Below, piece by piece: positions 1-64,000 of a stretch of 64,000 nt of DNA (the first letter of the stretch is position 1; each line of letters begins with the position of its first letter). Below the pieces are notes generated by a model. The model had not been told where the DNA came from. It saw only the letters and a list, made by a program, of their open reading frames with translations, and did not search any database. Where the stretch lies: positions 1-64,000 of the forward strand of contig JAQGDQ010002389.1 in assembly GCA_030141605.1 (NCBI GenBank). The letters run 5' to 3'. The position numbers were made by a program, and so were the translations under genes. Source of the DNA: Tubiluchus corallicola (lineage: Eukaryota > Animalia > Priapulida).

Positions 1-118
1 CATTATGAAGATCTCTCTTAATTTGGCACCTTAAGGAATTGTTTTTACAAGCTATATCACCAATATTTCCTGAAAACAATCTAAAATGTGGCAAGTGCGC
101 TTCTTAAGGAGAATAAAG

Positions 119-814
119 ATGAATGAAGAAACACGAAATCAATGCCCCTCAGTGGAAAATCGCCTAAAAACACTCTACCATACAATTGAAAAAAAAAGCC
201 GCACCTCATCACTAAGTGCTCCTAACATCACAATCGTTGCCGTAACAAAAAAACAAGGTATAGAAAAAATCAAACAAGTATTGTCAGCAGGGCATCGTGT
301 TTTCGGTGAAAATAAAGTACAGGAAGCTGAAGAAAAATGGCCAGAAATTAAAAAAAAATTCCCAGATGTGCAACTTCACCTTATTGGTCAACTACAACGT
401 AACAAAGTAAAACGGGCTTTTGCTCTCTTTGATGTTATTGAAACCCTAGATAGCGAAAAATTAGCGCTCTCAATAGACGCACAACGAAAACAAACAGGCC
501 ATTGCCCACAATGCTATATTCAGGTTAATACAGGAGAAGAGCCGCAAAAAGGCGGGATTCTCCCGGCGGATGTTGATGATTTTATCCATTTTACACGTGT
601 TGAGCTTGCTTTGCCCATAGAAGGGTTAATGTGCATCCCTCCTTTTTCCAAACCAGCTGCTCCTCATTTTGCCTTTTTAAGAGAAATTGCACGCTCCCAT
701 TATTTAAAGAAACTCAGCATGGGAATGAGTCGCGACTATGAAGAAGCTATCTTATTTGGCGCGACATCCGTACGAATAGGAACGGAAATTTTTGGATTAC
801 GAGAAGAAAAATAA
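119..814 (+). CDS. yggS: YggS family pyridoxal-phosphate homeostasis protein
   Basis: Motifs IVAVTK, FGENKVQEA, HLIGQLQRNK, LSMGMSRDYEEAI, VRIGTEIFG. Start moved to ATG 119 behind an AGGAG RBS (ORF track start 86). Confidence 0.93.
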   Translation: MNEETRNQCPSVENRLKTLYHTIEKKSRTSSLSAPNITIVAVTKKQGIEKIKQVLSAGHRVFGENKVQEAEEKWPEIKKKFPDVQLHLIGQLQRNKVKRAFALFDVIETLDSEKLALSIDAQRKQTGHCPQCYIQVNTGEEPQKGGILPADVDDFIHFTRVELALPIEGLMCIPPFSKPAAPHFAFLREIARSHYLKKLSMGMSRDYEEAILFGATSVRIGTEIFGLREEK

Positions 815-921
815 AAATCAGTATTTTTATGATTATATTCCTTGACTTTTTTCTATAGGCAAGGGTATTTTATAAAAAAATACAGGGTTAATTTCCAAAG
901 AACACAAATTTAAGGTAAATA

Positions 922-1320
922 TTGCTCATGGAAAAGAAAAATCGTCCTATATCTCCACACTTGCAGATCTATAATATTTTCTCTAAGGAGTTAACATCTG
1001 GACCATCATTTTTTAATCGAGTCACAGGTGTCGGGCTTAGCGTCGGAATCATATGTGCCGTCGTATGGTTAGGAGCTGCTGCAAATGGGCCAAAATCCTA
1101 CGATGCATTTCACGCTTTTATAACATCATGGTTTGGATATCTCTGCTTGCTAGGATTTTCAGCTTGTTACTTTTATCATGTTATCAATGGCATTCGCTTT
1201 ATGGTTTGGGATTTAGGATATGGATTTGAACGTGAAACCGTTTTCAAATCCGGAATCGCTATGGGAGCGGCTGTCGCCTTTTTATTCTTATTAACTTGGA
1301 TAATTATTCTATTTTCATAA
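922..1320 (+). CDS. sdhC: Succinate dehydrogenase cytochrome b556 subunit
   Basis: RPISPHLQIY, RVTG, YHVINGIRFMVWDLGYG; three TM segments; first gene of the sdh cluster. True start probably ATG 928. Confidence 0.93.
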   Translation: MLMEKKNRPISPHLQIYNIFSKELTSGPSFFNRVTGVGLSVGIICAVVWLGAAANGPKSYDAFHAFITSWFGYLCLLGFSACYFYHVINGIRFMVWDLGYGFERETVFKSGIAMGAAVAFLFLLTWIIILFS

Positions 1321-1345
1321 AAACTGTTGAGAGAGGGAAGCTATT

Positions 1346-1789
1346 ATGGGACACGGAAGTTCCTTCGGACCAGATAAAAAAACACGCCAGAGTCGTCTTG
1401 GCCATGTGCGAGGATGGGGAGCATCCGGACATGGAAGCCAGGTATGGTGGCTAGAGAGAATTACGGCTTTTGCTGCTATTCCTTTAAGCGTATATATTCT
1501 TGTGGCACTTCTATCAGGAATGGGCTCTTCTTATGAAGAACTCTTAATGTGGATGTCATGCCCAGGAAATATGACAATCTCGATTCTTGCCGTTGTTGCG
1601 CTCTGTTGGCATGGAGCACTGGCTCTATGTACAGTGGTTAGCGATTATGTGCACACCAAATCTCGGGAAATTTTTGCGTCTCTTGCTATCAAGTATGGCG
1701 CAATTTTTTTAGGTACATACTGTATCGTATCAATCCTGTCTATCGGATTGACTGGCTTAAATTTTAAAGTCCTTCTTGGATTAGAGTGA
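1346..1789 (+). CDS. sdhD: Succinate dehydrogenase hydrophobic anchor subunit
   Basis: [34 protein letters not shown]; lies between sdhC and sdhA. Confidence 0.92.
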
Positions 1790-1796
1790 GGTAAGT

Positions 1797-3587
1797 ATGA
1801 CTAAGGCTTATGAGATTGTCGATCATACGGCTGATGTTGTCGTCATCGGCGCTGGAGGGGCAGGGCTGCGTGCGACACTTGGTATGTGTATGGCAGGGCT
1901 AAATACTGTATGCGTAACAAAGGTTTTCCCAACACGAAGCCATACAATCGCAGCGCAAGGAGGAATCGGCGCCGCACTGGGAAATATGGCCGAAGATAAT
2001 TGGAAATGGCATATGTACGATACAGTGAAAGGATCAGACTGGCTTGGCGATCAGGATGCTATCGAATATATGTGCAGAAATGCCGTGACGGCTGTCTATG
2101 AACTCGAGCATTTTGGCGTTCCTTTCTCAAGGACAGAAGATGGTCGGATTTACCAAAGGCCTTTCGGAGGCCATATGGCTAATTTCGGAGAATCTCTCGT
2201 GCCACGAGCATGCGCAGCAGCAGATATGACAGGGCACGCAATCCTTCATACTCTCTATCAGCAATGCCTGAAATATAAAGCACGATTCTGTATTGAATAT
2301 ATTGTAATCGACCTCATTATGAACGATGAAGGCACATGCGTCGGATGTATAGCATGGGATCTTGATACAGGACTCCTCCACCGATTTAACGCTTCTATGG
2401 TTGTTCTGGCAACCGGAGGTGGTGGACGATGCTATTTCTCTTCTACACTCGCACACACCTGTACGGGCGATGGATTTGGAATGATCGATCGTGCAAACCT
2501 TCCTCTACAGGATATGGAATTTGTCCAATTCCATCCAACAGGAATTTACGGGGCAGGGTGTTTGATTACTGAAGGTGCTCGCGGAGAAGGCGGATACTTC
2601 ACAAACTCTGAAGGCGAGCGATTCATGGAACGCTACGCTCCCACAGCAAAAGATCTGGCAGCACGCGATGTATGTTCACGCGCAATGACAATTGAAATTC
2701 GCGAAGGACGCGGCGTTGGAAAAAATAAAGATTATATTGAACTACATCTTGAACATCTAGATGCTGATATGCTTCATGAACGCCTGCCAGGAATCATGGA
2801 AACAGCAAAAATATTCGCAGGAATTGATCCGGCGAAAAAACCCATACCTGTTCTTCCAACAGCACATTATAATATGGGAGGAATTCCAACAAACTATCAT
2901 GCACAGGTTCTCAACCCAACAGAAGAAAATCCAGAAGCTGTCGTTCCTGGGTTAATGGCGATTGGAGAATGTGCGTGCGTCTCTGTGCACGGCGCAAACC
3001 GACTAGGTACGAACTCGCTTCTTGATCTTGTCGTATTTGGACGGGCAGCCGCTTTGAAAGCAGCCGAAGTCGTTACACCCGGAAAACCTCCGGCACTTCC
3101 TCAGAAAAATGAAGAAGAAATTCTCTCCAGATTGGACAAAATGCGCCACGCAAACGGATCCAAGCCTATCGCTGAAGCACGGCTTGAAATGCAACGCGCT
3201 ATGCAGCGAGACGCTTCCGTCTTCCGCCAAGCAGACTCTCTTCAGGAAGGGTGCCAGAATGTTGACGCTATCTTTAAGAGATTCGATGAATTACAAGTCT
3301 CTGATCGCTCCATGATCTGGAACTCTGACCTCGTAGAGGCACTGGAGCTTGAAAATCTTATGGTAACAGCACGCTCTACAGTCTATTCTGCGAAAAACAG
3401 AGAGGAAAGCCGAGGCGCTCATGCTCGCGAGGATTACTCACAACGTGACGATGAAAAATGGATGAAACATACGATCTCTCGAGGCGCTAGTGTTCATAAA
3501 CCAGTGGAAATCTCCTTCCGTCCCGTTCATAACTGGACATTAACCGATGAGGTTGAGTATATTCCCCCAAAAGAGCGCGTCTATTAA
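1797..3587 (+). CDS. sdhA: Succinate dehydrogenase flavoprotein subunit
   Basis: [19 protein letters not shown] (covalent FAD His), [26 protein letters not shown]. Confidence 0.98.
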
Positions 3588-3605
3588 GAAAGGAGCTTTG
3601 TAAAA

Positions 3606-4388
3606 ATGGTTGAATTTTCATTACCAGATAATGCTGTTGTGCACCCTGGGAAAACATATAAAGCACCAGAAGGCGCTAAAAATATTAGAGTATTTAAAGT
3701 GTATCGCTGGAGTCCGGACGATGAACTTAATCCACAACTTGACAGCTTTGAAATTGATGTGGATAACTGCGGGCCCATGATCCTAGACGGGCTGATTAAA
3801 ATCAAAAGTGAATACGATTCCACTCTTACATTTCGACGCTCTTGTCGAGAGGGAATCTGCGGTTCATGCTCCATGAACATCAATGGAAAAAATGCACTGG
3901 CTTGTACAAAAAAAATCGTGGACTATAAAGGAGATATAGAAATATATCCCCTTCCTCACAGACCTGTTATAAAAGATTTAGTCCCTGACCTTAATACGGC
4001 ATACGCTCAGTATGAAGCCATTCAGCCATGGCTAAAAACAGATACACCCGTAGAGCCCGATAAAGAAAGATTGCAGTCTCCGGAAGAAAGAAAGCAACTT
4101 GATGGGCTTTGGGAGTGTATCTTATGCTTCTGCTGCTCGACAAGCTGCCCAAGTTACTGGTGGAACGGTGAAAGAGGATATTTTGGACCAGCTGTTCTGC
4201 TGCAAGCCTATCGGTGGATTAGAGATACACGCGATGAATATACAGGAGAACGCCTAGATATGCTGGATGATCATACACGCCTGTTCAGTTGCCATACAAT
4301 TATGAATTGTACAGATGTATGCCCAAAAGATCTCAATCCAGGAAGAGCTATCGCAGGTGTGAAAAAGCACCTTGTTCAGCGTTGGTAA
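3606..4388 (+). CDS. sdhB: Succinate dehydrogenase iron-sulfur subunit
   Basis: [38 protein letters not shown]. Confidence 0.98.
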
Positions 4389-4410
4389 AGAAATCTTTTT
4401 AAAATCAATA

Positions 4411-4444
4411 AAAAGCAGTTCACTATAAAGAGCTGCTTTTTTTA
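4411..4444. terminator. Bidirectional intrinsic terminator between sdhB and cysQ
   Basis: AAAAGCAGTTC-loop-GAGCTGCTTTT stem (one G-U pair) flanked by A and T tracts, between convergent genes. Confidence 0.75.
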
Positions 4445-4463
4445 TGGTAATCAGTATAAAAGC

Positions 4464-5249
4464 CTATAGAAAAATATTTTCTGCTCTATTGACAGCATAA
4501 AAGCCTTTAGTATTAAGAGAATCAGGACGATTATATGTCATTTCACTATGATCCAGCTGCTTAAATATCCCGCCTGCTTCCTCAACAATAATTTGCATTG
4601 CAGCCGTGTCCCATTCCATCGTTGGTGTATGTCGATAGTAAATATCTGCTTTCCCCTCCGCTATCAGACATCCCTTTAAAGAGCTGCCAATTTTTAAAAT
4701 ATTCTGTATTTTACTTAAATTTTCTGACATTAATGCTGCAAATTCTGGAGAAGAATGAGAGCGGCTACCTATAGAACGAATCGCGTTAATACGCTTGGAT
4801 ACAGAAATTTTAGCAGAAGGCTCATTTTCTTTTTTTAAAAAAGCGCCAGCTCCTTTTTGCGCAAAATAAAGAGTCCTCAGCACAGGAGCGTAAATAAATC
4901 CCGCAACAGATCGCCCTTCATGGCTTAAAGCAATGTTAATTGTAAATTCTCCATTTCTTTTGATAAACTCCTTTGTTCCATCAAGAGGATCAATAATCCA
5001 GCAATAAGGATTACCAAGATCTTGAGCATCAGATAGATTCTCTTCAGAAAGAATAGCATGAGAAGGAAACCTTTCTGTAAGTGCGGAAACAATTATTTGA
5101 TTTGAAATAAGATCCGCTTCTGTTAATAGAGATTTGTCCTTCTTTTTCCAAACAGAAAAATCTTGGTTGTAAATTTCAGAAATAAGAGTCCCCGATTTCA
5201 CAATAAGAGAATGAAGAAATAAAATATCATTATGATCTAAATACGTCAT
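4464..5249 (-). CDS. cysQ: 3'(2'),5'-bisphosphate nucleotidase
   Basis: LLTEADL, ILSEE, WIIDPLDGTKEF, GSSLKGCLIAEG, MEWDTAA. Confidence 0.93.
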   Translation of the reverse strand: MTYLDHNDILFLHSLIVKSGTLISEIYNQDFSVWKKKDKSLLTEADLISNQIIVSALTERFPSHAILSEENLSDAQDLGNPYCWIIDPLDGTKEFIKRNGEFTINIALSHEGRSVAGFIYAPVLRTLYFAQKGAGAFLKKENEPSAKISVSKRINAIRSIGSRSHSSPEFAALMSENLSKIQNILKIGSSLKGCLIAEGKADIYYRHTPTMEWDTAAMQIIVEEAGGIFKQLDHSEMTYNRPDSLNTKGFYAVNRAENIFL

Positions 5250-5429
5250 TTTACCGTAGATAATTGAATTCTATTGAAGATATTAAGGATTTTATTCAAA
5301 AAAATGAAATTTATAGTTGCAATATTCTTTTTTTTGTTATATATTCATCCAAGTGCTACCTAGAAAACTGGAATAGAGAATAAGCTTTGTTGCTCTATAA
5401 ACCTATATATTCAGGAGGGAATAAATTTT

Positions 5430-6167
5430 TTATTTCCTCTTTTTTTTTGTGTTTTTTACGGGTTTCTCCTGTCTATGCTGATACGCCGTTAACTCGGTAA
5501 GAATATCCAGTGTCTTTGAACGATATTCACGCCTATATAATACAACCGTAATCCATAATGTTGAGAGCATAAAAGCCATGGGGTGAAAAATCCAGGAAAG
5601 AGCTGCCAGCGCAAAATAGTATGCCCTTAATCCCATATGAAAACTGTACATACCACGCTCTATCAGCTGCGCGATTCTCTTTGATTCGTAATCGCATTCC
5701 TCTTCTGTAAGCGTTCCGGGAGGAGGAGCCGCGCCGATCATAAGAGAAGCATAATGAATCTGGCGCAAAGACCAGATGAATTTAAAAAAAGCGTAGATAA
5801 AGATAAAGATTAATAAAACAATCCGTATTTCCCACTCCAGTTGCGTGAGGGGATATTGAAAGGAAAATAACCTTTCCGCCGTTTCAAAAGCAGCCAATGC
5901 TGTAACAAGCCCTGCGATTAATAAAGCTGTCGTGGACGCGAACAATGTATTTCCGTTACTTAAAATTGACATGATTGTCGCATCAAAAATACGCCCTTCA
6001 CGCTTAAGAAGACATGTCATCCATCGAATACGATGACCATGAGCGACATCAAGAATATTTCCTTTATGTCGCGAGGCATACCAAATATACCCTCGCCAAC
6101 ACACAAGAAAAAATAAAAGCGCGATATAATCCAATAGAGCAATTTGCTCAATAAAAATCGAAAACAT
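5430..6167 (-). CDS. DUF599-like membrane protein
   Basis: HRIRWM, FASTTALLIAG, FFKFIWSLRQ, GLRAYYFALA, LYRREYRS pattern; multiple TM segments. Confidence 0.8.
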   Translation of the reverse strand: MFSIFIEQIALLDYIALLFFLVCWRGYIWYASRHKGNILDVAHGHRIRWMTCLLKREGRIFDATIMSILSNGNTLFASTTALLIAGLVTALAAFETAERLFSFQYPLTQLEWEIRIVLLIFIFIYAFFKFIWSLRQIHYASLMIGAAPPPGTLTEEECDYESKRIAQLIERGMYSFHMGLRAYYFALAALSWIFHPMAFMLSTLWITVVLYRREYRSKTLDILTELTAYQHRQEKPVKNTKKKRK

Positions 6168-6235
6168 TCTATCCTAGCCTGAGACTCAGTGTCTTTACTC
6201 TATCATTTTTCAATAACAAAAGCTTACTTGTAAAG

Positions 6236-8548
6236 CTATTTTTCCGGAGATGACGATAATAAACTACGCCATGCTGCAAGGGCTGCCATATTTGTAATAT
6301 CCGTTGTCGTTTGGCTCCAGGGAATAATCTGCACACTCTTTTCCAACCCAGCCAGTATAGGGCCCATAATCGTTCCTTCTCCTAAATGGACAAGCATACT
6401 GCTTGCCAGATTTGCAGACTGCAGTCCCGGAACAATGAAAATATTCGCAGGACCCGATAAACGAGAAAAAGGATAATAACGCTTCATCAGTTTTTGATCA
6501 AGAGCCATCTCTAATGTCATGCTTCCCTCATACTCGAAATCAACTTCTTTCTGGTCTAAAATATCAACAGCTTTTTGTATTTCTCGCGTTGAAGAAAGAT
6601 CAGGATTTCCAAAATTAGCGATAGAAATAAAAGCAACACGTGGTTTAAAACCAAATGCGCGAGAAGCCTTGGCCGCCTGACAAGCAAAACGCGAAAGCTT
6701 TTCCGCATTAGGACGATCGTTCACAGCTGTATCCGCTAAAAGATATCGATGCCCTCCTGCCATAAGAATGCTGAAAGCAAAAATCTCATGGCCGGGCTTT
6801 GGAGGAATCACTGTTTTAACATAGCGAAGTGTATCATAATAATTGCGTGTTAATCCTGTAATCATCGCATCAACATCGCCTTTAGCAAGCATAATAGCAG
6901 CAAAAAGATTACGATTTTCAGTAATCATACGATAACATTCATGACGTAATACTCCTTTTCGACTCAACTTCTCATAAAGAAAATCCGTATAGCTTTCAAG
7001 CCGTTTTGAATCCTGAAGTAAAGGTAAAACTTCTATCTTATCACACGATTCCAAATTCGCTTTGCTAAGCGTCTGCTGAATTGCTCCATTGTCACGACGA
7101 ATCAGTAAAACAGACGTTCCATAGCCTGCATTTTGAAAGGCAATTGCAGAACGAATAATCTTTTCTTCCTCCCCTTCAACAAAAATAACCTTTTTAGGAT
7201 TCGCAGTAACTTGGGCATGAATTAAAGCCATATGCTGCGCCATCGGATCAAAGCGCGTGATAAGCTCATTCTGATAAAGATAAAAATCACTAATTGTTTT
7301 ACGAGCAACACCTGTCTTTATAGCCGCTTTCGCTACCGCTATAGGAATCTCATAAATTAAACGAGGATCAAACGGAGCTGGAATAATATAGTCAAGACCA
7401 TAATGTAGCTCTCTGCCGGGATAAGCTCTCATGACTTCCGGGGGAACATTTTTTCGCGCTAACATAGCAACAGCTTTAGCAGCGGCAATTTTCATCGGCT
7501 CGTTAATTTCATGAGCGCGCACATCCAAAGCTCCCCGGAAAATATACGGAAATCCTAAAACATTATTTACCTGATTGGGATAATCAGAACGACCCGTAGC
7601 AACAATCGCATCAGAAATAATCGCTTTGACTTCCTCAGGCATAATTTCCGGATCAGGATTGGCCATCGCAAAAATAATCGGCTTAGGCGCCATCGATTTA
7701 ACCATTTCCTGCGTTACAGCCCCTTTGACAGAAAGGCCGATAAAAACATCCGCTCCTTCCATTGCTTCTTTCAATGTGCGTAGCTCTGTCTCAATCGCCC
7801 ATTCCTCCTTCCAAGGATTCATTCCCTTTGTGCGCCCTTTATAAATCACACCACTACTATCACACATAATGATATTGCGACTTGAGATACCAAGGCCACA
7901 AATTAAAAACGCACACGCAATAGCAGCTGCTCCAGCGCCATTAATCACAATACGAGTAGATGAAAAATCACGCTCCGTTAAATGAATGGCGTTAATTAAA
8001 GCAGCTCCACAAATAATTGCCGTCCCATGCTGATCGTCGTGGAAAACAGGAATATCCATCAATTCCTTTAGGCGTTTTTCAATAATAAAACAATCCGGCG
8101 CCTTAATGTCTTCAAGATTAATACCGCCGAAACTAGGACCGAGAAATCGGATGCTGTTGATAAACTCATCAACATCAGAGGTGTCCACACACAGATCAAT
8201 CGCATCAACATCCGCAAACCGCTTGAAAAGAACAGCTTTCCCTTCCATCACAGGTTTTGAGCCTGCTGCTCCCATATTGCCAAGCCCTAAGACTGCTGTA
8301 CCATTGGAAACAACAGCCACCATATTTCCTCGTGCTGTATAGTCATAAACAGTATTTGGATTCTCGGCAATCTCTTCACACGGGGCAGCAACACCAGGAG
8401 AATAGGCCAAAGACAGATCATGCTGAGAAGTCAAAGGTTTCGTCGGTTGAATAGCAATCTTTCCAGGGCGACCTTGAGAATGATAATCTAAAGCCTCCTC
8501 TCGGAGTAATTGAGAGCGATTTTCTGTAGCATTATGATCTTTTTCCAC
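6236..8548 (-). CDS. maeB: NADP-dependent malic enzyme with C-terminal phosphotransacetylase-like domain
   Basis: LSLAYSPGVA, VMEGKAVLFK, FHDDQHGTAI, ATGRSDYPNQVNN, followed by a PTA-like domain. Confidence 0.96.
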   Translation of the reverse strand: MEKDHNATENRSQLLREEALDYHSQGRPGKIAIQPTKPLTSQHDLSLAYSPGVAAPCEEIAENPNTVYDYTARGNMVAVVSNGTAVLGLGNMGAAGSKPVMEGKAVLFKRFADVDAIDLCVDTSDVDEFINSIRFLGPSFGGINLEDIKAPDCFIIEKRLKELMDIPVFHDDQHGTAIICGAALINAIHLTERDFSSTRIVINGAGAAAIACAFLICGLGISSRNIIMCDSSGVIYKGRTKGMNPWKEEWAIETELRTLKEAMEGADVFIGLSVKGAVTQEMVKSMAPKPIIFAMANPDPEIMPEEVKAIISDAIVATGRSDYPNQVNNVLGFPYIFRGALDVRAHEINEPMKIAAAKAVAMLARKNVPPEVMRAYPGRELHYGLDYIIPAPFDPRLIYEIPIAVAKAAIKTGVARKTISDFYLYQNELITRFDPMAQHMALIHAQVTANPKKVIFVEGEEEKIIRSAIAFQNAGYGTSVLLIRRDNGAIQQTLSKANLESCDKIEVLPLLQDSKRLESYTDFLYEKLSRKGVLRHECYRMITENRNLFAAIMLAKGDVDAMITGLTRNYYDTLRYVKTVIPPKPGHEIFAFSILMAGGHRYLLADTAVNDRPNAEKLSRFACQAAKASRAFGFKPRVAFISIANFGNPDLSSTREIQKAVDILDQKEVDFEYEGSMTLEMALDQKLMKRYYPFSRLSGPANIFIVPGLQSANLASSMLVHLGEGTIMGPILAGLEKSVQIIPWSQTTTDITNMAALAAWRSLLSSSPEK

Positions 8549-8707
8549 ATGACACCTCCGTTAGTGTTAATACGATAATTTTTTATTCAGTATTAATATG
8601 ATATAGTAATTTTGTTGATTTATATTATAAAGGGCAATAAATTATATCCTCTTTTACTTTGATGAGTAAAGAAACAAATTTTCTAAACTGCCCATATTAA
8701 AAAAAGG

Positions 8708-11377
8708 ATGAAAGGAAACTGCGTGTTAAAGGAGAAAGCTGCAACGCCAATGATGGCGCAATATATGGAAATTCGGCAGCAATATCCCGATGCTTTATTG
8801 TTTTATCGTATGGGAGACTTTTATGAGCTTTTCTTTGAAGATGCCAAAAATGCAGCACAGGCACTCGATATTACTCTGACAAAAAGAGGACAGCATAAAG
8901 GGGAAGAAATCCCCATGTGCGGCGTTCCTGTTCATAGCCATGAAAATTATTTACTCCGGTTGATTAAAAAAGGATATAAAGTCGCTATCTGTGAACAAAT
9001 GGAAGATCCCCAAGAAGCCAGAAAACGCGGCGGCGCAAAAGCGATCGTTAAAAGAGAAGTTACACGGCTTATAACACCAGGAACACTGACAGAAGAAAGC
9101 TTACTTGATTCAAAAAATCATAACTTTCTCGCCGCCATCGCAACCAAAAAGCAACAAATAGCTGTCGCATGGGCCGATATTTCTACGGGGGCTTTTTTCT
9201 CTCAGACTGTTGAAGCGGAAACATTAAGCTCTTTACTTGCCAGAATCTCTCCAAAAGAACTGCTTGTGCCAGAAAAACTTGCTGAAAAATTTTCCGTTCT
9301 CTCACCTTCCAGCGGTGAATGGCGAGATGTTTCCGTCTTCCTTCCACAAGCGCGTTTTGACGAAGAAAATGCACAAAATGCCTTGCTCGGCTTTTACCAA
9401 GTAGCAAGCCTTCAAGGGTTTGGAAGCTTTACATCTCCGGAAATCATCGCGGCTGGCGTCATTATAGACTATATCCAAATGACACAAATCGGGAAAAAAC
9501 CAACTATTCTTCCTCTTTCTTCTGTGATAGAAGGAACGATTATGGAAATCGATAGCGCAACACGGCGAAATCTGGAACTTTCAAAAACACTTTCCGGAGA
9601 GAGAAAAGGATCCTTAATTGATATTATCGATAGAACAATTACGGGCGCTGGCGCACGCCTTCTACAAGCAAGGCTTCACTCTCCTTTGACAGATATTGAA
9701 AAAATAGAAAGGCGGCAAAATGATCTAGAATATTTCCTTCATGCAAAAAATATTCAGGAAAAAACACGAACACTTCTTCAACACTATCCTGATATGGAAA
9801 GAGCACTCTCACGCCTGACGTTGGAAAGAGGGGGGCCTAGAGATCTCGCCCTTCTTCGAGATGGCATGAAATTAAGCGGAGAGATGCGCATTTTACTACA
9901 ACAGGAAAAACTTCCCATTAATTTACAAGAAGCATGCCAAAGTCTCGCGGGCCATGGAGAGCTTGCCACAGAATTAAGCCATGCACTTGATATTGATCTT
10001 CCCGCATATACCCGAGAAGGGGGCTTTATCGCAAAAAATTATAACCCTGAGCTGGATCTGTTGCGAAATATAGGCAAAAACAAAAAAGAAAAAATAACAG
10101 AGCTTCAAGAAAAATATAAACACTTGGCACAAATCCCTTCATTGAAAATTCGACACAATAATCTTTTGGGATATTTTGTTGAAATTCCTGCAAAACAGGC
10201 AGAGAAAATAACCCAAAAAGACGACACTCTTTTTATTCATAGACAAAGCCTTGCTAATTCTGTGCGCTATACAACGGTTGAGTTGAACGCTATGGAAGGA
10301 GAGTTGACTAACGCTTCTGAGAAAATACTGGCCATGGAAATAGGCATATTTGAAAACCTTGCTTCTGCCACTCTTGCCAGAGCTGCTGAAATTACGCAAG
10401 CTGCTCGTGCATTTGCTCTTATTGATGTTTCCTCAAGCCTTGCAAAACTTGCGCAGGATGAAAATTATACAAAACCCCGTGTCGATAAAAGCTTAAGCTT
10501 TGAAATAAAAGCAGGACGACATCCCACTGTTGAAATGTCACTTAAAAATACAGGAGATAAACCTTTTGTATCTAACCATGCCAACTTGACAGAGTCAAAA
10601 ATATGGCTGCTGACAGGGCCCAATATGGCCGGAAAAAGCACATTTCTAAGGCAAAATGCCCTGATAGCTATTCTTGCGCAAACGGGGTCATTTGTTCCTG
10701 CGCAGTCTGCTCATATTGGTGTTTTGGATCGACTCTTTTCGCGTGTTGGCGCCGCCGACGACTTAGCGCGCGGGCAATCAACCTTTATGGTTGAAATGAT
10801 CGAAACAGCCGCCATATTAAACCAAGCAACTCGGCGTTCCTTGGTGATCCTCGATGAAATTGGGCGCGGAACAGCAACATTTGACGGGCTTTCTATTGCA
10901 TGGTCAACATTAGAATATCTTCATGAAGCCAATCAATGCCGCGTCATTTTCGCAACACATTATCATGAATTGACAAAGTTAGAAAATCAACTGACAAACC
11001 TTGTATGTTTCTCTATGAAGGTGCAGGAGTGGAAAAAGAAAGTCGTTTTCTTACACGAAATTGCACCAGGAGCCGCCGACCGATCCTATGGAATACACGT
11101 AGGACGGCTTGCAGGGCTTCCTGAAATTGTTATTGAACGCGCTGAGGAAATTCTTTCTATGCTTGAAAAGGGGAAAAAAACAGAACGAATTGAAAGGCTC
11201 GCTGAAACACTTCCTCTCTTTTCTCAAATGATCTCTCCGCAAATTGACAAAAAACCAGAAAACTCACCAGAAGAACAACAGCTGAAAGAAATCATTCGAA
11301 AAATTAACCCGGAAACAATCTCCCTTCTTGAAAGTATAGAAACACTACGTACATTAAAAAAACTGATAGATGAGTAG
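8708..11377 (+). CDS. mutS: DNA mismatch repair protein MutS
   Basis: TPMMAQY, FYRMGDFYELF, TGPNMAGKST, STFMVEM, DEIGRGT, ATHYHEL. Confidence 0.98.
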   Translation: MKGNCVLKEKAATPMMAQYMEIRQQYPDALLFYRMGDFYELFFEDAKNAAQALDITLTKRGQHKGEEIPMCGVPVHSHENYLLRLIKKGYKVAICEQMEDPQEARKRGGAKAIVKREVTRLITPGTLTEESLLDSKNHNFLAAIATKKQQIAVAWADISTGAFFSQTVEAETLSSLLARISPKELLVPEKLAEKFSVLSPSSGEWRDVSVFLPQARFDEENAQNALLGFYQVASLQGFGSFTSPEIIAAGVIIDYIQMTQIGKKPTILPLSSVIEGTIMEIDSATRRNLELSKTLSGERKGSLIDIIDRTITGAGARLLQARLHSPLTDIEKIERRQNDLEYFLHAKNIQEKTRTLLQHYPDMERALSRLTLERGGPRDLALLRDGMKLSGEMRILLQQEKLPINLQEACQSLAGHGELATELSHALDIDLPAYTREGGFIAKNYNPELDLLRNIGKNKKEKITELQEKYKHLAQIPSLKIRHNNLLGYFVEIPAKQAEKITQKDDTLFIHRQSLANSVRYTTVELNAMEGELTNASEKILAMEIGIFENLASATLARAAEITQAARAFALIDVSSSLAKLAQDENYTKPRVDKSLSFEIKAGRHPTVEMSLKNTGDKPFVSNHANLTESKIWLLTGPNMAGKSTFLRQNALIAILAQTGSFVPAQSAHIGVLDRLFSRVGAADDLARGQSTFMVEMIETAAILNQATRRSLVILDEIGRGTATFDGLSIAWSTLEYLHEANQCRVIFATHYHELTKLENQLTNLVCFSMKVQEWKKKVVFLHEIAPGAADRSYGIHVGRLAGLPEIVIERAEEILSMLEKGKKTERIERLAETLPLFSQMISPQIDKKPENSPEEQQLKEIIRKINPETISLLESIETLRTLKKLIDE

Positions 11378-11382
11378 AATTC

Positions 11383-14118
11383 GTGATTCAAAAAAAATAT
11401 CAATATCACCTAAATCTTACCACTGAAAAATTACAACAAATCATCGACAGGGAAACCCAATGGACAGGGTGGCAACCCAAGGCACGAACAAAAATACTCA
11501 AACAATTTACCGAAGAATTCTCAAAAGAAAAAAAAGCAATTTATCAGTATTTCTCAGAAGGAAAAATATCCGCCTTTAACGTAACCCGACTCTATGCTGA
11601 TCTTACCGATATCCTGATTAAAATACTCTATCAAAGCGCTGTCAAACTTTACCATATCTCCAACCCATCACCCGGCGATAGGTTGACTGTCGTCGCTATT
11701 GGAGGATATGGTCAACAGAAAATGGCTCCTTTTTCTGATATTGACCTACTCTTTATAATTCCATGGAAAGAAACTCCCAATACAGAAAAGATCATTGAGT
11801 TCATACTGTATTTCCTATGGGATATGAAACTAAAAATCGGACATTCCTGCAGAACAGTCAGTAGATGTATTTCCATCGCTAATGAAGATTTCTCCGTTCG
11901 AACAGCCTTGCTCTACGCACGCTATATTGATGGAAATTATCCTCTCTTTGAAACATTGAAAGCACATTACAAACAAAAAATCATAACAGGAAGCGAACAT
12001 TGGTTCGCAACAACAATCCTTAATGAACGCAGAAAACGCCATAAACATATGGGAGAAAGTCGATATCTTCTGGAGCCCGACATTAAAGAAGGGCAGGGAG
12101 GACTGCGGGATCTGCAGGCGCTTTTCTGGATTGTACGCTATTATTACGGAACAGATAGCCTTGAGAAACTAATTGAAATCGGTTTCTTTACAAAAGCAGA
12201 ATCCGCAAGATTAAAAAAAATCGCCCATTATTTATGGACAGTCAGAATTTACCTTCATGTCCTCAATAAACGCCCAGGAGATCGGCTAACTTTCCCTATG
12301 CAACGCATGATAGCAGAGCAAATGCAATATCGCGACAGCCAATCCGCTGAAAAAGTGGAGCGTTTTATGCGGCATTATTTTCTGACTGCGAGAGAAGTTG
12401 GCCAACTAAGCCATATTTTCAGCACTTTACTCAGGGAAAGAACCTCTTTGGAAAAAGAAGATACCTTAGAAAAATATACGTATATAGAAGGATTTCCTCT
12501 TAAAAAAGGGCAGCTAACAGTCGAAAAAATAGATGAAATGCTGGAAAAAACTCCCCTGGAAGCCTTACGTATTTTTTTTGTGGCCAGAAAACGAAACCTT
12601 GAAGTAAGCCCCGCGTTTTTGCGGTACCTGAAACGCTATAGAAAACCATTCGAAACAGCTCTGAAAGCACAAGAAAATTTACATAAAAGCTTTTTACAGA
12701 TATTTCTTTCTCCTCACTGTACAGAATCAACCCTCAGAGACCTTAGCGAACAAGGTATACTGGAGATGTGTATTCCAGAATTTGCCTCCATTAAAGCTCA
12801 GATGCAACATGATATGTATCACGTCTATACAACGGATGAACATACAATACGGGCTCTTGGGCATCTTTTTAAACTAGAGCAGGGACAGCTCAAAAAAGAC
12901 CATCCTCTCAGCTCACAGGTTATTAAGGAAATATCCTCGCGGACAACACTCTATATGGCAGTTCTTCTTCACGATATAGCAAAAGGCAAAGGAGGGGAGC
13001 ATTCTAAAAAAGGCGCCCTGATCGCGCAATCCGTATGTCAGAGAATGAAACTCGACCAATGGGAAGAAGAAACCGTTACATGGCTTGTCCGGAATCATCT
13101 CTATATGAGCAGAAGCGCATTTAAACGAGATTTAAGTGATCCGGAAACAAGTAGAGAATTCGCACGCCTTGTAACAACACCGGAACGCTTGCGGCTCCTC
13201 TTTCTTCTTACTGTCGTGGATATAAAAGCTGTCGGCCCTTCTGTCTGGAATAGTTGGAAAGGAAACCTCCTTTCAGAACTCTTCTGGCGAACAATGGAGC
13301 AACTGACAGGGAGAACAACGCCGCAAAGACTACAAGCACAAATCATCAACGCACAGAAAAGACTCTATGACAGGCTAGAAGATTGGCCAGAAGATAAGAA
13401 AAAAAATCATCTCGCTTTAGGAACTCCCCTTTATTGGAGACTTTTTAATACAGATTCCCATGAGTATCACGCTCGATTTATCGCCGAAGCGGAAAATAAT
13501 AATATCAATCCCGCAATTTCCGCTTTTATTGACCCAGAAAAAGACACAAGCGAAGTTATTGTCCATACACATGATAGAGCCGGACTCTTTGCTCTTATTG
13601 CCGGCGCCTTGGCTCTTTCAAGAGTCAGTATTATCGACGCGCGGGTTTTTGTCCTCAATAACGGTATGGTTATCGACACGTTTACATTTGTCGATCACAA
13701 GGGAAACCCCGTGGATGATGAAGCCTACCTTTCCAGAATATGCGAGAGAATCAGGCAGACTCTCTATGATAAAAGAATATCAGAAGAGCAAATGCGCACA
13801 ATTATACTGCAAAATATAAAAAACCATGGCACATTTACAGTCCCGACCAAGGTAATCGTCCACCCAGAAGTCAGCCTTTCTCATACTGTTATCGAAGCCT
13901 CTGGAAGAAATAGACCCGGGCTTCTTTACGATCTCGCAAGAACATTAACGCGCCTGAATCTAAAAATTGGAAGCGCATTTATCGCAACATACGGGGAGCG
14001 CGCAACAGATGTGTTCTACGTGAAAAATTGCTTCGGCCTTAAAATCACAAGCACACAACAGTTCAAAAATATTAAAAAAGAACTGCAAAATGTCTTTTCT
14101 CTTTATGAAACCCTTTAG
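11383..14118 (+). CDS. glnD: PII uridylyltransferase / uridylyl-removing enzyme
   Basis: AIGGYG..APFSDIDL, EPDIKEGQGGLRD, HVYTTDEH, LLHDIAKG, two ACT domains (DRAGLF, NRPGLL). Confidence 0.96.
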   Translation: MIQKKYQYHLNLTTEKLQQIIDRETQWTGWQPKARTKILKQFTEEFSKEKKAIYQYFSEGKISAFNVTRLYADLTDILIKILYQSAVKLYHISNPSPGDRLTVVAIGGYGQQKMAPFSDIDLLFIIPWKETPNTEKIIEFILYFLWDMKLKIGHSCRTVSRCISIANEDFSVRTALLYARYIDGNYPLFETLKAHYKQKIITGSEHWFATTILNERRKRHKHMGESRYLLEPDIKEGQGGLRDLQALFWIVRYYYGTDSLEKLIEIGFFTKAESARLKKIAHYLWTVRIYLHVLNKRPGDRLTFPMQRMIAEQMQYRDSQSAEKVERFMRHYFLTAREVGQLSHIFSTLLRERTSLEKEDTLEKYTYIEGFPLKKGQLTVEKIDEMLEKTPLEALRIFFVARKRNLEVSPAFLRYLKRYRKPFETALKAQENLHKSFLQIFLSPHCTESTLRDLSEQGILEMCIPEFASIKAQMQHDMYHVYTTDEHTIRALGHLFKLEQGQLKKDHPLSSQVIKEISSRTTLYMAVLLHDIAKGKGGEHSKKGALIAQSVCQRMKLDQWEEETVTWLVRNHLYMSRSAFKRDLSDPETSREFARLVTTPERLRLLFLLTVVDIKAVGPSVWNSWKGNLLSELFWRTMEQLTGRTTPQRLQAQIINAQKRLYDRLEDWPEDKKKNHLALGTPLYWRLFNTDSHEYHARFIAEAENNNINPAISAFIDPEKDTSEVIVHTHDRAGLFALIAGALALSRVSIIDARVFVLNNGMVIDTFTFVDHKGNPVDDEAYLSRICERIRQTLYDKRISEEQMRTIILQNIKNHGTFTVPTKVIVHPEVSLSHTVIEASGRNRPGLLYDLARTLTRLNLKIGSAFIATYGERATDVFYVKNCFGLKITSTQQFKNIKKELQNVFSLYETL

Positions 14119-14261
14119 CCATAGCGTATGTGAAAATAAAACAGACTCTCTCCTTTTTCAGTATCCTAAACAGTATTATATAATCTGCTACAGCGCATAA
14201 GATCACCTTGAATCGCTCTTAGTAGCCAATTTTCTCGGCAACTTTCCTATAAAATCATTAG

Positions 14262-15686
14262 CTACATGCTGCTGCTGGAAATGCTCGCTTTAGCAGCCTC
14301 ATAAACAGACTCTACAATTTGAGGAGTCGCTAAATCTTGCCCCCAAAAATACTCTTGAGACAAAAAGGCCTTAATACCTGCTTTTAAATCTCCCCGGGTT
14401 TGCTGTTTAATCTGTTTTATTTTTTCTAACACAGAATCACTGTCTCGAGCTGGAATAGCAGCAGAACTGGCATGTTGACCTGTATAAAATAAATACCATG
14501 CAGCAAGCGCCTTGCTCATAACAGGTGGTGGTGTCTTTTTATCTTCTAAATAAGCCATAAAACGAGGTAAATTACGAGCCCTGAACTTTGCAATAGAGTT
14601 CAAACTAATATCATACCATGCATGCTGAATATAAGGATTAGAAAAACGCTGAAGTACAGAATCGGCAAAAGCTTTCGCTTTGGCGCTATCCTGCGAAATA
14701 TAAGGTAAAACCTCATTGGTTAAAAAGGATTCCATTATATCTTGATAATATTTCTGCGTTAGAGTTTTATTGACATACTTTTCCCCTTTAATCAGTGCTA
14801 TAGGCGCTAATACCGTATGAGCTCCATTTAATATAGCAACCTTTTGCTCTTTATAGGATTTTAAATTATCCGTAACAACTACATTAAGCCCTGCTTCTAC
14901 AAAGGGTATGATAGGATCAGCACCGCCTTTCGTTTTTTCAACCACCAATGAATAAAAGAACTCTGTCGCCACAATAAAAGAATCTTCATACCCATTTTTA
15001 ATATTGATATCTTCTGCCAAAGCAGCTGGGTATCCCGGAACAATACGATCTACCAAGGTACCAAAAAACGTGTTTTTTGTTTCAACCCAGCTTGCGAAAT
15101 CCTCACATAAATTCCACTGTTTAGCATATCGCAATACATATTTTTTTAGTATTTGCGCATTATTATCAATTAATTCACAGGGGAAAATTTGAAATCCAAG
15201 AGCTTGCGTTTTGCCAGTATTATCAAAACGGTGCCAAAGTAGCTGTGTTAGCTTTGCAGGAAAACTGGCCGCAGGGGAATCAGATAATTGACAAGCCTCA
15301 TCATAGGCAATGCCCGCTTCTGTCGTATTGCTAAAAATAACCTGATAATCTGTATTAAGCGCTAAAGATAAAAAAGCATCAAACTGTTGATAAGGGGATA
15401 ATTCATCACAAACACATTCAATAACCTCTTGTTGATTGAATTCTTTCCCCTGTTCATCCAATCCCTGAACAAGAACCGTATATAAACCATCTTGATCCCG
15501 TAATGTTTTTTCTGCTGCCATATTAATAGGTCGCACAACGGTAACACCCCAGTCTCCATTTGTCTTTTTATTGACTTGCTGCACTTGCCAATCCATAAAT
15601 GCACGTAAAAAATTACCCTCACCAAACTGTATAATTCTTGGGGTATAGGATTTTGCCTTATAAACAGCCCGTGTTAATTGCCTCAT
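14262..15686 (-). CDS. uxaB: Tagaturonate reductase (altronate oxidoreductase)
   Basis: IIQFGEGNFLRAF, SNTTEAGI, SFPAKLT, PCELI, LVDRIVPGY, KVAILNGAHT, RFSNPYI. Confidence 0.93.
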   Translation of the reverse strand: MRQLTRAVYKAKSYTPRIIQFGEGNFLRAFMDWQVQQVNKKTNGDWGVTVVRPINMAAEKTLRDQDGLYTVLVQGLDEQGKEFNQQEVIECVCDELSPYQQFDAFLSLALNTDYQVIFSNTTEAGIAYDEACQLSDSPAASFPAKLTQLLWHRFDNTGKTQALGFQIFPCELIDNNAQILKKYVLRYAKQWNLCEDFASWVETKNTFFGTLVDRIVPGYPAALAEDINIKNGYEDSFIVATEFFYSLVVEKTKGGADPIIPFVEAGLNVVVTDNLKSYKEQKVAILNGAHTVLAPIALIKGEKYVNKTLTQKYYQDIMESFLTNEVLPYISQDSAKAKAFADSVLQRFSNPYIQHAWYDISLNSIAKFRARNLPRFMAYLEDKKTPPPVMSKALAAWYLFYTGQHASSAAIPARDSDSVLEKIKQIKQQTRGDLKAGIKAFLSQEYFWGQDLATPQIVESVYEAAKASISSSSM

Positions 15687-16128
15687 ATTTTTTACTCCTA
15701 CAATTAAATAACCTTTAAAAATTCATGAAAACACCCTACTGAATTATAAAACAGCCACATTAAATTTCTAAATATTGCTGCCATTAGAGTATAGAAATGT
15801 AATAAGGATACTGTTTTTATATTTCACAGTATTGAAATTTTAATTGCCAAACATTATATACCATAATAATTTAATTATAAAATAACTCAGGGCTATTACA
15901 ATAAAACAGTAGGCAGGAAATTAACGTATTATTGCCTTAAAGTAGCCTTTGTAAAAATAACATAATGAAAACATTGGAAGAAAGTTTAACAACTTGAACC
16001 CTAAAATAATTTGATATTGCTATTTTTTAAAATAGCGTCTAACTATAGTATAGTTAATTTATTAAGTTTATTCTACTAATCTGCCTAATAGATATTTAAT
16101 AATTCAAAAAAATTTAAGGTGAGTTCTG

Positions 16129-17136
16129 ATGAAACAGAGGGGAATTATGATAAAACATTTAAAATTTTTACTACTGTCTACAGTATGCCTGTCTATGGCA
16201 GCATTATCCGCATGTACTCAAAATGAGGAGCAAGAAGAAAAATACGTTATTAGAATCGCTTACGGTAATCAACCCGGTGAACCCACAGATTTAGGGGTGC
16301 ATGAATGGGCTCGACTAGCAAGAGAAAAATCAGATGGAAGAATTGAGCTGCAGCCATATCCTGCCTCTCAATTAGGTAGCCAAAAAGATATTACCGAGCA
16401 AGTCCGCATGGGCGCCAGCATTATTACTATTTCTGATGGCGGTTTTTTAATGGACTATTATGAAGATGTTGGTATTACCTATGGACCATACTTAACGGAA
16501 ACCTACGAAGAATATTTTAAATTAATGGATTCTCCATGGTTTGATTCTATTAGAAATGCCTTACGAGGAGAAAAATTTGAAGTTGTTACAGCTAAGTGGG
16601 TATATGGTACACGGCATCTTTTAACGAAGAAACCAGTCAACACTCCCGCTGACTTACAAGGGATGAAAATCAGAACCCCAAGTGCTACAACTTTAATCAA
16701 AACATTTGAGTTACTGGGAGCAACTCCATCTCCTATGCCATTAAGTGAAGTGTATCCTGCATTAATACAAGGAGTGATTGATGGCGTTGAAAACCCGTTG
16801 CCAGTACTTGCAGGAGCGAAACTTCATGAAGCTGCAAAATATCTGACAATGACTGGCCATATAAATAATGTATCGATTTGGATTGGTAGCGCTGATTATT
16901 TTGCCGATCTTCCAGCAGAAATTTCTGAAATTATCAAAGAAGCCGCTGAAGAAGCCGCTATGTTTACTTTCGGGTTAGTGCAAAAGAGTGATGAAGAAGC
17001 TCTGAATATAATGACAGAAGCCGGAGTCACTGTTCACACGCCGGATGTTAGTGCCTTTCGTGATCTCGCGATGCCAATTTATACCGAAATGTTTAAACCT
17101 AGCCTATATGAAACAACACAACAAAATACGAACTAA
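16129..17136 (+). CDS. dctP: TRAP transporter substrate-binding protein (DctP family), probable lipoprotein
   Basis: YPASQLG, DLQGMKIRT, EVYPALIQGVIDGVENP; N-terminal lipobox ALSAC. Confidence 0.9.
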   Translation: MKQRGIMIKHLKFLLLSTVCLSMAALSACTQNEEQEEKYVIRIAYGNQPGEPTDLGVHEWARLAREKSDGRIELQPYPASQLGSQKDITEQVRMGASIITISDGGFLMDYYEDVGITYGPYLTETYEEYFKLMDSPWFDSIRNALRGEKFEVVTAKWVYGTRHLLTKKPVNTPADLQGMKIRTPSATTLIKTFELLGATPSPMPLSEVYPALIQGVIDGVENPLPVLAGAKLHEAAKYLTMTGHINNVSIWIGSADYFADLPAEISEIIKEAAEEAAMFTFGLVQKSDEEALNIMTEAGVTVHTPDVSAFRDLAMPIYTEMFKPSLYETTQQNTN

Positions 17137-17147
17137 TCAATAACTTC

Positions 17148-17170
17148 AGGGTTGGCTATCAGCCAACCCT
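17148..17170 (+). promoter_or_regulatory. Intercistronic hairpin after dctP (mRNA stabiliser or partial terminator)
   Basis: Perfect 10-bp stem AGGGTTGGCT-atc-AGCCAACCCT. Confidence 0.6.
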
Positions 17171-17211
17171 ATTATTGTATAGCGCCCTATGACAAAGCTG
17201 AAAACTATCCC

Positions 17212-17685
17212 ATGATGAAACTGAAAAAAATAGCCTATAACATGGATGACATCGTTGCATGTATTGCTTTGCTGTCTTTAATAATTCTAACGATACTGGC
17301 TGTTATATTACGCTATGCTTTCAACAGCCCTATCCAATGGCAAGAAGAGATTTCCCTTCTTTTAGTTGTCTGGTTTGTTTTTATAGGAGCAAGTAGCACA
17401 ACAAAGCGTGAACTTCATATCTGTATTGACTCTTTAGTTTCTTATTTTCCTATAAGAATTCAACTTTTTTTAAGTTTATTTGTTTTGTTTTTTACAATTG
17501 CCGTATTGATAGTAGTTGCCTACTACGCAGGGCACCTTATGCTCAATACATCCCAATTAACAGATATTTTAAAAATACATTACTTTTTTATGTATTTACC
17601 GGTTTTGGGCGGAACACTGTTAATGATTTGCCACTCTACAGCCAATTTAATCAGCACGATTAAAACGATTATAGGTAAGGGTTAA
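17212..17685 (+). CDS. dctQ: TRAP transporter small permease
   Basis: VILRYAFNSPIQWQEEIS, HICIDSL; four TM segments. Start moved to ATG 17212, downstream of the hairpin. Confidence 0.88.
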   Translation: MMKLKKIAYNMDDIVACIALLSLIILTILAVILRYAFNSPIQWQEEISLLLVVWFVFIGASSTTKRELHICIDSLVSYFPIRIQLFLSLFVLFFTIAVLIVVAYYAGHLMLNTSQLTDILKIHYFFMYLPVLGGTLLMICHSTANLISTIKTIIGKG

Positions 17686-17687
17686 GT

Positions 17688-18968
17688 ATGTGGGCTTTAT
17701 TTTTTATCTTGTTAGTAACCCTTATTTTATTTAATGTACCTATTTTTATCGCATTGCTCGGAGTAGGGCTCATCTTTACTCTTAGCGTCCCAGATGCTTC
17801 TCTGTCTATCTTCGCACAACAATTTATTTCTGGTACACAAAGTATACCTTTATTAGCTATCCCATTTTTTATTATGGCCGGCGTGTTTATGAATTATACC
17901 GGCATTACACGAAGACTGATGGACTTCTGTTGCGCGGCTTGCTCTGGTATCCGTGGCGGATTAGCACAGGTAAATATTGTACTAAGTACTATGATGGGTG
18001 GGCTTTCCGGATCTAATATAGCCGACGCCGCTATGATGTCTAAAATATTAGTACCAGAGATGGAAAAAAATGGCTTTAATCGCCCATTTTCCTCGGCAGT
18101 TACAGCATCCAGCGCTTTGATTACCCCTATAATTCCTCCTGGAATTGCCTTAATTGTATATGGTTTTGTTGGTAATGTCTCTATAGGCAGACTTTTTATG
18201 GCTGGCATTATGCCTGGCCTGCTCTGCGCTGTCAGCTTAATGGTGCTTGCTGCTTATCTAGCTCCTAAAAATGGCTATATCCCTCCTGAAGAGTCCTTTA
18301 AAGCAAAAAAAGTATTATCATCTGCTGTGGATGCTTTTTTAGCGCTGCTGATGCCAGTAGTTATTATTGGTGGAATACGATTTGGCATATTTACACCAAC
18401 AGAAGCCGGAGCAATCGCAGTAGGATATGCTTTTTTCCTAGGTCTTATTGTCTATAGAGAAACAAGCTGGAAAGATATTAAAAAAGGGCTGATCGAAACC
18501 TTGGCAACAACAACATCCGTCGTTATTATTATTGCTGCTGCCGCTGCTTTTTCATGGATTTTAACATGGGAAAGAGTACCCCATACTATTGCAGAGCTTA
18601 TCCTTACCTGGATAGATAACCCTTTTTATTTTCTGCTGTTTATCAATGTTCTGTTATTACTTATCGGTATGTTTATAGAAGGCAATGCGGCTATGTTGGT
18701 ATTAGTTCCGATTTTAATGCCTATTGTACGGCAATTAGGGATTGATGAAGTCCATTTCGGCATCATTGTTGTGTTTAATATGGCTATTGGTACATTAACC
18801 CCTCCTATGGGCACAATTATATTTACGACCTGTTCTATTACAAAAACAGATACATTACAGTTTTTAAAAGCGATGATTCCTTTTTATGCATTGCTTTTTG
18901 GCCTGTTATTCTTAATTACATATATTCCTCAAATAAGCCTGTTTTTACCAAACTGGGCTTTTCAATAA
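17688..18968 (+). CDS. dctM: TRAP transporter large permease
   Basis: LLAIPFFIMAG, GGLSGSNIADAA, PIIPPGIALIVYG, FTPTEAG, TPPMG. Confidence 0.93.
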   Translation: MWALFFILLVTLILFNVPIFIALLGVGLIFTLSVPDASLSIFAQQFISGTQSIPLLAIPFFIMAGVFMNYTGITRRLMDFCCAACSGIRGGLAQVNIVLSTMMGGLSGSNIADAAMMSKILVPEMEKNGFNRPFSSAVTASSALITPIIPPGIALIVYGFVGNVSIGRLFMAGIMPGLLCAVSLMVLAAYLAPKNGYIPPEESFKAKKVLSSAVDAFLALLMPVVIIGGIRFGIFTPTEAGAIAVGYAFFLGLIVYRETSWKDIKKGLIETLATTTSVVIIIAAAAAFSWILTWERVPHTIAELILTWIDNPFYFLLFINVLLLLIGMFIEGNAAMLVLVPILMPIVRQLGIDEVHFGIIVVFNMAIGTLTPPMGTIIFTTCSITKTDTLQFLKAMIPFYALLFGLLFLITYIPQISLFLPNWAFQ

Positions 18969-18986
18969 TTAAATTAGGATGAAAAA

Positions 18987-20003
18987 ATGAAAGCATTAGT
19001 TTGCCATAAGCCCAATGATATATCTTATGTTGAAGTAGAAAAACCCACCCCACAAGCAGGAGAAATATTATTAAAAGTTGCAGCTGTCGGAATCTGTGGC
19101 ACAGATATCCACGCCTATTTAGGCAAACAACCCTTTTTTTCCTACCCTCGTATTTTAGGCCATGAGATCAGTGGCTCTATAGAAGCAGTAGGGCAAGGCG
19201 TTAAAAAACAAATTGGAAAAAAAGGAATTGTAATCCCTGCTATAGCCTGCGGCGCCTGCTCGGCTTGTCGTGTCGGAAAACCAAATTGTTGCGAATCGAT
19301 TTCTGTAATGGGGGTACATCAAGACGGTGGTTTCCAGGAATATATAACCGTGCCGGAAAAAAATATACTTATAGTACCGGATAATCTTTCCTTCTCTGCC
19401 TGTGCTCTGATTGAGCCTTTTGCAATCGCTGGCCACGCTGTGCGACGAGCAAATGTTGCGGCTACAGATAAAGTCCTTGTCGTCGGCGCTGGCGCCATTG
19501 GCATTGGTGTAGCAACTATTGTTAAATCCTTAGGAGCCGAAGTCATTGTAGCAGAAGTCTCTAAGGAGCGCCGAGAACATATAGAAACCCGTTGCCAAAT
19601 CTCTACATTAAATCCACTAGATGAGAAGTTTCAAGATATTTTAAAAAAAGCCTTTGACGGCGTTCTACCGAATATATTATTAGACGCTACAGGGAACAAG
19701 GATTCCATGTCAAACAGTGTTCATTATATTTCCCATGCGGGAAGAATTGTTTTTATTGGCTTATACCAAGGTAACTTAGAATTGGACGATCCTACATTTC
19801 ACAAAAAAGAAACGACCTTATTGGCATCCCGTAATGCCAATAAAGAAGACTTTCAACAGGTAATTGATATGTTTCAAACAGGAGCATTACAAGAAAAAAT
19901 GATGAAAAACCAAGAGTTTTCTTTTTCTACATTTGGAAACAGCTATCATAAAGATGTTGCAAGCAATCCCTGCCTTGTTAAAGGGGTCGTTTTGTTTGAT
20001 TAA
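18987..20003 (+). CDS. Zn-dependent dehydrogenase, L-galactonate 5-dehydrogenase (LgoD/YjjN)-like
   Basis: GICGTDIHAY.GKQPFFSYPRILGHE, CGACSACRVGKPNCC, GVHQDGG, FHKKETTLLASRNA; linked to uxaB. Confidence 0.75.
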   Translation: MKALVCHKPNDISYVEVEKPTPQAGEILLKVAAVGICGTDIHAYLGKQPFFSYPRILGHEISGSIEAVGQGVKKQIGKKGIVIPAIACGACSACRVGKPNCCESISVMGVHQDGGFQEYITVPEKNILIVPDNLSFSACALIEPFAIAGHAVRRANVAATDKVLVVGAGAIGIGVATIVKSLGAEVIVAEVSKERREHIETRCQISTLNPLDEKFQDILKKAFDGVLPNILLDATGNKDSMSNSVHYISHAGRIVFIGLYQGNLELDDPTFHKKETTLLASRNANKEDFQQVIDMFQTGALQEKMMKNQEFSFSTFGNSYHKDVASNPCLVKGVVLFD

Positions 20004-20087
20004 ATTTATTGTTTTAGAGTAGTGATAAAGCTCAGAATGTAACTGTCTCACTATATATGAATCTATTGTTTTATATTGAAGCCATCC

Positions 20088-20945
20088 TTATACTGTAGCA
20101 ATATTCATATGAACACAGTGATTTTTAACTCCGTGACTCTGTAAATAATCACTGAAAACCGTTGTGACAAAAACAGAACGATGACGCCCCCCTGTGCAAC
20201 CTATTCCTATAATCATCGCATGTTTTCCATGAGAGCGAAAATAATCGATAGTAGATACTATCATTTTATTGGCTTTCTTGATAAATAGATCAAAAAAAGC
20301 ATCTTGTCGAATATAAGAGGCGACAGATTCATTCAAACCCGTAAGAGGGCGAAGAGTAGGAACATAATGAGGATTAGAGAGAAAACGCACATCAAAAACT
20401 ATATCGCTTTCTTGCAAAACACCTTTTCGATAGGAAAAGGAGCATAACTGAACAATGAAAGGATCCTTGTGCGCGCGTGCGTACATTTGAACAAGATCAG
20501 AAAGACGCGAAGGCGACATATCCGTTGTATCAATGATTTTATCCGCATGGTGCCGAATAGGATATAATTTTTCTCTTTCCAGCTTGATTGCCCTTTCCAA
20601 CAAAAAACCTTTTTCTAAAGGATGCGCATGCCGCGTCGCTGAAAATCGCCTGTATAATTCCCGATTGCTGCAATCTAAAAAAATCAGTAGAGGATGAAAA
20701 TGTTTATAAAAAGGACGCTGAGAGGAAAGAAGGTTTAAAATTTTATAGCCGGAAGAAATATTTAAACTGATCGCAAGCGGCATTGAGCCTAAAATAGAAT
20801 AAGGTAAATTCGGAATCAAAGCGGCCGGAAGATTATCAAGTATCGTATAGCCAATATTTTCAAGAGCATTTAAAGCACATGTCTTTCCAGCACCAGATAA
20901 ACCCATGATAAAAACAGGAGAAAAATTTTGATATTCTACGTTCAT
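20088..20945 (-). CDS. rapZ: RNase adapter RapZ (P-loop ATPase)
   Basis: GLSGAGKT, DNLP, FDVRFLSNPHY, IGCTGGRHRSV. Confidence 0.92.
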   Translation of the reverse strand: MNVEYQNFSPVFIMGLSGAGKTCALNALENIGYTILDNLPAALIPNLPYSILGSMPLAISLNISSGYKILNLLSSQRPFYKHFHPLLIFLDCSNRELYRRFSATRHAHPLEKGFLLERAIKLEREKLYPIRHHADKIIDTTDMSPSRLSDLVQMYARAHKDPFIVQLCSFSYRKGVLQESDIVFDVRFLSNPHYVPTLRPLTGLNESVASYIRQDAFFDLFIKKANKMIVSTIDYFRSHGKHAMIIGIGCTGGRHRSVFVTTVFSDYLQSHGVKNHCVHMNIATV

Positions 20946-20989
20946 AAACGATTTCCAATAGATAAATAAATCTCTATCATACTCTTTTT

Positions 20990-21766
20990 TTACATTGTAA
21001 ACTGCTCGCCAAGATAGACCTGTCGAACATCTTTGTTTTTAATGATTTCCTCAGGAGGCCCTTCTGCTAAAACAACACCATTATTAATAATATAGGTCCG
21101 ATCAATCGCATTTAAAGTTTCTCGGACATTGTGATCCGTAATTAAAACACCAATTCCCCTTTCTTTAAGGTGGAAAACAAGGTTACGCAAGTCACCAACA
21201 GCAATAGGATCAACGCCCGCAAACGGCTCATCCAGAAGAATAAAAGAAGGAAAAGAAGCTAGCGCTCGCGTGATCTCTACACGACGGCGCTCCCCGCCAG
21301 AAAGAGAAATCGCTGAAGCGTAACGGATATGCGTAATAGAAAATTCAGCAAGAAGCTCATCAAGCTTTCTTTCGCGTTTGTAACGATCCTTGATATGAAG
21401 CTCCAATATCGATCGGATGTTATTTTCAACAGATAAACCCCGAAAAATAGAAATATCCTGAGGAAGATAGCCAATCCCCAAACGAGCACGGCGGTACATC
21501 GGCTGAGCGCTGATATCAACACCATCAAGAAAAACACCCCCTTTATCCGGCGAAAGAAGACCTGTAATCATATAAAAACATGTCGTCTTACCAGCACCAT
21601 TAGGCCCCAGTAAACCAACAATCTCACCTCGCTGAACCTGAATATTAACATGGTTAACAACTTGCTTATTACCAAAAGATTTTCCTAAATTAAACGCAAA
21701 TAAACCATTTTGCTGAATCGTCGGCTCATTGGTATGCGATTCCATTTTTGAAGTCCTCTTTCTCAC
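20990..21766 (-). CDS. lptB: LPS export ABC transporter ATP-binding protein
   Basis: [47 protein letters not shown]. Confidence 0.96.
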
Positions 21767-21805
21767 AGATTAACGTAACCCTAAAACAATAACGACAGAG
21801 CAGAA

Positions 21806-22888
21806 TTAATTGACATCATCAAAAAAAAGAATCGCTTCTATCTTATTTTGGGAAGGATCTTTTTGTGTACCACTACAAGGTAATATATTAGTAGTTTCTT
21901 TTGTTATATCAAAAAAAGCTCTGCAGCCCCACAATTTACTTTTTCCACGCTCTATTTGTACATTTCCTGTTAATGTGATACTGTCTTCATAAATATTATA
22001 TGTTCCATAATCCGCAAAAATTATTTCTGCCGGAGAAACAATCTTAACATTATCAGAAACCTCAAAACGATGAATAGAAAATTGATCTTCCAATAAAGCA
22101 GGATCCGCAAAAGCTTGTAAATTGTCCGCGTAAAGTTCGTAAAGTTTATCATCCGCTTTTATATGATGGATTGCTTTTACATGGCCGGATAAAGTAATGA
22201 TGCCTTTTTCAATATCATATTTTCCCTGATCCGCCCAAAGAATCTTCTCTGATTCCGTCTCTTTGGAAACAATCTTAACATTATCAATAGCGTCAAAACG
22301 ATAAAATGAACGACCTTCTGTATTTGAATGGGAAAAAGCCTTCATTTCATCAGCGTAAAGAGTATAATCCTTACTATCAAGAGACGTTTTTCCCGTTGCT
22401 GTAATCACCCCTAAAGCACCATCATAAAATAAATGTTCTTCTGATTCCAAGCGCGCCATATCTGTCTCATAATAAATACCCGGCCCCTTAAGCTCCAGAG
22501 TATCATTCCCAATATGATACTCTCCCCAACTCGCTCCGGCTTGCTTGTCAGGATTGTCAAAAAAAACATCCTCTTCAGCGACTAATCGTGAAATCGCTAT
22601 CTTCCCGTCAGAAGCTCTCTCATACCAAACCGTTAAAAGAGAGGCTTGGATTTTACTGTCAGTAGATTCTATGATCGCATTGCCGCGTGCAATAAAAAAA
22701 TTCTCATTGCGCCGCCATTCAATACCATTATCCGCTGAAATGTTGATCGGAGAGTGAAACTGCTGGGGAAACATTTCAAAACTATAAGCTGGAAAAGGAA
22801 AGAAAAAAAATAAAACCGCAGAAGAAAAAAAACCTCCAAAAATAAAATATAAATAATTCATCTTATTTTCTAAAGCGGAAAAATACAT
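21806..22888 (-). CDS. lptA: LptA/OstA family periplasmic LPS bridge protein with repeated beta-jellyroll units
   Basis: Signal peptide, PINISADNGIEW, ARGNAII, ITLTGNVQIERG; lies between lptC and lptB. Confidence 0.82.
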   Translation of the reverse strand: MYFSALENKMNYLYFIFGGFFSSAVLFFFFPFPAYSFEMFPQQFHSPINISADNGIEWRRNENFFIARGNAIIESTDSKIQASLLTVWYERASDGKIAISRLVAEEDVFFDNPDKQAGASWGEYHIGNDTLELKGPGIYYETDMARLESEEHLFYDGALGVITATGKTSLDSKDYTLYADEMKAFSHSNTEGRSFYRFDAIDNVKIVSKETESEKILWADQGKYDIEKGIITLSGHVKAIHHIKADDKLYELYADNLQAFADPALLEDQFSIHRFEVSDNVKIVSPAEIIFADYGTYNIYEDSITLTGNVQIERGKSKLWGCRAFFDITKETTNILPCSGTQKDPSQNKIEAILFFDDVN

Positions 22889-22903
22889 TTTGCTATTACC
22901 TAC

Positions 22904-23539
22904 CTACTCTTCATCATCAGGAAGGTTAATAGAAATTTTACTTCGGCCTAAAAGGTGAATATTATCCCCATTTTCAGTAATGTGAACACCTTCACCGTCC
23001 ATGCTGCCAATGCTGCTTTCACCAAGAACAGGCCTATTGCTAATGGCTTCACCGTCTTCGACAACAATAGAGGCTTCCTCTGTAAAAATAGAGTAGGGGG
23101 TTTCAACAGTTTCATAAAGAAGATTAACACTTCCCTTTAAATTTAAAACCTCATTGTCTTTATCATAAGTTCCTTCATTGCTTTTTAAAGAAACACGCTG
23201 GCCATTTTGAATCAATATATCCGCCTGAGGCTGAGAGAGCTCCATATCCTGGTCAGAATCACGAGAAAAATTGTGAACAAGATCAGCCTGAATTTTATAA
23301 TTATCCCCGTTATCTCTGCTACTGTCATACTCAGGATTGACCATTGTATGATCATAAGCCGTGTGTATCATCTTGCTGAATTGCTCATAAAGCTTTATTG
23401 AATTTCCCTGTCCATGAATCCAAGGCCATAAAAATATAAGAAAAAAAGAGCCTATAGCACTGAAAAATAAAAATGCCTTAAGAAAAAAAACAAAATGACG
23501 ATGCCAATAAAGTGTTTTCTGTAGCGCGCATATTTGCAT
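22904..23539 (-). CDS. lptC: LPS export protein LptC
   Basis: Single N-terminal TM, MVNPEY, LSQPQADI, GTYD..NEVLNLKGSVNL; operon position. Confidence 0.82.
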   Translation of the reverse strand: MQICALQKTLYWHRHFVFFLKAFLFFSAIGSFFLIFLWPWIHGQGNSIKLYEQFSKMIHTAYDHTMVNPEYDSSRDNGDNYKIQADLVHNFSRDSDQDMELSQPQADILIQNGQRVSLKSNEGTYDKDNEVLNLKGSVNLLYETVETPYSIFTEEASIVVEDGEAISNRPVLGESSIGSMDGEGVHITENGDNIHLLGRSKISINLPDDEE

Positions 23540-23587
23540 AGATAATAAAGCCTGTATATCTTAAAATAATACCCCTCTATAAGAGTA

Positions 23588-24550
23588 TTACATAATTCCT
23601 GCTCTTAGACAATCATGAACATGTAAAATTCCCTCGGGAATACCTTTCTCATCAACAACAAAAATATTGGTAATTCCAGCCGTATTCATTATATTCAGCG
23701 CTTCTCCGGCCAAAGTATCCCGAGTCACTTTATAGGACGCTGACGTCATAATATCTTTAACAAGCCTCTCCAGCAAATCTGAAGCCATGTGGCGCCTTAG
23801 ATCCCCATCCGTAATAACGCCTGTAAGCTGCCCATTTTTATTGATAATACCAATACAGCCAAATCCCTTTTCCGACATGGTTAATATCGCATCCGCCATA
23901 AAAGTCTCCTCCTTTACCAAAGGAAGAGATGAGCCTGTATGCATCAAGTTAGAAACACGCTTAAAACGGCTTCCTAAAAGACCTCCGGGGTGAAACACAT
24001 GGAAATCTTCCGCAGAAAATCCTCGTTTTTCTAAAAGCGTGATCGCTAAAGCATCTCCTAACGCTAAGGTCGCTGTAGTCGATGTCGTGGGCGCCAAGCC
24101 TAATGAACACGCTTCAGGAGAGTTCGGAAGCTGCAGACAAACAGAGGAAGCTTCCCCAAGAGGGCTTTGAAGAGAAGAAGTGATCGCAATCAAAGGAATT
24201 GAAAAACGACGGCTGTAACTGATGACATTTAATAATTCCGGATTCTTTCCAGAATTAGAAATAACAATAAGCGTATCCTGCGGCGTAATCATCCCTAAAT
24301 CACCATGGCTGGCTTCGTTAGGATGAACGAAAAAAGAAGAGGTTCCCGTAGAAGATAAAGTTGCTGCAATTTTACTGCCAATATGACCTGACTTTCCAAC
24401 GCCACAAACAATTACTTTCCCGCGTGTCTCATAAAGAATATCCAGCGCCTGGATAAAAGAATCGTCCAGGTGACTCATCAAACATTTTAATCCATGAATC
24501 TCCGCTTGTAATACATTGCGAGCCACCCTTAGCATTTCTTGTTCCGTCAT
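23588..24550 (-). CDS. kdsD: Arabinose-5-phosphate isomerase (KdsD/GutQ; SIS plus CBS domains)
   Basis: GVGKSGHIG, HPNEASHGDLG, APTTSTT, FHPGG.LG, ITDGDLRR. Confidence 0.95.
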   Translation of the reverse strand: MTEQEMLRVARNVLQAEIHGLKCLMSHLDDSFIQALDILYETRGKVIVCGVGKSGHIGSKIAATLSSTGTSSFFVHPNEASHGDLGMITPQDTLIVISNSGKNPELLNVISYSRRFSIPLIAITSSLQSPLGEASSVCLQLPNSPEACSLGLAPTTSTTATLALGDALAITLLEKRGFSAEDFHVFHPGGLLGSRFKRVSNLMHTGSSLPLVKEETFMADAILTMSEKGFGCIGIINKNGQLTGVITDGDLRRHMASDLLERLVKDIMTSASYKVTRDTLAGEALNIMNTAGITNIFVVDEKGIPEGILHVHDCLRAGIM

Positions 24551-24597
24551 TAACTGCCTACTCCTCTAATCTTACTATAAAAGCTTAAACTTTATCA

Positions 24598-25212
24598 TTA
24601 AGTATTTCTTTCTTTATCTTCTACAGAAGAAGGCTTTTCAATCTGGCGAACCTCTTTAATTTCCGGAATATAATGTTTTAAAAGATTCTCAACACCATGT
24701 TTTAAAGTTATTCCCGCAGAAGGACAGCCAGCACAGGCCCCCAAAAGCTCAAGATAAACAATACCTTCCTTGAAATCATGAAAAACAATCTGACCGCCAT
24801 CCTGCTCAATAAAAGGGCGAATCCGCGTGTCGATTAATTCCTGAATATACGCTATGGTCTCTTCTGTATAAGAAGAAGACTCATTGGAAGAGGGGGAGAA
24901 GTCCTCTTCATGAGTAATCGTTTCACCCGATTGAAAATAGTCTGTCAAAATAGCAATCACCAGAGGAGTTGTAAGTTCCCAATCGCTATGATCTGATAAG
25001 GTAACTATAATAAAATTAGGATTGAAAGAAATATTTTCAACCCCCTTGAGAGAAAATAAAGCCACAGCAAGAGGCGTGTTGGCAGCAGAATCCTTGTCCG
25101 GAAAATTCATTGGTTGAACCTTTTCGGAAAAAAGAGGCTCCTGTGGTATAAATTTAAGTGTAGAAGGGTTCTGGGTTTTTTCAATTTGAATAAACATTAA
25201 GCGATCTTTCAC
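24598..25212 (-). CDS. NifU/Nfu1-like Fe-S cluster carrier
   Basis: FIQIEKTQNPSTLKF, IRPFIEQDGG, GACAGCPS..TLKHGVENLL. Confidence 0.9.
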   Translation of the reverse strand: MKDRLMFIQIEKTQNPSTLKFIPQEPLFSEKVQPMNFPDKDSAANTPLAVALFSLKGVENISFNPNFIIVTLSDHSDWELTTPLVIAILTDYFQSGETITHEEDFSPSSNESSSYTEETIAYIQELIDTRIRPFIEQDGGQIVFHDFKEGIVYLELLGACAGCPSAGITLKHGVENLLKHYIPEIKEVRQIEKPSSVEDKERNT

Positions 25213-25255
25213 ATCATATTTCTAAGTCAAACAAAAGAATGTATATTAGATAATC

Positions 25256-26266
25256 TTACCTTAAGGATTTTCTCTCCAGAAAGCCAACTGTTTTTTCAAT
25301 CTCTTCCAAAATAGGTTGCGCAATTTCTTCTGCTCTTTCTGCTCCCTGCGATAAAAGACCGTCTAAATAATCTGTATCTGTTGAAAGCTTATCCATCTCT
25401 CTGCGAATAGGATCAATATGTTCGATAAGAAGATCAACAAGAGCCTGCTTAAATGTAGAAAATTGCCCCCCAGAAAATTGATCACAAATCGCTCCTAAAG
25501 AAGCTCCAGAAAGAGAAGCGTAAATCGTTGCCAGATTAAGCGCTTCAGAGCGATCTTTAAACGCTTCTTCAGAGTGAGGAAAAGGAAGAGAATCTGTCTT
25601 GGCTTTTTTTATTTTCTGCTCAATGATATCAGGAGTATCTGTAAGATTAATACGTGAAAAATCAGAAGAATCCGATTTACTCATCTTCTTGCTGCCATCC
25701 CGCAGAGACATAACGCGGCTGGCTTTCCCCAGAATTAATGGCTCTGGAATAGGGAAAAAACTATCTTGAAAATCATGGTTGAATTTCTGAGCGATATCGC
25801 GCGCAAGCTCTAAATGTTGCTTCTGATCCTCCCCAACCGGAACATGCGTCGCTTTGTAAAGAAGAATATCAGACGCCATAAGAACAGGATAAGTGTAAAG
25901 ACCAAGAGAAACTCTTTCTCTATTTTTACCCGCCTTATCCTTAAATTGTGTCATCCTATTAAGCCAACCAATACGAACAATACACTCTAAAATCCATACC
26001 AAACTTCTATGCTGCGGAACATGACTTTGAACAAAAAGAATATGTTCCTTAGGATTGATACCCGCTGCTATCAGGCAAGCCGCAACTTCTCGAGTGTTCC
26101 TAAGGAGCTCACCAGGCTCCTGCCATACAGTCAACGCATGAAGATCAACAATGCAAAAAAGGCAATTGGTCTCTTGCTGAAGACTTTCCCAATTGCGAAT
26201 AGCGCCTAAATAATTGCCTAAATGTAAATTACCCGTCGGTTGAATTCCTGAAAACACTCTTCTCAT
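25256..26266 (-). CDS. trpS: Tryptophan--tRNA ligase
   Basis: [29 protein letters not shown]. Confidence 0.98.
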
Positions 26267-26361
26267 GGCTTTTTTCTTATACTCCTGCTTGTTGAAAATA
26301 ATAAACGCAATCGGATGATAGTATACTCGTTTGGCTCTTAGAAAACGAGTAATAATATTTT

Positions 26362-27912
26362 TTAAGACCTTTTCTTTTTTAAGAACCCCCTCACATCAAA
26401 TGCCTTTGTCATAAAAATAGTCGCTACCCATATGATAGCTGCACAGGAAATTAATCCAAAAAGCCATGAAAAACGTACAACAGAAGAATGATGAGAGAGA
26501 TAAGAAACACTATAAGGCAAAACAGAAAAAAGGAAGAGCCCCATCAAAATTGTCGAGAAAAAAGATTTTCCTAAGCGAGACAATAAAAGAGAATCTGGGA
26601 AAAAATGGCCCCGCTTATAAAGAATAATAACAGCAATAAGCGTTTGCGCAGAAATAGAAAATGTCGTCGCTAAAGCAATTCCGCTATGGCCAAGAGGATG
26701 AATAAGAATTAAGTTTAATAAAAGATTAAGGAACATGCAGGCAACAGAAATCTTTGCAGGAGTTGCTGTATCTCCTCTCGCAAAAAAACCAGGTAAAAGA
26801 GATTTAAGAAAAATAGCAGATGGCAGTCCTAAAGCATACATGGCAAGAGCCATCGAGGTTGCCTTCGCATGTACAGATGTAAATTCACCATGCTCAAATA
26901 ACACTTTAATAATCGGCTCGCTTAATATTATCAAACCGGCCGCAGCCGGTAAAGAAATACAAACAGCAAACTCAATTAGGCGGTTTTGCGCATAAAGGAT
27001 ATCTTTCAGCGGCTTTGAGCTGTAAATCTGTTGCGATAATATCGGAAGAAGAACCGTTCCCATAGCAACACCAATAACTCCTAACGGAAGCTGGTTGAGC
27101 CTATCAGCAAAATATAAGAAGGAAATAGAACCAGACGGTAAAAAAGAAGCAATAGCCGTGTCAATAATAAGGTTAAGCTGGTAAACACCTGCTCCCAGAA
27201 GAACAGGGATCATCCTCTTAAAAAGTAAAACAATATCCGGTGTTATAGACGGTTTTGAAAAAATAGGAAAAAATCCCATCCTATAACAATTAAACGCCAT
27301 CCATGATAATTGGATGAATCCCGCAAGGCTGATTCCAAAAGCTAGACCGTGCCCAGCTGTTTTGGAAAAAGGAGGAAAAAAAAGCAATGCGCCAATTAAA
27401 CATAAATTCAAAAGAACAGGCGATAGCGCAGCTGCGGCAAAATAACCGCGCGTGTTTAAAATACCCCCCAGTAAAGACGCTAGCGAAATCATCAGAAGAT
27501 ACGGAAAAGATAAGCGACTCATCTCTACTGCAGCTTGCATACGTTCGGGATCTCCCATGGGAAATCCCGGCGCAATAATGGAAACAACCCAGGGCATAAA
27601 AATTTCCGCTAATGCAACAACACATAAAACCACTAAGCATAAAAAAGTTAACGCCTTGCCAGCAAATGATAAAGAATCTTTCTCTCCTCTTTTTTCAGTA
27701 ATCTCAGAAAAAAGAGGAACAAACGCGGGTGTAAAAGACCCTTCTGCGAATAATCGACGAAATAAATTCGGGATTCGAAAAGATACAAAAAAAGCATCCG
27801 CAATAAAAGTAGCACCCAAAAAAGAAGCAATAAGAACATCCCGTATAAAGCCAAAAAAACGACTTAATAAGGTAAAACTACTCACAGTAGCAAAAGCTTT
27901 TAAAGGTTTCAT
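26362..27912 (-). CDS. murJ: Lipid II flippase
   Basis: [35 protein letters not shown]. Confidence 0.96.
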
Positions 27913-27957
27913 TGGCTTAAAATAACTCTCTATCCGATTTCTAAAATGCTGCTTTAC

Positions 27958-28716
27958 TTATACAATTTTTTCGCTTTTCCACAAAGATAAAGTGTGCAAT
28001 AAAGACTCTTTATTATGCCCTTCTATAATATAATTCCCTCTCCATGATATATCTTGTAAAACAGAATAGATTTTTTGGCTTAAACAAATAATCGACAGAG
28101 AGGTAGAATAGGATTGTAATTTCGACTGGAGAAAAAGAGACTTCCATATTTCCGCCGTGCGCGTTGAGTAAAAAAGAACAGAAATAAACTTTTCAGACTG
28201 CACAAGAGCAGAGAAATCAGAAGAAAAAGAGCAAGAAGAAATCGTGCGATACATACGATGATATCGATAAGAAATAGCGTGCGTTGAAAAATAAGCAAGA
28301 GGATTTCCTGTAATATGATAACCACATAGATGAAGAAGAATAGGGGAGGGAATTGGCTTTAAAAAATCTGAAATTTTCTGCAAAAGCATATCCTGATCAC
28401 CCCCCCCTTCAAAAACAAGCTTAAATCCATACGCAGCCGCCGCAGCCGCAGTCGCGCTGCTAACAGCAAAAACAGGAAGAGAAACAAGATGCCTTTTCTC
28501 TTCAGGAGAAAGCAACGCTTTTTGTAAAGCCCCCACCGTATGACGGCTTGTGATCATCAGCGCATCAATTGATAACAGAGAAGGAAAAGGAGCGCCAATA
28601 TAGCGTATTTTCATCATAGGCTCTAAAATTGTTTCATAGCCGGCTTTCTCTAAAAAAGAAGAGAGTATCCTGCCATCTTCAATCGGGCGAGTGATAATTA
28701 CGAATCGAGCTTTCAC
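27958..28716 (-). CDS. hemD: Uroporphyrinogen-III synthase (divergent)
   Basis: IITRP, ITSR, FAVSSATA, FYSTRTA; directly after hemC. Confidence 0.82.
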   Translation of the reverse strand: MKARFVIITRPIEDGRILSSFLEKAGYETILEPMMKIRYIGAPFPSLLSIDALMITSRHTVGALQKALLSPEEKRHLVSLPVFAVSSATAAAAAAYGFKLVFEGGGDQDMLLQKISDFLKPIPSPILLHLCGYHITGNPLAYFSTHAISYRYHRMYRTISSCSFSSDFSALVQSEKFISVLFYSTRTAEIWKSLFLQSKLQSYSTSLSIICLSQKIYSVLQDISWRGNYIIEGHNKESLLHTLSLWKSEKIV

Positions 28717-28718
28717 AA

Positions 28719-29678
28719 TTATACCTCTCCTTGATAGGCAGGTAAAAGAGAAGAGGGAGCTTCTTTCTTGATCTCCCGCGCTGACTCAATCGCGACATGA
28801 AGCGACTCTTTTAAAGAGCAAAAACGCTCAACTCTGAAAATATTTTTTCCATATTCATCCGATAAAAAAGCTTGGAAATGAATTTCCTCCCCCTTATAAC
28901 AAGCAAAAGCCCCTAAAGGAGTACTACAGGATCCTTCCATTTCTTGAATAAAAGCACGCTCCATTAAAACACAAGAAGCCGTCTTTTCATCATGCAGCAC
29001 AGAGAAAAAACGCTCTATATCAGCAGTAGCATGGCAACGGCAGGTAATCGCAAGAGCTCCCTGACCGGCAGATGGAATAAAATCTTCTACCGCTAAAGGA
29101 AGCGTGGTAAACTTTAAATCTAAATTCAGGCGCTTTATTCCAGCGCACGCCAGAACAATAGCATCATACTGCTCGGCTTTTAGTTTTTCTAAGCGACTGT
29201 TAATATTGCCCCTTAAAGGAATGATTTTCAGATCAGGGCGCTGCGATAATAACAAAGCTTTACGGCGTAAAGATGTCGTGCCAATAATGCTCCCGTCAGG
29301 AAGATCAAAAAGAGTCTCTATAGCATGCTGAGAAATAAGAGCATCACGTGCATCATCTCGACGAAGAATAGAGCAGATTTTTATTCCCTTTGGTAAAATT
29401 GGAGGAATATCCTTTAAAGAATTCACGCCAACATCAATCTCTCCTGCCAATAAAGACTCATCGATTTCCTTGGTAAATAACGCTTTTCCACCAATATCAA
29501 ATAACGGTCTATCTGTAATTATATCCCCTGTTGTTTTAATAAAGCTGATTGGTAAAGAATCTTCATGAGAAAGGCAGGACCATCGCTCACGAAGTTGATT
29601 GATAACTATTGAGGTCTGCGCGACCGCTAAAGCACTTCCACGAGTCCCAACGCGGATAAGGGGGCTTTCTTTATTCAT
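28719..29678 (-). CDS. hemC: Hydroxymethylbilane synthase
   Basis: GTRGSALA, GGKALFTKEI, SLKDIP, LRGNINSRL, EGSCSTPLG. Confidence 0.96.
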   Translation of the reverse strand: MNKESPLIRVGTRGSALAVAQTSIVINQLRERWSCLSHEDSLPISFIKTTGDIITDRPLFDIGGKALFTKEIDESLLAGEIDVGVNSLKDIPPILPKGIKICSILRRDDARDALISQHAIETLFDLPDGSIIGTTSLRRKALLLSQRPDLKIIPLRGNINSRLEKLKAEQYDAIVLACAGIKRLNLDLKFTTLPLAVEDFIPSAGQGALAITCRCHATADIERFFSVLHDEKTASCVLMERAFIQEMEGSCSTPLGAFACYKGEEIHFQAFLSDEYGKNIFRVERFCSLKESLHVAIESAREIKKEAPSSLLPAYQGEV

Positions 29679-29834
29679 TAAACTCTCTTTTCATTTGATA
29701 TAGACTCTGATATGGCTTAAAATACACGGGTATATATGCCTACAGAAAATATTTTAACATGAACTCATCATAGCACAAACTATGAGTTGTATGTATAATG
29801 CGTTTTTAATCGAGAAAATAAAGGGATTTTTATT

Positions 29835-30899
29835 GTGCTGATTTTAGGGATCGAATCAAGTTGTGATGAAACAGCCGTTGCTATTATTACACACGAAAAA
29901 AAAATTCTCTCCCATCTCATTCTATCTCAATTTGAAGATCATGAACCTTATGGAGGTGTCGTTCCTGAAATCGCAGCACGTGCTCACCTGCTGCACCTTG
30001 ATCAGCTATTGGAAAAGGCCATAAAACAAGCTAACGTTTCTTTTCAAGACATTGGCATTGTGGCAGCAACCGGAGGACCTGGCCTTATTGGGGGCGTTTT
30101 AAGTGGCGTCATGACAGCAAAAGCCGTAGCGGCTGTCTATAATATCCCTTTCATGGCCATCAACCATTTAGAAGGGCATGCTTTAAGCATACGGCTTGTC
30201 GATGAAACAGTTTCATTTCCCTTTTTACTTCTGCTTGTGTCTGGCGGTCATTGCCAGATCCTCTTAGTGAAAGGCCCAGGGAATTATAAACGTATAGGTA
30301 CAACAATAGATGATTCATTGGGAGAAGCCTTTGATAAAGTAGCCCGTATACTAAGCCTTGGATATCCAGGAGGACCTGCAGTAGAAAAATATGCGCATTA
30401 CGGCAATACAAACGCGTTCCAATTCCCAAGACCCATGAAAGGGAGAAAAAATTGCCACTTTTCTTTCTCCGGGCTGAAAACAGCAGTACGGAGAGAAATT
30501 GAAAATATTAAGCAAGATCCTATTCCTGCACAGACAGTTTATGATATTTGCGCCTCTTTTCAAGCGGCGGCGGCGGAGGTGCTGAAAGATCGATGCATGA
30601 ATGCTCTGAAAGGATGTCAGGAAAATAATGTTCCTATTGATACGCTCGTTATTGCAGGAGGTGTCGCGGCAAATAGATATATCTATGAATATCTTTTACA
30701 GATTCAAAAAGACTATAATATCACTCTGAAAGCGCCTCCTCTTTCCTTATGTACCGATAATGCCGCTATGATCGCTTGGGCAGGATGGGAGCGCTTTCAA
30801 AGTGGAATAAAAGCAACAACACTAGACTTTAAACCTACTGCGCGATGGCCACTGGATCCAGAGGCTTCTCCTGTTTTATTTGCTGGGAAAAAAGCATGA
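29835..30899 (+). CDS. tsaD: tRNA N6-threonylcarbamoyltransferase
   Basis: LGIESSCDET, GGVVPEIAAR, NHLEGH, DDSLGEAFDK, CTDNAAMIA. Confidence 0.97.
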   Translation: MLILGIESSCDETAVAIITHEKKILSHLILSQFEDHEPYGGVVPEIAARAHLLHLDQLLEKAIKQANVSFQDIGIVAATGGPGLIGGVLSGVMTAKAVAAVYNIPFMAINHLEGHALSIRLVDETVSFPFLLLLVSGGHCQILLVKGPGNYKRIGTTIDDSLGEAFDKVARILSLGYPGGPAVEKYAHYGNTNAFQFPRPMKGRKNCHFSFSGLKTAVRREIENIKQDPIPAQTVYDICASFQAAAAEVLKDRCMNALKGCQENNVPIDTLVIAGGVAANRYIYEYLLQIQKDYNITLKAPPLSLCTDNAAMIAWAGWERFQSGIKATTLDFKPTARWPLDPEASPVLFAGKKA

Positions 30900-30989
30900 A
30901 AAACCATAAAAACAATGAGATTTTTATGAAGTCACTTAAAATGATCAACTAAAGGTACTTTAAAAATCAATGATAAAAGCAGAAAGCGG

Positions 30990-31157
30990 TTACTTAATTT
31001 TCGTTTCCTTAAATATAACGTGCTTACGTGCAACCGGATCATACTTGCGAAATTGAAATTTTTCAGTATGGTTACGAGGATTTTTTTTGGTTACATAATA
31101 ATAACCCGTTCCTGCCGTACTCATTAACCTGACTAAAACTGTTGCGGATTTTGCCAT
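30990..31157 (-). CDS. rpmG: 50S ribosomal protein L33 (55 aa, absent from the ORF track)
   Basis: Manual translation: [68 protein letters not shown] promoter lies on the minus strand near 31222-31251. Confidence 0.97.
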
Positions 31158-31308
31158 GAATCTGACCCTAAAATAGTAATAATGAACACTAGTAAATACT
31201 TAAGATTACCGTACAGACGCTATCCTAAACGTATACTCTTTATGCTGTCAAGAAAAAAATGCAACACCACGCATTAGATAGCTCACCTAAAAAATAACAA
31301 AAAATAGA

Positions 31309-31337
31309 TTGACTTTGAAATAGAACTAAAGTAGAAC
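31309..31337 (+). promoter_or_regulatory. lexA promoter overlapped by an alphaproteobacterial SOS box
   Basis: TTGACT (31309-14), 17 bp, TAGAAC (31332-37); GAAC-TAAAGTA-GAAC at 31323-31337 matches GAAC-N7-GAAC. Confidence 0.8.
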
Positions 31338-31404
31338 ATGTGTATTATATATGTTGTATTTTTATGCGTGTTGGAATACAATCAATGAAATTAAAGGATT
31401 CATA

Positions 31405-32106
31405 ATGCAAGCGTTAACATATCAACAGCATAAGCTTTTGGTTTTTATTTGCCAGTATATTGATGAAAAAAGCATCTCTCCCTCTATGGAAGAAATGAAA
31501 GATCATCTTAAACTTGCTTCAAAATCGACTGTTTATAAATTATTACTCAGCCTTCAAGAAAAAAAATATATTCGTAGGGCTCCTCATAAAGCACGTGCTT
31601 TGGAAGTTCTGAAATATCCTCGTAACTTTAACAATACCTCTTACGCCTCCTCTCAGAAGGCGGTCCGCCCTTGTTCGGCCTCATCTTTTTTCTCTGCTGT
31701 TACAGGAGGCGTAAAGCAATGTATCTATCTTCCTTTATATGGAAAAATTCCCTACGAAACAACTGTGGAATCTTTTCGCAACCATACAACATTTATTGAA
31801 GTTCCAACCTCCATGCTTGACAAAGGAGAATATTACTCCTTTCAAATCGAAGGGAATTTTATGCAAGGCTTTGGCATTTTAGATAATGATATTTTGCTAA
31901 TTAACAAATCAAGAGACTCTAATAATGATGATCTTGTTTTGGCTTTAGTCAATGAAACACAAATTATGTTCAGAAAATACGAGAAGAAAGAAAATATGAT
32001 TTTTTTAAAGTCAGGAAACTCTCCTTTAGGCACACAGGAACTTGCCTTTAATAAAGAAAAGGTTAAGTTACAAGGTGTTTTAACAGGCTTAATCAGGCGC
32101 TATTGA
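31405..32106 (+). CDS. lexA: LexA-family repressor lacking autocleavage residues
   Basis: LTYQQHKLL, SPSMEEMKDHLKLASKS, KARALEV, LPLYGKI, QGVLTGLIRRY align to alphaproteobacterial LexA. Start ATG 31405 follows AAAGGA. Confidence 0.9.
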   Translation: MQALTYQQHKLLVFICQYIDEKSISPSMEEMKDHLKLASKSTVYKLLLSLQEKKYIRRAPHKARALEVLKYPRNFNNTSYASSQKAVRPCSASSFFSAVTGGVKQCIYLPLYGKIPYETTVESFRNHTTFIEVPTSMLDKGEYYSFQIEGNFMQGFGILDNDILLINKSRDSNNDDLVLALVNETQIMFRKYEKKENMIFLKSGNSPLGTQELAFNKEKVKLQGVLTGLIRRY

Positions 32107-32125
32107 CAATAAAAGGATACGCCTT

Positions 32126-32878
32126 ATGGAACAAACATGTTTTCGCCTTTTTATCGATAAAGACTCGTTTAGTGGGCAACAGTTAATGCTGATTCTATCT
32201 TGGCTTTTGTTAGATAAACTTCCTTATTTTCCTCTGCCAGAGCAAGAAAAATCGCGCTTTCAGCCTGTCCTTCTTACAGATGATCAGCAATCTTTTATCG
32301 GAATTGTACCAATTATCAACTATCTTAAGCGTCATAATCAACAAGTAAAAGAGCAGATTCAAGAATCAGAAAAAATAAGTGCGACATGGCAGCGGGAACG
32401 CGCGAACTCCCTTATTAATGAATCAAGGCACTATTATGAAACAATTGCTTTCATTTCAGCAGAGTTTATCTTCTGGCCAATTATGAGAAAAGAAAGAAAA
32501 ATAGCCTATAAAGAAGCTGGATTTAAAAATATTGACCAAACAATGCCAGCAGAAAATCTCACGACTATTAAACGAAGTGTAGAAGAAATAAAAAACAGGT
32601 TAAGGATTCTAGACGAGTTTTTATCAACACAATGCTGGCTAAACGGAAACCAAATTGGCCTTGCAGACTTTATCTGGGCGCCATTTTTTCATCGGTTGAA
32701 ATTGGCAGGATGGCCCCAGAAAGAAGAAGGATATATTGAAATATGGCAATGGTACCAGCAAATAGAAAAAATGGAAATATTTCAACAGATCTATTGTAAA
32801 GAAAATATTTCTTTCAAAAGTCGTTTAATTCTTTCTAAAACCCTTCAGATACTCTCTGGAAAAACACTAAAAATTTAA
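32126..32878 (+). CDS. Glutathione S-transferase-like protein (clear C-terminal domain, divergent N-terminus)
   Basis: IINYL, LRILDEFLS..WLNGNQIGLADFIWAPFFHRL, IWQWYQQI. Confidence 0.65.
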   Translation: MEQTCFRLFIDKDSFSGQQLMLILSWLLLDKLPYFPLPEQEKSRFQPVLLTDDQQSFIGIVPIINYLKRHNQQVKEQIQESEKISATWQRERANSLINESRHYYETIAFISAEFIFWPIMRKERKIAYKEAGFKNIDQTMPAENLTTIKRSVEEIKNRLRILDEFLSTQCWLNGNQIGLADFIWAPFFHRLKLAGWPQKEEGYIEIWQWYQQIEKMEIFQQIYCKENISFKSRLILSKTLQILSGKTLKI

Positions 32879-32896
32879 AAGGCTAAACATAGCTTT

Positions 32897-33643
32897 TTAA
32901 TAGAAAACCTTTAAAAAATACAACCCATGTGAAGGAGCGGTAATTCCTCCCTGAGAGCGATTTTTGGATTGAAACGCATTTTGAAACCTTTCATATGACC
33001 ACTTTCCTTGCCCGACAAAAGAAAGCGTTCCAACCATGTTTCTAACCTGATGATGAAGAAAAGAAGGCGCACGAACACGAAATTCAATTGTATGCTCATC
33101 TGTTTGCGCGATAGTAAAAGAGGTTAATGATCTTACAGGAGAATGTGCTTGGCATTGACTCGCTCGAAAAGTAGAAAAATCATGCTTCCCGATAAGAAAT
33201 TGAGCCGCCTTATGCATCATATCCGCATCTAAATAGTAAGGAAGCCACCATAACCGACCTTGATCCAAAGCCAAAGGGGAAGGGCGGGTGGAAATTAAAT
33301 AAAGGTAAGAACGCTCCTTGGCAGAAAATCGCGCGTGAAAAGAAGAGTCTCCGCCTAAATTCTCTACCTGTAAAATAGAAATAGCATGATCCCGTATATA
33401 ATGATTTAAAGCCTTGCATACACGATAAGACTCCCAGTTTTTTTTGAGATCAAAATGAGCAACCTGGCCAAAAGCATGAACACCAGCATCTGTCCGGCCA
33501 GCACAGAAAACACGCGTAGCTTCTCCGCTAAAAGAAGTGATCGCCTCTTCTATCACCGCTTGAATGCCTAGGCCATTATTCTGTCGCTGCCAGCCGACAA
33601 AATTGCCCCCATTGTACTCAATCGTAAGCTTATAGCGTATCAT
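32897..33643 (-). CDS. truA: tRNA pseudouridine(38-40) synthase
   Basis: GWQRQ, AGRTDAGVHA, FHARFSA, FLHHQVRNMVG. Confidence 0.97.
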   Translation of the reverse strand: MIRYKLTIEYNGGNFVGWQRQNNGLGIQAVIEEAITSFSGEATRVFCAGRTDAGVHAFGQVAHFDLKKNWESYRVCKALNHYIRDHAISILQVENLGGDSSFHARFSAKERSYLYLISTRPSPLALDQGRLWWLPYYLDADMMHKAAQFLIGKHDFSTFRASQCQAHSPVRSLTSFTIAQTDEHTIEFRVRAPSFLHHQVRNMVGTLSFVGQGKWSYERFQNAFQSKNRSQGGITAPSHGLYFLKVFY

Positions 33644-33861
33644 AAAAGAAATTTTTACCTTCTCTATAAATTTTATTGCCAGGATGCATATGCGCTTCCT
33701 ATTGATTTCACAACAATATTAATATGGAATATTAACAAGTATGATTATCTATCAATGTAAACATATAATATAAAGATTTAATTTTCTACTATAATATATT
33801 GTTAAACAATGCTTATTATTTATAAGCAAAACAAAAATACGGGGAAACTTAAAGTAAAATA

Positions 33862-34653
33862 TTAATCTTTAAAGCAGCTGGAAAGAAACTGACGACACCG
33901 CTTGGACTTTGTATGTTCAAAAACTTCTTTAGGTGTGCCATCTTCCTCAATGACTCCCTGGTGCAGGAAAATAACACGGGAAGAAACTTCCCTGGAAAAT
34001 GCCATCTCATGCGTGACAACTAGCATGGTTTTCTTTTCTTCCGCTAACCTTTGCATAACCTTTAAAACACCTCCTACAAGCTCAGGATCTAAAGCTGATG
34101 TCGGCTCATCGAAAAGCAAAACACGAGGATTCATGGCTAAAACACGCGCAATTGCCGCACGCTGTTGCTGCCCTCCGGAAAGTTGAGTAGGGTAATGGTG
34201 GCGTTTATCATAAATTCCCACTTTTTCTAAAAGAGCGTGTGCTCTCTCTAAAGCTTCCGGCTTGTTTATTCCTAAAACAGCCATAGGAGCTGTCGTAATG
34301 TTTTTCTCAATAGTCATATGAGACCATAAATTAAAATTTTGAAAAACAAAACCAACTTGAGAACGTAAGCGCGTAATCTGCGCGCGATCCGCCGCGTCAA
34401 GCGTACCATCAGGCTGACGCTTAAAAAGAATAGGCTCACCCGCAATCGAAATCTTTCCCTCATTGGGCCTCTCCAGTAAATTAAGGCATCTTAGCAATGT
34501 ACTCTTTCCTGAACCACTAGAGCCAATAATTGAGATAACATCACCATCACCAGCTTTTAAAGAGATCCCTCTTAAAATTTCCAGTTGATAAAATTTCTTG
34601 TGTAGATTTTCAACCTCTAAAGCAGTTGATATACCAGTTGGCTGACTTTGCAT
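33862..34653 (-). CDS. Polar/basic amino-acid ABC transporter ATP-binding protein (HisP/AotP-like)
   Basis: [44 protein letters not shown]. Confidence 0.9.
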
Positions 34654-34860
34654 AATACGCCATTCCTTAAATCTTCTCTGTTTAACCTCTTAAAATAATA
34701 ACGACAACCCTTTGTAAATTAAAAACATTTAATGACGAAATTCCCTCTAAACCTTAAAAGGTAAAGAGGGAAAATTGAAATAAATATGCTATCCCTTGAT
34801 AAGCAGACTCTTACAAAAGAATAGACCTACCTAGGCAATATAACTAACTGTAAAAAAAAA

Positions 34861-35727
34861 TTAAAATTCTTTTAATAAATCTTCTAAATCTAATTGATCA
34901 GCAGGAATAAGATATTCGATATCCGCGTTTTCAACAAGATCTGTAATATATTCAGCTTGTAAATTCATCAAAGCCTGGCGCTCTACAGCAGAATAAATCT
35001 CTGCCAAAGGAGGCGCTGACGCCATACGACTATCCTCAACATAAATGACATGCCAACCAAAAGGCGTTTCTACCGGCTCGTTTGAATAGGTGTTGATATC
35101 TATGGAAAAAGCCGCAGAAGCAAATTCCGGAATAAGAACATCTTGACGTATCCATCCTAAATCACCACCACTGTCCGCAAGAGGATCTTCAGAATAATCC
35201 TGCGCTAATCCTTTGAAACTCGCGCCTTCCTTCAATTGGTTAATAATAGCAATCGCATCCTCTTTCTCTGCAACCAATATATGACGTAAATGGCGCTCTT
35301 CTTGCTCAGATTCATAGGCGGAAAGCATATCATACGCTGTGTTGATTTCATCCTCTAAATCAGCCTTTTTTAAAAAATCCTGTAGCGCAAACTCACCCAA
35401 TAAAGCTCGCTTAAAATCACTTAAGCGCAATTGATAATCTTCTTCCTGATCAAAATTCAACGCTTTTCCTTCTTCTGCAAGAAGGGTTTCACGAACAAGA
35501 AACTCAATAATATTATTCATAACTACTTCCTGTTCAGCATTCTGAATACTTGATAAAAGGCGAGAAGCAACATACTTGAGCTCGTTTTTGGTATAAGTTG
35601 TATCATTAACGCGTACAATAACCGTGTCATCAGATAATTTACTCTCTGCTTGCGCAAATGCGTTAAACAACAGCGTTATCGATGCAATACCGCTGAGAGC
35701 CAAGAGAGCAATTCCTTTTCTTCTCAT
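34861..35727 (-). CDS. PpiC/parvulin-type periplasmic peptidyl-prolyl isomerase
   Basis: Signal peptide; HLRHILV, GGDLGW, PEFASAAF, PVETPFGWHVI. Confidence 0.9.
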   Translation of the reverse strand: MRRKGIALLALSGIASITLLFNAFAQAESKLSDDTVIVRVNDTTYTKNELKYVASRLLSSIQNAEQEVVMNNIIEFLVRETLLAEEGKALNFDQEEDYQLRLSDFKRALLGEFALQDFLKKADLEDEINTAYDMLSAYESEQEERHLRHILVAEKEDAIAIINQLKEGASFKGLAQDYSEDPLADSGGDLGWIRQDVLIPEFASAAFSIDINTYSNEPVETPFGWHVIYVEDSRMASAPPLAEIYSAVERQALMNLQAEYITDLVENADIEYLIPADQLDLEDLLKEF

Positions 35728-35918
35728 ATAAATTTCCTCTATTTAATCGTTCATATTCTCTAATATATGAATAAAAAACATTTATCCCTATCTAGCATAT
35801 AATGGTTGTACTCTATCATTATTATTTATGCAATAATATTTTTTCAGAAGATCACAAGCATTTCAGAAAAAAAACAACAAATATCAATGAAATCCTCTGT
35901 GAGTATATAAATAAAAAT

Positions 35919-36248
35919 TTACAAAGGCTGCTTTTTACGCTCATAGCGCTTGTAAATCCTCTTTTGGTAACGATGATAGATAAAAATTGATAGTATGGTC
36001 TGTATAAAAAACCAAAAAACAAAAAAAATCCCCATTAAACGCTTTTTTTCCGCTCTAGGCTCGATAGAAGCCCTCTGAGACCAGACAGAATATTTGATCA
36101 CTTCCTCGGAAACAGCTGGCTTAAGCTCTTCTGTTATCTCAACATAAGAGGGAACAAAATCATCTTCCTGTGCATACGCTTCTGAAAAGAAACTTACGAT
36201 AAAAAAAGATAAACTTAGCACTATAACAATATTTTTTTTCATTCGCAT
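35919..36248 (-). CDS. Miniature haem-less cytochrome c1 derivative (signal peptide plus C-terminal anchor only)
   Basis: Third gene of the pet operon, ATG 1 nt after the petB stop with GAGGA RBS. Signal peptide ends ..EAYA. C-terminal W..EPRAEKKRLMG-TM-KRIY resembles c1 WAAEPxLExRKxMG-TM-KRxW. No CXXCH and no Cys. Confidence 0.7.
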   Translation of the reverse strand: MRMKKNIVIVLSLSFFIVSFFSEAYAQEDDFVPSYVEITEELKPAVSEEVIKYSVWSQRASIEPRAEKKRLMGIFFVFWFFIQTILSIFIYHRYQKRIYKRYERKKQPL

Positions 36249-36249
36249 A

Positions 36250-37458
36250 TCAGGATTTCCTCTTCTTACGTAAAAGAGCAACCGTAAGGGAAGGGGGAAT
36301 AGAGGCTTTTTTCTCAAGTGGCGTTATCCAATAAACAAGAATGAAAAAACTGAAATATCCCAAAAGCGCGATCCGCGTCAGCCATATCCATATATCAGCT
36401 TGCGGCATTGCTCCACAGATGAAAATTGTTAGGAAACAGACTAAAAAAAATCGAAGGAGCGCTTTGTAAGCAGGGCGAAAAATCGCACTATTATTAGGAG
36501 AATGATCAAGCCACGGCATAAAAAATAAAATCCCAACCATTGCTACGCATAAAATAAGAGCAAAAAATGGAGAAGGAACAGCACGAATAACAGAAAAAAA
36601 GCTCCAAAAATACCACTGAGGGCGAGCTGATAGAAAAGGAGAAAGAGGGTTAGACTCTGCGATAAAGCTGTCAGATAAAGATAAAATATCGCCAGAAAAC
36701 CAGAAAATCAGCCCCATAAGAATTGTCAGATATAAATTGATCGCGCAAAAGTCACGCACCGCAAACCATGGATAAAAAGGAACGTGATCCTGAGTAGGGA
36801 GTGTAATTCCTAAAGGATTATTAATACCTGCTTTGTGAACTGCAATAACATGAATAATAGTAATGATAATGATCAGAAAAGAGAAAAAAAGATGAAAGCT
36901 ATACATTCTCGCTAAAATTGCCTCATGAGGAACAGAGCCTCCCAAAACAAAAGAGGCAAGCGCTTCACCAATAAAAGGAACAGATGACAGTAAATGATAC
37001 AAGACAGTGGCTGCCGCGACCCCATTATGACTCCAAGAGAGAATTGATCCGAAAAAAGACGCCATAAATAAACAACAAAGAAGGAGCAAACCCGTAATCC
37101 AGACAATTTCTCGCGGCGCTTTATAACTGCCATAATAAAAAGCTTTGAAAAGGTGTAAGCCTAATATTATGAATAATAAAGAAGGAACAGTCTTGTGAAT
37201 TGCGAGAATAAACCATCCCCAAGAAATAGTTTCCTTGAAATCTAAAAGCGTTTGAAACGCATAATCCACATATGGAACATAATATAAAGAAAGTGAAAAC
37301 CCACTCAGAAAAAGAAAAAAGAGCGACAAAGAAGCTAATGCGCCTGTTGTCCATAACCAGTTAAGATTACGAGGCATACGGTGTTTCTTGAAATAGTTGA
37401 ATAATGGCTTTAAAGGAAAACGTTTTTCCAACCAATAAAAAAATAAAAAATATCTCAT
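36250..37458 (-). CDS. petB: Cytochrome b of a bc1-type complex (divergent Qo site)
   Basis: PRNLN, two H-x13-H haem pairs, YYGSYKAPRE, NNPLGI, PQWY, PWLD, FRP. Confidence 0.93.
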   Translation of the reverse strand: MRYFLFFYWLEKRFPLKPLFNYFKKHRMPRNLNWLWTTGALASLSLFFLFLSGFSLSLYYVPYVDYAFQTLLDFKETISWGWFILAIHKTVPSLLFIILGLHLFKAFYYGSYKAPREIVWITGLLLLCCLFMASFFGSILSWSHNGVAAATVLYHLLSSVPFIGEALASFVLGGSVPHEAILARMYSFHLFFSFLIIIITIIHVIAVHKAGINNPLGITLPTQDHVPFYPWFAVRDFCAINLYLTILMGLIFWFSGDILSLSDSFIAESNPLSPFLSARPQWYFWSFFSVIRAVPSPFFALILCVAMVGILFFMPWLDHSPNNSAIFRPAYKALLRFFLVCFLTIFICGAMPQADIWIWLTRIALLGYFSFFILVYWITPLEKKASIPPSLTVALLRKKRKS

Positions 37459-37480
37459 CCGTATTGATTCACATTCATTT

Positions 37481-38044
37481 CTATGAGCTTTCCTCTGTTA
37501 TACGAATTGTGCTTTCATTCAGAAAATGCCAGGGAAGCGTATCTAAATCCCGCCTTGCTGGCCCTTTAGTCACTTTGCCATATTTGTCAAAATAAGAACC
37601 ATGACACCCACAAGACCAGCCTGACCACTCCCCTCCATGCACACGATTATACTCAACATGTAATGGACAGCCTAAATGCGTACAAAGCCCAATCACAAGC
37701 TGCCATTCTGAAGTATCCTCGCCATGACGAATAATATAAACAGGCTTGTTACGCCATTGTATAACTTTCCGATCACCAGACGCTATATCGGAAATATCAA
37801 TATCAATAAAAGCAGGAGAAGAAAATTCCAAAGCCGCTTTATTAACAACAGAAGAAGGAAATAAACTTCTTAAAAAAGGCCAGCTTAATAAAATAACACT
37901 TAAACTGCTCATAATCTGAATTGTTTTTTTTAACACATCTCGCCGAGCCGCCAGATTATCATTCGCAGGAGTTATAAATAATTTGTTAAAAAGCCTTCTT
38001 GTACGAGATAAAGAAGACGGTTTGTTATGGCGAAAAGTACTCAT
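37481..38044 (-). CDS. petA: Rieske iron-sulfur subunit of a bc1-type complex
   Basis: Tat-like RRDVL plus TM; WRNKPVYI; CTHLGC and CGCHGS boxes; GPA. Confidence 0.92.
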   Translation of the reverse strand: MSTFRHNKPSSLSRTRRLFNKLFITPANDNLAARRDVLKKTIQIMSSLSVILLSWPFLRSLFPSSVVNKAALEFSSPAFIDIDISDIASGDRKVIQWRNKPVYIIRHGEDTSEWQLVIGLCTHLGCPLHVEYNRVHGGEWSGWSCGCHGSYFDKYGKVTKGPARRDLDTLPWHFLNESTIRITEESS

Positions 38045-38282
38045 TTGAAGATACTCTAAAATATAATATTAAAGTTGCTACTCTTATAGGGAGACTCATA
38101 AAATACACAGATACTTAAGCTATAAATTATACTAAAATATAGCATAATTTATGGTAAAAAATATTTCAAGCCGAATCAACTTAATAGAGCGTATCATTAT
38201 AACAGCAAGAGTGCGGTATTATAATACCTCGGCATTAATGTGTTGTTTTTGATGAATTTTTACAGTTATTATTTTCTTTTTA

Positions 38283-38310
38283 TTGACATACTTGCCTAAA
38301 AGCTTATGAT
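38283..38310 (+). promoter_or_regulatory. Sigma70-type promoter of rplM-rpsI
   Basis: TTGACA, 16 bp, TATGAT. Confidence 0.6.
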
Positions 38311-38427
38311 AAACTTCTTATATTTGCATAAAATCTATCTTTTTATGTAAAGCTACTGAAATTTATAAATTAAACCCTATGATAATTTCAGTAATACAAG
38401 AAATCATAGAAGAATGGGAACTTACAG

Positions 38428-38889
38428 ATGACAATGAAAACCTGGTCGGCAAAGCCATCTGATATTGAGCGAAAATGGTATGTGATAGATGCAACAAACC
38501 TTATTTTAGGGCGCCTTTCGGCTATTGCTGCTTCTCGCCTTCGCGGCAAGCATAAACCAATTTTTACGCCTCATATGGATTGTGGTGACCATATTATTAT
38601 CATTAATGCAGAAAAAGTACGCTTAACCGGCAGAAAAAATCAACGCCGCTTTTATTGGCATACAGGCTATCCCGGCGGTATTAAATCCAGAACAATGGGG
38701 CAAATTTTAGAAGGTCCGCATCCGCAGCGTGTTGTTTATAAAGCTGTCGAACGTATGATCAGCCGTAATCCTTTGGGACGCAGGCAAATGAAAAAACTTC
38801 ACGTCTATGCAGGAAGTGAACATCCTCATGAGGCTCAAAAACCGGAAGTTTTAGATGTCGCATCAATGAACCCCAAAAATAGGAGATAG
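38428..38889 (+). CDS. rplM: 50S ribosomal protein L13
   Basis: [32 protein letters not shown]. Confidence 0.98.
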
Positions 38890-38891
38890 CC

Positions 38892-39416
38892 ATGGCTGAA
38901 GAGTTTAATGTATTGGAACAGTTGAAGGAAACAAAAACTGAACCCATAAAAAATAATGAAGCACATTCCCATGAGGAACAGTCAAAAGGTGAAATCGCTT
39001 CTGTAAAAAGAGAGCCTGTCATTGATAAACAAGGGCGCTCGTACGCAACAGGAAAACGAAAAGACGCGGTCGCTCGAGTATGGATCAAGCCCGGAAAAGG
39101 GGCGGTCTCTGTCAATGGTCGCGAATTAACACAATATTTCGCTCGCCCTGTCTTAAGAATGCTCATTGATCAACCTTTCCAAACAGTCGAGCGTGTCAAC
39201 CAATATGACGTTGTCTGTACTGTCAAAGGAGGAGGACTTTCCGGCCAAGCAGGCGCTGTTCGCCATGGAATCAGTAAAGCGTTGACACTTTATGAGCCTG
39301 AATTACATGTCGCTCTTAAAAAAGGTGGGTTCCTGACACGGGATGACAGAGTCGTTGAACGTAAAAAATATGGACGTAGAAAAGCACGGAGAAGCTTCCA
39401 GTTCTCTAAACGTTAA
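38892..39416 (+). CDS. rpsI: 30S ribosomal protein S9
   Basis: [34 protein letters not shown]. Confidence 0.98.
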
Positions 39417-39545
39417 TCGCTTTTCATATTCAGAAAGCTGGCTTTCTTTATTGAGCTCTTTTAAAGCTCATCATATCTGGTCAAAATTGTAAATGAGCTA
39501 AAAGATATAAAAAAGAAATCCAGCTTCCACTGAGCAATCAAATCG

Positions 39546-40325
39546 CTATGAGAGTTGGCACCATACAACTGTATGATCCGAAGGCTTTTCCCATAAACGA
39601 GGTCGTTTATCAATACCTGCGCACAATAAACGATCCGCCGCAGAAGGGGAGAGCAGAAAATGATCAATTCGTAAGCCCTGATCTTTTTCTAAAGCGCCCC
39701 CTCGATAGTCCCACCATGTATATTGGCCCTCTTTAGAGTCAACAGCCATAAGCGCATCAGTCAATCCTAAATACAACAGGTGGCGGAACCGCTTTAAGCT
39801 TTCCGAGTGGCATAAAGCATCACCAGCCCAGACAGATGGATCATGCATATCACCAGGAAACGGAGCTATATTCCAATCTCCTCCCATAATCAGGGGGATA
39901 TTCTCCTTTAATAAAGGCTCAATATGAGTGTGCAGGCGATCCATCCACTCCAGTTTATAAGAAAATTTCTCAGAATCGACAGGGTTGCCATTAGGAAGAT
40001 ACAAAGAAATAATGCGTAAATCCTTTACTACCACTTCAATATAACGTGCCTGTTTATCGTCTTGGTAAGAAAAAGAAGGAAGTGACTCGCCACAAATCTC
40101 CATAGGATAACGCGATAAAACAGCGACGCCATTCCATGCTTTCTGGCCACTGACAGCACAAAAGTAACCTAGCTCCCTAAAAGAATCAAAAGGAAAAGAC
40201 GCATATTCCATCTTTAACTCCTGTAACAACAAGATATCAGGAGAAAAAAGCTTTAACCATTTCAAAACATGCGATTTACGGGCATTTAAAGAATTAACAT
40301 TCCAACTGGCACACAAAAATGGCAT
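39546..40325 (-). CDS. xth: Exodeoxyribonuclease III
   Basis: SWNVNS, LQELK, NGVA, YLPNG, GDWNIA, RIDHFL, SDH. Confidence 0.95.
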   Translation of the reverse strand: MPFLCASWNVNSLNARKSHVLKWLKLFSPDILLLQELKMEYASFPFDSFRELGYFCAVSGQKAWNGVAVLSRYPMEICGESLPSFSYQDDKQARYIEVVVKDLRIISLYLPNGNPVDSEKFSYKLEWMDRLHTHIEPLLKENIPLIMGGDWNIAPFPGDMHDPSVWAGDALCHSESLKRFRHLLYLGLTDALMAVDSKEGQYTWWDYRGGALEKDQGLRIDHFLLSPSAADRLLCAGIDKRPRLWEKPSDHTVVWCQLS

Positions 40326-40693
40326 TATTGAGAATCCTCAAATGAAAAAGATGTTCCACAACTGCACGTGCCAGAGGCATTAGGAACATCAAGGAAAAAA
40401 TAAGATCCCATCAGATTATCTTGAAAATCAACAGTCGTCCCCTTAAGAAAAGAAAAAAACGCCTTGTCAATAATCACATCAGCCCCATCGGCAGAAAAAA
40501 TGAGATCATCCTCCGATTGCTCCTGATCCAAAGAAAATGACGCCTGAAAACCGGCACATCCTCCTCCCGCAAGCGTAATACGAAGTCGTTCATTTCGAGC
40601 GGAATCGGCAATAGCCCGAATGCGCGCCGCGGCCGCATCGGTTATTATTAATTTTTCCTTGTTTTCTTGGCTCATTATTTTATTCTCCATCAA
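40325..40693 (-). CDS. erpA: A-type Fe-S carrier (ErpA/IscA family)
   Basis: GGGCAGF, PNASGTCSCGTSF; xth-erpA-argS context. Confidence 0.85.
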   Translation of the reverse strand: MMENKIMSQENKEKLIITDAAAARIRAIADSARNERLRITLAGGGCAGFQASFSLDQEQSEDDLIFSADGADVIIDKAFFSFLKGTTVDFQDNLMGSYFFLDVPNASGTCSCGTSFSFEDSQ

Positions 40694-40822
40694 AATACTC
40701 TTAAACTATCACACAAAATTCACTGTTTTTGAAGTCGTATTTAAAAAATACATTGTTATAAATGCTATTCTATTATAAATTACCAATTCTAAAAAGGTCG
40801 TTTTTAACTTAGGATCTGATGC

Positions 40823-42574
40823 ATGCATGTATTTCGCTTTTTTCACACTGTATTAGAAGAAATTTTCCTGTCAATGAAACAGGAAGGCATTTTTCCAAAA
40901 AATCTATCAACAAGCCATTTTTCCGTAGAAAGACCCAAAAACGCCGAGCATGGTGATATTACAACAAATGCTGCTATGGTTCTTTGTAAACAAGCCAAAA
41001 TGCCTCCGAGAGAGCTCGCCAAGAAAATAGTAGAACATCTTGAAAAAAATTCCACGATAAAAACAATTGATATCGCAGGACCTGGATTTATCAATATGCA
41101 TCTCTCAGAAGATTTCTGGTATCAATCTTTGGAAACTATTCTGGAGCAAGGCGTTGATTATGGCAATTCCACTCTGGGCAATAACGAGAAAGTCAATTTG
41201 GAATATGTTTCCGTTAACCCTACAGGCCCCCTTCATGTTGGTCATGCCAGAGGAGCCGTACTGGGAGATGTTCTTGCCGCATTGCTTAAAAAATGCAATT
41301 ATCAAGTAATACGAGAATATTATGTCAATGACTCTGGGGCGCAGATCAACGCACTGGCACACTCTCTTTATATCCGTTATTGCCAAGCCCTGAAACAAAC
41401 AGACCAAGACGTTCCGGAAGGACTCTATCCAGGAGAATATTTAATTCCTATCGCTGAAACCCTAGTGCAGCAGGATGGAGACAAATGGATTCATAAATCT
41501 CAAGAAGAGCGTATGAACTTTTTTCGACAATATGCTGTTGAAACCATGATGGAAATTATAAAAGACGATTTAAAAACACTCGGTGTTCATCATGATATTT
41601 TCGTTTCTGAGGATAGCCTTATAAAAAATGACTATATGAAAAAAGTCCTCGATTCACTCGAGCAAAGAGATCTCATCTATACAGGTGTACTGGAGCCCCC
41701 AAAAGGAAAAGCAGATGAAAACTGGGAACCTAGACCTCAGAAGCTTTTTCGCTCAACGCTTTTTGGAGACACAATGGACCGGCCACTCGTAAAGCCAGAT
41801 GGAACACATACATATTTTGCCTCGGATATCGCCTATCACTATAATAAATTTGAACGTGGCTTTAAAAAAATGATCGATGTACTGGGCGCTGATCATGGTG
41901 GCTATGTAAAACGTATGCTGGCGGCTACTGAGGCATTCTCACAAAAAAAAGCCTCTTTGGATATTCTTCAATGCCAGATTGTGCGATTCTTCGATAATGG
42001 AAAACCCGTAAGAATGTCAAAACGGGCAGGGCAGTTTATCACAATGAGAGAAGTCGTTAACACAATCGGAAAAGATGTTTTCCGATTCATGATGCTCACA
42101 AGAAAAAATGACGCGCAACTTGATTTCGATTTTCAAAAAGTACAGGAGCAATCTAAGGACAATCCTGTCTTTTATGTACAATATGCCCACGCAAGAATCT
42201 GCTCTGTACTACGTCACGCGCAAAAAGAGTTCCCAGAAAATATGACAGAAATTACCGAGCTGAAAAAAGCGGATTTTTCTCTCCTGAAAGATCAAAATGA
42301 AATTAAACTTATCCGCCTAATGGCAGAATGGCCACACCTTGTTGAAAGCGCAGCACAAAAAAGAGAAGCACATAGAGTTGTTTTTTACTTGCAAGATGTA
42401 GCCGCCGTATTCCACGCACTATGGAATAAAGGAAAAGAAAAAACTGAACTTCGTTTTCTCCTGCAGGACAATCTTCCACTTACGCGCGCGCGGCTCGCTT
42501 TGCTACAAGCACTGGCTTTTTCTATCCAATCCGGTCTTGATATTGTTGGCATTAAGGCTACTGAGGAAATGTAA
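40823..42574 (+). CDS. argS: Arginine--tRNA ligase
   Basis: IAGPGFIN, EYVSVNPTGPLHVGHARG, GADHGGY, MSKRAG, YVQYAHAR. Confidence 0.98.
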   Translation: MHVFRFFHTVLEEIFLSMKQEGIFPKNLSTSHFSVERPKNAEHGDITTNAAMVLCKQAKMPPRELAKKIVEHLEKNSTIKTIDIAGPGFINMHLSEDFWYQSLETILEQGVDYGNSTLGNNEKVNLEYVSVNPTGPLHVGHARGAVLGDVLAALLKKCNYQVIREYYVNDSGAQINALAHSLYIRYCQALKQTDQDVPEGLYPGEYLIPIAETLVQQDGDKWIHKSQEERMNFFRQYAVETMMEIIKDDLKTLGVHHDIFVSEDSLIKNDYMKKVLDSLEQRDLIYTGVLEPPKGKADENWEPRPQKLFRSTLFGDTMDRPLVKPDGTHTYFASDIAYHYNKFERGFKKMIDVLGADHGGYVKRMLAATEAFSQKKASLDILQCQIVRFFDNGKPVRMSKRAGQFITMREVVNTIGKDVFRFMMLTRKNDAQLDFDFQKVQEQSKDNPVFYVQYAHARICSVLRHAQKEFPENMTEITELKKADFSLLKDQNEIKLIRLMAEWPHLVESAAQKREAHRVVFYLQDVAAVFHALWNKGKEKTELRFLLQDNLPLTRARLALLQALAFSIQSGLDIVGIKATEEM

Positions 42575-42593
42575 CTAATGAAGGCAACATAAA

Positions 42594-43373
42594 ATGCATA
42601 AGGATCTTGAAGATAAGAAATTTTTACAAGCCCCTTCTCGTGTATTTCTCGACAACGAAAGTTACGGTACACCGCAAAAGAAAAAATTTATCCGACTTCG
42701 TTACCTTATTCTGTTTCTTTTTCTTGGAGTGGGGGTGGGGCTATTGCTTTGGAAAAGCTTTCAGCAAGAAAAAAACTCCACCGTTGATATCATCATAACA
42801 GAAGACGGAACTCCCTTTATACAAGCACCTAAAAAAGCGTTTAAAATTCGCCCAGATGATCCAGGGGGAGGAGAAATTCCCCATAGAGATCGCTTTATCT
42901 TTGAACGACTCGGAGATAATATTGAAAATTTCCCTGCCGAGCAACTCAATGCCAGTATTGAAACATTATCTCATATCATTGATGGGCTCGAAAAACAAGA
43001 AACAGAAAAAGATATAATAAATATTCCTCAGGAATCACACGATCCTTATAAGGAAGACTCCTTGGAAATATTGTTAAAGCAAATTTCTAAAATAGAACCA
43101 AAAGAATCCGCTATGCCCGCGAAAGCTAGTTGGAAAGCACAGATATTCGCAGCCAATTCCGAAGATATTGTTTTGAAATTTTGGGAAAATATTCAATTGC
43201 CTCAAGAGCTTCTCAAAGGCCTGAAAGAGGAAATCACCTTAACTGCACTTGATAATCAATCAACTCTTTTTCGTTTGAGAATCCAAGGTTTTCAAAACAA
43301 ACAGGAAGCTGAACAATTTTGCATAGCCTTACGAAAAAAGCAGCTTGATTGCCTTGTTGTTAAGTCCTCATAA
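42594..43373 (+). CDS. SPOR-domain (FtsN-like) membrane protein
   Basis: N-terminal TM, KIRPDDPGG motif, C-terminal SPOR-like FRLRI..F..AEQFC..L..DCLVV; follows argS. Confidence 0.8.
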   Translation: MHKDLEDKKFLQAPSRVFLDNESYGTPQKKKFIRLRYLILFLFLGVGVGLLLWKSFQQEKNSTVDIIITEDGTPFIQAPKKAFKIRPDDPGGGEIPHRDRFIFERLGDNIENFPAEQLNASIETLSHIIDGLEKQETEKDIINIPQESHDPYKEDSLEILLKQISKIEPKESAMPAKASWKAQIFAANSEDIVLKFWENIQLPQELLKGLKEEITLTALDNQSTLFRLRIQGFQNKQEAEQFCIALRKKQLDCLVVKSS

Positions 43374-43510
43374 TAAAAATAAACCCTATGCTATTGAGAA
43401 TTCATTCTTAAATCCCCATTTATCTATGACATTCAATCAAAATGCGTTACCCTACAAAATTTAAAGAATAGACGATTAAAATTTTTACACCTTGGAGTTA
43501 TCTTGTCCTG

Positions 43511-44182
43511 ATGAATATACATTCGATTACTGATATTAGCCTATGGGCCATTCCTGTCCTTCTCTCTGTTACTTTCCATGAAGCGGCCCACGCATGGATG
43601 GCTGCGAAACAAGGCGACGATACAGCATTGCTTATGGGGCGATTGTCTTTTAATCCTCTTTGCCATGTGCATCCTTTTGGAACAATTATCCTTCCTTTGA
43701 TTCTTTATTTTTCTTCTGCAGGATTTCTCTTCGGGTTTGCAAAGCCTGTCCCTGTCAATTTTCGAAAAGCACGAAACTTCAGGCAAGGTATTTTGCTTAT
43801 CTCTCTTGCAGGCCCTGTCTCAAACCTTATGCTTGCCATCGCTTCAGCTATTTTACTGAAAATTTTATGGACTCCACAAGTAGGAACGGGCTTTATCATC
43901 GCATTTCTTGTTCAGCTTCTTCAAAATATGACTGTCTTGAATATTATTTTGTTTTTATTCAACATGATTCCCATTCCACCTCTAGATGGCGGAAAAGTCC
44001 TTGGGGCTTTACTGCCTCCAGCCTATGGGCGATATTTATTTGCTCTTGAGCGATATAGCATGTTTATCCTTATTGCAATTATTATGCTTTCTGTCACTTT
44101 GAGGGGAACAGTCTTTGATCCACTTCTATGGCTTATCAAAATCCCTTTGACATTTTTTCTGTCGATCATGGGACTTTATTAA
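43511..44182 (+). CDS. Site-2 (M50) intramembrane metalloprotease
   Basis: HEAAH, AGPVSN, FNMIPIPPLDGG. Confidence 0.92.
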   Translation: MNIHSITDISLWAIPVLLSVTFHEAAHAWMAAKQGDDTALLMGRLSFNPLCHVHPFGTIILPLILYFSSAGFLFGFAKPVPVNFRKARNFRQGILLISLAGPVSNLMLAIASAILLKILWTPQVGTGFIIAFLVQLLQNMTVLNIILFLFNMIPIPPLDGGKVLGALLPPAYGRYLFALERYSMFILIAIIMLSVTLRGTVFDPLLWLIKIPLTFFLSIMGLY

Positions 44183-44352
44183 ATCTAGAGCCTTGAAAAA
44201 CAGTAGAAAGGGTAGGGATATTACATCCTCTTGCCAGACAAAAAGAAAACAACTCTTTAAAGCCTGATAAAATTACCATTGTAATCAAATAGGATTCTTT
44301 GCTATTGTATTTCCTTAAAAAAGTAACCTGCCGTGACAATAAGGAAAGAACA

Positions 44353-45636
44353 ATGCTGGATATTCGATGGATAAGAGATAATCCAAAACGCTTTGACCAA
44401 GCTATGGAAAAACGAAACATACCCCCCTGTTCAGAGACTATTTTAAAACTTGATCAAAATCGTCGGAGAGCACAGACTCATGCACAAGAAATACAAGCAG
44501 AAAGAAATAAAATCGCCCAGGAAATCGGCTATAAAAAATCAAAGAAAGAAGATGCCTCACACCTGATTGAAGCCGTCTCTCAATCCAAAATTAAACAGGC
44601 TCAGGCTGAAGAAAAAGCACAGGAAGCGCTACAGGAACTGAATAACTATCTGGCAAATATTCCCAATATTCTTATGGACGATGTTCCCTTGGGAAAAGAC
44701 GATTCAGAAAATCAAGAATATGATACTTACGGAAATCCACCTTCTTTTTCTTTTCCTCCTAAAAATCATAGCGAAATTGGCGAAAGACTCGGAATGATGG
44801 ATTTTGAACGAGCGGCAAAACTTTCTGGTGCTCGATTTGTTCTTCTCTCTGGGGATATAGTACGCCTAGAGCGTGCTATAGCAACATTTATGCTCGATCT
44901 TCATGTACAAGAGTTTGGCTATCAGGAAATCTCAACTCCTGTACTTGTTCGGGAAAAAACACTCTTTGGAAGTGGGCAACTTCCAAAATTTAAAGACGAC
45001 CTTTTTCAAACAACAGATAACCGATGGCTGATCCCAACAGCAGAAGTGACATTAACAAATTTATACGCTGATGAAATTCTTGAGGCGGAAAAACTCCCTC
45101 TGCGCTTGACGGCTCTAACAATGTGTTTTCGCTCTGAAGCAGGCTCTGCCGGAAAAGATACAAAAGGAATGATCAGACAGCACCAGTTCAATAAAGTTGA
45201 GCTTGTGAGCTTTTCCCATCCAAAACAGTCCCTAGAAGAACTTGAGCGCATGACTCACTGTGCAACAGAAGTTCTTCGACGCCTTGAACTTCCTTACCGT
45301 GTTGTCACTCTCTGCTCCGGAAGCACCGGCTTTTGCGCACAAAAAACATATGATATTGAAGTCTGGTTGCCTGCGCAAAACTGCTATAGAGAAATTTCAA
45401 GCTGCTCTCTTTGTGGCGACTTTCAAGCAAGGCGTATGAATACACGGAGCCGCGCTAAAGGGGAGAAGCAAACCCAGTTTCTTCATACGCTAAATGGCTC
45501 TGGTTTGGCTGTTGGGCGTACATTAATCGCTATTTTGGAAAATTACCAGCAGGAAGATGGCTCTGTCAGAATTCCAGATGCCCTGCGACCCTACATGAAA
45601 GGAAGTAAAGTAATCCATCCTATTGCTGTCACATAA
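44353..45636 (+). CDS. serS: Serine--tRNA ligase
   Basis: MLDIRWIR start (ATG 44353), LIPTAEV, FRSEAGS, HQFNKVE, REISSCS, HTLNGSG. Confidence 0.98.
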
Positions 45637-45774
45637 ATATTTTCTTTTTTAGTAACGAATTTTAAATATTTCCTGTGTATAACTTTATAATTAAAGCCAA
45701 AAGTTGTAATTACCTTGTAAGAAACTATATAATAAAATAGAGCAATTCAAAGGGATATGAAAAGGTAGGATTTT

Positions 45775-46995
45775 ATGAAGAAGACACAGAGACTCTCATT
45801 AAAACTAATGTGCATATCTTTATCCATACCATTACTATTGGGAGGATGTGGTGGAATGGAACTTGGAAAAACAAGCACCTCAGCCTATCGAGGAGGTGAA
45901 TATACACCCTTAGAAGTCCATGATGTGCCAAACTATCCCCATTATCGTATTCTTGTTCAATCCGGAGAGACGTTATTTTCTATTGCACAGCAACATAATA
46001 TAACGATTGATGATATTTTGGCTGTGAATAACCTTTCTTCTTCCTATGTTATCTACCCAAATCAGGAATTAATTATTCCTATAAACAGTAAAAATTCTTC
46101 TAATTTCGCACGCTCCTCAATAGAAAAACCATCCTTGACAAAAGTTGCCTTAGGGGCGCCTTTTAGCCTTTCCGAAGATTCCTCTTATACTCATTTTCAA
46201 GAATCTTCTTTATTGCCGATAGAAGAGATCTATGTAGAAGATATTTCTTACCCGGAAAGTAATATGTCTATAGAGGATCCTATCTACCTAGTAGAAAATA
46301 CTGCAGGAAATATATCAGAAATGCCTATTGTTGCTTATCAGCCTGAGATTAAAAATCTCGCTGTGCAAAAAACACCTCACCCTATTGAAAAGCCTACCAA
46401 GAAAATACAGTCTGTTGCACAAAACACTTCTTTTTCTAAGGCTGCAGCTCCTTCTCATACAGTCGCCATACCTGTTGCTAAACCCCAATTAAAGAAGGAT
46501 GTCGATACTGTTGTCACTAAAAACAAAGTGAATCCTGTCGCTAAACCATCACCTGAAAATAAACATTATGCCGCTTCATATACACCAAAACCAGACAAAA
46601 AAATCTCTAAGGTTCAGTCGTTTATGTGGCCTATTGAAGGAGGGGAAATTGTTACAAAATACGGTATTCAGGATGCAGGATTTCATAGTGATGGAATCAA
46701 TATAGCCGCCCCCCTTGGAACACCTGTTTACGCAACAGAAGACGGGCATGTTGTTTATTCCGGTGATGAGCTGAAAAGCTTCGGAAATTTACTTCTTGTC
46801 AAACATGAAGACGGATGGATATCAGCTTATGGACATAACTCAACCTTGCTCGTTTCAACTGATGATTATGTAAGACGGGGACAGATCATTGCCTATGTCG
46901 GACAAACCGGCAATACATCGGAGCCACAACTTCATTTTGAGTTGAGAAAAAATAACCAGTCTATGAATCCTGAAAAATATTTGCAAAATTTATAA
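45775..46995 (+). CDS. nlpD: LysM plus M23 peptidase lipoprotein (NlpD/DipM-like)
   Basis: Lipobox LGGC; LysM VQSGETLFSIAQQH; M23 region GINIAAP, YGH, PQLHFELR. Confidence 0.82.
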   Translation: MKKTQRLSLKLMCISLSIPLLLGGCGGMELGKTSTSAYRGGEYTPLEVHDVPNYPHYRILVQSGETLFSIAQQHNITIDDILAVNNLSSSYVIYPNQELIIPINSKNSSNFARSSIEKPSLTKVALGAPFSLSEDSSYTHFQESSLLPIEEIYVEDISYPESNMSIEDPIYLVENTAGNISEMPIVAYQPEIKNLAVQKTPHPIEKPTKKIQSVAQNTSFSKAAAPSHTVAIPVAKPQLKKDVDTVVTKNKVNPVAKPSPENKHYAASYTPKPDKKISKVQSFMWPIEGGEIVTKYGIQDAGFHSDGINIAAPLGTPVYATEDGHVVYSGDELKSFGNLLLVKHEDGWISAYGHNSTLLVSTDDYVRRGQIIAYVGQTGNTSEPQLHFELRKNNQSMNPEKYLQNL

Positions 46996-47020
46996 AATTT
47001 AGACTCTAAAATCCACTATG

Positions 47021-47056
47021 AAATGGCTGATAGCGCATCTTGCTTCAGCCATTTTG
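47021..47056 (+). terminator. Hairpin terminator after nlpD
   Basis: AAATGGCTGA ... TCAGCCATTT stem followed by T. Confidence 0.55.
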
Positions 47057-47205
47057 ATTCCAGATATATACTCATATCCTATAGGCAAAAATCCGATCCA
47101 TATTTCTTCCTAAAATAGAAGAGAGATTTGCTTTTTAAAAGGCTTTTTGCTATAATTTTAAAATATCCTCTAAAATAAATGGTATATAATTAAGGCATCT
47201 CTTGT

Positions 47206-47931
47206 ATGATTGTTTTACGCTCACTCCTCTTTAATGGTCTATTTTACTTATGGTCAACTTTTGCTATTCTGGCAGGGTTTCTGCTTTTGCCTTTTCCTAA
47301 TACAGTAATACGGCGCTGGGCGATTATATGGGGGAAGGGAACACGATCCTTGCTTAAATTAATATGCTCTATCAATTATGAAATACGAGGAATGGGCAAT
47401 CTTCCACAGTCCGGAGGCTATATCATCGCCAGTAAACACCAATCCGCATGGGAAACAATCGCCCTCTTTAATATGCTGGCGCCTAATCCTTTCTACGCAT
47501 TAAAAGAAGAGCTCAACAGGATCCCTTTCTGGAAAGCTGTCGCTAAAAAATGTGGCGCTATATTTATCAATAGAAAGAATGGAGCACAGTCTCTAAAATT
47601 ACTGATACAACAAAGCGCTGACATCGTACAAAACCAAAAACAACTCATTATATTTCCAGAAGGAACAAGAACAAAACCAGGAGAAACAAAACCCTACTTT
47701 AGAGGCGTTTCAGCAATCTATAAAAAAGCCAATTGCTCAGTCGTTCCGGTCGCCCTTAATTCAGGGCTCTTCTGGCCAAAAGGGAGTTTTATTAAAAAAC
47801 CTGGCACAATTGTTCTGGAGTTTCTTCCTCCCATTTCGCCAGGAGTAGAATCAAAAGAATTCCTTGCTCAACTCCAAGATAATATAGAAAATACGACTCA
47901 AAAATTACTTCTAGAAGCAACAGAACTATAA
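47206..47931 (+). CDS. plsC: 1-acyl-sn-glycerol-3-phosphate acyltransferase
   Basis: KHQSAWET, FINR, IFPEGTR, VPVALNSG. Confidence 0.9.
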   Translation: MIVLRSLLFNGLFYLWSTFAILAGFLLLPFPNTVIRRWAIIWGKGTRSLLKLICSINYEIRGMGNLPQSGGYIIASKHQSAWETIALFNMLAPNPFYALKEELNRIPFWKAVAKKCGAIFINRKNGAQSLKLLIQQSADIVQNQKQLIIFPEGTRTKPGETKPYFRGVSAIYKKANCSVVPVALNSGLFWPKGSFIKKPGTIVLEFLPPISPGVESKEFLAQLQDNIENTTQKLLLEATEL

Positions 47932-47941
47932 GACAATATTA

Positions 47942-48874
47942 ATGGCTCCTTTTTATGTTTCTCGGCAGTTTTTCATAAAGAGTATCATTGTTTTTATACT
48001 CTTATGGGCCCTCTATGGAGGAGTGCTAATAGGGATCGCTATTGTATTCCTTATGAAAACAACTGATTATCAATATGCTAAAATCTCCCTTTATCCACAT
48101 AAAACGTCTATTGCACTTTATCATCTCTCTTTAAAAGAAAATAATATCCATTTCTACGCTCCAAAAGGAAGCGTCCATATCTCTTTTTTAGCTCCCTGGG
48201 AGCTCAGAGGAAACCTCAAAGAAGCCAAAATAAAAACAGTAGATACAGCCATTGAGCTCTCTGCTACAGATGCGCATTTTCAAATGGATTTATTGGCAAA
48301 AGAGCGCTCATCACTTGCATTATATAAAACAATTTTCTCCTATAATCTTGTTCAAATTCATAATGATATTATAAAAATAGGGTATAAAACAGAAACGCAT
48401 CATGATAAAGATTCATCAGCGTATCGTATGGATTTTTATAGCGATAAGAGCTATTTATCTCTACATGGGTTCACAGATGGTCTTATATTTGATGCAATTG
48501 TAGGAGAGTTTAAGGTAACAAAAGCTTTTGATAACAACGCGCATAAATCTACCCTTGTTGAAATCATAACAGCCTCTGCGCTTTTTTCTTCTCTTGCTGA
48601 AGTAAATGACAGCCAGAAGAGCTATATTTCTTTTGAGGGTCTACTGTCATTTGATCCTTTACAAAAATTTCCTGAAGGGAAGATTCTTTTCAATGCCAGA
48701 AGATTAGATGTAATTTTCTCTTTTCTGAAAAAAAATCAATTAATTGATCAAAAAATAGCGTCCATATTATCTCCTTTATCATTGCGTCCTATAGAAAATT
48801 TACCCTTACTATTTCAGGAAAATCACTTAAAAGTTGGTAATATTCCTATCACTATTCCCCTAGGAATCTATTAG
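47942..48874 (+). CDS. Membrane-anchored hypothetical protein (possibly a divergent DUF2125-like protein, by position)
   Basis: 310-aa ORF coupled to plsC; N-terminal TM, beta-rich body, C-terminal LKVGNIPI. Confidence 0.5.
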   Translation: MAPFYVSRQFFIKSIIVFILLWALYGGVLIGIAIVFLMKTTDYQYAKISLYPHKTSIALYHLSLKENNIHFYAPKGSVHISFLAPWELRGNLKEAKIKTVDTAIELSATDAHFQMDLLAKERSSLALYKTIFSYNLVQIHNDIIKIGYKTETHHDKDSSAYRMDFYSDKSYLSLHGFTDGLIFDAIVGEFKVTKAFDNNAHKSTLVEIITASALFSSLAEVNDSQKSYISFEGLLSFDPLQKFPEGKILFNARRLDVIFSFLKKNQLIDQKIASILSPLSLRPIENLPLLFQENHLKVGNIPITIPLGIY

Positions 48875-49484
48875 CCTTACAGAAAAATATAATAGGCTTT
48901 TATAATCCTGCCACAAATAAGCTATGGCATTTTAAAAAGATTAATATTCCAAAGAGTAGGGTGCTCTTAATTCTCATTTTTCTCATGCGCACTAATGAGA
49001 GAGCTGCTATAGGGTAAAAACATTTTCTGTAAACTGTTGAAGAGAATTCTGACAGCAAAAATATTGTCTGCCATTGTTTATTGCTGCTTAACCGAAAAAT
49101 GGCTGGTGAAAACAAACAGCCAGATAGTGTATAGATTCTTCGAAAAAATTAAGGCTGTGGATTGTGATCGTTTAGAGATTCAAAATAATATTAATTTACA
49201 GCATTAAAATCCATCTCATATAGTTAAAAAATAAAATAATAATTTATTCTTAATTATTTGCAATTTATGTATTATTTATAATTTAACATAATATAAATTA
49301 TGCGACAATTTTCAAGCTATAAAAGAGCGAACAATAAAGTATGTATATTGAAGCGTTATCGCTATAGAATTAAAATAATAACAAACTTCAAGAGTGTTAT
49401 GTCACCTATTACCATCCAAAATACTTTTTTGACGAAACTTCTATAAACCCTCTCTTGTAATACTTTCTTTATTACCAGCCTATA

Positions 49485-49720
49485 TTTGATATAGCTATAT
49501 AAATCCTTTTCACTTGGATATATTTTCTCTAATAGGATTACTAGCTGGTGATAGTAATAGAAAATATAGCAAGATATCCTCTGCCTTTCTGAACAAACTT
49601 GTCCTTCTTTTCTCTTGTAGAAATATGGCATTGCTTATGAAGATGAACATATTTTAGCCAGCCTAGATAACAAGCCTTCCACTTCTTATATCAAAAAATA
49701 TCCGCATTGATAGTGCTATA
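49485..49720 (-). pseudogene. Possible highly decayed IS630-family transposase fragment
   Basis: Broken frames read TINADIF..W and ISNAIF..LLYFLLLSPASNPIRENISK*KGFI, resembling MDNAxFH..LLFLPPYSPDLNPIExxWxxLK. Confidence 0.3.
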
Positions 49721-49721
49721 T

Positions 49722-50155
49722 GAAGCTGGTTTGGTATATATGGCATCTTTCAGAAATTTTAAACAATCCTGAAGTAATGGGTTGGATTTTAGAGAGTTTG
49801 GTTAAGCTTTACCAGTATGGATATGATGCACGGAGGAAAATGTTCTTATTCCTATGCAGACGGATGGAAAGGATCTTACAGGTCAGATTTTTCAGTGGGA
49901 TGAATATTATGGGAAGAAAGGAAGAAAGTTCCAAAGATCAACTTTATTATTGGACCATGCTATTCCCTATGATCGCGGGTATTCATTGACAAATGGTATA
50001 CGTCTATGATGTGTGCTCCGGAAGATTCCTAAGTGATTTGGCATGGGAAATATTGGTGTTAATCCATATGCTGTTCATTATTTAAATATGAAAACCATAC
50101 TTGATGATCCTAAGGCTATTTTTCTATTGATCGATATTTTTCATGCTACAAAACA
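49722..50155 (+). pseudogene. Decayed inverted partial copy of the PL2 pectate lyase gene
   Basis: With two frameshifts and two TGA stops it reads GLVYM/HLSEILNNPEVM..QYGYDA/EENVLIPMQTDGKDLTGQ..LLLDHAIPY..DDPKAIFLLIDIFHATK, matching about 54727-55157 on the minus strand. Confidence 0.93.
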
Positions 50156-51918
50156 AGCTGACAGCGAGTAAAATATTTCCGACTACAAGTGGATATTGAT
50201 GCTATTTGTGCCATTTTTATTCTTACACGCCGTGAGAACATACTTTAATTTGTGTATAACTACATATGCGCTATATCATTAGAAAAGCCCATAAATAATA
50301 AGACATTCCCTATCTTCATACAATCTAATTAGAGTCCGACAACACACCCTTTTCGTATTGCTGTAGAATTTTTGTTGTAGGAGCGTAAACTCCCAAATAG
50401 CGAGCATACACCAATATGATCATGAACATAAAAAGCTAACGGCTAGCATATCAAGTCTTAGTTATCCTCTTATTGGGCGTTTTCTTATGTTTTTGGCTTT
50501 TATAAGCCAGTATGCAGTCATGCTATCATAACATTATCCCCTCTATCCTAATATTAAAGTGAGCTTCATTCCTCTTGATCATTGTAATACTTTGTTTCTT
50601 ATGAACGGGAAAGAGTTTAGAGCCATAAATCTGATGAGCAGACAATCCTTGAATATAATCAATTTATAGCGTATTGGCCGTATTTACGTCTCTTTCCAAG
50701 CAGCCGCAGAAGTAGCATTAAAGTTCGTTAGGAAAATTATATTACTGTAAAAAGAATTATAGAAAGTAAATATATTTAAAAAACATAAATATAACCAACG
50801 TCTTATTTGCCTTCTAAAGGATTCAACAGACTTTTTTCAATACATAAAGCATCTTCAGAAACATGCATATTCCTGCGGTTTTCGGCAGTGAGTTAACTTT
50901 CTTCAGGTCAGAAGCAGAAACGCCTATTAAAAATAGAGCGAATGCTTACGGATTTTGGAAGGGGTAATTATATGGTTTATAATATATGTGCGCTTTCTAA
51001 GATTCAGTTGCATTAAGTTATTGGGAATCCATGTTTTTGGAAGAATTTATTTTGCCGTTACCCATGAGGATATAGATGGAATTTACACAGGAAGTGATGA
51101 TGTAGATACTATGGTATTGATTGTTTTGATAAGTTCACAGACGGAAACAACGAGTATTTCTATTGGCCAGGTAGCTGATAATAGCGATTTTATTGCATCT
51201 GGAGAGGGATTTATGCTTCCTTCCTTAATTCCTTCTTAAAATATTATTCACCTTGATAGCGTGATCTTAAAATACTGACATTATTAATGCCACTTGCCTC
51301 TATCATAAAGATCTAAGAGCGTTAAAGCCATAATAGATAAAAGATATGAAAATTGCATTAAAAATCCCCTACTCCTGCCTCTTTTTCCTTTTAAGGCAAA
51401 AGAATTCATTGAAGTGAAAAACGGGCCTTTGTTCTTAAGGAATATTTTATTTTCTGAAAGAGGGTCTTTGGAAAAAGAGAGAAGATATAAAGATAGGAAC
51501 GATACAAAAAGAATTGGCATGTTTATACATATATAACAACACAATAAACCATTATATATAATGCAATATATTAATATCGTTCTTTTTTTAAAAACAACGC
51601 GATAAAGTTGGTTGTTTTCTACATAAAACATCACAAAAATAACTATATAACAAATGGATATAAATATTTATCAATGTAAAACATTAATAAATTAAAAAAC
51701 ATCTCATTAAACAACATATGAATAGCATTTTTCTTCAATATTTTTCCATTACTTCAATCACGTATAAATCAATATAAAAATATCTTGGAAATAGAGCTAT
51801 AACTTACCTTCTTATTTAAATGTCTCTACAGGCATCTTTTAGCTACCACACTCATCCCCTCTCCTTTTTCTTCTTTGTTCCTTGGCTTGTTTCGATTTTA
51901 TTCATGCTTGAGGCATGA

Positions 51919-51935
51919 TTGGCATCCTTTTTGCT
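51919..51935 (+). promoter_or_regulatory. Sigma54-type -24/-12 promoter
   Basis: TTGGCATCCTTTTTGCT has exact GG-N10-GC spacing, 47 nt upstream of ATG 51983. Confidence 0.6.
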
Positions 51936-51982
51936 CCTATAAAAACAACTCACAAACATAATTAAGCAAAAGGATCATAAAT

Positions 51983-52630
51983 ATGAAACAGGGCGTTATA
52001 AAAAAAATCTCTTTTATCACACTTTTATCTTTATTGATTTCTTTTTTACAAATTACACAATCCTATGCCGCAAAAGAAAATAATGGCTTTATTTTCAATA
52101 CAGAGGCTAAAAATTTACCAAAAGAAATAAACTTCCCTAAATGGGATTATGCTTTTGAAACCTCTATGAAAAAACTTGCAGACAAAACAGAAGAAAAAAC
52201 ATTTAAAAAATGGAAAGAATTTATTGAAACAGCCCAAACATACCAACGGCATAAACAGTTAATGGCTGTAAACGCATATGTTAACAAACTGAAATATGTT
52301 AAAGATATCAATAACTGGGGAAAAAAAGATTATTGGGCTTCTATAGACGAAACACTGAAAAAAAATAGTGGAGATTGCGAAGATTACGCCATTTTAAAAT
52401 ATATGACATTAAAAGCCTTAGGATGGGATATGAAAAATATAACACTGCTTGTCGTTAGAAATACAAAAGGAAAAAACTTTATACACGCCGTTTTAGCTAT
52501 TCACTCTCCACAAGACAATAAAACATATATCATGGATAACAGATATTCTTATGTTTATCATGATAAAAAAGTTAGCAGTTATGAGCCTCTCTACGCTATT
52601 AATGAAAATAATTTATGGTACTATAATTAA
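51983..52630 (+). CDS. Periplasmic transglutaminase-like cysteine peptidase (BTLCP / peptidase C93, LapG-like)
   Basis: Signal peptide; VNAYVN, D..NWGKKDYWAS, GDCEDYAILKY, HAVL, YIMDN (Cys-His-Asp triad). Confidence 0.92.
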   Translation: MKQGVIKKISFITLLSLLISFLQITQSYAAKENNGFIFNTEAKNLPKEINFPKWDYAFETSMKKLADKTEEKTFKKWKEFIETAQTYQRHKQLMAVNAYVNKLKYVKDINNWGKKDYWASIDETLKKNSGDCEDYAILKYMTLKALGWDMKNITLLVVRNTKGKNFIHAVLAIHSPQDNKTYIMDNRYSYVYHDKKVSSYEPLYAINENNLWYYN

Positions 52631-53317
52631 GGTAATTATACGCGCTTGGCAACACTTCAATAATCTAACATACTAAGCTCTACAAGGATAACAGAGGTGT
52701 TTTAGATATTAAAAAATTTGATAACTTAGTAGAATTTCAGAAAGAATTTTCAACTGAATTAAAATATATTAAGCATTTAATAAAATTATGTTGGCAATAT
52801 AAAGTAAACTGCCTTCATTGTGGAAGAGTTGAAAAAATATGAAAATTAAAATCACCTACTATGTTTAAGTGTGGCACTTGTAACCGCCAGTTTTCTGTAA
52901 GAGTTAGCACTATCTTTGAAGGGGATTCTGCTTTACCTTTACAAAAATGGTTTTTAGCTTAAATAAATCACAAGAAAGAACGACTTGGTAAAGACTTGGG
53001 AGTAAGACAAGCTACGGCTTGATTTATGTAGCAACTCATTAGATACGCCCTTACTTATAATGCTATAGAAAAAACGATTAAAGAATATAGAATGGTGAAA
53101 CTCGCACAAATATACCATTGAAGGTGCATTTCTCTTATTTTAAAAGATATCTAAATGGTACACACTACCAAATAAGTCAAAAGCACTCAGGGGAATATAT
53201 ATAAACTCTTTTATATACAAGTATAACAATAGAGAAAGCACTAATTGTGCTATGTTTAATGAATCTATGAATTTGGTGTTTGGTAAAAGATTAGAGTATA
53301 AAAAGTTAGTTAGCTAA
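52631..53317 (+). mobile_element. IS1595-family (ISXO2-like) element remnant, internally deleted and multiply disrupted
   Basis: Reads CLHCG..FKCGTCNRQFSVRVSTIFE..LPLQKWFLA*..LGKDLGVRQATA*FM, then TN/TIEGAF../KR..YNNR..GKRLEYKKL. Candidate left end GGTAATTAT at 52631. Confidence 0.88.
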
Positions 53318-54061
53318 CCCGATATATTCAACAACTTCATACTGGCTAATAGATTGATTGGGATTGTAATGTACATTTACAGAACATATATGAAGCTTAT
53401 CTTTAAAAAAAGTATTTTCTAAGTTAAATTGATTTATTATTCCATCTGCAAAAATTACTTTTTTGCTTTTATTTTCTATACTTTGTATAATCCCTTTATA
53501 TGTTTTAGCCTCTCCTTTAGAAACTGTTTCTAAGCTTAATTCTACGCTCTTATATAATTCACATTCTTTTTTTAAAGCAGATGATACGTTTTTTAAAGCA
53601 AATACGCTATCGTGTATTTGCTTTGTTGTATCTTTATCTAATGAATATTTTATATCCTCTTTACCTGGTGCTTGTATATAAAAATTAATTTGGTTAACAG
53701 TATTAAAATCTTCTGTAACATTATGTAATGTGTTTACTTGATTTTTAGCTTCTTTATCTTTTTCTTTAAACTTACTTAATACGCTATCCATATTATTTTC
53801 AGCATGTTTTAGAGTATTTATAACATACTTGCCAAACTCATAAACACCGTGACTAACTATACCAGTTATAATTGGAACCATAACATATTGTGAAAATTCA
53901 AAAATTACAGAGCCATCTTTTACACTTTGTATACTAAGAGATGAATTTTTATTAGTAAATCTCGCATACTCCTTTTTTAAGCCAGTAAGATAATTAGTAA
54001 AATCAGATAAAGACAAGCCTTCTTTTCTATCATAATCAATACGAATCTGTAACTTTTCCAC
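53306..54061 (-). CDS. Hypothetical 251-aa protein, candidate IS passenger gene
   Basis: Intact GTG-start ORF, very AT-rich, convergent with and overlapping the transposase remnant stop. Confidence 0.75.
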   Translation of the reverse strand: MEKLQIRIDYDRKEGLSLSDFTNYLTGLKKEYARFTNKNSSLSIQSVKDGSVIFEFSQYVMVPIITGIVSHGVYEFGKYVINTLKHAENNMDSVLSKFKEKDKEAKNQVNTLHNVTEDFNTVNQINFYIQAPGKEDIKYSLDKDTTKQIHDSVFALKNVSSALKKECELYKSVELSLETVSKGEAKTYKGIIQSIENKSKKVIFADGIINQFNLENTFFKDKLHICSVNVHYNPNQSISQYEVVEYIGLAN

Positions 54062-54281
54062 TCTACAAAACCAATTGCTAAAGTATTAATCGTTATATAA
54101 TATACTCTAGTTTATATTAGTGAATTATAATAATAGCTAGATATATTTATAGCTCTATACAGCTTTTAGATTCCCAAAAGTATCCTACTGTAGTTGAATG
54201 ACCATAAAATAAATAGCTAAGAGCTATTTTGAAGCTTAACTGTAATATTATCAAATAAAGCAGAGTAGCAATCTTACCATT

Positions 54282-54383
54282 GAAATACTTGCTTGTACTT
54301 TTTCAACGGCTTGTGCCATCTTTCGTCCAGGTAACGATATAAGTGCCGAAATACTTGCTTGTACTTTTTCAACGGCTTATGCC
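54282..54383. repeat. Two 36-bp direct repeats separated by 30 bp
   Basis: GAAATACTTGCTTGTACTTTTTCAACGGCTT(G/A)TGCC at 54282-54317 and 54348-54383; one mismatch. Confidence 0.9.
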
Positions 54384-54388
54384 CCGTT

Positions 54389-54426
54389 TAAAATAAAGCG
54401 CTGTATTTTAAAGAAAATACAGCGCT
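54389..54426 (-). terminator. Intrinsic terminator of the pectin operon
   Basis: Perfect 13-bp stem AGCGCTGTATTTT-aaag-AAAATACAGCGCT (54397-54426), followed on the minus strand by TTATTTT; 23 nt after the PL2 stop. Confidence 0.8.
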
Positions 54427-54449
54427 CATAATAATTATCTAAAAAATTC

Positions 54450-56156
54450 TTAACGTGTTACACGATAAAAAATATTTCTATCATATGTTGTTTTTACACT
54501 TCCGTCTTCAAAAAGATACTCTCCGTGAATATAAGCACTATCAGATAAATAAAGTGGAATATCTTTCATCTCCTCTAATGCCGCAATAAGAGAAACTAAA
54601 GCAAACGCCTCTATAGAGGCAAATCTTGTATAAATATGATCAGAAGACTCTATAAAATACCCTTTTATATAACGATTCTTTAAAATATTTTCAGCAATAC
54701 GAAGTCCTAAATTCAAGTAAGCTTTTCGCTTTGTCGCATGAAAAATATCAATCAATAGAAAAATAGCTTTAGGATCATCAACTGTGGTTTGCATATTTAA
54801 ATAATGAACACCATGTGGATTAGCACCAATATCTCCCATCTCAAATCCCTTAACCATCTGTCGCAGCACACGCCATAGACGTATGTCCTTGGCTAATAAA
54901 TACCCACGAGCATAGGGAATAGCATGATCCAACAATAAAGTCGATCGTTTGAATTCTCTTCCTTTCTTCCCATAATATCCATCCCGCTGAAAAACTTGTC
55001 CCGTAAGATCCTTGCCATCCGTCCACATAGGAATAAGAGTATTTTCCTCAGCATCATATCCATATTGAGCAAACTTGACTAAACCCTCCAAAGCCCAATT
55101 CATCACCTCGGGATTGTTTAAAGCTTTTGAAAGATGCATATACACTAAACCAGACTCAGATAAAATAGTCTTCTGGTTTCTAAATAAAACGTTCCCCTCA
55201 TAGGCAACAGAACCAAACTCAGGTCCAAACTGCCGCTGCGCACGATCACCATACTTGGAGCTTGTATCCTTATCATTCTTAGGAGGCCAATCACGGCGCC
55301 TCGGAGAAGAATATTGATACACAGGAAGACCTGTCTCAGGATGGCGTGCCATAACATATTGTTTCGCTAAATGATGCCCCCAGGCTGCCGCTTGCTCATC
55401 CCTTGTGTATTTATAAAGCATACTTGCTGCGTAAATCAAATCGCTCCCAGCATTAATAAATGTCAATCCCTTTGTCTCTGCCATCTTAGGAAGAGAGTTC
55501 TGAACAACATCCACTTTTATAGCCTTGAAAATATCATCATTATAAACCTTGCTGTAAGAGCCATGGCGATTCATATCAAGCGTCTTCCAATCATCAACAT
55601 GCGCATTCCAAAGCGCTTTTAAAAGTCTAACTGTCTTGTCAGACTCAATCTGGTAGAAAAAATCATAATAAGGAAAATGGTTCTTTAATTCATGAACCAT
55701 ATTCTTATCATCTGGCCCTTCAAGCTCTAACGTATCTAAATTAATAAAACGATGTCCCCCCCAATACAAAAGACCATTCTCATCCTGATAATGATCAAAC
55801 ATATATTGAGTGATTTCTTTCGCTTTCTGCTCGTATAGATCCTTCCCTGTAATCCGTGATAAAATAACCAGCGTTTTCAAAAGCGTCTGCTGATTCGCAA
55901 AATTAGTGATCACAGCTTCACGACCATCTTCAAAACGCCATTTGACAAGCTCTCCCGTATCAATATTAATTCCATCCGCAAGCAAAGGAGAAGGCATGAC
56001 TGAACTATAACCATTTTTGAAAATTGTCTCCATAGCCTGCTCAACAGTTTGCACAATTTTTATTTCCCTTTCTGTAGCAAACCCTTGTGACCATCCCACA
56101 ATAAAAAACATACCGAAACAAAATAATAAGCCTTTTCCTGATTTTCTAAAGAACAT
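54450..56156 (-). CDS. Polysaccharide lyase family 2 pectate lyase (PelW-like) with signal peptide
   Basis: PLLADG, NFANQQ, YWGGHRF, VHELKNH, WNAHV, ETKGLTFINAG, GDRAQRQFGPEF. Confidence 0.92.
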   Translation of the reverse strand: MFFRKSGKGLLFCFGMFFIVGWSQGFATEREIKIVQTVEQAMETIFKNGYSSVMPSPLLADGINIDTGELVKWRFEDGREAVITNFANQQTLLKTLVILSRITGKDLYEQKAKEITQYMFDHYQDENGLLYWGGHRFINLDTLELEGPDDKNMVHELKNHFPYYDFFYQIESDKTVRLLKALWNAHVDDWKTLDMNRHGSYSKVYNDDIFKAIKVDVVQNSLPKMAETKGLTFINAGSDLIYAASMLYKYTRDEQAAAWGHHLAKQYVMARHPETGLPVYQYSSPRRRDWPPKNDKDTSSKYGDRAQRQFGPEFGSVAYEGNVLFRNQKTILSESGLVYMHLSKALNNPEVMNWALEGLVKFAQYGYDAEENTLIPMWTDGKDLTGQVFQRDGYYGKKGREFKRSTLLLDHAIPYARGYLLAKDIRLWRVLRQMVKGFEMGDIGANPHGVHYLNMQTTVDDPKAIFLLIDIFHATKRKAYLNLGLRIAENILKNRYIKGYFIESSDHIYTRFASIEAFALVSLIAALEEMKDIPLYLSDSAYIHGEYLFEDGSVKTTYDRNIFYRVTR

Positions 56157-56167
56157 TTTTCCAATCC

Positions 56168-57289
56168 TTACGTTAACTTCTCCTGACCTGTATTTAAATT
56201 TCGCAAAATTTCCGCATAAGCCATCATGAAAATACCCACCCCTTTTCCGTCATTCTGAACAATAGGCTCTGAAATATAATAATCAAAAGAACCATCACGG
56301 TACGGATAAGTATCATCTATTCTCCCTAAACCAGCCATAACACATATATTTTCCAGCTGCTCATCCTTTAAAAACAGATCAACAACACTGTTAAAACTTT
56401 CCTGACCATACGAAAAATAAACCTCCGGCAAGTAACCAAGGCGCACTCCCTTCATTAAAGTATAGGAAAACATCAAAGAAGATGAGACTTCTATATAATT
56501 CCCTTCACGAGACTTCTGATCTATAACCTGATACCATAATTGCGTCTTATCATCCTGAAACGATAAAATGGACTTCATCGCCTCTCGCAACAAAAGCTCA
56601 AGATAACGATAATCTTCAAAAACCGTTTCTGACATAGCTTCCAAAATGTCAACCAGAGACATAACATACCATCCCATCGCACGCCCCCAAAAACATGGCG
56701 ATACACCCGTTTTAGGGTGAGCCCACCTCTTAAGCCGAGCTTCATCATAACCATGGTAATAAAGACCACTCTTCTCATCACGCATGAAAGAGTTAACATT
56801 ACGAATTTGACCAGTAATATCATAATAATGCCTCTTTCCAGTCCATAACGTATCATAACGCATGTAAAAAGGCTGCCCCATATACAAACCATCCAACCAA
56901 ACCTGATGAGGATAGGATTTTTTATGCCAGAAATTTCCAGACTGTGTACGAGGATGAGATTGAAGCTGGCTATAAAGTGTATCAAGAGCAATCTTAAACT
57001 TCTTTAGAGGATTTTCTTGATAAAGCGATACCAATGTATAACCAGGCTGAATATTATCAATATTAAAATCATCAAGCTTATAAGTCGGAATATCCCCGTT
57101 TGAACGAATCAGCTGATCAAAATAATGAAAAACAAAATCATAAAATTGCCGTTCCTTTGTAATCGTGTAAATATCAAAACTTCCCTTTAAAACACACCCA
57201 TCCTCATAACACCATTGACCATCCTTATAAAAAGAATAATTTTGAATATAGGCGTTGATAAAATCAGCTGATTTCTGAATTCTGCCCAT
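56168..57289 (-). CDS. GH105 unsaturated (rhamno)galacturonyl hydrolase (YteR-like)
   Basis: WCYEDG, NIDNI, FWHKK.YP.QVWLDGLYM, FWGRAMGWY, ND.KGVG. Confidence 0.92.
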   Translation of the reverse strand: MGRIQKSADFINAYIQNYSFYKDGQWCYEDGCVLKGSFDIYTITKERQFYDFVFHYFDQLIRSNGDIPTYKLDDFNIDNIQPGYTLVSLYQENPLKKFKIALDTLYSQLQSHPRTQSGNFWHKKSYPHQVWLDGLYMGQPFYMRYDTLWTGKRHYYDITGQIRNVNSFMRDEKSGLYYHGYDEARLKRWAHPKTGVSPCFWGRAMGWYVMSLVDILEAMSETVFEDYRYLELLLREAMKSILSFQDDKTQLWYQVIDQKSREGNYIEVSSSLMFSYTLMKGVRLGYLPEVYFSYGQESFNSVVDLFLKDEQLENICVMAGLGRIDDTYPYRDGSFDYYISEPIVQNDGKGVGIFMMAYAEILRNLNTGQEKLT

Positions 57290-58865
57290 AAGATATTTCT
57301 CCTAATAATTCTGTATTCTCTTGAATAATTGAGTTTCCAACCGCATTTTCTACTAACACATTTTCTAAAAACAACCCTTCTACATTATTGAGATATAACC
57401 CCATAGAAGATACAGGATCAAAAAAGCTCATCATTGCAGGATATCCACTAGAAGCATCCGCTTTCATAGAAACACGATAGTTTTTTATAACCAAATTTTT
57501 TATCTTTTTTTCCGGCAAACCATAAACAAAACCGGCCGCGTACTCCGCACCATGGCAAAGGATATCCTCAAGAAAAATATTCTTGATCTCCGGTGTGCCG
57601 GAATCAACCGGTAGAATCTCCTTTGTCCATATATATTCCGACTCTCCATTCGGATCACAGCAATAGAACGCATTAATGACAAAAGGCGTGCAAACAGAGT
57701 CCATAACGATATTCTTAATCGTGATATTATCAATAATTCCATCCTTACCACGACCACGGCACGTTTTAATACGAATACCCCTGTCTGTTTGATTCATCAC
57801 ACAATCTTTGACGGAAACATCTTTCACACCTCCGGCCATCTCGCTGCCAATAACAACGCCGCCATGACCCGATTCCATTAAGCAATTGGAAATCAAAAGA
57901 GAAGAAGAAGGGCAGCGGAGACGGCGCCCTAAATAAATCTTTCCCGACTTAATGGCAATGCAATCATCCCCAACAGAAAATCTAACTCCAGAAATACGAA
58001 CCATATGGCACGATTCAGGATTAATACCATCTGTATTTGGAGAACTATGTTGATTCTTGATAAATAAATTAACAAAAGTAAGAGACTCGGAAAAAATGGG
58101 ATGAACCGTCCAAGAAGGAGAATGAGAAAGCATAACACCCTCCACCAGAATATTCCGACATTTTGAGAAATAAAGTAAACGAGGACGCCAAGCGTCTATT
58201 TTCTCTTTCGGGGAATGCCACCAATTTTCAAAGCTGGCATTCCCATGAATAGACCCCTCTCCTGTAATCGTAACATCCTCTATATCAACCCCTGTTAATA
58301 AAGAGGCGAAACAATCCAGTGGATTTCCTTCCCACGATCCCAGATATTCTTCCTGGCTATAAGAATAATCTTCCAGTAAACCTGGTAAAATCGGATAAAA
58401 ATCACGATGAAAAAGCCCTTTTAATTCACTCCCTTTTTCAAGCAAAAGTGTAATATGACTCTTTAAAAAAAGAGGTCCGCTCATATATGTTCCTGGAGAA
58501 AAAACAATACAGCCATTTTTCGGGCAAGAGCTAATCGCTGCCTGCAAAGCCGCTGTGTCGTTCGATCTGCCATCTCCTACAGCACCAAACTTTTTGACAG
58601 AAACAACAGAAGTTTCCTCCTTGGTCTGAAAGGAATATGAAAATCTTTCCCCCTTATAGGCAACAGAGATATTATACAAACTTCCTGGGCTTAAGCGAAA
58701 AAGTGTAAAAACATTCTGTCGCGTCTTAAAAGCAAAAGAATTTCCAAGAAAAATATCTTTTTCTTCCACCGTCTTAAAACATCCCTCACCAGACAGCTCA
58801 AAACTTGCTGTGCGTGATGTCGTACTAATCAACTCTAAAGATAATGTCATAGAGAGAAACCCCAT
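57264..58865 (-). CDS. GH28 polygalacturonase (probably cytoplasmic, exo-acting) with short N-terminal beta domain
   Basis: FGAVGDG, NTDG, GDDCIAIKSG, GHGG..IGSE, RIKT catalytic motifs; no signal peptide. Confidence 0.93.
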   Translation of the reverse strand: MGFLSMTLSLELISTTSRTASFELSGEGCFKTVEEKDIFLGNSFAFKTRQNVFTLFRLSPGSLYNISVAYKGERFSYSFQTKEETSVVSVKKFGAVGDGRSNDTAALQAAISSCPKNGCIVFSPGTYMSGPLFLKSHITLLLEKGSELKGLFHRDFYPILPGLLEDYSYSQEEYLGSWEGNPLDCFASLLTGVDIEDVTITGEGSIHGNASFENWWHSPKEKIDAWRPRLLYFSKCRNILVEGVMLSHSPSWTVHPIFSESLTFVNLFIKNQHSSPNTDGINPESCHMVRISGVRFSVGDDCIAIKSGKIYLGRRLRCPSSSLLISNCLMESGHGGVVIGSEMAGGVKDVSVKDCVMNQTDRGIRIKTCRGRGKDGIIDNITIKNIVMDSVCTPFVINAFYCCDPNGESEYIWTKEILPVDSGTPEIKNIFLEDILCHGAEYAAGFVYGLPEKKIKNLVIKNYRVSMKADASSGYPAMMSFFDPVSSMGLYLNNVEGLFLENVLVENAVGNSIIQENTELLGEISYGQNSEIS

Positions 58866-58896
58866 ACCAAAGAATAGTTATTATATGCGCTAGATC

Positions 58897-60189
58897 CTAG
58901 CGAGAGCGTTTAAGGCGCCTTAAAATCCGATTGCCATCACTCACCATCTTTTCAGCGGCTTGCTCAACGGACATTTTGTCATATCCAAGGCTTTCTATAA
59001 TCTCTTCATAAAGCGCATACATTTGTGCATTTTCAAAAAATGGTGATTCAGGAAGCCCCTTATTATCACGAACATATAAATATCCTTTGTAAACAAGATC
59101 ATTCTCATCAAGAAACCCCTCTTCTCTCAAAATTGTAGAGGCTCTACGGCTAAGTGGAATGCCTCGGATTGTCTTAAGAATTCTTACAGCATCTGGGTCA
59201 TTTATCAGAAAATCTAGCAGAAGAGCCGCTTCTTTAGGGTGTTTGGTATTTTTGTTAATCGAAAACATCATGGAAACCTTCTGATAAATTCCTGAATCTT
59301 TCGCTCCTTCTATCGTAGGATAATCCGCAAGAATAATTTCCTGCCCTGGCTTTAATGTCGCAACAAATTTAGGAATCGACGTATTCCATTGTGGAGAACC
59401 AGCAAATTCACCATTAATCCATGCCCCCGCTTCGTTAATAACAACATTGCCAAAAGATGAGCGATATTTCATAGGAGGCAGCGCATGGCTATCGATAAGA
59501 GATTGATAAAAACGAAATCCGTCAAGCCATTCGCTAACAGAATGATTCATGCGGCCATCTTGATTGATAATGGGCTTGCCTGTCTTTTGCACTAAATAAG
59601 AACGAATAAGAAAAACTCTCTCCCGCTCATCCGCATCAAACGGATAATATTTATTGCCTAAACGCTTAGTAAATTGCCTTCCCGCTACAGAAAGATCATC
59701 CCATGTCTTCGCAAAAGAAGCGTCCGCCTTCTCATAAGTCGTTTTGTTGAGATAAAATAAACGCGCCGTTAACGCTGTCGGTATACCGTTTAATTTGTCG
59801 TTGACCGTAACGGATTCTAAATCCTTTTTATCAAACTGGCTGAGATCAATGACATCCCCTAGGGTATTAAGATCATAAAACCCATCACCTTTCGCTGAAA
59901 AAATAGGAATCCACGGATAGTTAATCTGCATTAGATCAGGCGCTGTTCTCCCAGCAATCTGCGTTGTGATCTTTTCAAAATGCCCCCCCCAACCAGTATA
60001 TTCTGCCTTTACCTTAATATGAGGGTATTTACTTTCAAAAAGACGAACGGCTTGAATCGTCGCTTTATGGCGAGAATCACCCCCCCACCAAGAAAAACGA
60101 ATTTCAACCTGATCTTGAGAAAATGATAACGAAATGCCCACCATTGTAAATAATGAAAATACCAGTAAAAAAATACCTTTTTGTCTCAT
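58897..60189 (-). CDS. togB: Oligogalacturonide ABC transporter substrate-binding protein
   Basis: Signal peptide; FSWWGGDSRH, KAEYTGW.GH, QINYPW..FS..GDGFYDL, HPKEAA. Confidence 0.85.
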   Translation of the reverse strand: MRQKGIFLLVFSLFTMVGISLSFSQDQVEIRFSWWGGDSRHKATIQAVRLFESKYPHIKVKAEYTGWGGHFEKITTQIAGRTAPDLMQINYPWIPIFSAKGDGFYDLNTLGDVIDLSQFDKKDLESVTVNDKLNGIPTALTARLFYLNKTTYEKADASFAKTWDDLSVAGRQFTKRLGNKYYPFDADERERVFLIRSYLVQKTGKPIINQDGRMNHSVSEWLDGFRFYQSLIDSHALPPMKYRSSFGNVVINEAGAWINGEFAGSPQWNTSIPKFVATLKPGQEIILADYPTIEGAKDSGIYQKVSMMFSINKNTKHPKEAALLLDFLINDPDAVRILKTIRGIPLSRRASTILREEGFLDENDLVYKGYLYVRDNKGLPESPFFENAQMYALYEEIIESLGYDKMSVEQAAEKMVSDGNRILRRLKRSR

Positions 60190-60211
60190 GAGTAATTCCT
60201 CCCATAGAATC

Positions 60212-61348
60212 TTACGAATCTAGATTTTTTTCTGTTTTATGATCAAATAGATAACATTTTTCTAAATCAAAGAAAAAACGTCCCTTCCCTAATATCTTTT
60301 TTTGCAAAATACTATCTGTGATATGAGAAGACGACTCCCGTACAATCGTATTGTATCCTGCAAAATCAAAATAAATAAAAATCTCATGCCCCATATTTTC
60401 CACAATTCTGATCGGGCACTCGACAGTATTTTCCTGAACAGAATTGCCCTCATTCATAAAAGAGATCGCTTCGGGTCTTAACGCAACAAAGATTTTCTTT
60501 TCCGAGTAATTCTTTAAACTCTGCGCTTTCTTATCAGAAAAACGGAAATCAGAACCGGAAATATTGACATAAAGATCCCCCCCTTTGGAAAACAAGCTTC
60601 CTTCCATCATATTAATCGCCGGAGAGCCGATAAACTCTGCGACAAATTTATTCGCAGGCTTGTTATAAAGAGCATAAGGTGTATCAGTCTGCTGTATCTC
60701 ACCCAGTTTCAATACACACACGCGATCCGCCATCGTCATCGCCTCAACTTGATCATGGGTAACATAAACAGATGTGGATGGCTGGCCATCACGCCGCAGA
60801 TTATTATGAAGCTCAGTTAAACGAATACGCATAGCGGCCCGTAATTTCGCGTCCAAGTTAGAAAGAGGCTCATCAAAAAGAAATACCTCCGGCTTCTTCA
60901 CAATCGCACGACCAACAGCAACCCGTTGAGCCTGACCACCAGAAAGCTGCTTGGGTAAACGATCCATCAAATCTTCAATCTCAAGATTTTTCGCAGCCTC
61001 AGATACACGCTTGTTAATCTCATTTTCAGGCAACTTTGATAAACGCAAACCAAAATCTAAATTCTGAAACGTTTTCATATGAGGATAAAGTGCGTAATTC
61101 TGAAAAACCATCGCAATACCACGCTCTTTGGGCAAAAGATTATTGACCACTTTTCCAGCAATCCTAATTTCCCCGCCGGAAATACTCTCTAAACCAGCAA
61201 TCATCCGTAATGTCGTTGATTTAGCACATCCAGATGGACCAACAATCACCATAAACTCACCATCTTTGATCTCAAGGTCAATGCCATGAACAGCCTTAAA
61301 TCCATTAGGATAACGTTTCTCAACTTTATTTAAAATAACCTCTCCCAT
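60212..61348 (-). CDS. togA: Oligogalacturonide ABC transporter ATP-binding protein
   Basis: MGEVILNKVEKRYPNGFKAVHG, GPSGCAKST, LSGGQAQR. Start reset to ATG 61348 behind AAGGAG. Confidence 0.88.
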   Translation of the reverse strand: MGEVILNKVEKRYPNGFKAVHGIDLEIKDGEFMVIVGPSGCAKSTTLRMIAGLESISGGEIRIAGKVVNNLLPKERGIAMVFQNYALYPHMKTFQNLDFGLRLSKLPENEINKRVSEAAKNLEIEDLMDRLPKQLSGGQAQRVAVGRAIVKKPEVFLFDEPLSNLDAKLRAAMRIRLTELHNNLRRDGQPSTSVYVTHDQVEAMTMADRVCVLKLGEIQQTDTPYALYNKPANKFVAEFIGSPAINMMEGSLFSKGGDLYVNISGSDFRFSDKKAQSLKNYSEKKIFVALRPEAISFMNEGNSVQENTVECPIRIVENMGHEIFIYFDFAGYNTIVRESSSHITDSILQKKILGKGRFFFDLEKCYLFDHKTEKNLDS

Positions 61349-61377
61349 AATATTCTCCTTTATTAGTAGCTTTAAAA

Positions 61378-62289
61378 TTATCCCTTTACACCGGTCGTCA
61401 TAACACCACCAACAAAATATCGCTGTGCGAAAAAGAAAATTACTATCGATGGTAAAAGCGATAATGTTGACATCGCTAAAACACGATTCCACTCCACTGC
61501 TGAACTCACATCAATCGACATCTTTAAAGCTAACGCTATTGGATATTTTTCAACGCTTGATAAATAAATCAGCGGCCCCATAAAATCATTCATTGACCAC
61601 ATAAATTGAAAAAGCCCAACCGCAATGATCGCAGGCTTAATAATCGGAAAAATAACATAAATTAAAACTTGAAACGAATTACAGCCATCAATAAATGCTG
61701 CCTCTTCCATATCGCGCGGAATCCCACGAAGAAACTGTATTAACATGAAGACAAAAAATGCATCCGTCGCGAACGCAGAGGGAATATAAAGTGGCATAAA
61801 AGTATCAAGCCAACCAAATTCTCGGAACATTAAATATTGTGGTATACGCAATACCGTCTGAGGAAGTAATATAGTCGCGATTAATGTCGCAAATAAAAAT
61901 TTCTTAAACGGTATATCAAAACGCGCAAAGCCATAGGCAACCAATGTTGCAGAAACAATCGTGAAAATAACTTTCGGAATGATAATCTGAAACGTATTTA
62001 AAAAATAAGTAGTAAACGTATACTCGCTTCCTGTCTTCCAACCCTCAATATATCCATCTAAAGTCGGATCCGTAGGAAATGGATGAATCTCGGAAAAAAT
62101 CTGATAATTCTGCTTAAATGAAGCGCCAACAAGCCAAATAAGCGGGTATAACATAATAAAACCAATAATAATCAGTATCGTATACCGGATATAAGCGTTG
62201 ATTTTCTCCTTTCTCCTCGTCTTTAAAATTTCTTCTGAAATATTGCCTTCTTGAGAAGGTGTGAAATATTCTGTTGCTACGTTTGTCAT
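61378..62289 (-). CDS. togN: Oligogalacturonide ABC transporter permease
   Basis: EEAAFIDG (EAA loop), FQFMWSMNDFMGPLIY. Confidence 0.85.
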   Translation of the reverse strand: MTNVATEYFTPSQEGNISEEILKTRRKEKINAYIRYTILIIIGFIMLYPLIWLVGASFKQNYQIFSEIHPFPTDPTLDGYIEGWKTGSEYTFTTYFLNTFQIIIPKVIFTIVSATLVAYGFARFDIPFKKFLFATLIATILLPQTVLRIPQYLMFREFGWLDTFMPLYIPSAFATDAFFVFMLIQFLRGIPRDMEEAAFIDGCNSFQVLIYVIFPIIKPAIIAVGLFQFMWSMNDFMGPLIYLSSVEKYPIALALKMSIDVSSAVEWNRVLAMSTLSLLPSIVIFFFAQRYFVGGVMTTGVKG

Positions 62290-62292
62290 ATC

Positions 62293-63174
62293 CTATTTCT
62301 CCTTCTCTCCAGAATAAAACACCCAGTATTTTGACGAACGGAAAACAATGGCTGTAAAAATACCTACAATGATAAATAAAACCCATGATAAGGCCGCACC
62401 ATAGCCCATATTGAAATATTTGAAAGATTCCTCGTAAATCATCAGCGATAACAAATAAGTGGACTTTAAAGGGCCCCCGCCTGTAATGATATAAGGGCCA
62501 TTAAATTCCTGAAATGCCTGGACAGTCTGCATAATAAAATTAAAAAAGATCACAGGCGTAATAATCGGAATCGTAATCTTAAATAAAACCTGCCATTTAG
62601 ACGCGCCATCAATAGAGGACGCCTCGTACAATGAAGCTGGAACATTCTGAAGAGCGGCAAGAAAAATAACCATGGCTGAGCCAAATTGCCAAATTCTTAA
62701 AAGAGTAACCGTAAATAAAGCATAACCCGGTGTTCCAAGCCAATTAACTGCCTCAAAACCAAACGTTCCAAGCACCATGTTCATAAGACCATCAATAGAA
62801 AAAACATACCGCCATAAAACTGCTATAGCGACACTGCCTCCTAAAATCGACGGTATATAATAAGCCGACCGAAAAAAGTTTATCCCACGTAATTTGAAAT
62901 TAAGAACAAACGCTATTAATAAAGCAAAAGCTAGCTTCAAAGGAACAGTCATAAAAACATAAATTAATGTCACAACTAGTGATTTCATAAATAAATCATC
63001 TTCAAATAACATATATTCATAATTTTCCAAACCCAAAAAAAGAGGTGGATCCATTAAATTATAATCTGTAAAACTCAGAACAAATGATGTAAAAAATGGA
63101 TAACATGTAAATGCCATCAACCCCAAGATATAGGGGAGAACATAGGCAAAGCCTAGCCACTTGTTTTCATACAT
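62293..63174 (-). CDS. togM: Oligogalacturonide ABC transporter permease
   Basis: MYENKWLG start, YYIPSILGGSVAIAVLW, WQFGSAM, FQEFNGPY. Confidence 0.87.
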   Translation of the reverse strand: MYENKWLGFAYVLPYILGLMAFTCYPFFTSFVLSFTDYNLMDPPLFLGLENYEYMLFEDDLFMKSLVVTLIYVFMTVPLKLAFALLIAFVLNFKLRGINFFRSAYYIPSILGGSVAIAVLWRYVFSIDGLMNMVLGTFGFEAVNWLGTPGYALFTVTLLRIWQFGSAMVIFLAALQNVPASLYEASSIDGASKWQVLFKITIPIITPVIFFNFIMQTVQAFQEFNGPYIITGGGPLKSTYLLSLMIYEESFKYFNMGYGAALSWVLFIIVGIFTAIVFRSSKYWVFYSGEKEK

Positions 63175-63226
63175 CTTTATACCTCCCTTTAATTTATGAC
63201 TCGTTTATAGCGCCAACTCTACTTCT

Positions 63227-64000
63227 TTACGGCCATCCGGATCCGGCAGGAAGACAATGTCGCATGTTGCTATACATCTCCTCAAATAAATCACGATTTT
63301 CTACCAAAGACAGAGAAACAGCCATAGGATCGTTAAGAAAAATATTAAACACCCTTTCCTTATCACAAGAGGAAACAGCTTCCACCAAACCGTTCTGGTT
63401 ACTGATATGGGACAAAGTGATATCTTCAATAACTTCAGGAAGGCGGCCAGCCACTACAGGACGAACAGAATCCTTCACAAAAACCGCATTCGTCTCAACA
63501 ATAGAGTCTAATGGAAGAGCTTTCATTTGACCGTGGTTAGGGAAATTAACATTGCCGCAATAACTCTCTATACCCGAAAGCGCTAGCAGTTGCTTGATAA
63601 AATCCTCACCGCTCTTTTTTAAGGTTATCGCCTCCTCACCAGAAGCTATTTTACGAGAGCGCTCCCTCAGTGCATCTCTATTTTTTATTCGCCAAGAAAC
63701 CGGCGTTAAGCCAAAATCCCATTCTTTGAAATTCCGTAAATACCAGCTCTGTGGAAAAAAATCCACCAAATGCCGATCCCCTGCCGCAGCTACAGTATGA
63801 AACCGCTTGTATAAATCAAACTTTACCCTTTCTCGCGAAGAAAAATAATGACTTTTTTCATTGGAAGGAGACTCGTCCTTGCTTATCCATATCCCCTCCT
63901 CAGAATAAACATCCACAAGATGCTCCCAGAGAGGGATTAAATCACGATCTTTCCAACGAATCTTATCAACCCAGGTAAAATGGTTAATACCTAACACATT
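63227..64000 (-). CDS. GH4 glycoside hydrolase, C-terminal part (alpha-galacturonidase-like by context); 5' end outside the window
   Basis: GINHFTW, AAAGDRHL, SGE, NVNFPNHGQ, VETNA, F.NDP. Confidence 0.85.
   Translation of the reverse strand, partial: NVLGINHFTWVDKIRWKDRDLIPLWEHLVDVYSEEGIWISKDESPSNEKSHYFSSRERVKFDLYKRFHTVAAAGDRHLVDFFPQSWYLRNFKEWDFGLTPVSWRIKNRDALRERSRKIASGEEAITLKKSGEDFIKQLLALSGIESYCGNVNFPNHGQMKALPLDSIVETNAVFVKDSVRPVVAGRLPEVIEDITLSHISNQNGLVEAVSSCDKERVFNIFLNDPMAVSLSLVENRDLFEEMYSNMRHCLPAGSGWP

Follow-up and report, generated by a model that had tools for sequence, protein, structure and literature searches.

The locus described here raises the question of whether a LexA protein that should be unable to cleave itself is still a working repressor, and if so, of which genes. 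It lies within a stretch of 64 kb that was analyzed over its whole length, hereafter referred to as the window. The gene itself comprises the following features:

31405..32106, forward strand: lexA, 233 aa, no stop or frameshift (ORF reading, domain matches, structure model)
31394..31398, forward strand: Shine-Dalgarno-like AAGGA ahead of the ATG at 31405 (sequence)
31405..31620, forward strand: winged-helix DNA-binding domain (alignment, conserved positions)

The ORF at 31405-32106 encodes an alphaproteobacterial LexA. It contains the domains LexA_DNA_bind (residues 1-65; PF01726, E 3.7e-14) and Peptidase_S24 (residues 119-226; PF00717, E 7.2e-15), and scores 112.1 bits against the lexA equivalog TIGR00498, just over the cutoff of 110.95. 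As the first-pass annotation had stated, the ORF is full length, with a frame that runs unbroken through all 233 aa from the ATG at 31405. In the predicted structure both LexA domains are present (mean pLDDT 77.6, with low values in the linker, residues 74-103), the best fold matches are all LexA structures, and the C-terminal domain superimposes on that of 1jhe with an rmsd of 2.6 Å; as modeled, the two-domain LexA fold is kept. The protein was aligned with 154 homologues, consisting of 120 database homologues and 34 genome loci, the closest of which are about 41-42% identical to it in either set.

Four features bear on self-cleavage:

31753..31758, forward strand: lost scissile bond, Tyr117-Glu118 in place of Ala-Gly (alignment)
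31858..31860, forward strand: lost nucleophile, Phe152 in place of Ser (alignment, second run)
31951..31962, forward strand: eroded acidic patch facing RecA, NETQ, with one acidic residue (homologue comparison)
31972..31974, forward strand: lost general base, Arg190 in place of Lys (alignment, second run)

All three self-cleavage elements had been reported as gone, their motifs reading GKIPYE, GNFM and IMFRK. These motifs are all present, and the positions concerned are invariant elsewhere: in 154 of 154 homologues the Ala84 and Gly85 positions hold Ala and Gly (Tyr117 and Glu118 in the window LexA), the Ser119 position holds Ser (Phe152) and the Lys156 position holds Lys (Arg190). The Glu152 position, beside the strand of the Lys, is Glu in 152 of 154 homologues and Gln186 in the window LexA, and Lys191 lies one residue out of register with the catalytic Lys position. 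Alignment to solved LexA chains puts the same residues at the scissile and catalytic positions. Structural glycines and core residues are kept in the window LexA, even though the catalytic and scissile residues are all changed. Given the established biochemistry of LexA and the loss of Ala-Gly, Ser and Lys, neither RecA*-triggered nor alkaline cleavage would be expected; that the protein is non-cleavable, as had been claimed, follows from the replaced residues. Sequencing error was rejected as an explanation for Phe152, Arg190 and the SOS box, because they are reproduced with 0 substitutions in a second run of that sample (its coverage excludes Tyr117-Glu118) and many separate errors would be needed.

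The acidic patch that contacts RecA is described in PMC9926225 as D150, D151 and E152. Two to four acidic residues are present there in the canonical homologues that matched the pattern (106 of 120), and the window LexA carries one. The RecA pocket (F111/L113/V153) stays hydrophobic in the window LexA, as Tyr144, Phe146 and Ile187.

The region upstream of lexA and the gene that follows it contain these features:

31309..31314, forward strand: -35 hexamer TTGACT of the lexA promoter (sequence; TTGAC in relatives)
31323..31337, forward strand: SOS box 1, GAACTAAAGTAGAAC, a perfect GAAC-N7-GAAC (position, score, relatives)
31342..31356, forward strand: possible remnant of a reverse-facing SOS box 2, GTATTATATATGTTG (3 of 8 half-site bases off GTTC-N7-GTTC)
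32126..32878, forward strand: glutathione S-transferase-fold gene (begins 19 nt past the lexA stop)

According to PMC8565304, the alphaproteobacterial SOS box is a GTTC-N7-GTTC direct repeat. In the window such a box lies over the promoter of lexA itself, with box 1 perfect and box 2 decayed. The first-pass annotation had noted a perfect GAAC-N7-GAAC overlapping the -10, and it is indeed found at 31323-31337, the ancestral position in a lexA promoter. Its right half overlaps the -10 predicted with the alphaproteobacterial consensus, 17 nt after the -35 hexamer, and its left GAAC is in the promoter spacer. A sigma-70 promoter scan missed this promoter, because its rule requires a T that is missing from the alphaproteobacterial -10.

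A search for other GAAC-N7-GAAC sites, which had been proposed as a check, gave no further perfect one within the 64-kb window. As 1.08 are expected by chance, the count is at chance level and the evidence is the position of the box. Of 34 relatives, 31 carry this box ahead of lexA, 29 of them with TTGAC within 16 nt before it, and the identical 15-mer precedes intact lexA genes at two loci, L035 and L117. Box 1 scores 24.2 bits, and the next-best site in the window 10.1. Since the right half doubles as part of the -10, the left GAAC alone counts as independent evidence; it lies outside both promoter hexamers, and its probability at a fixed place is 0.0035, given the local base composition. 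A reverse-facing box 2 within 30 nt is found in 28 of the 31 boxed relatives, and the same pattern fails in the window, where the second box, to judge from its half-sites, has decayed.

The GST-fold gene is likely co-transcribed with lexA, and it is therefore likely under the box as well. Its relatives in genomes G088 and G253 have no box and do not adjoin lexA. FzlA was rejected as an identity for this gene, being unsupported (25 bits against a cutoff of 300).

For the DNA-binding domain the picture is mixed. The winged HTH had been described as kept, and this holds in part: L4, T5, Q8, S39, K40, S41, A63 and the wing residue R64 are all present. It does not hold for the recognition helix, where G42T, H44Y and R45K turn SKSGIHRL into SKSTVYKL, nor for the domain as a whole, so that, as read from the alignment, its conservation was overstated. 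Of the positions conserved in at least 90% of the homologues, the DNA-binding domain retains 26 of 35 and the C-terminal domain 25 of 45 (a difference that is not significant, p = 0.10), against 166 of 183 in the neighboring TsaD; both LexA domains have therefore drifted. Some of the helix changes also occur in other family members: Tyr is present at position 44 in 12 of 154 homologues, among them the intact LexA of L117, whose box is identical to that of the window, and the intact LexA of L114, which has a box, carries Ser at position 42. The comparison makes it plausible that the window LexA binds box 1.

The drift also fits a gene that is slowly decaying under weak or no selection, with a product that binds DNA poorly and a promoter and box that survive because they drive the GST-fold gene. 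Such decay would account for a DNA-binding domain well below the genome background with an altered recognition helix, for the decay of box 2, and for a first-position GC of 0.42 in lexA, compared with 0.51-0.61 in six of eight further genes of the window for which it was determined. It would also agree with the erosion of petABC in the same window, in a lineage that keeps other eroded-but-open genes. Against it, the GAAC in the spacer belongs to neither promoter hexamer, and no stop or frameshift has entered the 702 nt of the lexA frame despite 44% change at conserved C-terminal sites. A true pseudogene nearby, a fragment near 49716-50155 that copies the gene at 54450-56156 with 82.6% DNA identity, is broken three times in 436 nt, by one frameshift and two stops. 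The source gene of this fragment is pectate-lyase-like by ORF reading. In a neutral simulation (substitution-only, AT-biased rates set by hand, 500 runs), the frame stayed free of stops in 0.8% of the runs at 44% amino-acid change and in 6% at 26%. The unbroken lexA frame next to a broken pseudogene and the rarity of stop-free simulations favor selection, possibly weak, and parallel genes in other genomes are under purifying selection (see below). Slow decay is in our view unlikely.

The first-pass annotation had proposed that the gene is kept by selection, and the unbroken frame, the kept fold and box, and the purifying selection on parallel genes agree with this. Retention by selection of a full-length lexA with lost cleavage elements is thus supported, with the direct dN/dS values coming from the parallel genes, since the window lexA has no close relative from which its own ratio could be estimated.

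Among 401 sampled alphaproteobacterial genomes, the nearest by SdhA are G088 and G253 (73%); the best identity for TsaD is 61%, and of 134 pattern matches in a metagenome scan none was confirmed as a relative. A three-gene tree of 31 rows places the window with G088, G253, G164 and G062 (SH-aLRT 92), and the window, G088 and G253 have in common an eroded petABC adjoining rplM and a GST-fold gene. In G088 and G253 LexA is intact and its gene boxed, and recA has a one-mismatch box. Because LexA is intact in these two genomes, the cleavage function was probably lost on the window's own branch.

The eroded petABC of the window (35919-38044, reverse strand) has open but divergent cytochrome b and Rieske genes, and neither a CxxCH motif nor a Pfam match was found in the 132-aa ORF at the cytochrome c1 position. 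Next to rplM in G088 and G253, c1 is shortened (about 200 aa, CxxCH kept) and the first Rieske ligand motif reads CQNLGC. An apparent pectin/uronate use cluster occupies 54450-64000 (reverse strand) and 14262-20003; its genes, named by ORF reading, are lyase-, hydrolase-, polygalacturonase- and altronate dehydrogenase-like, with ABC and TRAP transporters, and in an alphaproteobacterium the cluster was possibly acquired. The region 48900-54400 is low in GC (28-32%) and has few ORFs, and a transglutaminase-like cysteine proteinase gene is present at 51983-52630. To judge from the low GC and the genes for pectin use, the organism may be host-associated.

The gene order around lexA differs between genomes: it follows tsaD in the window, trpC in G088 and G253, and moeA in most relatives. 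The shift away from the usual trpC/moeA site could mean that the window gene is a diverged second copy and that an intact lexA elsewhere in the genome binds the box. This is very improbable, because a search at 80% DNA similarity in the contigs from runs containing the sequence gave no second copy and the parallel genomes each carry one full-length lexA.

The lexA gene of the window had been presented as a one-off, and here the result is different, since the loss recurs in other small-genome Alphaproteobacteria. From 326 LexA-matching genomes we picked 46 for low scores and small size, a biased sample; with G088 and G253 added to the 40 full-length proteins from this pick, 42 full-length LexA proteins were read. 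Ala-Gly is lost in five of them (G164, G019, G070, G367 and G240). G164 has lost all three cleavage elements and kept a perfect box, and the LexA of G019 reads GNFM, as does that of the window. The LexA of G230 was rejected as uncleavable: G230 and its family of seven carry Ala-Gly and Ser, and six of the seven show the Lys motif. Within the order of G070, 16 of the 18 genomes encode a single LexA domain; of these 16 genes, three are intact, 11 are full length without Ala-Gly (eight of them also without Ser) and two are truncated. No second full-length lexA was found in the five uncleavable-LexA genomes, several of which are incomplete assemblies.

The parallel uncleavable genes are under purifying selection. 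By the Nei-Gojobori method, applied to six uncleavable pairs with high dS throughout and with one truncated member (L237), dN/dS was 0.006-0.074 for the DNA-binding domain (three pairs with estimable dS, the rest being saturated) and 0.044-0.137 for the C-terminal domain (four pairs, the rest again saturated). A profile search of 1.84 billion representatives gave, among the best 150 hits, 95 intact proteins, 38 altered at one or more elements and 17 partial ones; the profile was built from 14 uncleavable proteins and favors altered ones, some of which may reflect misalignment or errors in the sequences. The uncleavable trait needs four changes on the species tree, two of them forced by strong branches, and five, none so forced, on a LexA tree without the trait columns. 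Repeated loss of LexA cleavage is therefore likely, and a single origin remains compatible with the LexA tree. A grouping of the uncleavable proteins in the first LexA tree was rejected as long-branch attraction, because it fell apart when the trait columns were left out.

Other features of the parallel genes vary. No perfect box was found upstream of the lexA genes of G019, or of either the uncleavable or the three intact genes of G070's order, which means that autoregulation is not general. In this order, several uncleavable lexA genes start right after dnaB, leaving no room for a promoter, and the uncleavable proteins among L227-L241 share a new C-terminal motif (NKYM/LMPQ-like), absent from the three intact genes, that might serve a new function. 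G019, which has an uncleavable full-length LexA, also encodes a second LexA DNA-binding domain of 82 aa without a peptidase domain (L243, G019:C1:804516-804716). In G164, GTTC-N7-GTTC boxes lie directly behind the stops of paralogous membrane-protein genes of a tandem family (L153 and L154).

One suggestion had been that the uncleavable LexA locks the SOS regulon, still sitting on recA and repair genes and keeping them permanently low. The perfect box of lexA and the boxed recA of the nearest genomes, G088 and G253, are in line with this. The parallel genomes argue otherwise: recA is full length in all five uncleavable-LexA genomes tested, three of which come from one clade, and in none of the five does a box with at most one mismatch lie within 130 nt before it (G070 has a one-mismatch site at -192). 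By comparison, recA has a box in four of six checked intact-LexA genomes (G088, G253, G402 and, weakly, G035) and none in G230 and G343. Among the perfect boxes of G164, G019 and G070, 20 were picked by hand, and none of these precedes a repair gene recognizable by ORF reading; no other site in the 64-kb window, which has no typical SOS gene, scores like a box. That all five genomes keep recA with no box near its promoter speaks against a locked SOS regulon, of which we think the chances are slim, and in favor of a repressor no longer tied to DNA damage. As a cause of the LexA change, loss of recA was rejected, since none of the five parallel genomes shows it. For the window organism itself, the contigs of runs X1 and X2 that match the recA-alaS locus come from several organisms among the matches listed, none assignable by depth.

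We favor, with a probability of roughly 0.6, a reading in which the window LexA dimerizes, binds box 1 and represses its own gene constantly with no input from DNA damage, recA and the repair genes having probably been released. The organism would then have a LexA whose residues for self-cleavage have been replaced but which likely still dimerizes and binds its box, and which would therefore keep repressing when DNA is damaged. Binding to box 1 would exert negative feedback and hold lexA and the GST-fold gene at a steady level, a feedback that the decay of box 2 would loosen. As in the parallel lineages, recA and other repair genes would probably have dropped out of the regulon, so that SOS induction would have been abandoned rather than locked shut. 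Among the observations that weigh against this reading are the low conservation of the DNA-binding domain relative to TsaD, with three changes in the recognition helix; the overlap of half of box 1 with the -10, in a promoter that may be kept for the downstream gene; and the two truncated genes among the 16 of G070's order. More tentatively, and at slightly less than even odds, small-genome Alphaproteobacteria may repeatedly have made LexA into a transcription factor blind to damage, with the protease site lost, recA released from the regulon and the full-length repressor kept by strong selection in a new role; the window gene with its ancestral operator would represent an intermediate stage.

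The repeated appearance of this state under selection in small-genome Alphaproteobacteria is a more valuable result than a single gene, for which Synechocystis LexA is a precedent. In the usual account, reduced bacteria lose SOS control through loss of lexA, as in the Rickettsiae, where lexA is absent according to PMC8565304. Genomes with an uncleavable LexA would have taken another route, in which the repressor is kept and the switch dropped. Intact and uncleavable lexA genes coexist inside one order and, if the protein still binds DNA, they offer natural material for studying how a global regulon comes apart and its regulator is put to another use. Several uncleavable relatives carry the source annotation ‘repressor LexA’; with this label, and with the window protein passing the lexA equivalog cutoff, SOS inducibility is over-called in annotation. 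A literature search found no report of a naturally uncleavable chromosomal LexA in Alphaproteobacteria in its coverage, outside which lie most subscription journals and supplements.

With the canonical alphaproteobacterial LexA (TIGR00498), the window LexA shares the two-domain architecture, the SKS helix start, the HxARAL wing, the promoter layout and box 1. It differs in the absence of Ala-Gly, Ser and Lys, the eroded acidic patch, the decayed box 2, the move away from trpC/moeA and a best identity of about 42%. GIL01 gp6 is reportedly a phage mini-LexA without the peptidase domain; such proteins resemble the window LexA as a LexA DNA-binding head incapable of self-cleavage, but they are short, whereas the window LexA is full length and chromosomal, lies among housekeeping genes and has a whole C-terminal domain. 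The engineered non-cleavable LexA proteins of E. coli (S119A, G85D and K156A; PDB 1jhh, 1jhf and 1jhe) are changed at the same positions and have matching folds; they carry single changes made in the laboratory, the rest of the protein and its regulon being intact, whereas the window LexA has many natural ones. The natural precedent is LexA of Synechocystis sp. PCC 6803 (Sll1626; PMC1524924, PMC3091678 and PMC7567884), a regulator that works outside the SOS response and for which control by phosphorylation has been suggested. It too is a full-length chromosomal LexA without the Ala-Gly bond and the catalytic Ser, on a long branch in the LexA tree. It belongs to a different phylum, recognizes a different motif and has known targets, and it lost two of the three elements, whereas the window LexA lost all three; according to PMC1524924 its gene has no SOS-like box upstream, whereas the window lexA keeps the ancestral one.

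Follow-up and report, generated by a model that had tools for sequence, protein, structure and literature searches.

Does the short reading frame downstream of the Rieske (petA) and cytochrome b (petB) genes at this locus encode what is left of cytochrome c1, and what could a complex assembled around such a protein still do? Within the window, that is, the whole stretch of 64,000 nucleotides (64 kb) of DNA under analysis, the three genes follow each other in the same order and with the same tight spacing as in the canonical alphaproteobacterial petABC (fbcFBC) operon (Table 1). As a preliminary description had stated, the third gene, hereafter the mini-ORF, begins 1 nt past the petB stop and consists of 109 codons without a single cysteine; read from an upstream TTG, its frame encodes 132 aa. 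Translational coupling with petB is likely, because the petB TGA lies 1 nt before the mini-ORF ATG, and a Shine-Dalgarno-like motif is located 9 nt upstream of this ATG.

Table 1. Features of the pet locus and its neighborhood, in window coordinates
Feature	Coordinates	Strand	Evidence or remarks
rplM	38428..38889	+	divergent from petA, 383 nt gap
petA, Rieske iron-sulfur protein, 187 aa	37481..38044	-	PF00355, TIGR01416, alignment
petB, cytochrome b, 402 aa, stop TGA	36250..37458	-	PF00033, PF00032
GAGGA Shine-Dalgarno-like motif, within petB 3' end	36258..36262	-	sequence inspection
Probable anchor-only cytochrome c1 remnant (mini-ORF), 109 aa	35919..36248	-	own c1 HMMs, BLASTP; ATG at 36248, end at 35919
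Mini-ORF signal peptide, residues 1-25	36248-36174	-	by inspection: MRMKK n-region, hydrophobic core, AYA before Q26
Mini-ORF periplasmic part, residues 26-72	36173-36033	-	predicted; no Cys, His or Met
Mini-ORF TM helix, residues 73-92	36032-35973	-	by inspection: about 20 hydrophobic residues
Mini-ORF basic tail and stop	35972-35919	-	by inspection: 8 K/R in 17 residues

All three ORFs are uninterrupted and coding-like, which supports the earlier argument against simple decay. Given the base make-up, a frame would stay open by chance over 109 codons with P ~6.5e-4 and over 402 codons with P ~1.8e-12. Codon-usage log-likelihoods in the annotated frame amounted to 0.134 for the mini-ORF, 0.147 for petB and 0.208 for petA, compared to a mean of 0.238 and a minimum of 0.125 across the 30 training genes serving as reference, and were negative in all five other frames for each of the three ORFs. 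Scans for regulatory signals returned 10 promoters, with 9.9 expected from shuffles, and one terminator, with 2.6 expected.

Judged by inspection, the mini-ORF is placed and equipped like a c1 gene, directly after petB and with a Sec signal peptide. Its product shares with canonical c1 both this signal peptide and a C-terminal anchor following the pattern EP....(K/R)(K/R)..G, but comprises 109 aa, as opposed to 253-287 aa for canonical c1 (two over-long frames left out). The topology first proposed for it, namely signal peptide, transmembrane (TM) helix and basic tail, was recovered, whereas its periplasmic part spans about 47 residues rather than the roughly 40 originally given. W56 and the motif EP-RAEKKRLM-G at residues 63-73 were recognized by inspection, and the c1 C-terminal pattern that the preliminary description had quoted (WAAEP..RK.MG-TM-KR.W) is confirmed by 15 c1 genes. 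The CxxCH motif, found in 11 of 11 c1 sequences of alignment A3, is absent from the mini-ORF, as is the Met-ligand segment I(A/S)M..P(L/I); in alignment A4, the mature remnant begins just past the latter. With no Cys at all and neither His nor Met outside the membrane, the protein is unable to hold haem c in the known way. A PDB sequence search aligned residues 3-33 to a recombinant secretion leader (Fab, 9yfu) at a non-significant E of 1.9.

In the loci examined, petB is followed by petC, and of the 329 genomes with petB in a sample of 401 alphaproteobacterial genomes, 325 contain a member of the c1 family PF02167. We built full and C-terminal c1 HMMs from 15 alphaproteobacterial c1 proteins, which scored the mini-ORF at 12.2 and 15.4 bits, respectively, and aligned its residues 29-99 to c1 profile positions 186-247, that is, the last 60 or so. 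Among 370 stop-to-stop ORFs of at least 50 aa in the window, the mini-ORF ranked first (runner-up, 6.9 and 6.7 bits), and none of 2,000 segment-wise shuffles of its sequence reached its score (maxima, 7.2 and 10.4 bits). Profile-profile comparison by hhalign yielded P 0.0046 in the same register, at a probability of only 7.6%. BLASTP against five fused b/c1 proteins placed residues 29-99 onto the last 72 residues of one of them (P0120), and a search against the CxxCH-bearing short c1 encoded after petB in another alphaproteobacterial genome, G254, aligned residues 47-108 to positions 120-177, covering helix, anchor and tail (E 4e-4); the same comparison with the short c1 of genome G088 was non-significant (E 0.8). 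The mini-ORF and both of these short c1 proteins carry the tail motif R(I/V)x(K/R)RY(D/E)R, unseen in canonical c1.

General-purpose searches with the mini-ORF gave no c1 match. Pfam PF02167 did not match even at E up to 10, NCBIfam yielded no c1 match, and no Pfam or NCBIfam family fell below E 0.03. Likewise, phmmer against 1.84 billion representatives returned no c1, a word-index search produced four candidates of which none scored at E up to 10, and the best ESM Atlas score (0.88, to unnamed clusters) was beneath the level at which a match counts. The sole phmmer match, a protein of 1903 aa (P0121), was dismissed as coincidence, its repeat E.DF.P.Y.EI matching residues 28-38 and being amplified by repetition, and an alpha-rhamnosidase match in the PDB (E 0.025) was uninformative.

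The signal is weak in absolute terms, and the matched stretch of about 60 residues, one third of it TM helix, counts against homology. Nevertheless, the C-terminal helix, the EP...(K/R)(K/R)..G motif, the TM anchor and the basic end of the mini-ORF appear homologous to those of c1, and HMM scores, shuffles, hhalign, BLASTP and alignment all point to the initial proposal, a haem domain lost in frame with export signal and anchor kept, so that the mini-ORF is most likely c1-derived. Because it sits at the exact place of petC and aligns to c1, the truncated gene was presumably the original petC.

Our preferred reading, to which we assign a probability of roughly 0.55, holds that the mini-ORF is a c1 remnant, consisting of signal peptide, last periplasmic helix and anchor, and that it would be a structural component of a complex, formed with the Rieske protein and cytochrome b, that could not reduce cytochrome c. 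An in-frame deletion would have removed c1 from just past the signal peptide to just past the IAM..PL (Met-ligand) segment, and the anchor would have stayed because assembly of both cytochrome b and the Rieske protein depends on it. This dependence of both subunits on the c1 anchor is known from work in Rhodobacter.

A deletion inside a normal petC could also have been made by an assembler, a possibility that the preliminary description had raised and that we consider very improbable. The window belongs to a data set of metagenome scale, in which run X1 counts 4.96 million contig records, and X1, a possible source of the window DNA itself, is the sole run spanning the mini-ORF junction. However, the independent Logan assembly of X1 is identical to the window from 35500 to 38400 (2,901 bases, 0 differences), within a single contig of 18,874 bases at depth 13.5 and without joints or loose ends. 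Moreover, the retained c1 parts, petA and petB are all highly diverged from their canonical counterparts, which argues for long evolution rather than for a normal gene with a piece cleanly removed. Two identical 151-base pieces within 37370-37687 come from run X3 of a different study.

It is also conceivable, though quite unlikely, that a complete petC resides elsewhere in the genome, the mini-ORF being a leftover duplicate or an accessory subunit and the bc1 complex being ordinary, if divergent. The supernumerary subunit IV of the Rhodobacter sphaeroides bc1 complex is comparable to the mini-ORF in size and topology. Yet, phmmer of the mini-ORF against PDB chains, including the four-subunit complex of that species, gave no supernumerary-subunit match at E up to 10; the mini-ORF occupies the petC place and aligns to c1; and no other ORF in the window exceeded 6.9 bits against the c1 profile, a haem-bearing c1 as electron exit being absent from both the operon and the 64 kb window. 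This search reached the 64 kb window only, and split pet operons do exist, with petA apart from petBC in acetous Acetobacteraceae (PMC10715153). On the other hand, a strongly altered quinol oxidation (Qo) site and Rieske protein, described below, argue against an ordinary enzyme, and the same architecture recurs in a whole genome without any PF02167 match (G226, see below).

We then turn to the two larger subunits. PetA is assigned as a Rieske protein (PF00355, E 1e-10; TIGR01416, 106.2 bits, cut-off 97.4). Its twin-arginine motif (RRDVL) and TM helix are retained, as are both cluster boxes, which read CTHLGC and CGCHGS. In an alignment with nine alphaproteobacterial petA products at 27-36% identity (A1), C121, H123, C126, C145, C147 and H148, which make up the four cluster ligands and the disulfide pair, are invariant. 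The window operon thereby resembles canonical petABC in its Tat motif, its CTHLGC/C.CHGS boxes and, in PetB, the four haem-ligand His. PetA differs from canonical Rieske proteins by a deletion of 24 residues before box I and by seven extra residues in the tether, the sole such case among the 10 aligned sequences; furthermore, it has Phe where its relatives carry the Tyr that hydrogen-bonds to the cluster. An AF2 model of PetA was of low confidence (mean pLDDT 64.8, cluster loop below 50), and the best PDB matches in a fold search with it were Rieske chains of bc1 complexes (E 2e-7 to 1e-6).

PetB matches PF00033 (1.4e-36) and PF00032 (1.2e-20) but reaches no NCBIfam family cut-off. Its haem-ligand His H88, H102, H189 and H203 are kept, all in columns at least 95% conserved across 120 homologs, as are H208 and D236 on the Qi side. 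Overall, 56 of 97 such columns are retained and 41 altered, and PetB has a mean identity of 31.7% to these homologs, compared to 59.8% among the homologs themselves; its branch has about 20-fold the median length. The conserved Qo site is not preserved: PEWY of canonical cytochrome b reads PQWY, and the cd1 helix and ef loop are altered, conserved residues being replaced at nine positions in the range 138-157 and at twelve in the range 256-304. By this comparison, no part of PetB is altered more than the Qo region.

The best identity for PetB was 35% among 5.8 billion proteins and at most 37% in the 401 alphaproteobacterial genomes, and single-protein scans of genome contigs and of metagenome contigs found no close relatives. 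Scanning metagenome contigs with a three-sequence alignment recovered 71 petB loci, again all at most 37% identical. Screening 62 of these for c1 (the nine shortest were left out) gave 40 loci above 100 bits, six with weaker matches and sixteen without a match, the last group being uninformative because at most 441 bases are available downstream of petB. Genome G148, petB-positive and c1-negative, was set aside as a further case for a similar reason, its petB lying at a contig end.

One genome, G226 (locus L101), has the same architecture as the window: downstream of petA and petB, an ORF encodes a signal peptide, then some 35 residues, a TM helix and, as its tail, KRKRDK. This small ORF has no CxxCH, aligns to the same c1 C-terminal segment as the window mini-ORF and is the top ORF of its locus against our c1 HMMs (5.9 and 7.6 bits). 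Both loci combine intact Rieske and cytochrome b genes with a CxxCH-free third ORF, the c1 signal being weaker in G226. No PF02167 match exists anywhere in this genome, while its order-mates G355 and G052 have a normal c1. The G226 PetB is 31% identical to that of the window and keeps PEWY and the b haem His, yet has lost the Qi-side His and Asp; the Rieske boxes (CPHLGC, CPCHGS) are kept, with Phe at the Tyr position as in the window. The G226 anchor-only remnant represents an event independent of that in the window. G226 gave no matches to PF01578, CcmE, PF13442 or COX1, and thus no Ccm, c-type cytochrome or haem-copper oxidase, in a genome of uncertain completeness; cytochrome bd and NuoD are present.

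Two further genomes, G088 (locus L099) and G254 (L098), carry pet operons that have degenerated differently. Their third gene encodes a 194-aa short c1 that keeps CxxCH, in contrast to the 109-aa, CxxCH-free product in the window, and in their Rieske-like protein neither His ligand remains (boxes CQNLGC and CGCDNS) and the RR motif is gone, all of these being retained in the window. The three loci share a low G+C content (36.5-39%), a 'CGC' box II, the motif SY(F/Y)D and, in the product of the third gene, the cytoplasmic tail motif. In G088, a gap of 319 nt separates rplM from the petA-like gene, the two being divergent as in the window, and the rplM product is 72% identical to the window RplM; petA/petB were found at none of 80 other alphaproteobacterial rplM loci (flanks of up to 8 kb), making rplM a synteny marker common to both. 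The pet proteins of G088 and G254 are 23-34% identical to those of the window. A quick maximum-likelihood petB tree grouped the window with G088 and G254 (SH-aLRT 95), joining long branches that the tree tool flagged, and counts of shared derived residues (17-19 of 47 for G088/G254, 12 of 33 for G226) did not separate kinship from convergence. MutS identities between the window and G226, G088 and G254 are only 49-53%, and no closer kin to the window was found within the family, order or relatives of G088. Between G088 and G254, dN/dS of the pet operon was 0.118, 0.051 and 0.222 (neighboring gene, 0.187); this operon is under purifying selection. Both genomes carry Ccm genes and one haem-copper oxidase.

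The extent of change in the window operon raises the alternative that it is a functionless relic, in which cytochrome c respiration was lost, selection relaxed and most of petC deleted, with the rest unbroken so far. Indeed, the haem domain is gone, the 41 changed cytochrome b columns go along with an identity about half that among relatives, the Rieske protein bears its 24-residue deletion, and petB falls below every NCBIfam cut-off. We nevertheless regard a relic as unlikely, since not one stop or frameshift has accumulated in 698 codons despite this divergence, which would be improbable under neutrality (for petB alone, the composition-randomized P given above), and codon usage is coding-like in the correct frame only. 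Every redox ligand of the Rieske protein and cytochrome b is kept, and the remnant still has its signal peptide, TM helix and positively charged tail. In addition, the same end state was reached independently in G226, and purifying selection acts on the related operon of G088/G254. The structural-subunit role envisaged in the preliminary description gains weight from these last two lines of evidence.

That the Rieske protein and cytochrome b have kept all their ligands is no less compatible with an active redox module than with a scaffold alone. It is worth considering, though less likely than the preferred reading, that the locus encodes an active, haem-c-free Rieske/cytochrome b quinol oxidoreductase with a putative non-c1 acceptor, in which the c1 remnant merely anchors. 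Quinol would be oxidized at a remodeled Qo site, and the Rieske cluster, whose tether is longer and whose potential is predicted to be lower, would pass its electron directly to oxygen or to a periplasmic redox protein, for instance a cupredoxin. Speaking for such an enzyme, the Rieske ligands, disulfide Cys, Tat motif, b haem His, H208 and D236 have all been kept on a very long branch, and the seven extra tether residues are unique to the window protein among the 10 aligned. The independent case of G226 keeps the Rieske boxes and b haem His too, while lineages with the c1 haem kept (G088/G254) have lost the Rieske His and the RR motif. In archaea, Rieske/cytochrome b complexes function with no subunit of the c1 type; they are separate, ancient lineages with partner subunits of their own. 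Like the window complex, they combine a Rieske protein and a dihaem cytochrome b without c1 haem and could serve as a model for a working module; the window operon, unlike them, is a recent derivative of proteobacterial bc1 with the c1 anchor still present.

Against an active enzyme, there is no candidate acceptor gene in the operon or the 64 kb window, the Qo site, with PQWY and nine changed positions in the cd1 helix, is the very part of PetB that is most altered, and cofactor ligands may persist solely for folding and Tat export. Moreover, the Tyr-to-Phe change in the Rieske protein is reported to lower activity (PMC10715153). If the complex were active, it would represent a new electron exit from a bc1-type enzyme. 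Equally tentative is the generalization that a haem-c-free Rieske/cytochrome b complex, still oxidizing quinol and passing electrons directly to a non-cytochrome acceptor, evolved at least twice in Alphaproteobacteria by cutting c1 down to its anchor; if true, this would be a bacterial, bc1-derived counterpart of the c1-less archaeal complexes.

Under the preferred reading of a structural c1 remnant, loss of the c1 haem domain would have put out of action the high-potential chain that runs from the Rieske protein via c1 to cytochrome c, and the complex would persist as a scaffold in a bacterium likely respiring via quinol oxidases. The respiratory physiology in this reading is borrowed from G226, G088 and G254. 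The locus would then distinguish dispensable from retained parts of c1, the haem domain being lost and the last periplasmic helix and anchor kept beside intact Rieske and cytochrome b genes in two independent lineages, and would provide a natural minimal c1 for probing the role of the anchor in assembly. It also sharpens the question of why bacteria without a path to cytochrome c oxidase keep bc1 genes, with scaffolding and residual redox function as the two candidate answers.

The locus had initially been put forward as the best candidate for a novel system. However, degenerate bc1 operons with intact ORFs have already been described: the study on 'deranged' bc1 of Acetobacteraceae (Degli Esposti et al. 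2023, PMC10715153) reports pet ORFs that stay intact after loss of metal ligands, in the context of quinol-oxidase respiration, and proposes a scaffold role such as stabilizing Complex I, which could apply here as well. According to that article, Acidocella has lost Rieske ligands, Acidiphilium lacks the Rieske gene and two cytochrome bH His, and acetous taxa show a Tyr165-to-Phe change in the Rieske protein. The window likewise combines intact pet ORFs with loss of a part needed for a metal center, but in a different subunit: the deranged complexes described there have losses in Rieske and cytochrome b ligands with the cytochrome c1 structure intact, whereas the window keeps all Rieske and b ligands and has apparently lost the cofactor domain of c1. 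What is new here is which part was lost, namely the c1 haem domain, within a known kind of degenerate bc1. In the literature searched, no c1 trimmed down to its anchor is described; Fig. 7 and S8-S10 of PMC10715153 may bear on this.

Side by side, the losses are complementary, affecting the c1 haem in the window and G226, the Rieske His in G088/G254, the Rieske ligands in Acidocella, and the Rieske gene together with the bH His in Acidiphilium (the latter two from PMC10715153). This suggests that the membrane core can be kept while the high-potential chain is interrupted at one link or another. In having lost Rieske ligands, G088/G254 and Acidocella (same source) are alike and unlike the window. 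By its best matches (MutS, 56% to Rhodospirillales; RplM, 76%), the window organism is not a member of the Acetobacteraceae, unlike the deranged cases of PMC10715153; the Tyr165Phe change of the Rieske protein is common to the window and the acetous taxa of that article.

The pet operon of the window consists of petA, encoding the Rieske protein (iron-sulfur protein, ISP), petB, encoding cytochrome b, and a 109-codon frame (small ORF) that begins one base after the petB stop and is preceded, within petB and 9 nt 5' of its ATG, by a GAGGA motif. The preliminary description of three uninterrupted genes, the last of them adjoining petB and free of cysteine, was confirmed. By base make-up, open frames of 109 and 402 codons would arise by chance with P ~6.5e-4 and ~1.8e-12, respectively, and a codon-usage model trained on 30 family-supported window genes returned a positive log-likelihood for each gene in its named frame only. 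In the Logan assembly of sequencing run X1, possibly the source of the window DNA, positions 35500-38400 lay in a single contig with 0 differences, joints or loose ends, and run X3, from a different study, contained two identical 151-base pieces covering the petA/petB junction. Because the Logan contig agrees exactly and the retained parts are deeply diverged, an assembly artefact, such as the deletion considered in the preliminary description, is extremely improbable.

Coordinates of the features described (L101, L098 and L099 are loci of the alphaproteobacterial genomes G226, G254 and G088)
Feature	Sequence	Coordinates	Strand	Remarks
petA	window	38044..37481	minus	187 aa; PF00355 E 1e-10, TIGR01416 106.2 bits (cut-off 97.4)
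petB	window	37458..36250	minus	402 aa; matches PF00033, PF13631, PF00032
small ORF	window	ATG 36248, end 35919	minus	109 codons
sdhCDAB	window	922-4388		
hemC/hemD	window	27958-29678		
anchor-only ORF	L101 (G226)	2604-2867	plus	signal peptide, ~35 residues, TM helix, KRKRDK tail
Rieske-like petA	L098 (G254)	834-1400	plus	both His ligands replaced
Rieske-like petA	L099 (G088)	2749-3306	minus	both His ligands replaced
short c1	L098 (G254)	2657-3241	plus	third gene; 194 aa
short c1	L099 (G088)	870-1484	minus	third gene
pectin/galacturonate use cluster	window	54450-64000	minus	
pectin/galacturonate use cluster, further part	window	14262-15686	minus	
pectin/galacturonate use cluster, further part	window	16129-20003	plus	
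low-G+C stretch	window	48001-54000		G+C 0.28-0.32 vs ~0.38 elsewhere
transglutaminase-like cysteine protease gene	window	51983-52630		
Lpt-like ORF	window	21806-22888	minus	360 aa
LptC-like gene	window	22904-23539		

Inspection of the small-ORF product, which contains zero Cys, revealed a predicted signal peptide (an MRMKK start, then a hydrophobic core, and AYA ahead of Q26), followed by a single hydrophobic helix (residues 73-92) and a Lys/Arg-rich tail, with no His or Met between signal peptide and helix. Searches against Pfam and NCBIfam gave no match, the cytochrome c1 family being absent even at E up to 10. Profiles made from 15 c1 proteins of fetched alphaproteobacterial petABC loci, in turn, aligned residues 29-99 with the last ~60 c1 positions (12.2 bits for the full and 15.4 bits for the C-terminal profile), a region that runs from the pre-anchor helix through EP....(K/R)(K/R)..G and the TM helix to the basic end. 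The small ORF ranked first of 370 window stop-to-stop ORFs of at least 50 aa, with runners-up at 6.9 and 6.7 bits. As these absolute scores are low, we ran shuffles that keep the signal, periplasmic, TM and tail make-up, and none of 2000 attained the observed scores (maxima 7.2 and 10.4). The profile-profile comparison proposed in the preliminary description had a mixed outcome, hhalign recovering the same c1 register with P 0.0046 but a probability of just 7.6%. When five fused cytochrome b/c1 proteins were compared by BLASTP, residues 29-99 fell on the final 72 residues of the best one. Moreover, petC follows petB in the examined loci, the very place occupied by the small ORF. Profile evidence and position together make descent from cytochrome c1 very probable; the homology claimed in the preliminary description thus held for the c1 C terminus in our own profiles and BLASTP, but not as a Pfam or NCBIfam match. 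Lacking CxxCH, the Met-ligand segment and a family match, the small ORF fails as a cytochrome c1, and we classify it, by sequence, as a derivative of cytochrome c1 that is not itself one. A large repetitive protein of 1903 aa (P0121) has a repeat unit, E.DF.P.Y.EI, matching residues 28-38 at least five times, and was dismissed as a chance motif match.

In a multiple alignment of the small ORF and c1 proteins (A4), the mature N-terminus (QEDDFVPSYVEIT...) pairs with the c1 segment directly after the I-A-M-x-P-P-L Met-ligand motif, which makes a single in-frame deletion the simplest history. Such a deletion, from just past the signal peptide to just past the sixth-ligand segment, would have taken out both haem-binding elements. 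No haem-bearing c1 can come from this operon, so the locus lacks the usual path by which electrons leave the Rieske cluster for cytochrome c; that a complete petC lies elsewhere in the genome we consider very unlikely.

No close relative of the window organism was found in any collection searched: MutS and RplM were at most 56% and 76% identical to their best matches, both in Rhodospirillales-type genomes, and neither genome nor metagenome contigs yielded a petB above 37% identity. We surveyed 401 alphaproteobacterial genomes, a tally that takes in one genome marked unpublished (G045), on which no claim rests. Of these, 329 carried petB and 327 matched PF02167, with petB lacking a c1 match in four (G088, G148, G226 and G254). 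In G148 petB is cut off at a contig end, leaving three informative genomes. One of them, G226, carries the architecture sought in relatives, with an intact Rieske gene and petB preceding an anchor-only ORF that has no CxxCH and aligned to the same c1 segment as the small ORF. Its c1-profile scores are weak (5.9 and 7.6 bits), yet no other ORF of that locus scores higher. Because the order-mates of G226, G355 and G052, carry an ordinary c1, its loss is independent of that in the window. The G226 genome, which may be incomplete, had 0 matches to Ccm (PF01578/PF03100), c-type cytochrome (PF13442) and haem-copper oxidase families; it has cytochrome bd and NuoD. Its cytochrome b keeps PEWY but no longer has the His and Asp on the Qi side.

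The retained redox subunits of the window are strongly diverged. The best petB identity was 35% among 5.8 billion proteins and at most 37% across the 401 sampled genomes, its mean identity to homologs was 31.7% versus 59.8% among 120 homologs themselves, and its end branch in a maximum-likelihood (ML) tree measured 3.96 substitutions per site versus a median of 0.2. Of 97 columns with conservation of 95% or more, cytochrome b retains 56, among them all four haem His and a His and an Asp regarded as Qi-site residues; changes are concentrated in two Qo-site elements, the cd1 helix and the ef loop, with PEWY altered to PQWY. The Rieske protein, 27-36% identical to nine relatives, has kept its RR motif along with the two cluster boxes and the disulfide Cys, lacks 24 residues ahead of box I and has a tether seven residues longer than theirs. 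A low-confidence structure model (pLDDT 64.8) had bc1 Rieske chains as its top PDB matches. Phe replaces a Tyr of the relatives that, according to PMC10715153, hydrogen-bonds the cluster.

An enzyme still turning over with a non-c1 acceptor would fit the longer tether and the retention of all Rieske and b-haem ligands in both the window and G226 despite very long branches; with the Qo site as the most changed region and no acceptor gene found nearby, we regard this as doubtful. A functionless relic, consistent with the losses, is still less likely, given that all 698 codons are open with coding-like usage, every ligand is retained and the remnant preserves its signal peptide, TM helix and charge pattern. 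We favor, at a probability of roughly 55%, the reading that a bacterium respiring via quinol oxidases retains the complex as a module that is structural or has at most residual redox activity; sdhCDAB and hemC/hemD in the window lead us to expect a quinone pool and haem synthesis. The remnant would be exported by Sec, cleaved after AYA and embedded in the membrane by its helix, with a cytoplasmic tail, and would take the place of the c1 anchor next to cytochrome b and the helix of the Rieske protein. That two independent lineages preserve the same c1 piece, but not the haem domain, is what argues best for a need of the anchor in membrane-core assembly. In Rhodobacter, cytochrome b and c1 form the stable core.

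Degenerate bc1 operons are known: as laid out in the text of Degli Esposti et al. 2023 (PMC10715153), the 'deranged' bc1 of Acetobacteraceae has lost ISP and cytochrome b ligands with c1 intact, and was proposed to help stabilise Complex I (its reference 44, Stroh et al. 2004). Persistence as a structural or residual module matches that proposal, whereas the part lost in the window is the c1 haem domain. Judged from its genes, the window operon does not qualify as a bc1 in functional terms; we count it as a variant among the described degenerate operons, with the c1 haem domain lost. The preliminary description was thus largely right about c1 descent and haem-domain loss, but not about a novel kind of system. 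The literature searched, including the text of PMC10715153, contained no description of a c1 cut down to its anchor, and the two independent cases point toward a minimal, haem-free c1.

The other informative genomes, G088 and G254, are the sole two species of their GTDB order, share low G+C with the window and carry another degenerate pet operon. Their Rieske-like boxes are identical (CQNLGC ... CGCDNS), with all four Cys kept and the twin-arginine motif lost; the protein might serve structurally, as an ISP without cofactor, or have an all-Cys/Asp cluster site. The short c1 retains CxxCH and a DLSL motif and lacks the canonical Met-ligand segment; PF02167 at E 0.001 misses it in both species, and the alphaproteobacterial c1 profile scored the two copies at 30.4 and 23.4 bits. 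Nei-Gojobori dN/dS between the species, with dS saturated, was 0.118 for the petA-like gene, 0.051 for petB and 0.222 for the short c1 (neighbouring gene, 0.187), so this operon is under purifying selection. Window and G088 both have a divergent rplM next to petA, a neighbourhood seen in none of 80 other rplM loci. Common to the window and both species are the box II 'CGC', an SY(F/Y)D motif and the motif in the cytoplasmic tail encoded by the third gene, and BLASTP of the small ORF against the short c1 gave E 4e-4 (G254) and 0.8 (G088). A quick ML tree joined the three petB genes with SH-aLRT 95, under a tool warning that long branches meet, and counts of shared derived residues did not separate kinship from convergence. 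Where 120 ordinary homologs begin the cd1 helix with W-G-Q-M-S, cytochrome b residues 142-146 read W-S-x-x-G in the window, G254, G088 and G226, a change either inherited from a common ancestor or acquired convergently alongside loss of the high-potential chain.

Elsewhere, the window carries a pectin/galacturonate use cluster with a periplasmic pectate lyase (PF06917, E 3.9e-194), GH88, GH28, an ABC sugar transporter and GH4. Outside this stretch are genes for tagaturonate reductase, a TRAP transporter and a Zn-dependent dehydrogenase, and the gene set suggests a plant-polymer-degrading lifestyle. The low-G+C stretch, without ORFs of at least 120 aa between 48874 and 51983 and with the cysteine protease gene after this ORF-poor part, may be an island or non-coding. 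Finally, the 360-aa ORF weakly matches LptA (residues 43-134) and LptC (residues 172-261), adjoins the separate LptC-like gene and lptB, and may encode a fused or duplicated Lpt bridge protein.

Follow-up and report, generated by a model that had tools for sequence, protein, structure and literature searches.

The pet operon described here encodes a divergent Rieske iron-sulphur protein, a cytochrome b altered mainly at its quinol-oxidising side and, in the place of cytochrome c1, a short open reading frame (ORF). Reading from sequence, we give an even chance to the interpretation that this petA-petB-petC operon has been rebuilt into a Rieske/cytochrome b module that lacks c1 and no longer runs the canonical Q cycle. 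The Q cycle is textbook biochemistry, and within cytochrome b conservation is normally highest at the Qo site. For this operon, a canonical Q cycle with bifurcation and c1 as acceptor appears unlikely, because it lacks the acceptor haem and has other residues at the catalytic Qo positions. As far as a single sequence can tell, the operon is a novel variant of a known enzyme. We refer to the 64 kb of DNA analysed as the window and to its cytochrome b as the query.

The three pet genes follow one another on the minus strand in the standard petA-petB-petC order (Table 1), and all three frames are open. The ORF in the petC position most likely begins with the ATG at 36248, 1 nt past the petB TGA and with AAGAGGAAA upstream, an arrangement consistent with translational coupling; petA and petB start without an obvious Shine-Dalgarno sequence. 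The surroundings are housekeeping genes, with rplM-rpsI divergent from the operon 384 bp upstream and genes for a PPIase and an ABC ATPase downstream. The GC content of the operon equals that of its neighbours and is even over the region. In a synteny comparison, the short flanks of the reference pet loci contained neither L13 nor the PPIase that lies downstream here. A promoter and terminator scan gave counts no higher than the shuffle level, and Rfam gave zero matches in the window.

Table 1. Features of the pet operon; positions are those of the window.
Feature	Position	Strand	Size or state	Basis
petA: Rieske iron-sulphur subunit	37481..38044	-	187 aa, divergent	Pfam Rieske, TIGR01416
petB: cytochrome b	36250..37458	-	402 aa	Pfam Cytochrome_B and Cytochrom_B_C
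petC-position ORF, likely cytochrome c1 remnant	35919..36248	-	109 codons	operon position, architecture, c1-tail profile match
Junction of petB stop and downstream ORF start, with Shine-Dalgarno-like AAGAGGAAA	36246..36264	-		sequence inspection

The closest matches to the ArgRS encoded in the window, from Terasakiella and Thalassospira, reach no more than 56% identity, and those to the SdhA no more than 74%. Together with the distances of cytochrome b given below, these values indicate that the host is an alphaproteobacterium of the Rhodospirillales type without a sequenced close relative. In public sequencing runs, identical DNA was present in one possible source sample, and two 151-base pieces were present in a second study. 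The contigs from public runs were identical to the window and so provided no variants for dN/dS. Among the runs listed as containing this DNA, none was an RNA run.

The petB product is recognised as a cytochrome b by Pfam Cytochrome_B (PF00033, 126.5 bits) and Cytochrom_B_C (PF00032, 74.1 bits), both above cut-off, and matches the chains of solved bc1 complexes at E = 1e-58 (HMMER). The sequence-only reading had described two H-x13-H haem pairs, retained N-side and Qi motifs, altered P-side strings and five replacements in yeast numbering, and all of these were found as described. In HMMER alignments to solved bc1 structures the haem ligands are His88/His102 and His189/His203. The same alignments place the retained N-side strings at PRNLN (29-33), YYGSYKAPRE (108-117), AVHKAGINNPLG (206-217), PFYPWFAVRD (227-236), PWLD (315-318) and FRP (327-329). 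The altered P-side strings are LAIHKTVPS (85-93), GSILSWSHNGVAAATV (137-152) and PQWYFWSFFSVIR (280-292). Yeast chain 3cx5_C served for numbering, with query 21 corresponding to residue 15 and query 377 to 368 (an offset that grows from 6 to 9 along the chain), and gave S138 for Y132, A148 for W142, A149 for G143, Q281 for E272 and F288 for Y279. In Rhodobacter sphaeroides numbering the same replacements are Y147 to S138, W157 to A148, G158 to A149, E295 to Q281 and Y302 to F288, so that the Qo motif PEWY reads PQWY in the query. The cd1, cd2 and ef segments align without gaps to R. sphaeroides except for one residue before NPL.

At the Qi site, His208 and Asp236 are kept and a Lys is replaced by Arg235, at positions that we take to bind quinone. 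The N-terminal Qi stretch WTTGA was not counted as a further eroded site, because bacterial sequences of known structure also vary at that stretch. Leu85 takes the place of the conserved P-side Arg that precedes the haem bL ligand. Since this Arg is presumably a haem-propionate partner, the haem wire of the query may be altered as well. The AlphaFold2 model of the protein (pLDDT 83.9, pTM 0.84) has eight transmembrane helices together with the cd1, cd2 and ef helices.

We measured the distribution of the changes over the protein against a reference set of 113 cytochromes b, which are those of the 120 matches listed that were 380-470 aa long. The query is on average 31.8% identical to these references (maximum 35.3%), while the references are 61.3% identical among themselves. 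Columns conserved in at least 90% of the 113 references number 146, of which the query keeps 73. When these columns were divided at the midpoints of the helices in the AlphaFold2 model, the query kept 30/90 on the P (Qo) side and 43/56 on the N (Qi) side (Fisher p = 5e-7). Divergence is therefore not uniform across the protein. The kept and lost columns follow a gradient through the membrane, with 22 kept and 3 lost in the N loops, 21 and 10 in the N halves of the helices, 16 and 25 in the P halves, and 14 and 35 in the P loops. A prior split at expected helix limits agrees (P, 31 kept and 60 lost; N, 42 kept and 13 lost; p = 1.1e-6).

The asymmetry is outside the range seen in the other cytochromes b. 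In a leave-one-out comparison over the 113 references, the most skewed difference between the P and N kept fractions was -0.10, compared with -0.42 for the query. We also scored 28 cytochromes b from a phylum-wide genome sample, which are 53-64% identical to the alphaproteobacterial set and three of which carry PVWY. These kept 0.88-1.00 of the P columns and 0.86-1.00 of the N columns, without asymmetry. Branch lengths estimated by maximum likelihood on a fixed tree (LG+G4, 58 thinned references) gave a distance between query and references of 4.94 substitutions per site at P columns against 0.82 among references, a ratio of about 6. At N columns the values were 2.94 and 1.70, a ratio of about 1.7. 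Among the references, the rate of evolution on the P side is about half that on the N side, and the query reverses this order. The claim that cytochrome b is eroded on the Qo side only thus stands for the strong P-side bias and falls for the word "only", as the N side is also more distant and has 13 conserved residues changed.

The replacements at the lost P-side columns are not grossly non-conservative, with a mean BLOSUM62 score of -0.13. Several residues of the P-side scaffold are kept (F135, G137, L140, W142, V152, P161, G164, P280, W282 and Y283), although they are taken from the invariant columns of a 60-sequence alignment, all of which the query keeps by the way that set was made. A haem wire that is under selection would in addition need an entry or an exit at its P-side end. 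Because this scaffold, the Rieske ligands and the Rieske cluster fold are kept, and because of that need, the P side looks remodelled rather than dead. This tempers the proposal of the sequence-only reading that selection keeps the haem wire and the Qi site but not Q-cycle bifurcation. Its first half agrees with the kept ligands and N side, and its second half with the roughly sixfold faster P side and the apparent loss of the c1 haem domain; a P side that has simply been abandoned fits less well.

A remodelled P side could still oxidise quinol by bifurcation. In such a case the enzyme would be a true bifurcating quinol oxidoreductase whose Qo site is adapted to another quinone and whose Rieske protein hands its electrons directly to a carrier outside the complex. 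This is compatible with the kept P-x-W-Y scaffold of the Qo motif and the kept Rieske ligands and Tat motif. Published precedents also lend it some weight. According to the sections of PMC4122944 available, PEWY is found in over 99% of the cytochromes b of alphaproteobacteria and mitochondria, mutants of its Glu, the Gln mutant included, retain some activity, and the natural variants PVWY, PDWY and PPWF show the Glu to be replaceable in functional enzymes. The Chlorobium petCB operon has no c1 gene and uses cytochrome c-556, as stated in part of PMC10172866, and the Tyr-to-Phe change described below fits a Rieske protein of lower potential. However, the natural Qo variants are described in the same sections of PMC4122944 as lineage-specific, conserved within their lineage and paired with changes such as Glu253; the PVWY of beta- and gammaproteobacteria is accompanied by Glu at yeast position 253. 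The query lacks this Glu and has Ser262 there by count on the sequence, and the AlphaFold2 model is unsure at residues 259-269, which precede the PQWY motif. Moreover, 60/90 conserved P columns are changed in the query, whereas functional enzymes of the PVWY type keep 0.89 of them. We consider this explanation improbable. The string PQWY had 0 occurrences in the available text of the Qo-motif paper PMC4122944, and a literature search did not find 'PQWY' together with 'cytochrome b'.

The Rieske protein has diverged along with cytochrome b. The petA product scores 41.8 bits with Pfam Rieske and 106.2 bits with NCBIfam TIGR01416 (Rieske_proteo), for which the cut-off is 97.4. Its mean identity to 27 references is 32% (0.319), compared with 0.596 among the references, and it keeps 31/63 conserved columns. 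These are distributed as 21/31 in the cluster-binding fold and 10/32 in the remaining regions. The RRDVL twin-arginine (Tat) motif, CTHLGC, CxCHGS, the four cluster ligands and both disulphide Cys are kept. The changes include CPCHGS to CGCHGS, which replaces the box-II Pro with Gly, (H)Y to (Y)F, in which the Tyr that follows becomes Phe, and GPAP to GPAR. Twenty-seven columns are deleted after the IRHxx strand and before the first cluster box; the neck is about 7 residues longer than in the references. In PMC10172866, lower-potential Rieske proteins are associated with a Tyr-to-Phe change by the cluster, in which the hydrogen bond of the Tyr is lost. Because the cluster-hydrogen-bonding Tyr is Phe in the petA product, its cluster is predicted by analogy to have a lower potential.

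The third gene bears most directly on the electron acceptor. The ORF in the petC position encodes a signal peptide at residues 1-27 (...AYA|QE), 43 soluble residues, a membrane helix at about 71-92 and a basic tail. It has neither a CxxCH motif nor an axial-Met region, and it matched zero Pfam families even at E = 10, with PF02167 among those searched. A profile built from 30 c1 proteins aligned its positions 201-258 of 263 to ORF residues 34-95 with 12.4 bits, and a profile of the c1 C-terminus alone gave 15.2 bits. The stretch matched comprises ...FLxWAAEPxxExRKxxG and the anchor helix. The c1-profile score was reached by 0/1000 full shuffles, 0/1000 block shuffles and 2/1000 shuffles of the soluble part. 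The ORF was also the top match to the c1 profile when all six frames of the window were scanned (E = 0.0086), and the scan yielded no second c1-like stretch and no credible CxxCH ORF. By comparison, 26/30 reference loci have a separate CxxCH-bearing ORF after cytochrome b on the same strand. The other 4 comprise one open frame of 780 aa, which may be a fusion of cytochrome b and c1, one locus cut by a contig end, and two without a CxxCH ORF under what is a crude filter.

Further comparisons of this ORF gave weaker signals. BLASTP against two fused b-c1 proteins placed the best segment on the c1 tail at E = 0.5, and a search of the ESM Atlas gave a best score of 0.88 to unnamed clusters, a recognition below the mark. 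Complex prediction for cytochrome b with ORF residues 28-109 gave a score of 0.57, compared with 0.00 for the best of 3 controls, a pass that may reflect memory of solved bc1 complexes. The partner had a pLDDT of at least 58, and the runs shared at least 87% of contacts. The mark used is reached by 51/78 solved complexes and by 2/108 mismatched pairs. At scores of 0.60 or below, where this prediction lies, 5 of the 78 solved complexes reach the mark, and all 4 passing mismatches (of 180) fall there. Because of the operon position, the architecture and the modest profile score, the ORF is likely, on moderate evidence, a cytochrome c1 that has lost about 175 residues in frame, with the haem site and the axial-Met region among them.

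The apparent loss of the c1 haem domain and the replacement of catalytic Qo residues could also mean that the operon is a non-functional relic that is disappearing now that the cytochrome c branch is no longer used, with its frames still open because little time has elapsed. The weak ribosome-binding sites and the failure to find a close relative of the same form point in this direction too. We examined this by neutral simulation of petB. Reaching the same relative identity took about 373 substitutions and produced a mean of 13.2 stops; 0/300 simulations at this excess divergence stayed open, with at least 4 stops in every run. Stop codons are created by 4.6% of single-base changes in petB, and the remaining five frames across the gene contain 17-34 stops. 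The one-sided erosion, which would need continued purifying selection on the other side, the retention of all haem and cluster ligands, and the mild BLOSUM62 average of the lost P-side replacements likewise speak against a relic. We regard this explanation as very improbable.

Because the frames are open, the ligands and the invariant scaffold are kept and the Rieske cluster fold is better kept than the rest, the evidence indicates that the pet genes are under selection. This selection appears to retain the N side, the ligands and the fold, but not the residues that are generally taken to line the quinol site and to form the Rieske docking surface. The identity of cytochrome b to its references is 0.318 against 0.613 among the references. 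For SdhA the corresponding values are 0.630 and 0.634, with the caveat that the SdhA references are the best matches of the window's own SdhA, which flatters the first figure. By this comparison, the acceleration is confined to cytochrome b and the Rieske protein, and SdhA evolves normally.

Searches for relatives returned distant proteins. The top match to the cytochrome b in a set of 5.8 billion clustered proteins has 35% identity. Cytochrome b matches were obtained from 248/301 sampled genomes of the class, and none exceeds 37%; this tally includes one unpublished genome (G045), which entered no other comparison. A search with the Rieske protein gave one match only, at 28% identity, and a metagenome scan with cytochrome b gave 52 pattern matches and zero relatives. 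One sequence of this kind has been found, and purifying selection and any new P-side motif rest on that single sequence.

Extreme acceleration confined to particular genes is typical of duplicates, and the operon could be a divergent paralogue with a new function, in an organism that carries a canonical petABC elsewhere in its genome and keeps a normal bc1. Extra cytochrome b genes do occur, as some alphaproteobacterial genomes give 2-4 matches to the query. However, the operon has the standard gene order, sits among housekeeping genes next to rplM-rpsI and shares the GC content of its neighbours. The 301 sampled genomes, with their ceiling of 37% identity, also hold no family of similar paralogues that outscores the canonical genes. 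We find a paralogue rather unlikely.

The module retains much of the proteobacterial bc1 complex (petABC/fbcFBC; R. sphaeroides 5kkz/8asi, Pseudomonas aeruginosa 8smr). It shares the gene order, the eight helices, the 13-residue His spacing and a Rieske protein that matches TIGR01416, and the cytochrome b fold aligns with bacterial bc1 cytochrome b at a Foldseek TM-score of 0.87-0.89 (normalised to query length). It differs in that the query is 28-37% identical to any known cytochrome b, whereas canonical phylum-wide cytochromes b are 48-74% identical to an alphaproteobacterial one. It also differs in the PQWY motif, the replaced cd1 and ef residues, the absence of a haem-binding c1 in the window and a Rieske protein shorter by 27 residues.

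Two further systems are partly similar. The green-sulphur-bacterial petCB, as described in part of PMC10172866, is likewise a Rieske/cytochrome b pair without cytochrome c1, and its Rieske protein has a lower potential with cluster hydrogen bonds lost. That complex is, however, b6f-like: its fourth helix has a 14-residue His spacing, an eighth helix is absent, and PEWY is kept according to PMC4122944. The query, by contrast, is of the bc1 type, with 13-residue spacing in both His pairs, eight helices, PQWY and a c1-like anchor gene. Zymomonas mobilis, an alphaproteobacterium without cytochrome c oxidase, has also kept a bc1 operon whose classical role is unclear, as reported in part of PMC4148688; unlike the case here, it is described there with c-type cytochromes and a complete bc1. 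A literature search at the level of titles and abstracts for a truncated c1 or a bc1 without c1 found nothing similar.

In the rebuilt module that we propose, the third gene would be a c1 cut down to its signal peptide and membrane anchor and retained for a structural role. Electron exchange with the quinone pool would continue through haems bL and bH and the Qi site, and the outer pocket on the P side would, together with the Rieske cluster, have been adapted to exchange electrons with a partner or substrate other than c1. With the Rieske cluster as the remaining outer redox centre, the module would link the quinone pool through Qi, bH and bL to the periplasmic side, and selection would no longer maintain efficient bifurcated oxidation of ubiquinol to cytochrome c. 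More tentatively, and with less than an even chance, the operon may be a bc1 descendant without c1 and without canonical Qo oxidation that has been kept as a new kind of quinone-linked membrane enzyme, in which the bL/bH/Qi wire is joined through a rebuilt outer pocket and a lower-potential Rieske cluster to another partner or substrate.

With its reversed order of P- and N-side rates, the apparent removal of the c1 haem domain and its open frames, this operon amounts to complex III dissected by nature. Such a case could reveal the worth of the low-potential chain and the Qi site on their own, and which parts of the Rieske protein and of c1 serve assembly only. To bioenergeticists it would offer a ready-made multi-site Qo variant for expression and measurement. 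A further lesson could be how a core enzyme of respiration acquires a new use when the cytochrome c branch is dropped.

At the junction between petA, the divergent Rieske gene, and petB, the cytochrome b gene, a mini-ORF of 7 codons (MNVNQYG) begins 2 nt past the petA stop, and its TGA shares bases with the petB ATG in an ATGA overlap. No obvious Shine-Dalgarno sequence was seen at the petB start. The mini-ORF may serve as a relay that couples petA to petB, or it may be there by chance.

Fusions of cytochrome b to c1, 670-690 aa in length, are among the matches listed for the petB query (P0108, P0112, P0114, P0115, and P0120). The cytochrome b of reference locus L103 (genome G171) lies inside a 780-aa open frame that is perhaps another such fusion. 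In genome G001 a canonical cytochrome b was matched as two adjoining pieces, residues 4-206 and 205-401, and the c1 match sits in a 713-aa open frame.

The AT-rich stretch holds no ORF longer than 116 aa; a 310-aa protein without a family and a BTLCP-type transglutaminase-like protease flank it. The stretch could be the remnant of an island or a set of decayed genes.

Features of the window other than petA and petB
Feature	Position	Strand	Remark
sdhCDAB, complete	922-4388	+	
Mannitol dehydrogenase, TRAP transporter	14262-20003		further upstream than the pectin cluster
hemD (uroporphyrinogen-III synthase), hemC (porphobilinogen deaminase)	27958-29678	-	
Mini-ORF	37455-37478	-	7 codons
AT-rich stretch, roughly 3 kb	48900-52000		GC 0.28-0.32 versus about 0.38 elsewhere
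Pectin/oligogalacturonide utilization cluster	54450-64000	-	

The divergence of sdhCDAB is normal, with SdhA identity at 0.63 to its references versus 0.634 between those references, and the quinone pool looks ordinary here, as does at least one further quinone-linked haem-b enzyme, that encoded by sdhCDAB. Given hemD and hemC, the organism of the window probably makes its own haem. The pectin cluster comprises a periplasmic pectate lyase (PF06917, 646 bits), GH88, GH28, an ABC sugar transporter, and GH4; taken together with the mannitol dehydrogenase and the TRAP transporter, it suggests a lifestyle of growth on plant-derived carbohydrates.

Follow-up and report, generated by a model that had tools for sequence, protein, structure and literature searches.

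A run of pectin-utilisation genes closes one end of the window, a 64,000-nucleotide stretch of DNA from the Tubiluchus corallicola assembly, and it raises the question of whether these genes were gathered from several sources or represent a single known pathway. The earlier note read them as a hybrid of enteric Tog transport and Firmicute hydrolases. We consider it probable that they form an intact operon which the host has long carried, likely a self-contained pathway for homogalacturonan oligomers, with a known block as its core in an old, deep-branching copy and a PL2 in addition.

Organisation of the operon

The open reading frame calls give eight co-oriented genes on the minus strand in the order GH4-togM-togN-togA-togB-GH28-GH105-PL2, followed by a hairpin terminator.

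63227..64000, minus strand: C-terminal part (257 aa) of a GH4, likely an LplD-type alpha-galacturonidase (PF11975, 119 bits; PDB 3fef, 166 bits)
62293..63174, minus strand: togM, ABC permease (PF00528; EAA-type loop)
61378..62289, minus strand: togN, ABC permease (PF00528; EAA loop)
60212..61348, minus strand: togA, ABC ATPase (PF00005 and OB_MalK; ATG with an AAGGAG site)
58897..60189, minus strand: togB, oligogalacturonide-binding protein with a predicted signal peptide (PDB 2uvh, 391 bits)
57264..58865 (start may be 58850), minus strand: GH28 polygalacturonase, PglA-like, without signal peptide (PF00295, 134 bits; NF051860, 444 bits)
56168..57289, minus strand: GH105 unsaturated galacturonyl hydrolase of YteR/PicA type, without signal peptide (PF07470, 296 bits)
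54450..56156, minus strand: PL2 pectate lyase with a predicted signal peptide (PF06917, 646 bits)
54396..54427, minus strand: intrinsic-terminator-like hairpin closing the operon (14 pairs, 5 of them G-C, T-rich tail)
49717..50152, plus strand: decayed inverted partial duplicate of PL2, codons about 332-476 (82.6% nucleotide identity over 436 bp)

From GH4 to PL2 the intergenic gaps are 52, 3, 29, 22, 31, -26 (an overlap) and 11 bp, and the hairpin begins 22 bp past the PL2 stop. These short gaps and the hairpin uphold the earlier claim of a single tightly coupled operon, and the genes would be transcribed together; no RNA run is present among the listed holders of the contig. Terminator-like sites number 16 in the region vs 6.8 +/- 2.7 in shuffles. 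The 5' end of the operon lies beyond the window, and the GH4 frame is open at the edge (64000). The contig of run X1 that bears the 5' part of GH4 extends ~7.9 kb past the window. Each protein of the operon shares 44-72% identity with its best relative.

The PL2 lyase

Sequence and fold both assign the lyase to PL2, with the match to PF06917 accompanied by a predicted (alpha/alpha)7-barrel model (pLDDT 86.9; TM 0.92 to 5a29 and 0.89 to 2v8i). The catalytic Arg171 and Arg272 and the metal site His109/Glu130/His172 of YePL2A (PMC10992409) are all kept (R197, R305, H135, E156 and H198). The window enzyme also keeps K158, and has His at the Glu515 site, like VvPL2 and PelW. At the site of YePL2A K291 it has Lys (K301), where the PelW rows have Trp, and a K291W substitution is named in a PDB title. 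We assume that the change to Trp at this position has a role in PL2 exolysis; because the Lys is kept, the window enzyme is probably endo-acting.

PelW, the cytoplasmic exo-lyase of PL2 subfamily 2 that the earlier note names beside togMNAB in the Dickeya/Yersinia/Vibrio system, is rejected as an identity, since the enzyme reaches 517.5 bits against the PelW model NF041904 (cut-off 1000), its basic-hydrophobic N-terminus is predicted to be a signal peptide, and it carries Lys and not Trp. In the tree it branches first within the PelW/VvPL2 clade, and its best named matches are proteins of Fusobacteriota (45-48%) with signal peptides. A single-protein scan of genome contigs for PL2 gave no match.

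Phylogenetic position of the transporter

Two CUT1 permeases, an ATPase and a binding protein stand in the M-N-A-B order of TogMNAB with their motifs intact (GPSGCAKST, LSGGQ, FLFDEP and VTHD in TogA), and TogB begins with a basic and then a hydrophobic stretch. TogB is orthologous to that of Y. enterocolitica, as indicated by its score to 2uvh (vs 112 bits for the next unrelated solute-binding proteins) and by its place in the Tog clade in trees; its top three matches among 1.84 billion representatives are 44-46% identical. The nearest named kin of togM are gammaproteobacterial (70-72%), with 71% identity to Vibrio tritonius and Klebsiella, 70% to Niveispirillum and 62-66% to rhizobia and rhodobacters. 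Identity is 57-68% between togN and Tog-locus permeases, and for togA it is 57-60% to Gammaproteobacteria and Fusobacteriota and 49-56% to alphaproteobacterial TogA.

The Tog tree, built by a quick method, places the window within a clade of Proteobacteria (97) and outside the gammaproteobacterial clade of enterics and Vibrio (100), so that the earlier attribution of Tog to the Dickeya/Yersinia/Vibrio system holds for its nearest kin but not for membership in their clade. In the single-gene TogB tree (39 representatives) the window has no resolved position. Under the AU test the window's Tog can be joined with neither Fusobacteriota (p 0.0002) nor Bacillota (p 0.0016), and with these values an origin of Tog from either phylum is rejected. 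The test also rejects the rhizobial/rhodobacter group, despite identical gene order (p 0.004), and Niveispirillum alone (p 0.017), but does not reject a position as sister to all Gammaproteobacteria (p 0.23).

The hydrolases and the question of a mosaic

All catalytic motifs of GH28 are kept (NTD277, GDD299, GHG333 and RIK365), and its best NCBIfam model is PglA, although the score falls short of the cut-off of 600 for that equivalog. GH105 has 4wu0 (315 bits) and YteR (1nc5, 212 bits) as its best solved relatives, and its motif WLDGLYM at 131 (W131-L-D133) contains what we take to be the catalytic Asp. YteR-type GH105 strips unsaturated GalA from oligogalacturonides, according to a passage of PMC7267202. 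The best solved match of GH4 is the LplD alpha-galacturonidase 3fef, and GH4 is likely of this type; the CHEV site belongs to its N-terminal part, upstream of 64000 and beyond the window. CHEV is found in 120 of the 120 best GH4 homologs among the matches listed and in five distinct close homologs from loci, whereas distant ones carry CHGV.

An old mosaic would have a proteobacterial togMNAB(-PL2) backbone to which gut anaerobes (Clostridia, Fusobacteriota or spirochaetes) long ago contributed GH28 and GH4, and perhaps GH105, through transfer or by replacing genes in place, with amelioration afterwards. We hold this to be unlikely. Tog is firmly proteobacterial, as the mosaic would have it, and the best named matches of GH28 are clostridial (50-53% vs 36-41% in Alphaproteobacteria). 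In three of three trees, GH28 groups with Fusobacteriota/Clostridia, with support of 96 (51 rows, quick), 85 (29 rows) and 83/92 (careful), and the tree of the GH4 fragment sets it amid Bacillota sequences, close to Treponema (92, unstarred) and separate from the GH4 of Nitratireductor; most of the trees are quick ones and their row composition differs strongly. However, under the AU test GH28 may still group with Alphaproteobacteria (p 0.25 and 0.18), and GH105, inside a 100/99 clade of Tog-linked GH105, is joined with Alphaproteobacteria in its best tree (79/83). The window proteins are also AT-rich in composition (FYMINK content 0.35 vs 0.25-0.28 in alphaproteobacterial Tog), which would draw identity towards low-GC anaerobes. 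The sequences thus lean towards anaerobes for GH28 and GH4, with an alphaproteobacterial GH28 allowed, and weakly suggest an alphaproteobacterial affinity for GH105, so that separate histories inside the operon are possible given the GH28 and GH4 placements.

Gene order also weighs against the mosaic, because the window matches alphaproteobacterial loci gene for gene. The order togMNAB-GH28-GH105 is identical in nine fetched alphaproteobacterial loci of the Agrobacterium atu3130-pglA-picA type, and GH4-togMNAB-GH105 occurs in Nitratireductor. Two Bacillota loci (L265 and L266) carry GH105-togB-togM-togN-GH28-GH4, with uxaB next in L265 and L267, and togMNAB-PL2 is found in five gammaproteobacterial loci. 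Since Tog, GH28 and GH105 already form one block in Alphaproteobacteria (in the same order), Fusobacteriota and Bacillota, the proposed hybrid of enteric Tog with Firmicute hydrolases fails. The claim that the hydrolases are typical of Firmicutes and other gut anaerobes survives for the best matches of GH28 and GH4 (Clostridia, Bacilli and Treponema), but the same hydrolases also occur with Tog in Alphaproteobacteria.

Residence in the host genome

The operon's codon use equals that of the minus-strand core genes (distance 0.415, vs 1.154 between strands), and the GH4 fragment is lowest in native codon use (0.092 vs 0.144-0.221). Contig depth is 13-15 across core genes, the uxaB locus and the operon, a value taken from runs of one sample that may be the source of the contig and not independent of it. 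With this native, strand-specific codon use and even depth, contamination is rejected. The decayed 82.6%-identical copy of PL2 nearby, which has two gap openings and a frameshift, indicates that the operon is long resident. By SerS (best 57-60% among 301 Pseudomonadota genomes), the host, a divergent alphaproteobacterium, is placed no lower than class.

Receipt of the whole operon as an intact island from one donor lineage not yet sampled seems to us quite improbable, even though all operon proteins are equally distant from known relatives and TogB is present in just 2 of 351 alphaproteobacterial genomes. The flank at 48-54 kb is low in GC (0.28-0.32), with an RloG-like ORF at the 3' end of the operon and a zinc-ribbon remnant (52798-52959; IS1595 match at E 0.022, below the cut-off) that is weakly suggestive of a transposase; the ORF at 53306-54061 has no match in Pfam or the plasmid collection. 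Against an island stand the fully native codon bias and the decayed PL2 copy. The full eight-gene order, whose intact presence in a single donor lineage would have spoken against the earlier note's reading, was not found in 45 long TogB loci listed (some of which repeat one record), nor in 160 PL2 loci, where GH105 is directly upstream of PL2 in none; this PL2 survey is incomplete, because its two restrictive alignment patterns missed most enterobacterial and Vibrio PL2.

Misassembly or a contaminant, the earlier note's other concern, is highly improbable: run X1 contigs do split at 52936-53036, between the core genes and the operon side, but depth is 14.5 on both sides, a run X2 contig appears from the tables to bridge the break (differences at 52951, 53036 and 53069), codon use is native, and the contig with the core genes also carries the PL2 duplicate.

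The uxaB locus

A second, separate locus carries uxaB.

14262..15686, minus strand: uxaB tagaturonate reductase (NF002969, 519 bits; cut-off 359)
16129..20003, plus strand: TRAP dctPQM and an lgoD-like Zn dehydrogenase, divergent from uxaB (dctP and dctM above their cut-offs)

The uxaB gene, with best plasmid-collection matches of 41-43%, bears out part of the earlier claim that the operon is linked to it, but it lies ~39 kb away beside the TRAP system and the lgoD-like gene, and the link is loose. The dehydrogenase is 49% identical to E. coli lgoD and 54-56% to other enterobacterial homologs. DctP has 4ovt and 4o8m as its best PDB matches, whose ligands are presumably L-fuconate and L-galactonate, and the locus is likely an L-galactonate module.

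A proposed pathway

Gene content and motifs agree with the route envisaged earlier, in which an exported lyase and Tog import are followed by hydrolytic finishing, with GH105 in place of Ogl. The predicted exported PL2 would cut de-esterified pectin in the periplasm by metal-dependent beta-elimination, giving unsaturated oligomers. TogB, which binds both dimers according to a passage of PMC8839585, would bind saturated and unsaturated dimers and trimers, and TogMNAB would import the oligomers. In the cytoplasm, GH105 would take off the unsaturated end, the job of Ogl in enterics, while GH28 may trim saturated oligomers and GH4 split digalacturonate. The end products would be galacturonate and 4-deoxy-hexosulose uronate, which could pass through uxaC-uxaB-uxaA and kduID/kdgK; of these, uxaB alone is seen.

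The chemistry of this pathway is already known. What the operon offers is a compact, assayable version of it, which suggests what an uncharacterised alphaproteobacterium feeds on, and a natural deep-branching PL2 for studying how exolysis arose in the family. A speculative extension, which we regard as doubtful, is that the ancestral Tog pathway survives in this operon as a living relic, uniting halves that were otherwise retained apart by free-living Alphaproteobacteria (GH4/GH28/GH105) and Gammaproteobacteria (PL2); it would serve a host-associated lineage of low-GC Alphaproteobacteria whose food is pectin. If so, the exported Lys-type PL2 would be a natural endo-to-exo intermediate that preceded the cytoplasmic, exo-acting PelW, and the host an undescribed lineage.

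Comparison with known systems

The Dickeya/Yersinia pelW-togMNAB and Vibrio/Agarivorans togMNAB-PL2 loci contain the nearest named Tog kin (togB 41-46%, with togM and togA as above), share the M-N-A-B order and have a PL2 that belongs to the same large clade; in Vibrio it lies downstream of togB, as in the window. They differ in that the window Tog branches outside their clade and its PL2 has a predicted signal peptide and Lys at the K291 site. They also lack PglA-type GH28 (0 of 351 gammaproteobacterial genomes), a close GH105 and GH4; a passage of PMC5559549 describes the use of Ogl/KdgM there.

Fusobacteriota (Cetobacterium and Fusobacterium) cluster GH105, togM, togN, GH28, two copies of togB and PL2, sometimes with togA and uxaB. 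Their genes, however, form two divergent units in a different order, and the AU test separates the transporters; GH4 was not found in two Cetobacterium genomes, and PL2 is present in just 7 (plus 1 weak) of 190 Fusobacteriota genomes. In the Bacillota loci (L265-L267) all three hydrolases likewise share a unit with Tog and uxaB, and Bacillus LplD and YteR-type enzymes are the best solved matches of the window GH4 and GH105, but the order differs, togA and PL2 are absent, and the Tog grouping is again rejected.

Agrobacterium, rhizobial and rhodobacter loci share the run from togM to GH105, and Nitratireductor adds a CHEV-type GH4 upstream of togMNAB-GH105. The pglA (Atu3129)-picA operon and atu3130/atu3132 oligogalacturonide transport of Agrobacterium are described in passages of PMC6683767 and PMC9138961. 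No Ogl is seen in these loci, kduID is often nearby, and alphaproteobacterial loci include an AraC regulator. Unlike the window, they lack PL2; the window proteins are 35-66% identical to theirs, and its Tog is excluded from the rhizobial/rhodobacter clade. The view of TogMNAB as an enteric and Vibrio system is thus corrected, since the togMNAB-GH28-GH105 core, preceded by GH4, is already known as a block common to three phyla, and the window holds the most complete copy found in this analysis. Because Agrobacterium-like, fusobacterial and clostridial bacteria are known to carry this core, the operon is a more complete version of an established pathway and was probably not pieced together recently from genes of enterics and gut anaerobes.

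Organization of the operon and its enzymes

All eight open reading frames of the operon (GH4-togM-togN-togA-togB-GH28-GH105-PL2, 54450-64000, minus strand) are present, with intergenic gaps of -26 to 52 bp and with ribosome-binding sites preceding most starts; the GH4 gene is truncated by the window edge. A terminator-type hairpin of 14 pairs and a T tail lies 22 bp past the PL2 stop, and together with the following family matches this bears out the earlier description of an eight-gene minus-strand operon closed by a terminator.

Operon genes, all on the minus strand
GH4 (partial): PF11975, 119 bits; solved relative LplD 3fef
ABC transporter parts: family matches
TogB, binding protein: solved relative 2uvh
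GH28: PF00295, 134 bits; solved relative 3jur, a Thermotoga-type exo-polygalacturonase
GH105: PF07470, 296 bits; solved relatives 4wu0 and YteR
PL2: PF06917, 646 bits; solved relatives VvPL2 5a29 and YePL2A

The PL2 enzyme has a conserved metal site and retains the two catalytic arginines, and its predicted fold is that of PL2 (pLDDT 86.9, TM 0.92 to 5a29). In a tree of 52 sequences it is the earliest branch of a clade (support 100) with PelW, VvPL2 and fusobacterial, Vibrio Tog-linked and acholeplasma enzymes, at best identities of 48-50%, and periplasmic YePL2A lies apart from this clade. The loop after the RHG motif is common to the window enzyme, VvPL2 and PelW, but PelW carries Trp at a site where the window enzyme has Lys301. 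The structure of the YePL2A mutant K291W has been solved, and this substitution is linked to exolysis. By hydropathy, a basic-hydrophobic N-terminus is found in PL2 and TogB and not in GH28 or GH105. We infer that PL2 is a periplasmic, probably endo-acting lyase.

In related systems, pglA (Atu3129) shares an operon with picA, with a galacturonate TRAP system nearby (PMC6683767), atu3130 and atu3132 are named as oligogalacturonide transport (PMC9138961), Ensifer has picA/pgl orthologs (PMC4051167), and Yersinia has pelW-togMNAB, PelP, Ogl and KdgR (PMC5559549). Published work also covers PL2 catalytic residues and endo and exo modes (PMC10992409), the action of the GH105 enzymes YteR/YteZ on unsaturated oligogalacturonides (PMC7267202), TogB ligands (PMC8839585) and the formation of DHU by Ogl and YteR (PMC12838403); work on the CHEV motif is cited by title in the reference list of PMC6547498. 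No published description of a Tog-GH28-GH105-PL2 operon was found in the largely open-access literature searched.

Distribution of the gene block

The comparison loci were chosen as homologue matches and so show presence, not frequency. The order togM-togN-togA-togB-GH28-GH105 recurs in nine alphaproteobacterial loci; Nitratireductor has GH4-togMNAB-GH105, its GH4 with CHEV, and Niveispirillum togB-GH105. Two Bacillota loci (L265 and L266) have GH105-togB-togM-togN-GH28-GH4, and uxaB is present in L265 and in a further one, L267. In Fusobacteriota, GH28<togN<togM<GH105 is divergent from togB-togB-PL2(-togA), and the gammaproteobacterial loci show togMNAB-PL2 (five) or PL2-togMNAB (one). A distant togB-togM-togN block adjoins a PL2 in Acholeplasmataceae and related MAGs, and in the haloarchaeon Halosolutus a CHEV-type GH4 immediately follows PL2, with GH28 close by.

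Of 351 genomes from the alphaproteobacterial class, 2 have a close TogB homologue, as do 9 of 301 from the order of Agarivorans and 4 of 401 from Bacillota; PL2 is found in 8 of 190 Fusobacteriota genomes (7 strong), and PglA-type GH28 in none of 351 gammaproteobacterial genomes. From two sets of 108 and 201 PL2 loci, 80 each were retained; among these 160 (102 with at least 3 kb upstream), none has GH105 directly upstream of PL2, and the eight that carry TogB and GH105 all have the fusobacterial layout. The full eight-gene order is absent from all comparison and PL2 loci examined, and every adjacency in the operon except GH105-PL2 is known from the compared loci.

Phylogeny of the operon genes

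Tog concatenations were analysed with 35 rows (FastTree), 24 rows (quick; 11 near-duplicate or long rows dropped) and 26 rows (togM/N/B). The window Tog is nested in a clade of Proteobacteria (97), where it joins Niveispirillum and Gammaproteobacteria (98) and lies outside the latter (100). AU tests on 19 rows rejected grouping with Fusobacteriota (p 0.0002), Bacillota (p 0.0016), rhizobia/rhodobacters (p 0.004) and Niveispirillum alone (p 0.017); a position as sister to all Gammaproteobacteria was not rejected (p 0.23). Best identities are 72% for TogM and 44-46% for TogB.

GH105 (careful tree, 19 rows) lies inside a 100/99 clade of Tog-linked GH105, placed best with Alphaproteobacteria (79/83; alternatives Bacillota p 0.073, Fusobacteriota p 0.26). 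An old mosaic origin is possible for GH28, which groups with Fusobacteriota/Clostridia at 96, 85 and 83/92 (51, 29 and 22 rows), and for the GH4 fragment, which lies near Treponema at 92 on an unstarred branch (30 rows; 3 of 27 branches starred). However, low-GC composition shifts identity towards anaerobes, and GH28 with Alphaproteobacteria is not rejected (p 0.25, 0.18). Best identities are 53-54% (GH28), 47% (GH105) and 50% (GH4), and the collections compared contain no recent donor of the operon genes (best identities 44-72%).

The operon and its host genome

SdhA matches are alphaproteobacterial in 12 of 12 among the matches listed (64-66%), in agreement with the host proposed earlier, and SerS reaches at most 60% identity in 301 genomes; judged from its genes, the host is a divergent alphaproteobacterium. 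Synonymous codon use in the operon lies at a distance of 0.415 from 13 minus-strand core genes versus 1.285 from 11 plus-strand ones, and per-gene codon scores are 0.16-0.20 versus 0.14-0.22 for core genes (GH4 fragment 0.09). A decayed inverted copy of the PL2 gene's middle part (49717-50152, plus strand, 82.6% identical over 436 bp) indicates that the operon is long resident. In sequencing run X1, contig depth is 14.5 on the core-gene side (44399-52935) and 14.5 again on the operon side (53037-64000), where the contig extends about 7.9 kb beyond the window, and 13-15 across 8001-28000; a contig of run X2 appears to bridge the X1 break between the two sides. Because the runs are one sample, possibly the window's own source, the depth agreement is a consistency check only.

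Strand-specific codon bias is strong throughout the window (T3 about 0.45 and C3 about 0.10 in minus-strand genes, A3 about 0.33 in plus-strand genes), a trait also known from many host-associated bacteria. Other features are as follows.

35919-38044, minus: Rieske gene, cytochrome b, then an ORF of 109-132 aa where petC would lie, its start signal-like and its C-terminal anchor, by eye, similar to that of cytochrome c1; CxxCH absent in every frame and no Pfam/Atlas identification; possibly a haem-less cytochrome c1 remnant
51983-52630, plus: LapG-like transglutaminase-like cysteine protease (PF06035), isolated in a low-GC stretch
52798-53100, plus: broken zinc-ribbon ORF resembling the start of an IS1595-family transposase (weak Pfam support, E 0.022)
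53306-54061, minus: low-GC ORF of 251 aa; the Atlas clusters matched by its features are named RloG protein (0.95) and DUF7946 (0.91); no match in Pfam and plasmid searches
54282-54383: 66-bp tandem duplication, single copy in the X1 contig
54316-54348: matched by a 130-bp record of depth 85, a possible sign of a short repeat that occurs several times elsewhere

Proposed pathway and comparison with known systems

The predicted periplasmic lyase would supply TogMNAB; in the cytoplasm, GH105 would convert the unsaturated end to DHU, GH28 would trim exolytically and GH4 would split digalacturonate. UxaC-UxaB-UxaA would then process galacturonate, and KduID would take DHU on to KDG; of this route, only uxaB is seen in the window. 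At 14262-20003, uxaB is divergent from a dctPQM TRAP system and an lgoD-like dehydrogenase gene, a locus likely to serve L-galactonate uptake and catabolism. The established E. coli pathway runs from L-galactonate to tagaturonate to altronate. Since this setting fits the L-galactonate route, the earlier link of uxaB to the operon reduces to, at most, a shared downstream step.

The earlier note saw a mosaic of enteric/Vibrio Tog and Firmicute-type hydrolases. Its gene content stands, its interpretation is supported in part, and an old mosaic origin is possible for GH28 and GH4; the proposed split does not hold, given the same-order Tog-GH28-GH105 block in Alphaproteobacteria and the joint occurrence of Tog and hydrolases in Bacillota and Fusobacteriota. 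That the operon is a relic of an ancestral Tog pathway, joining GH4/GH28/GH105 and PL2 halves, we regard as rather unlikely. The operon would work as if the Agrobacterium Tog-pglA-picA locus and the Vibrio togMNAB-PL2 locus were combined, but it is a member of neither clade.
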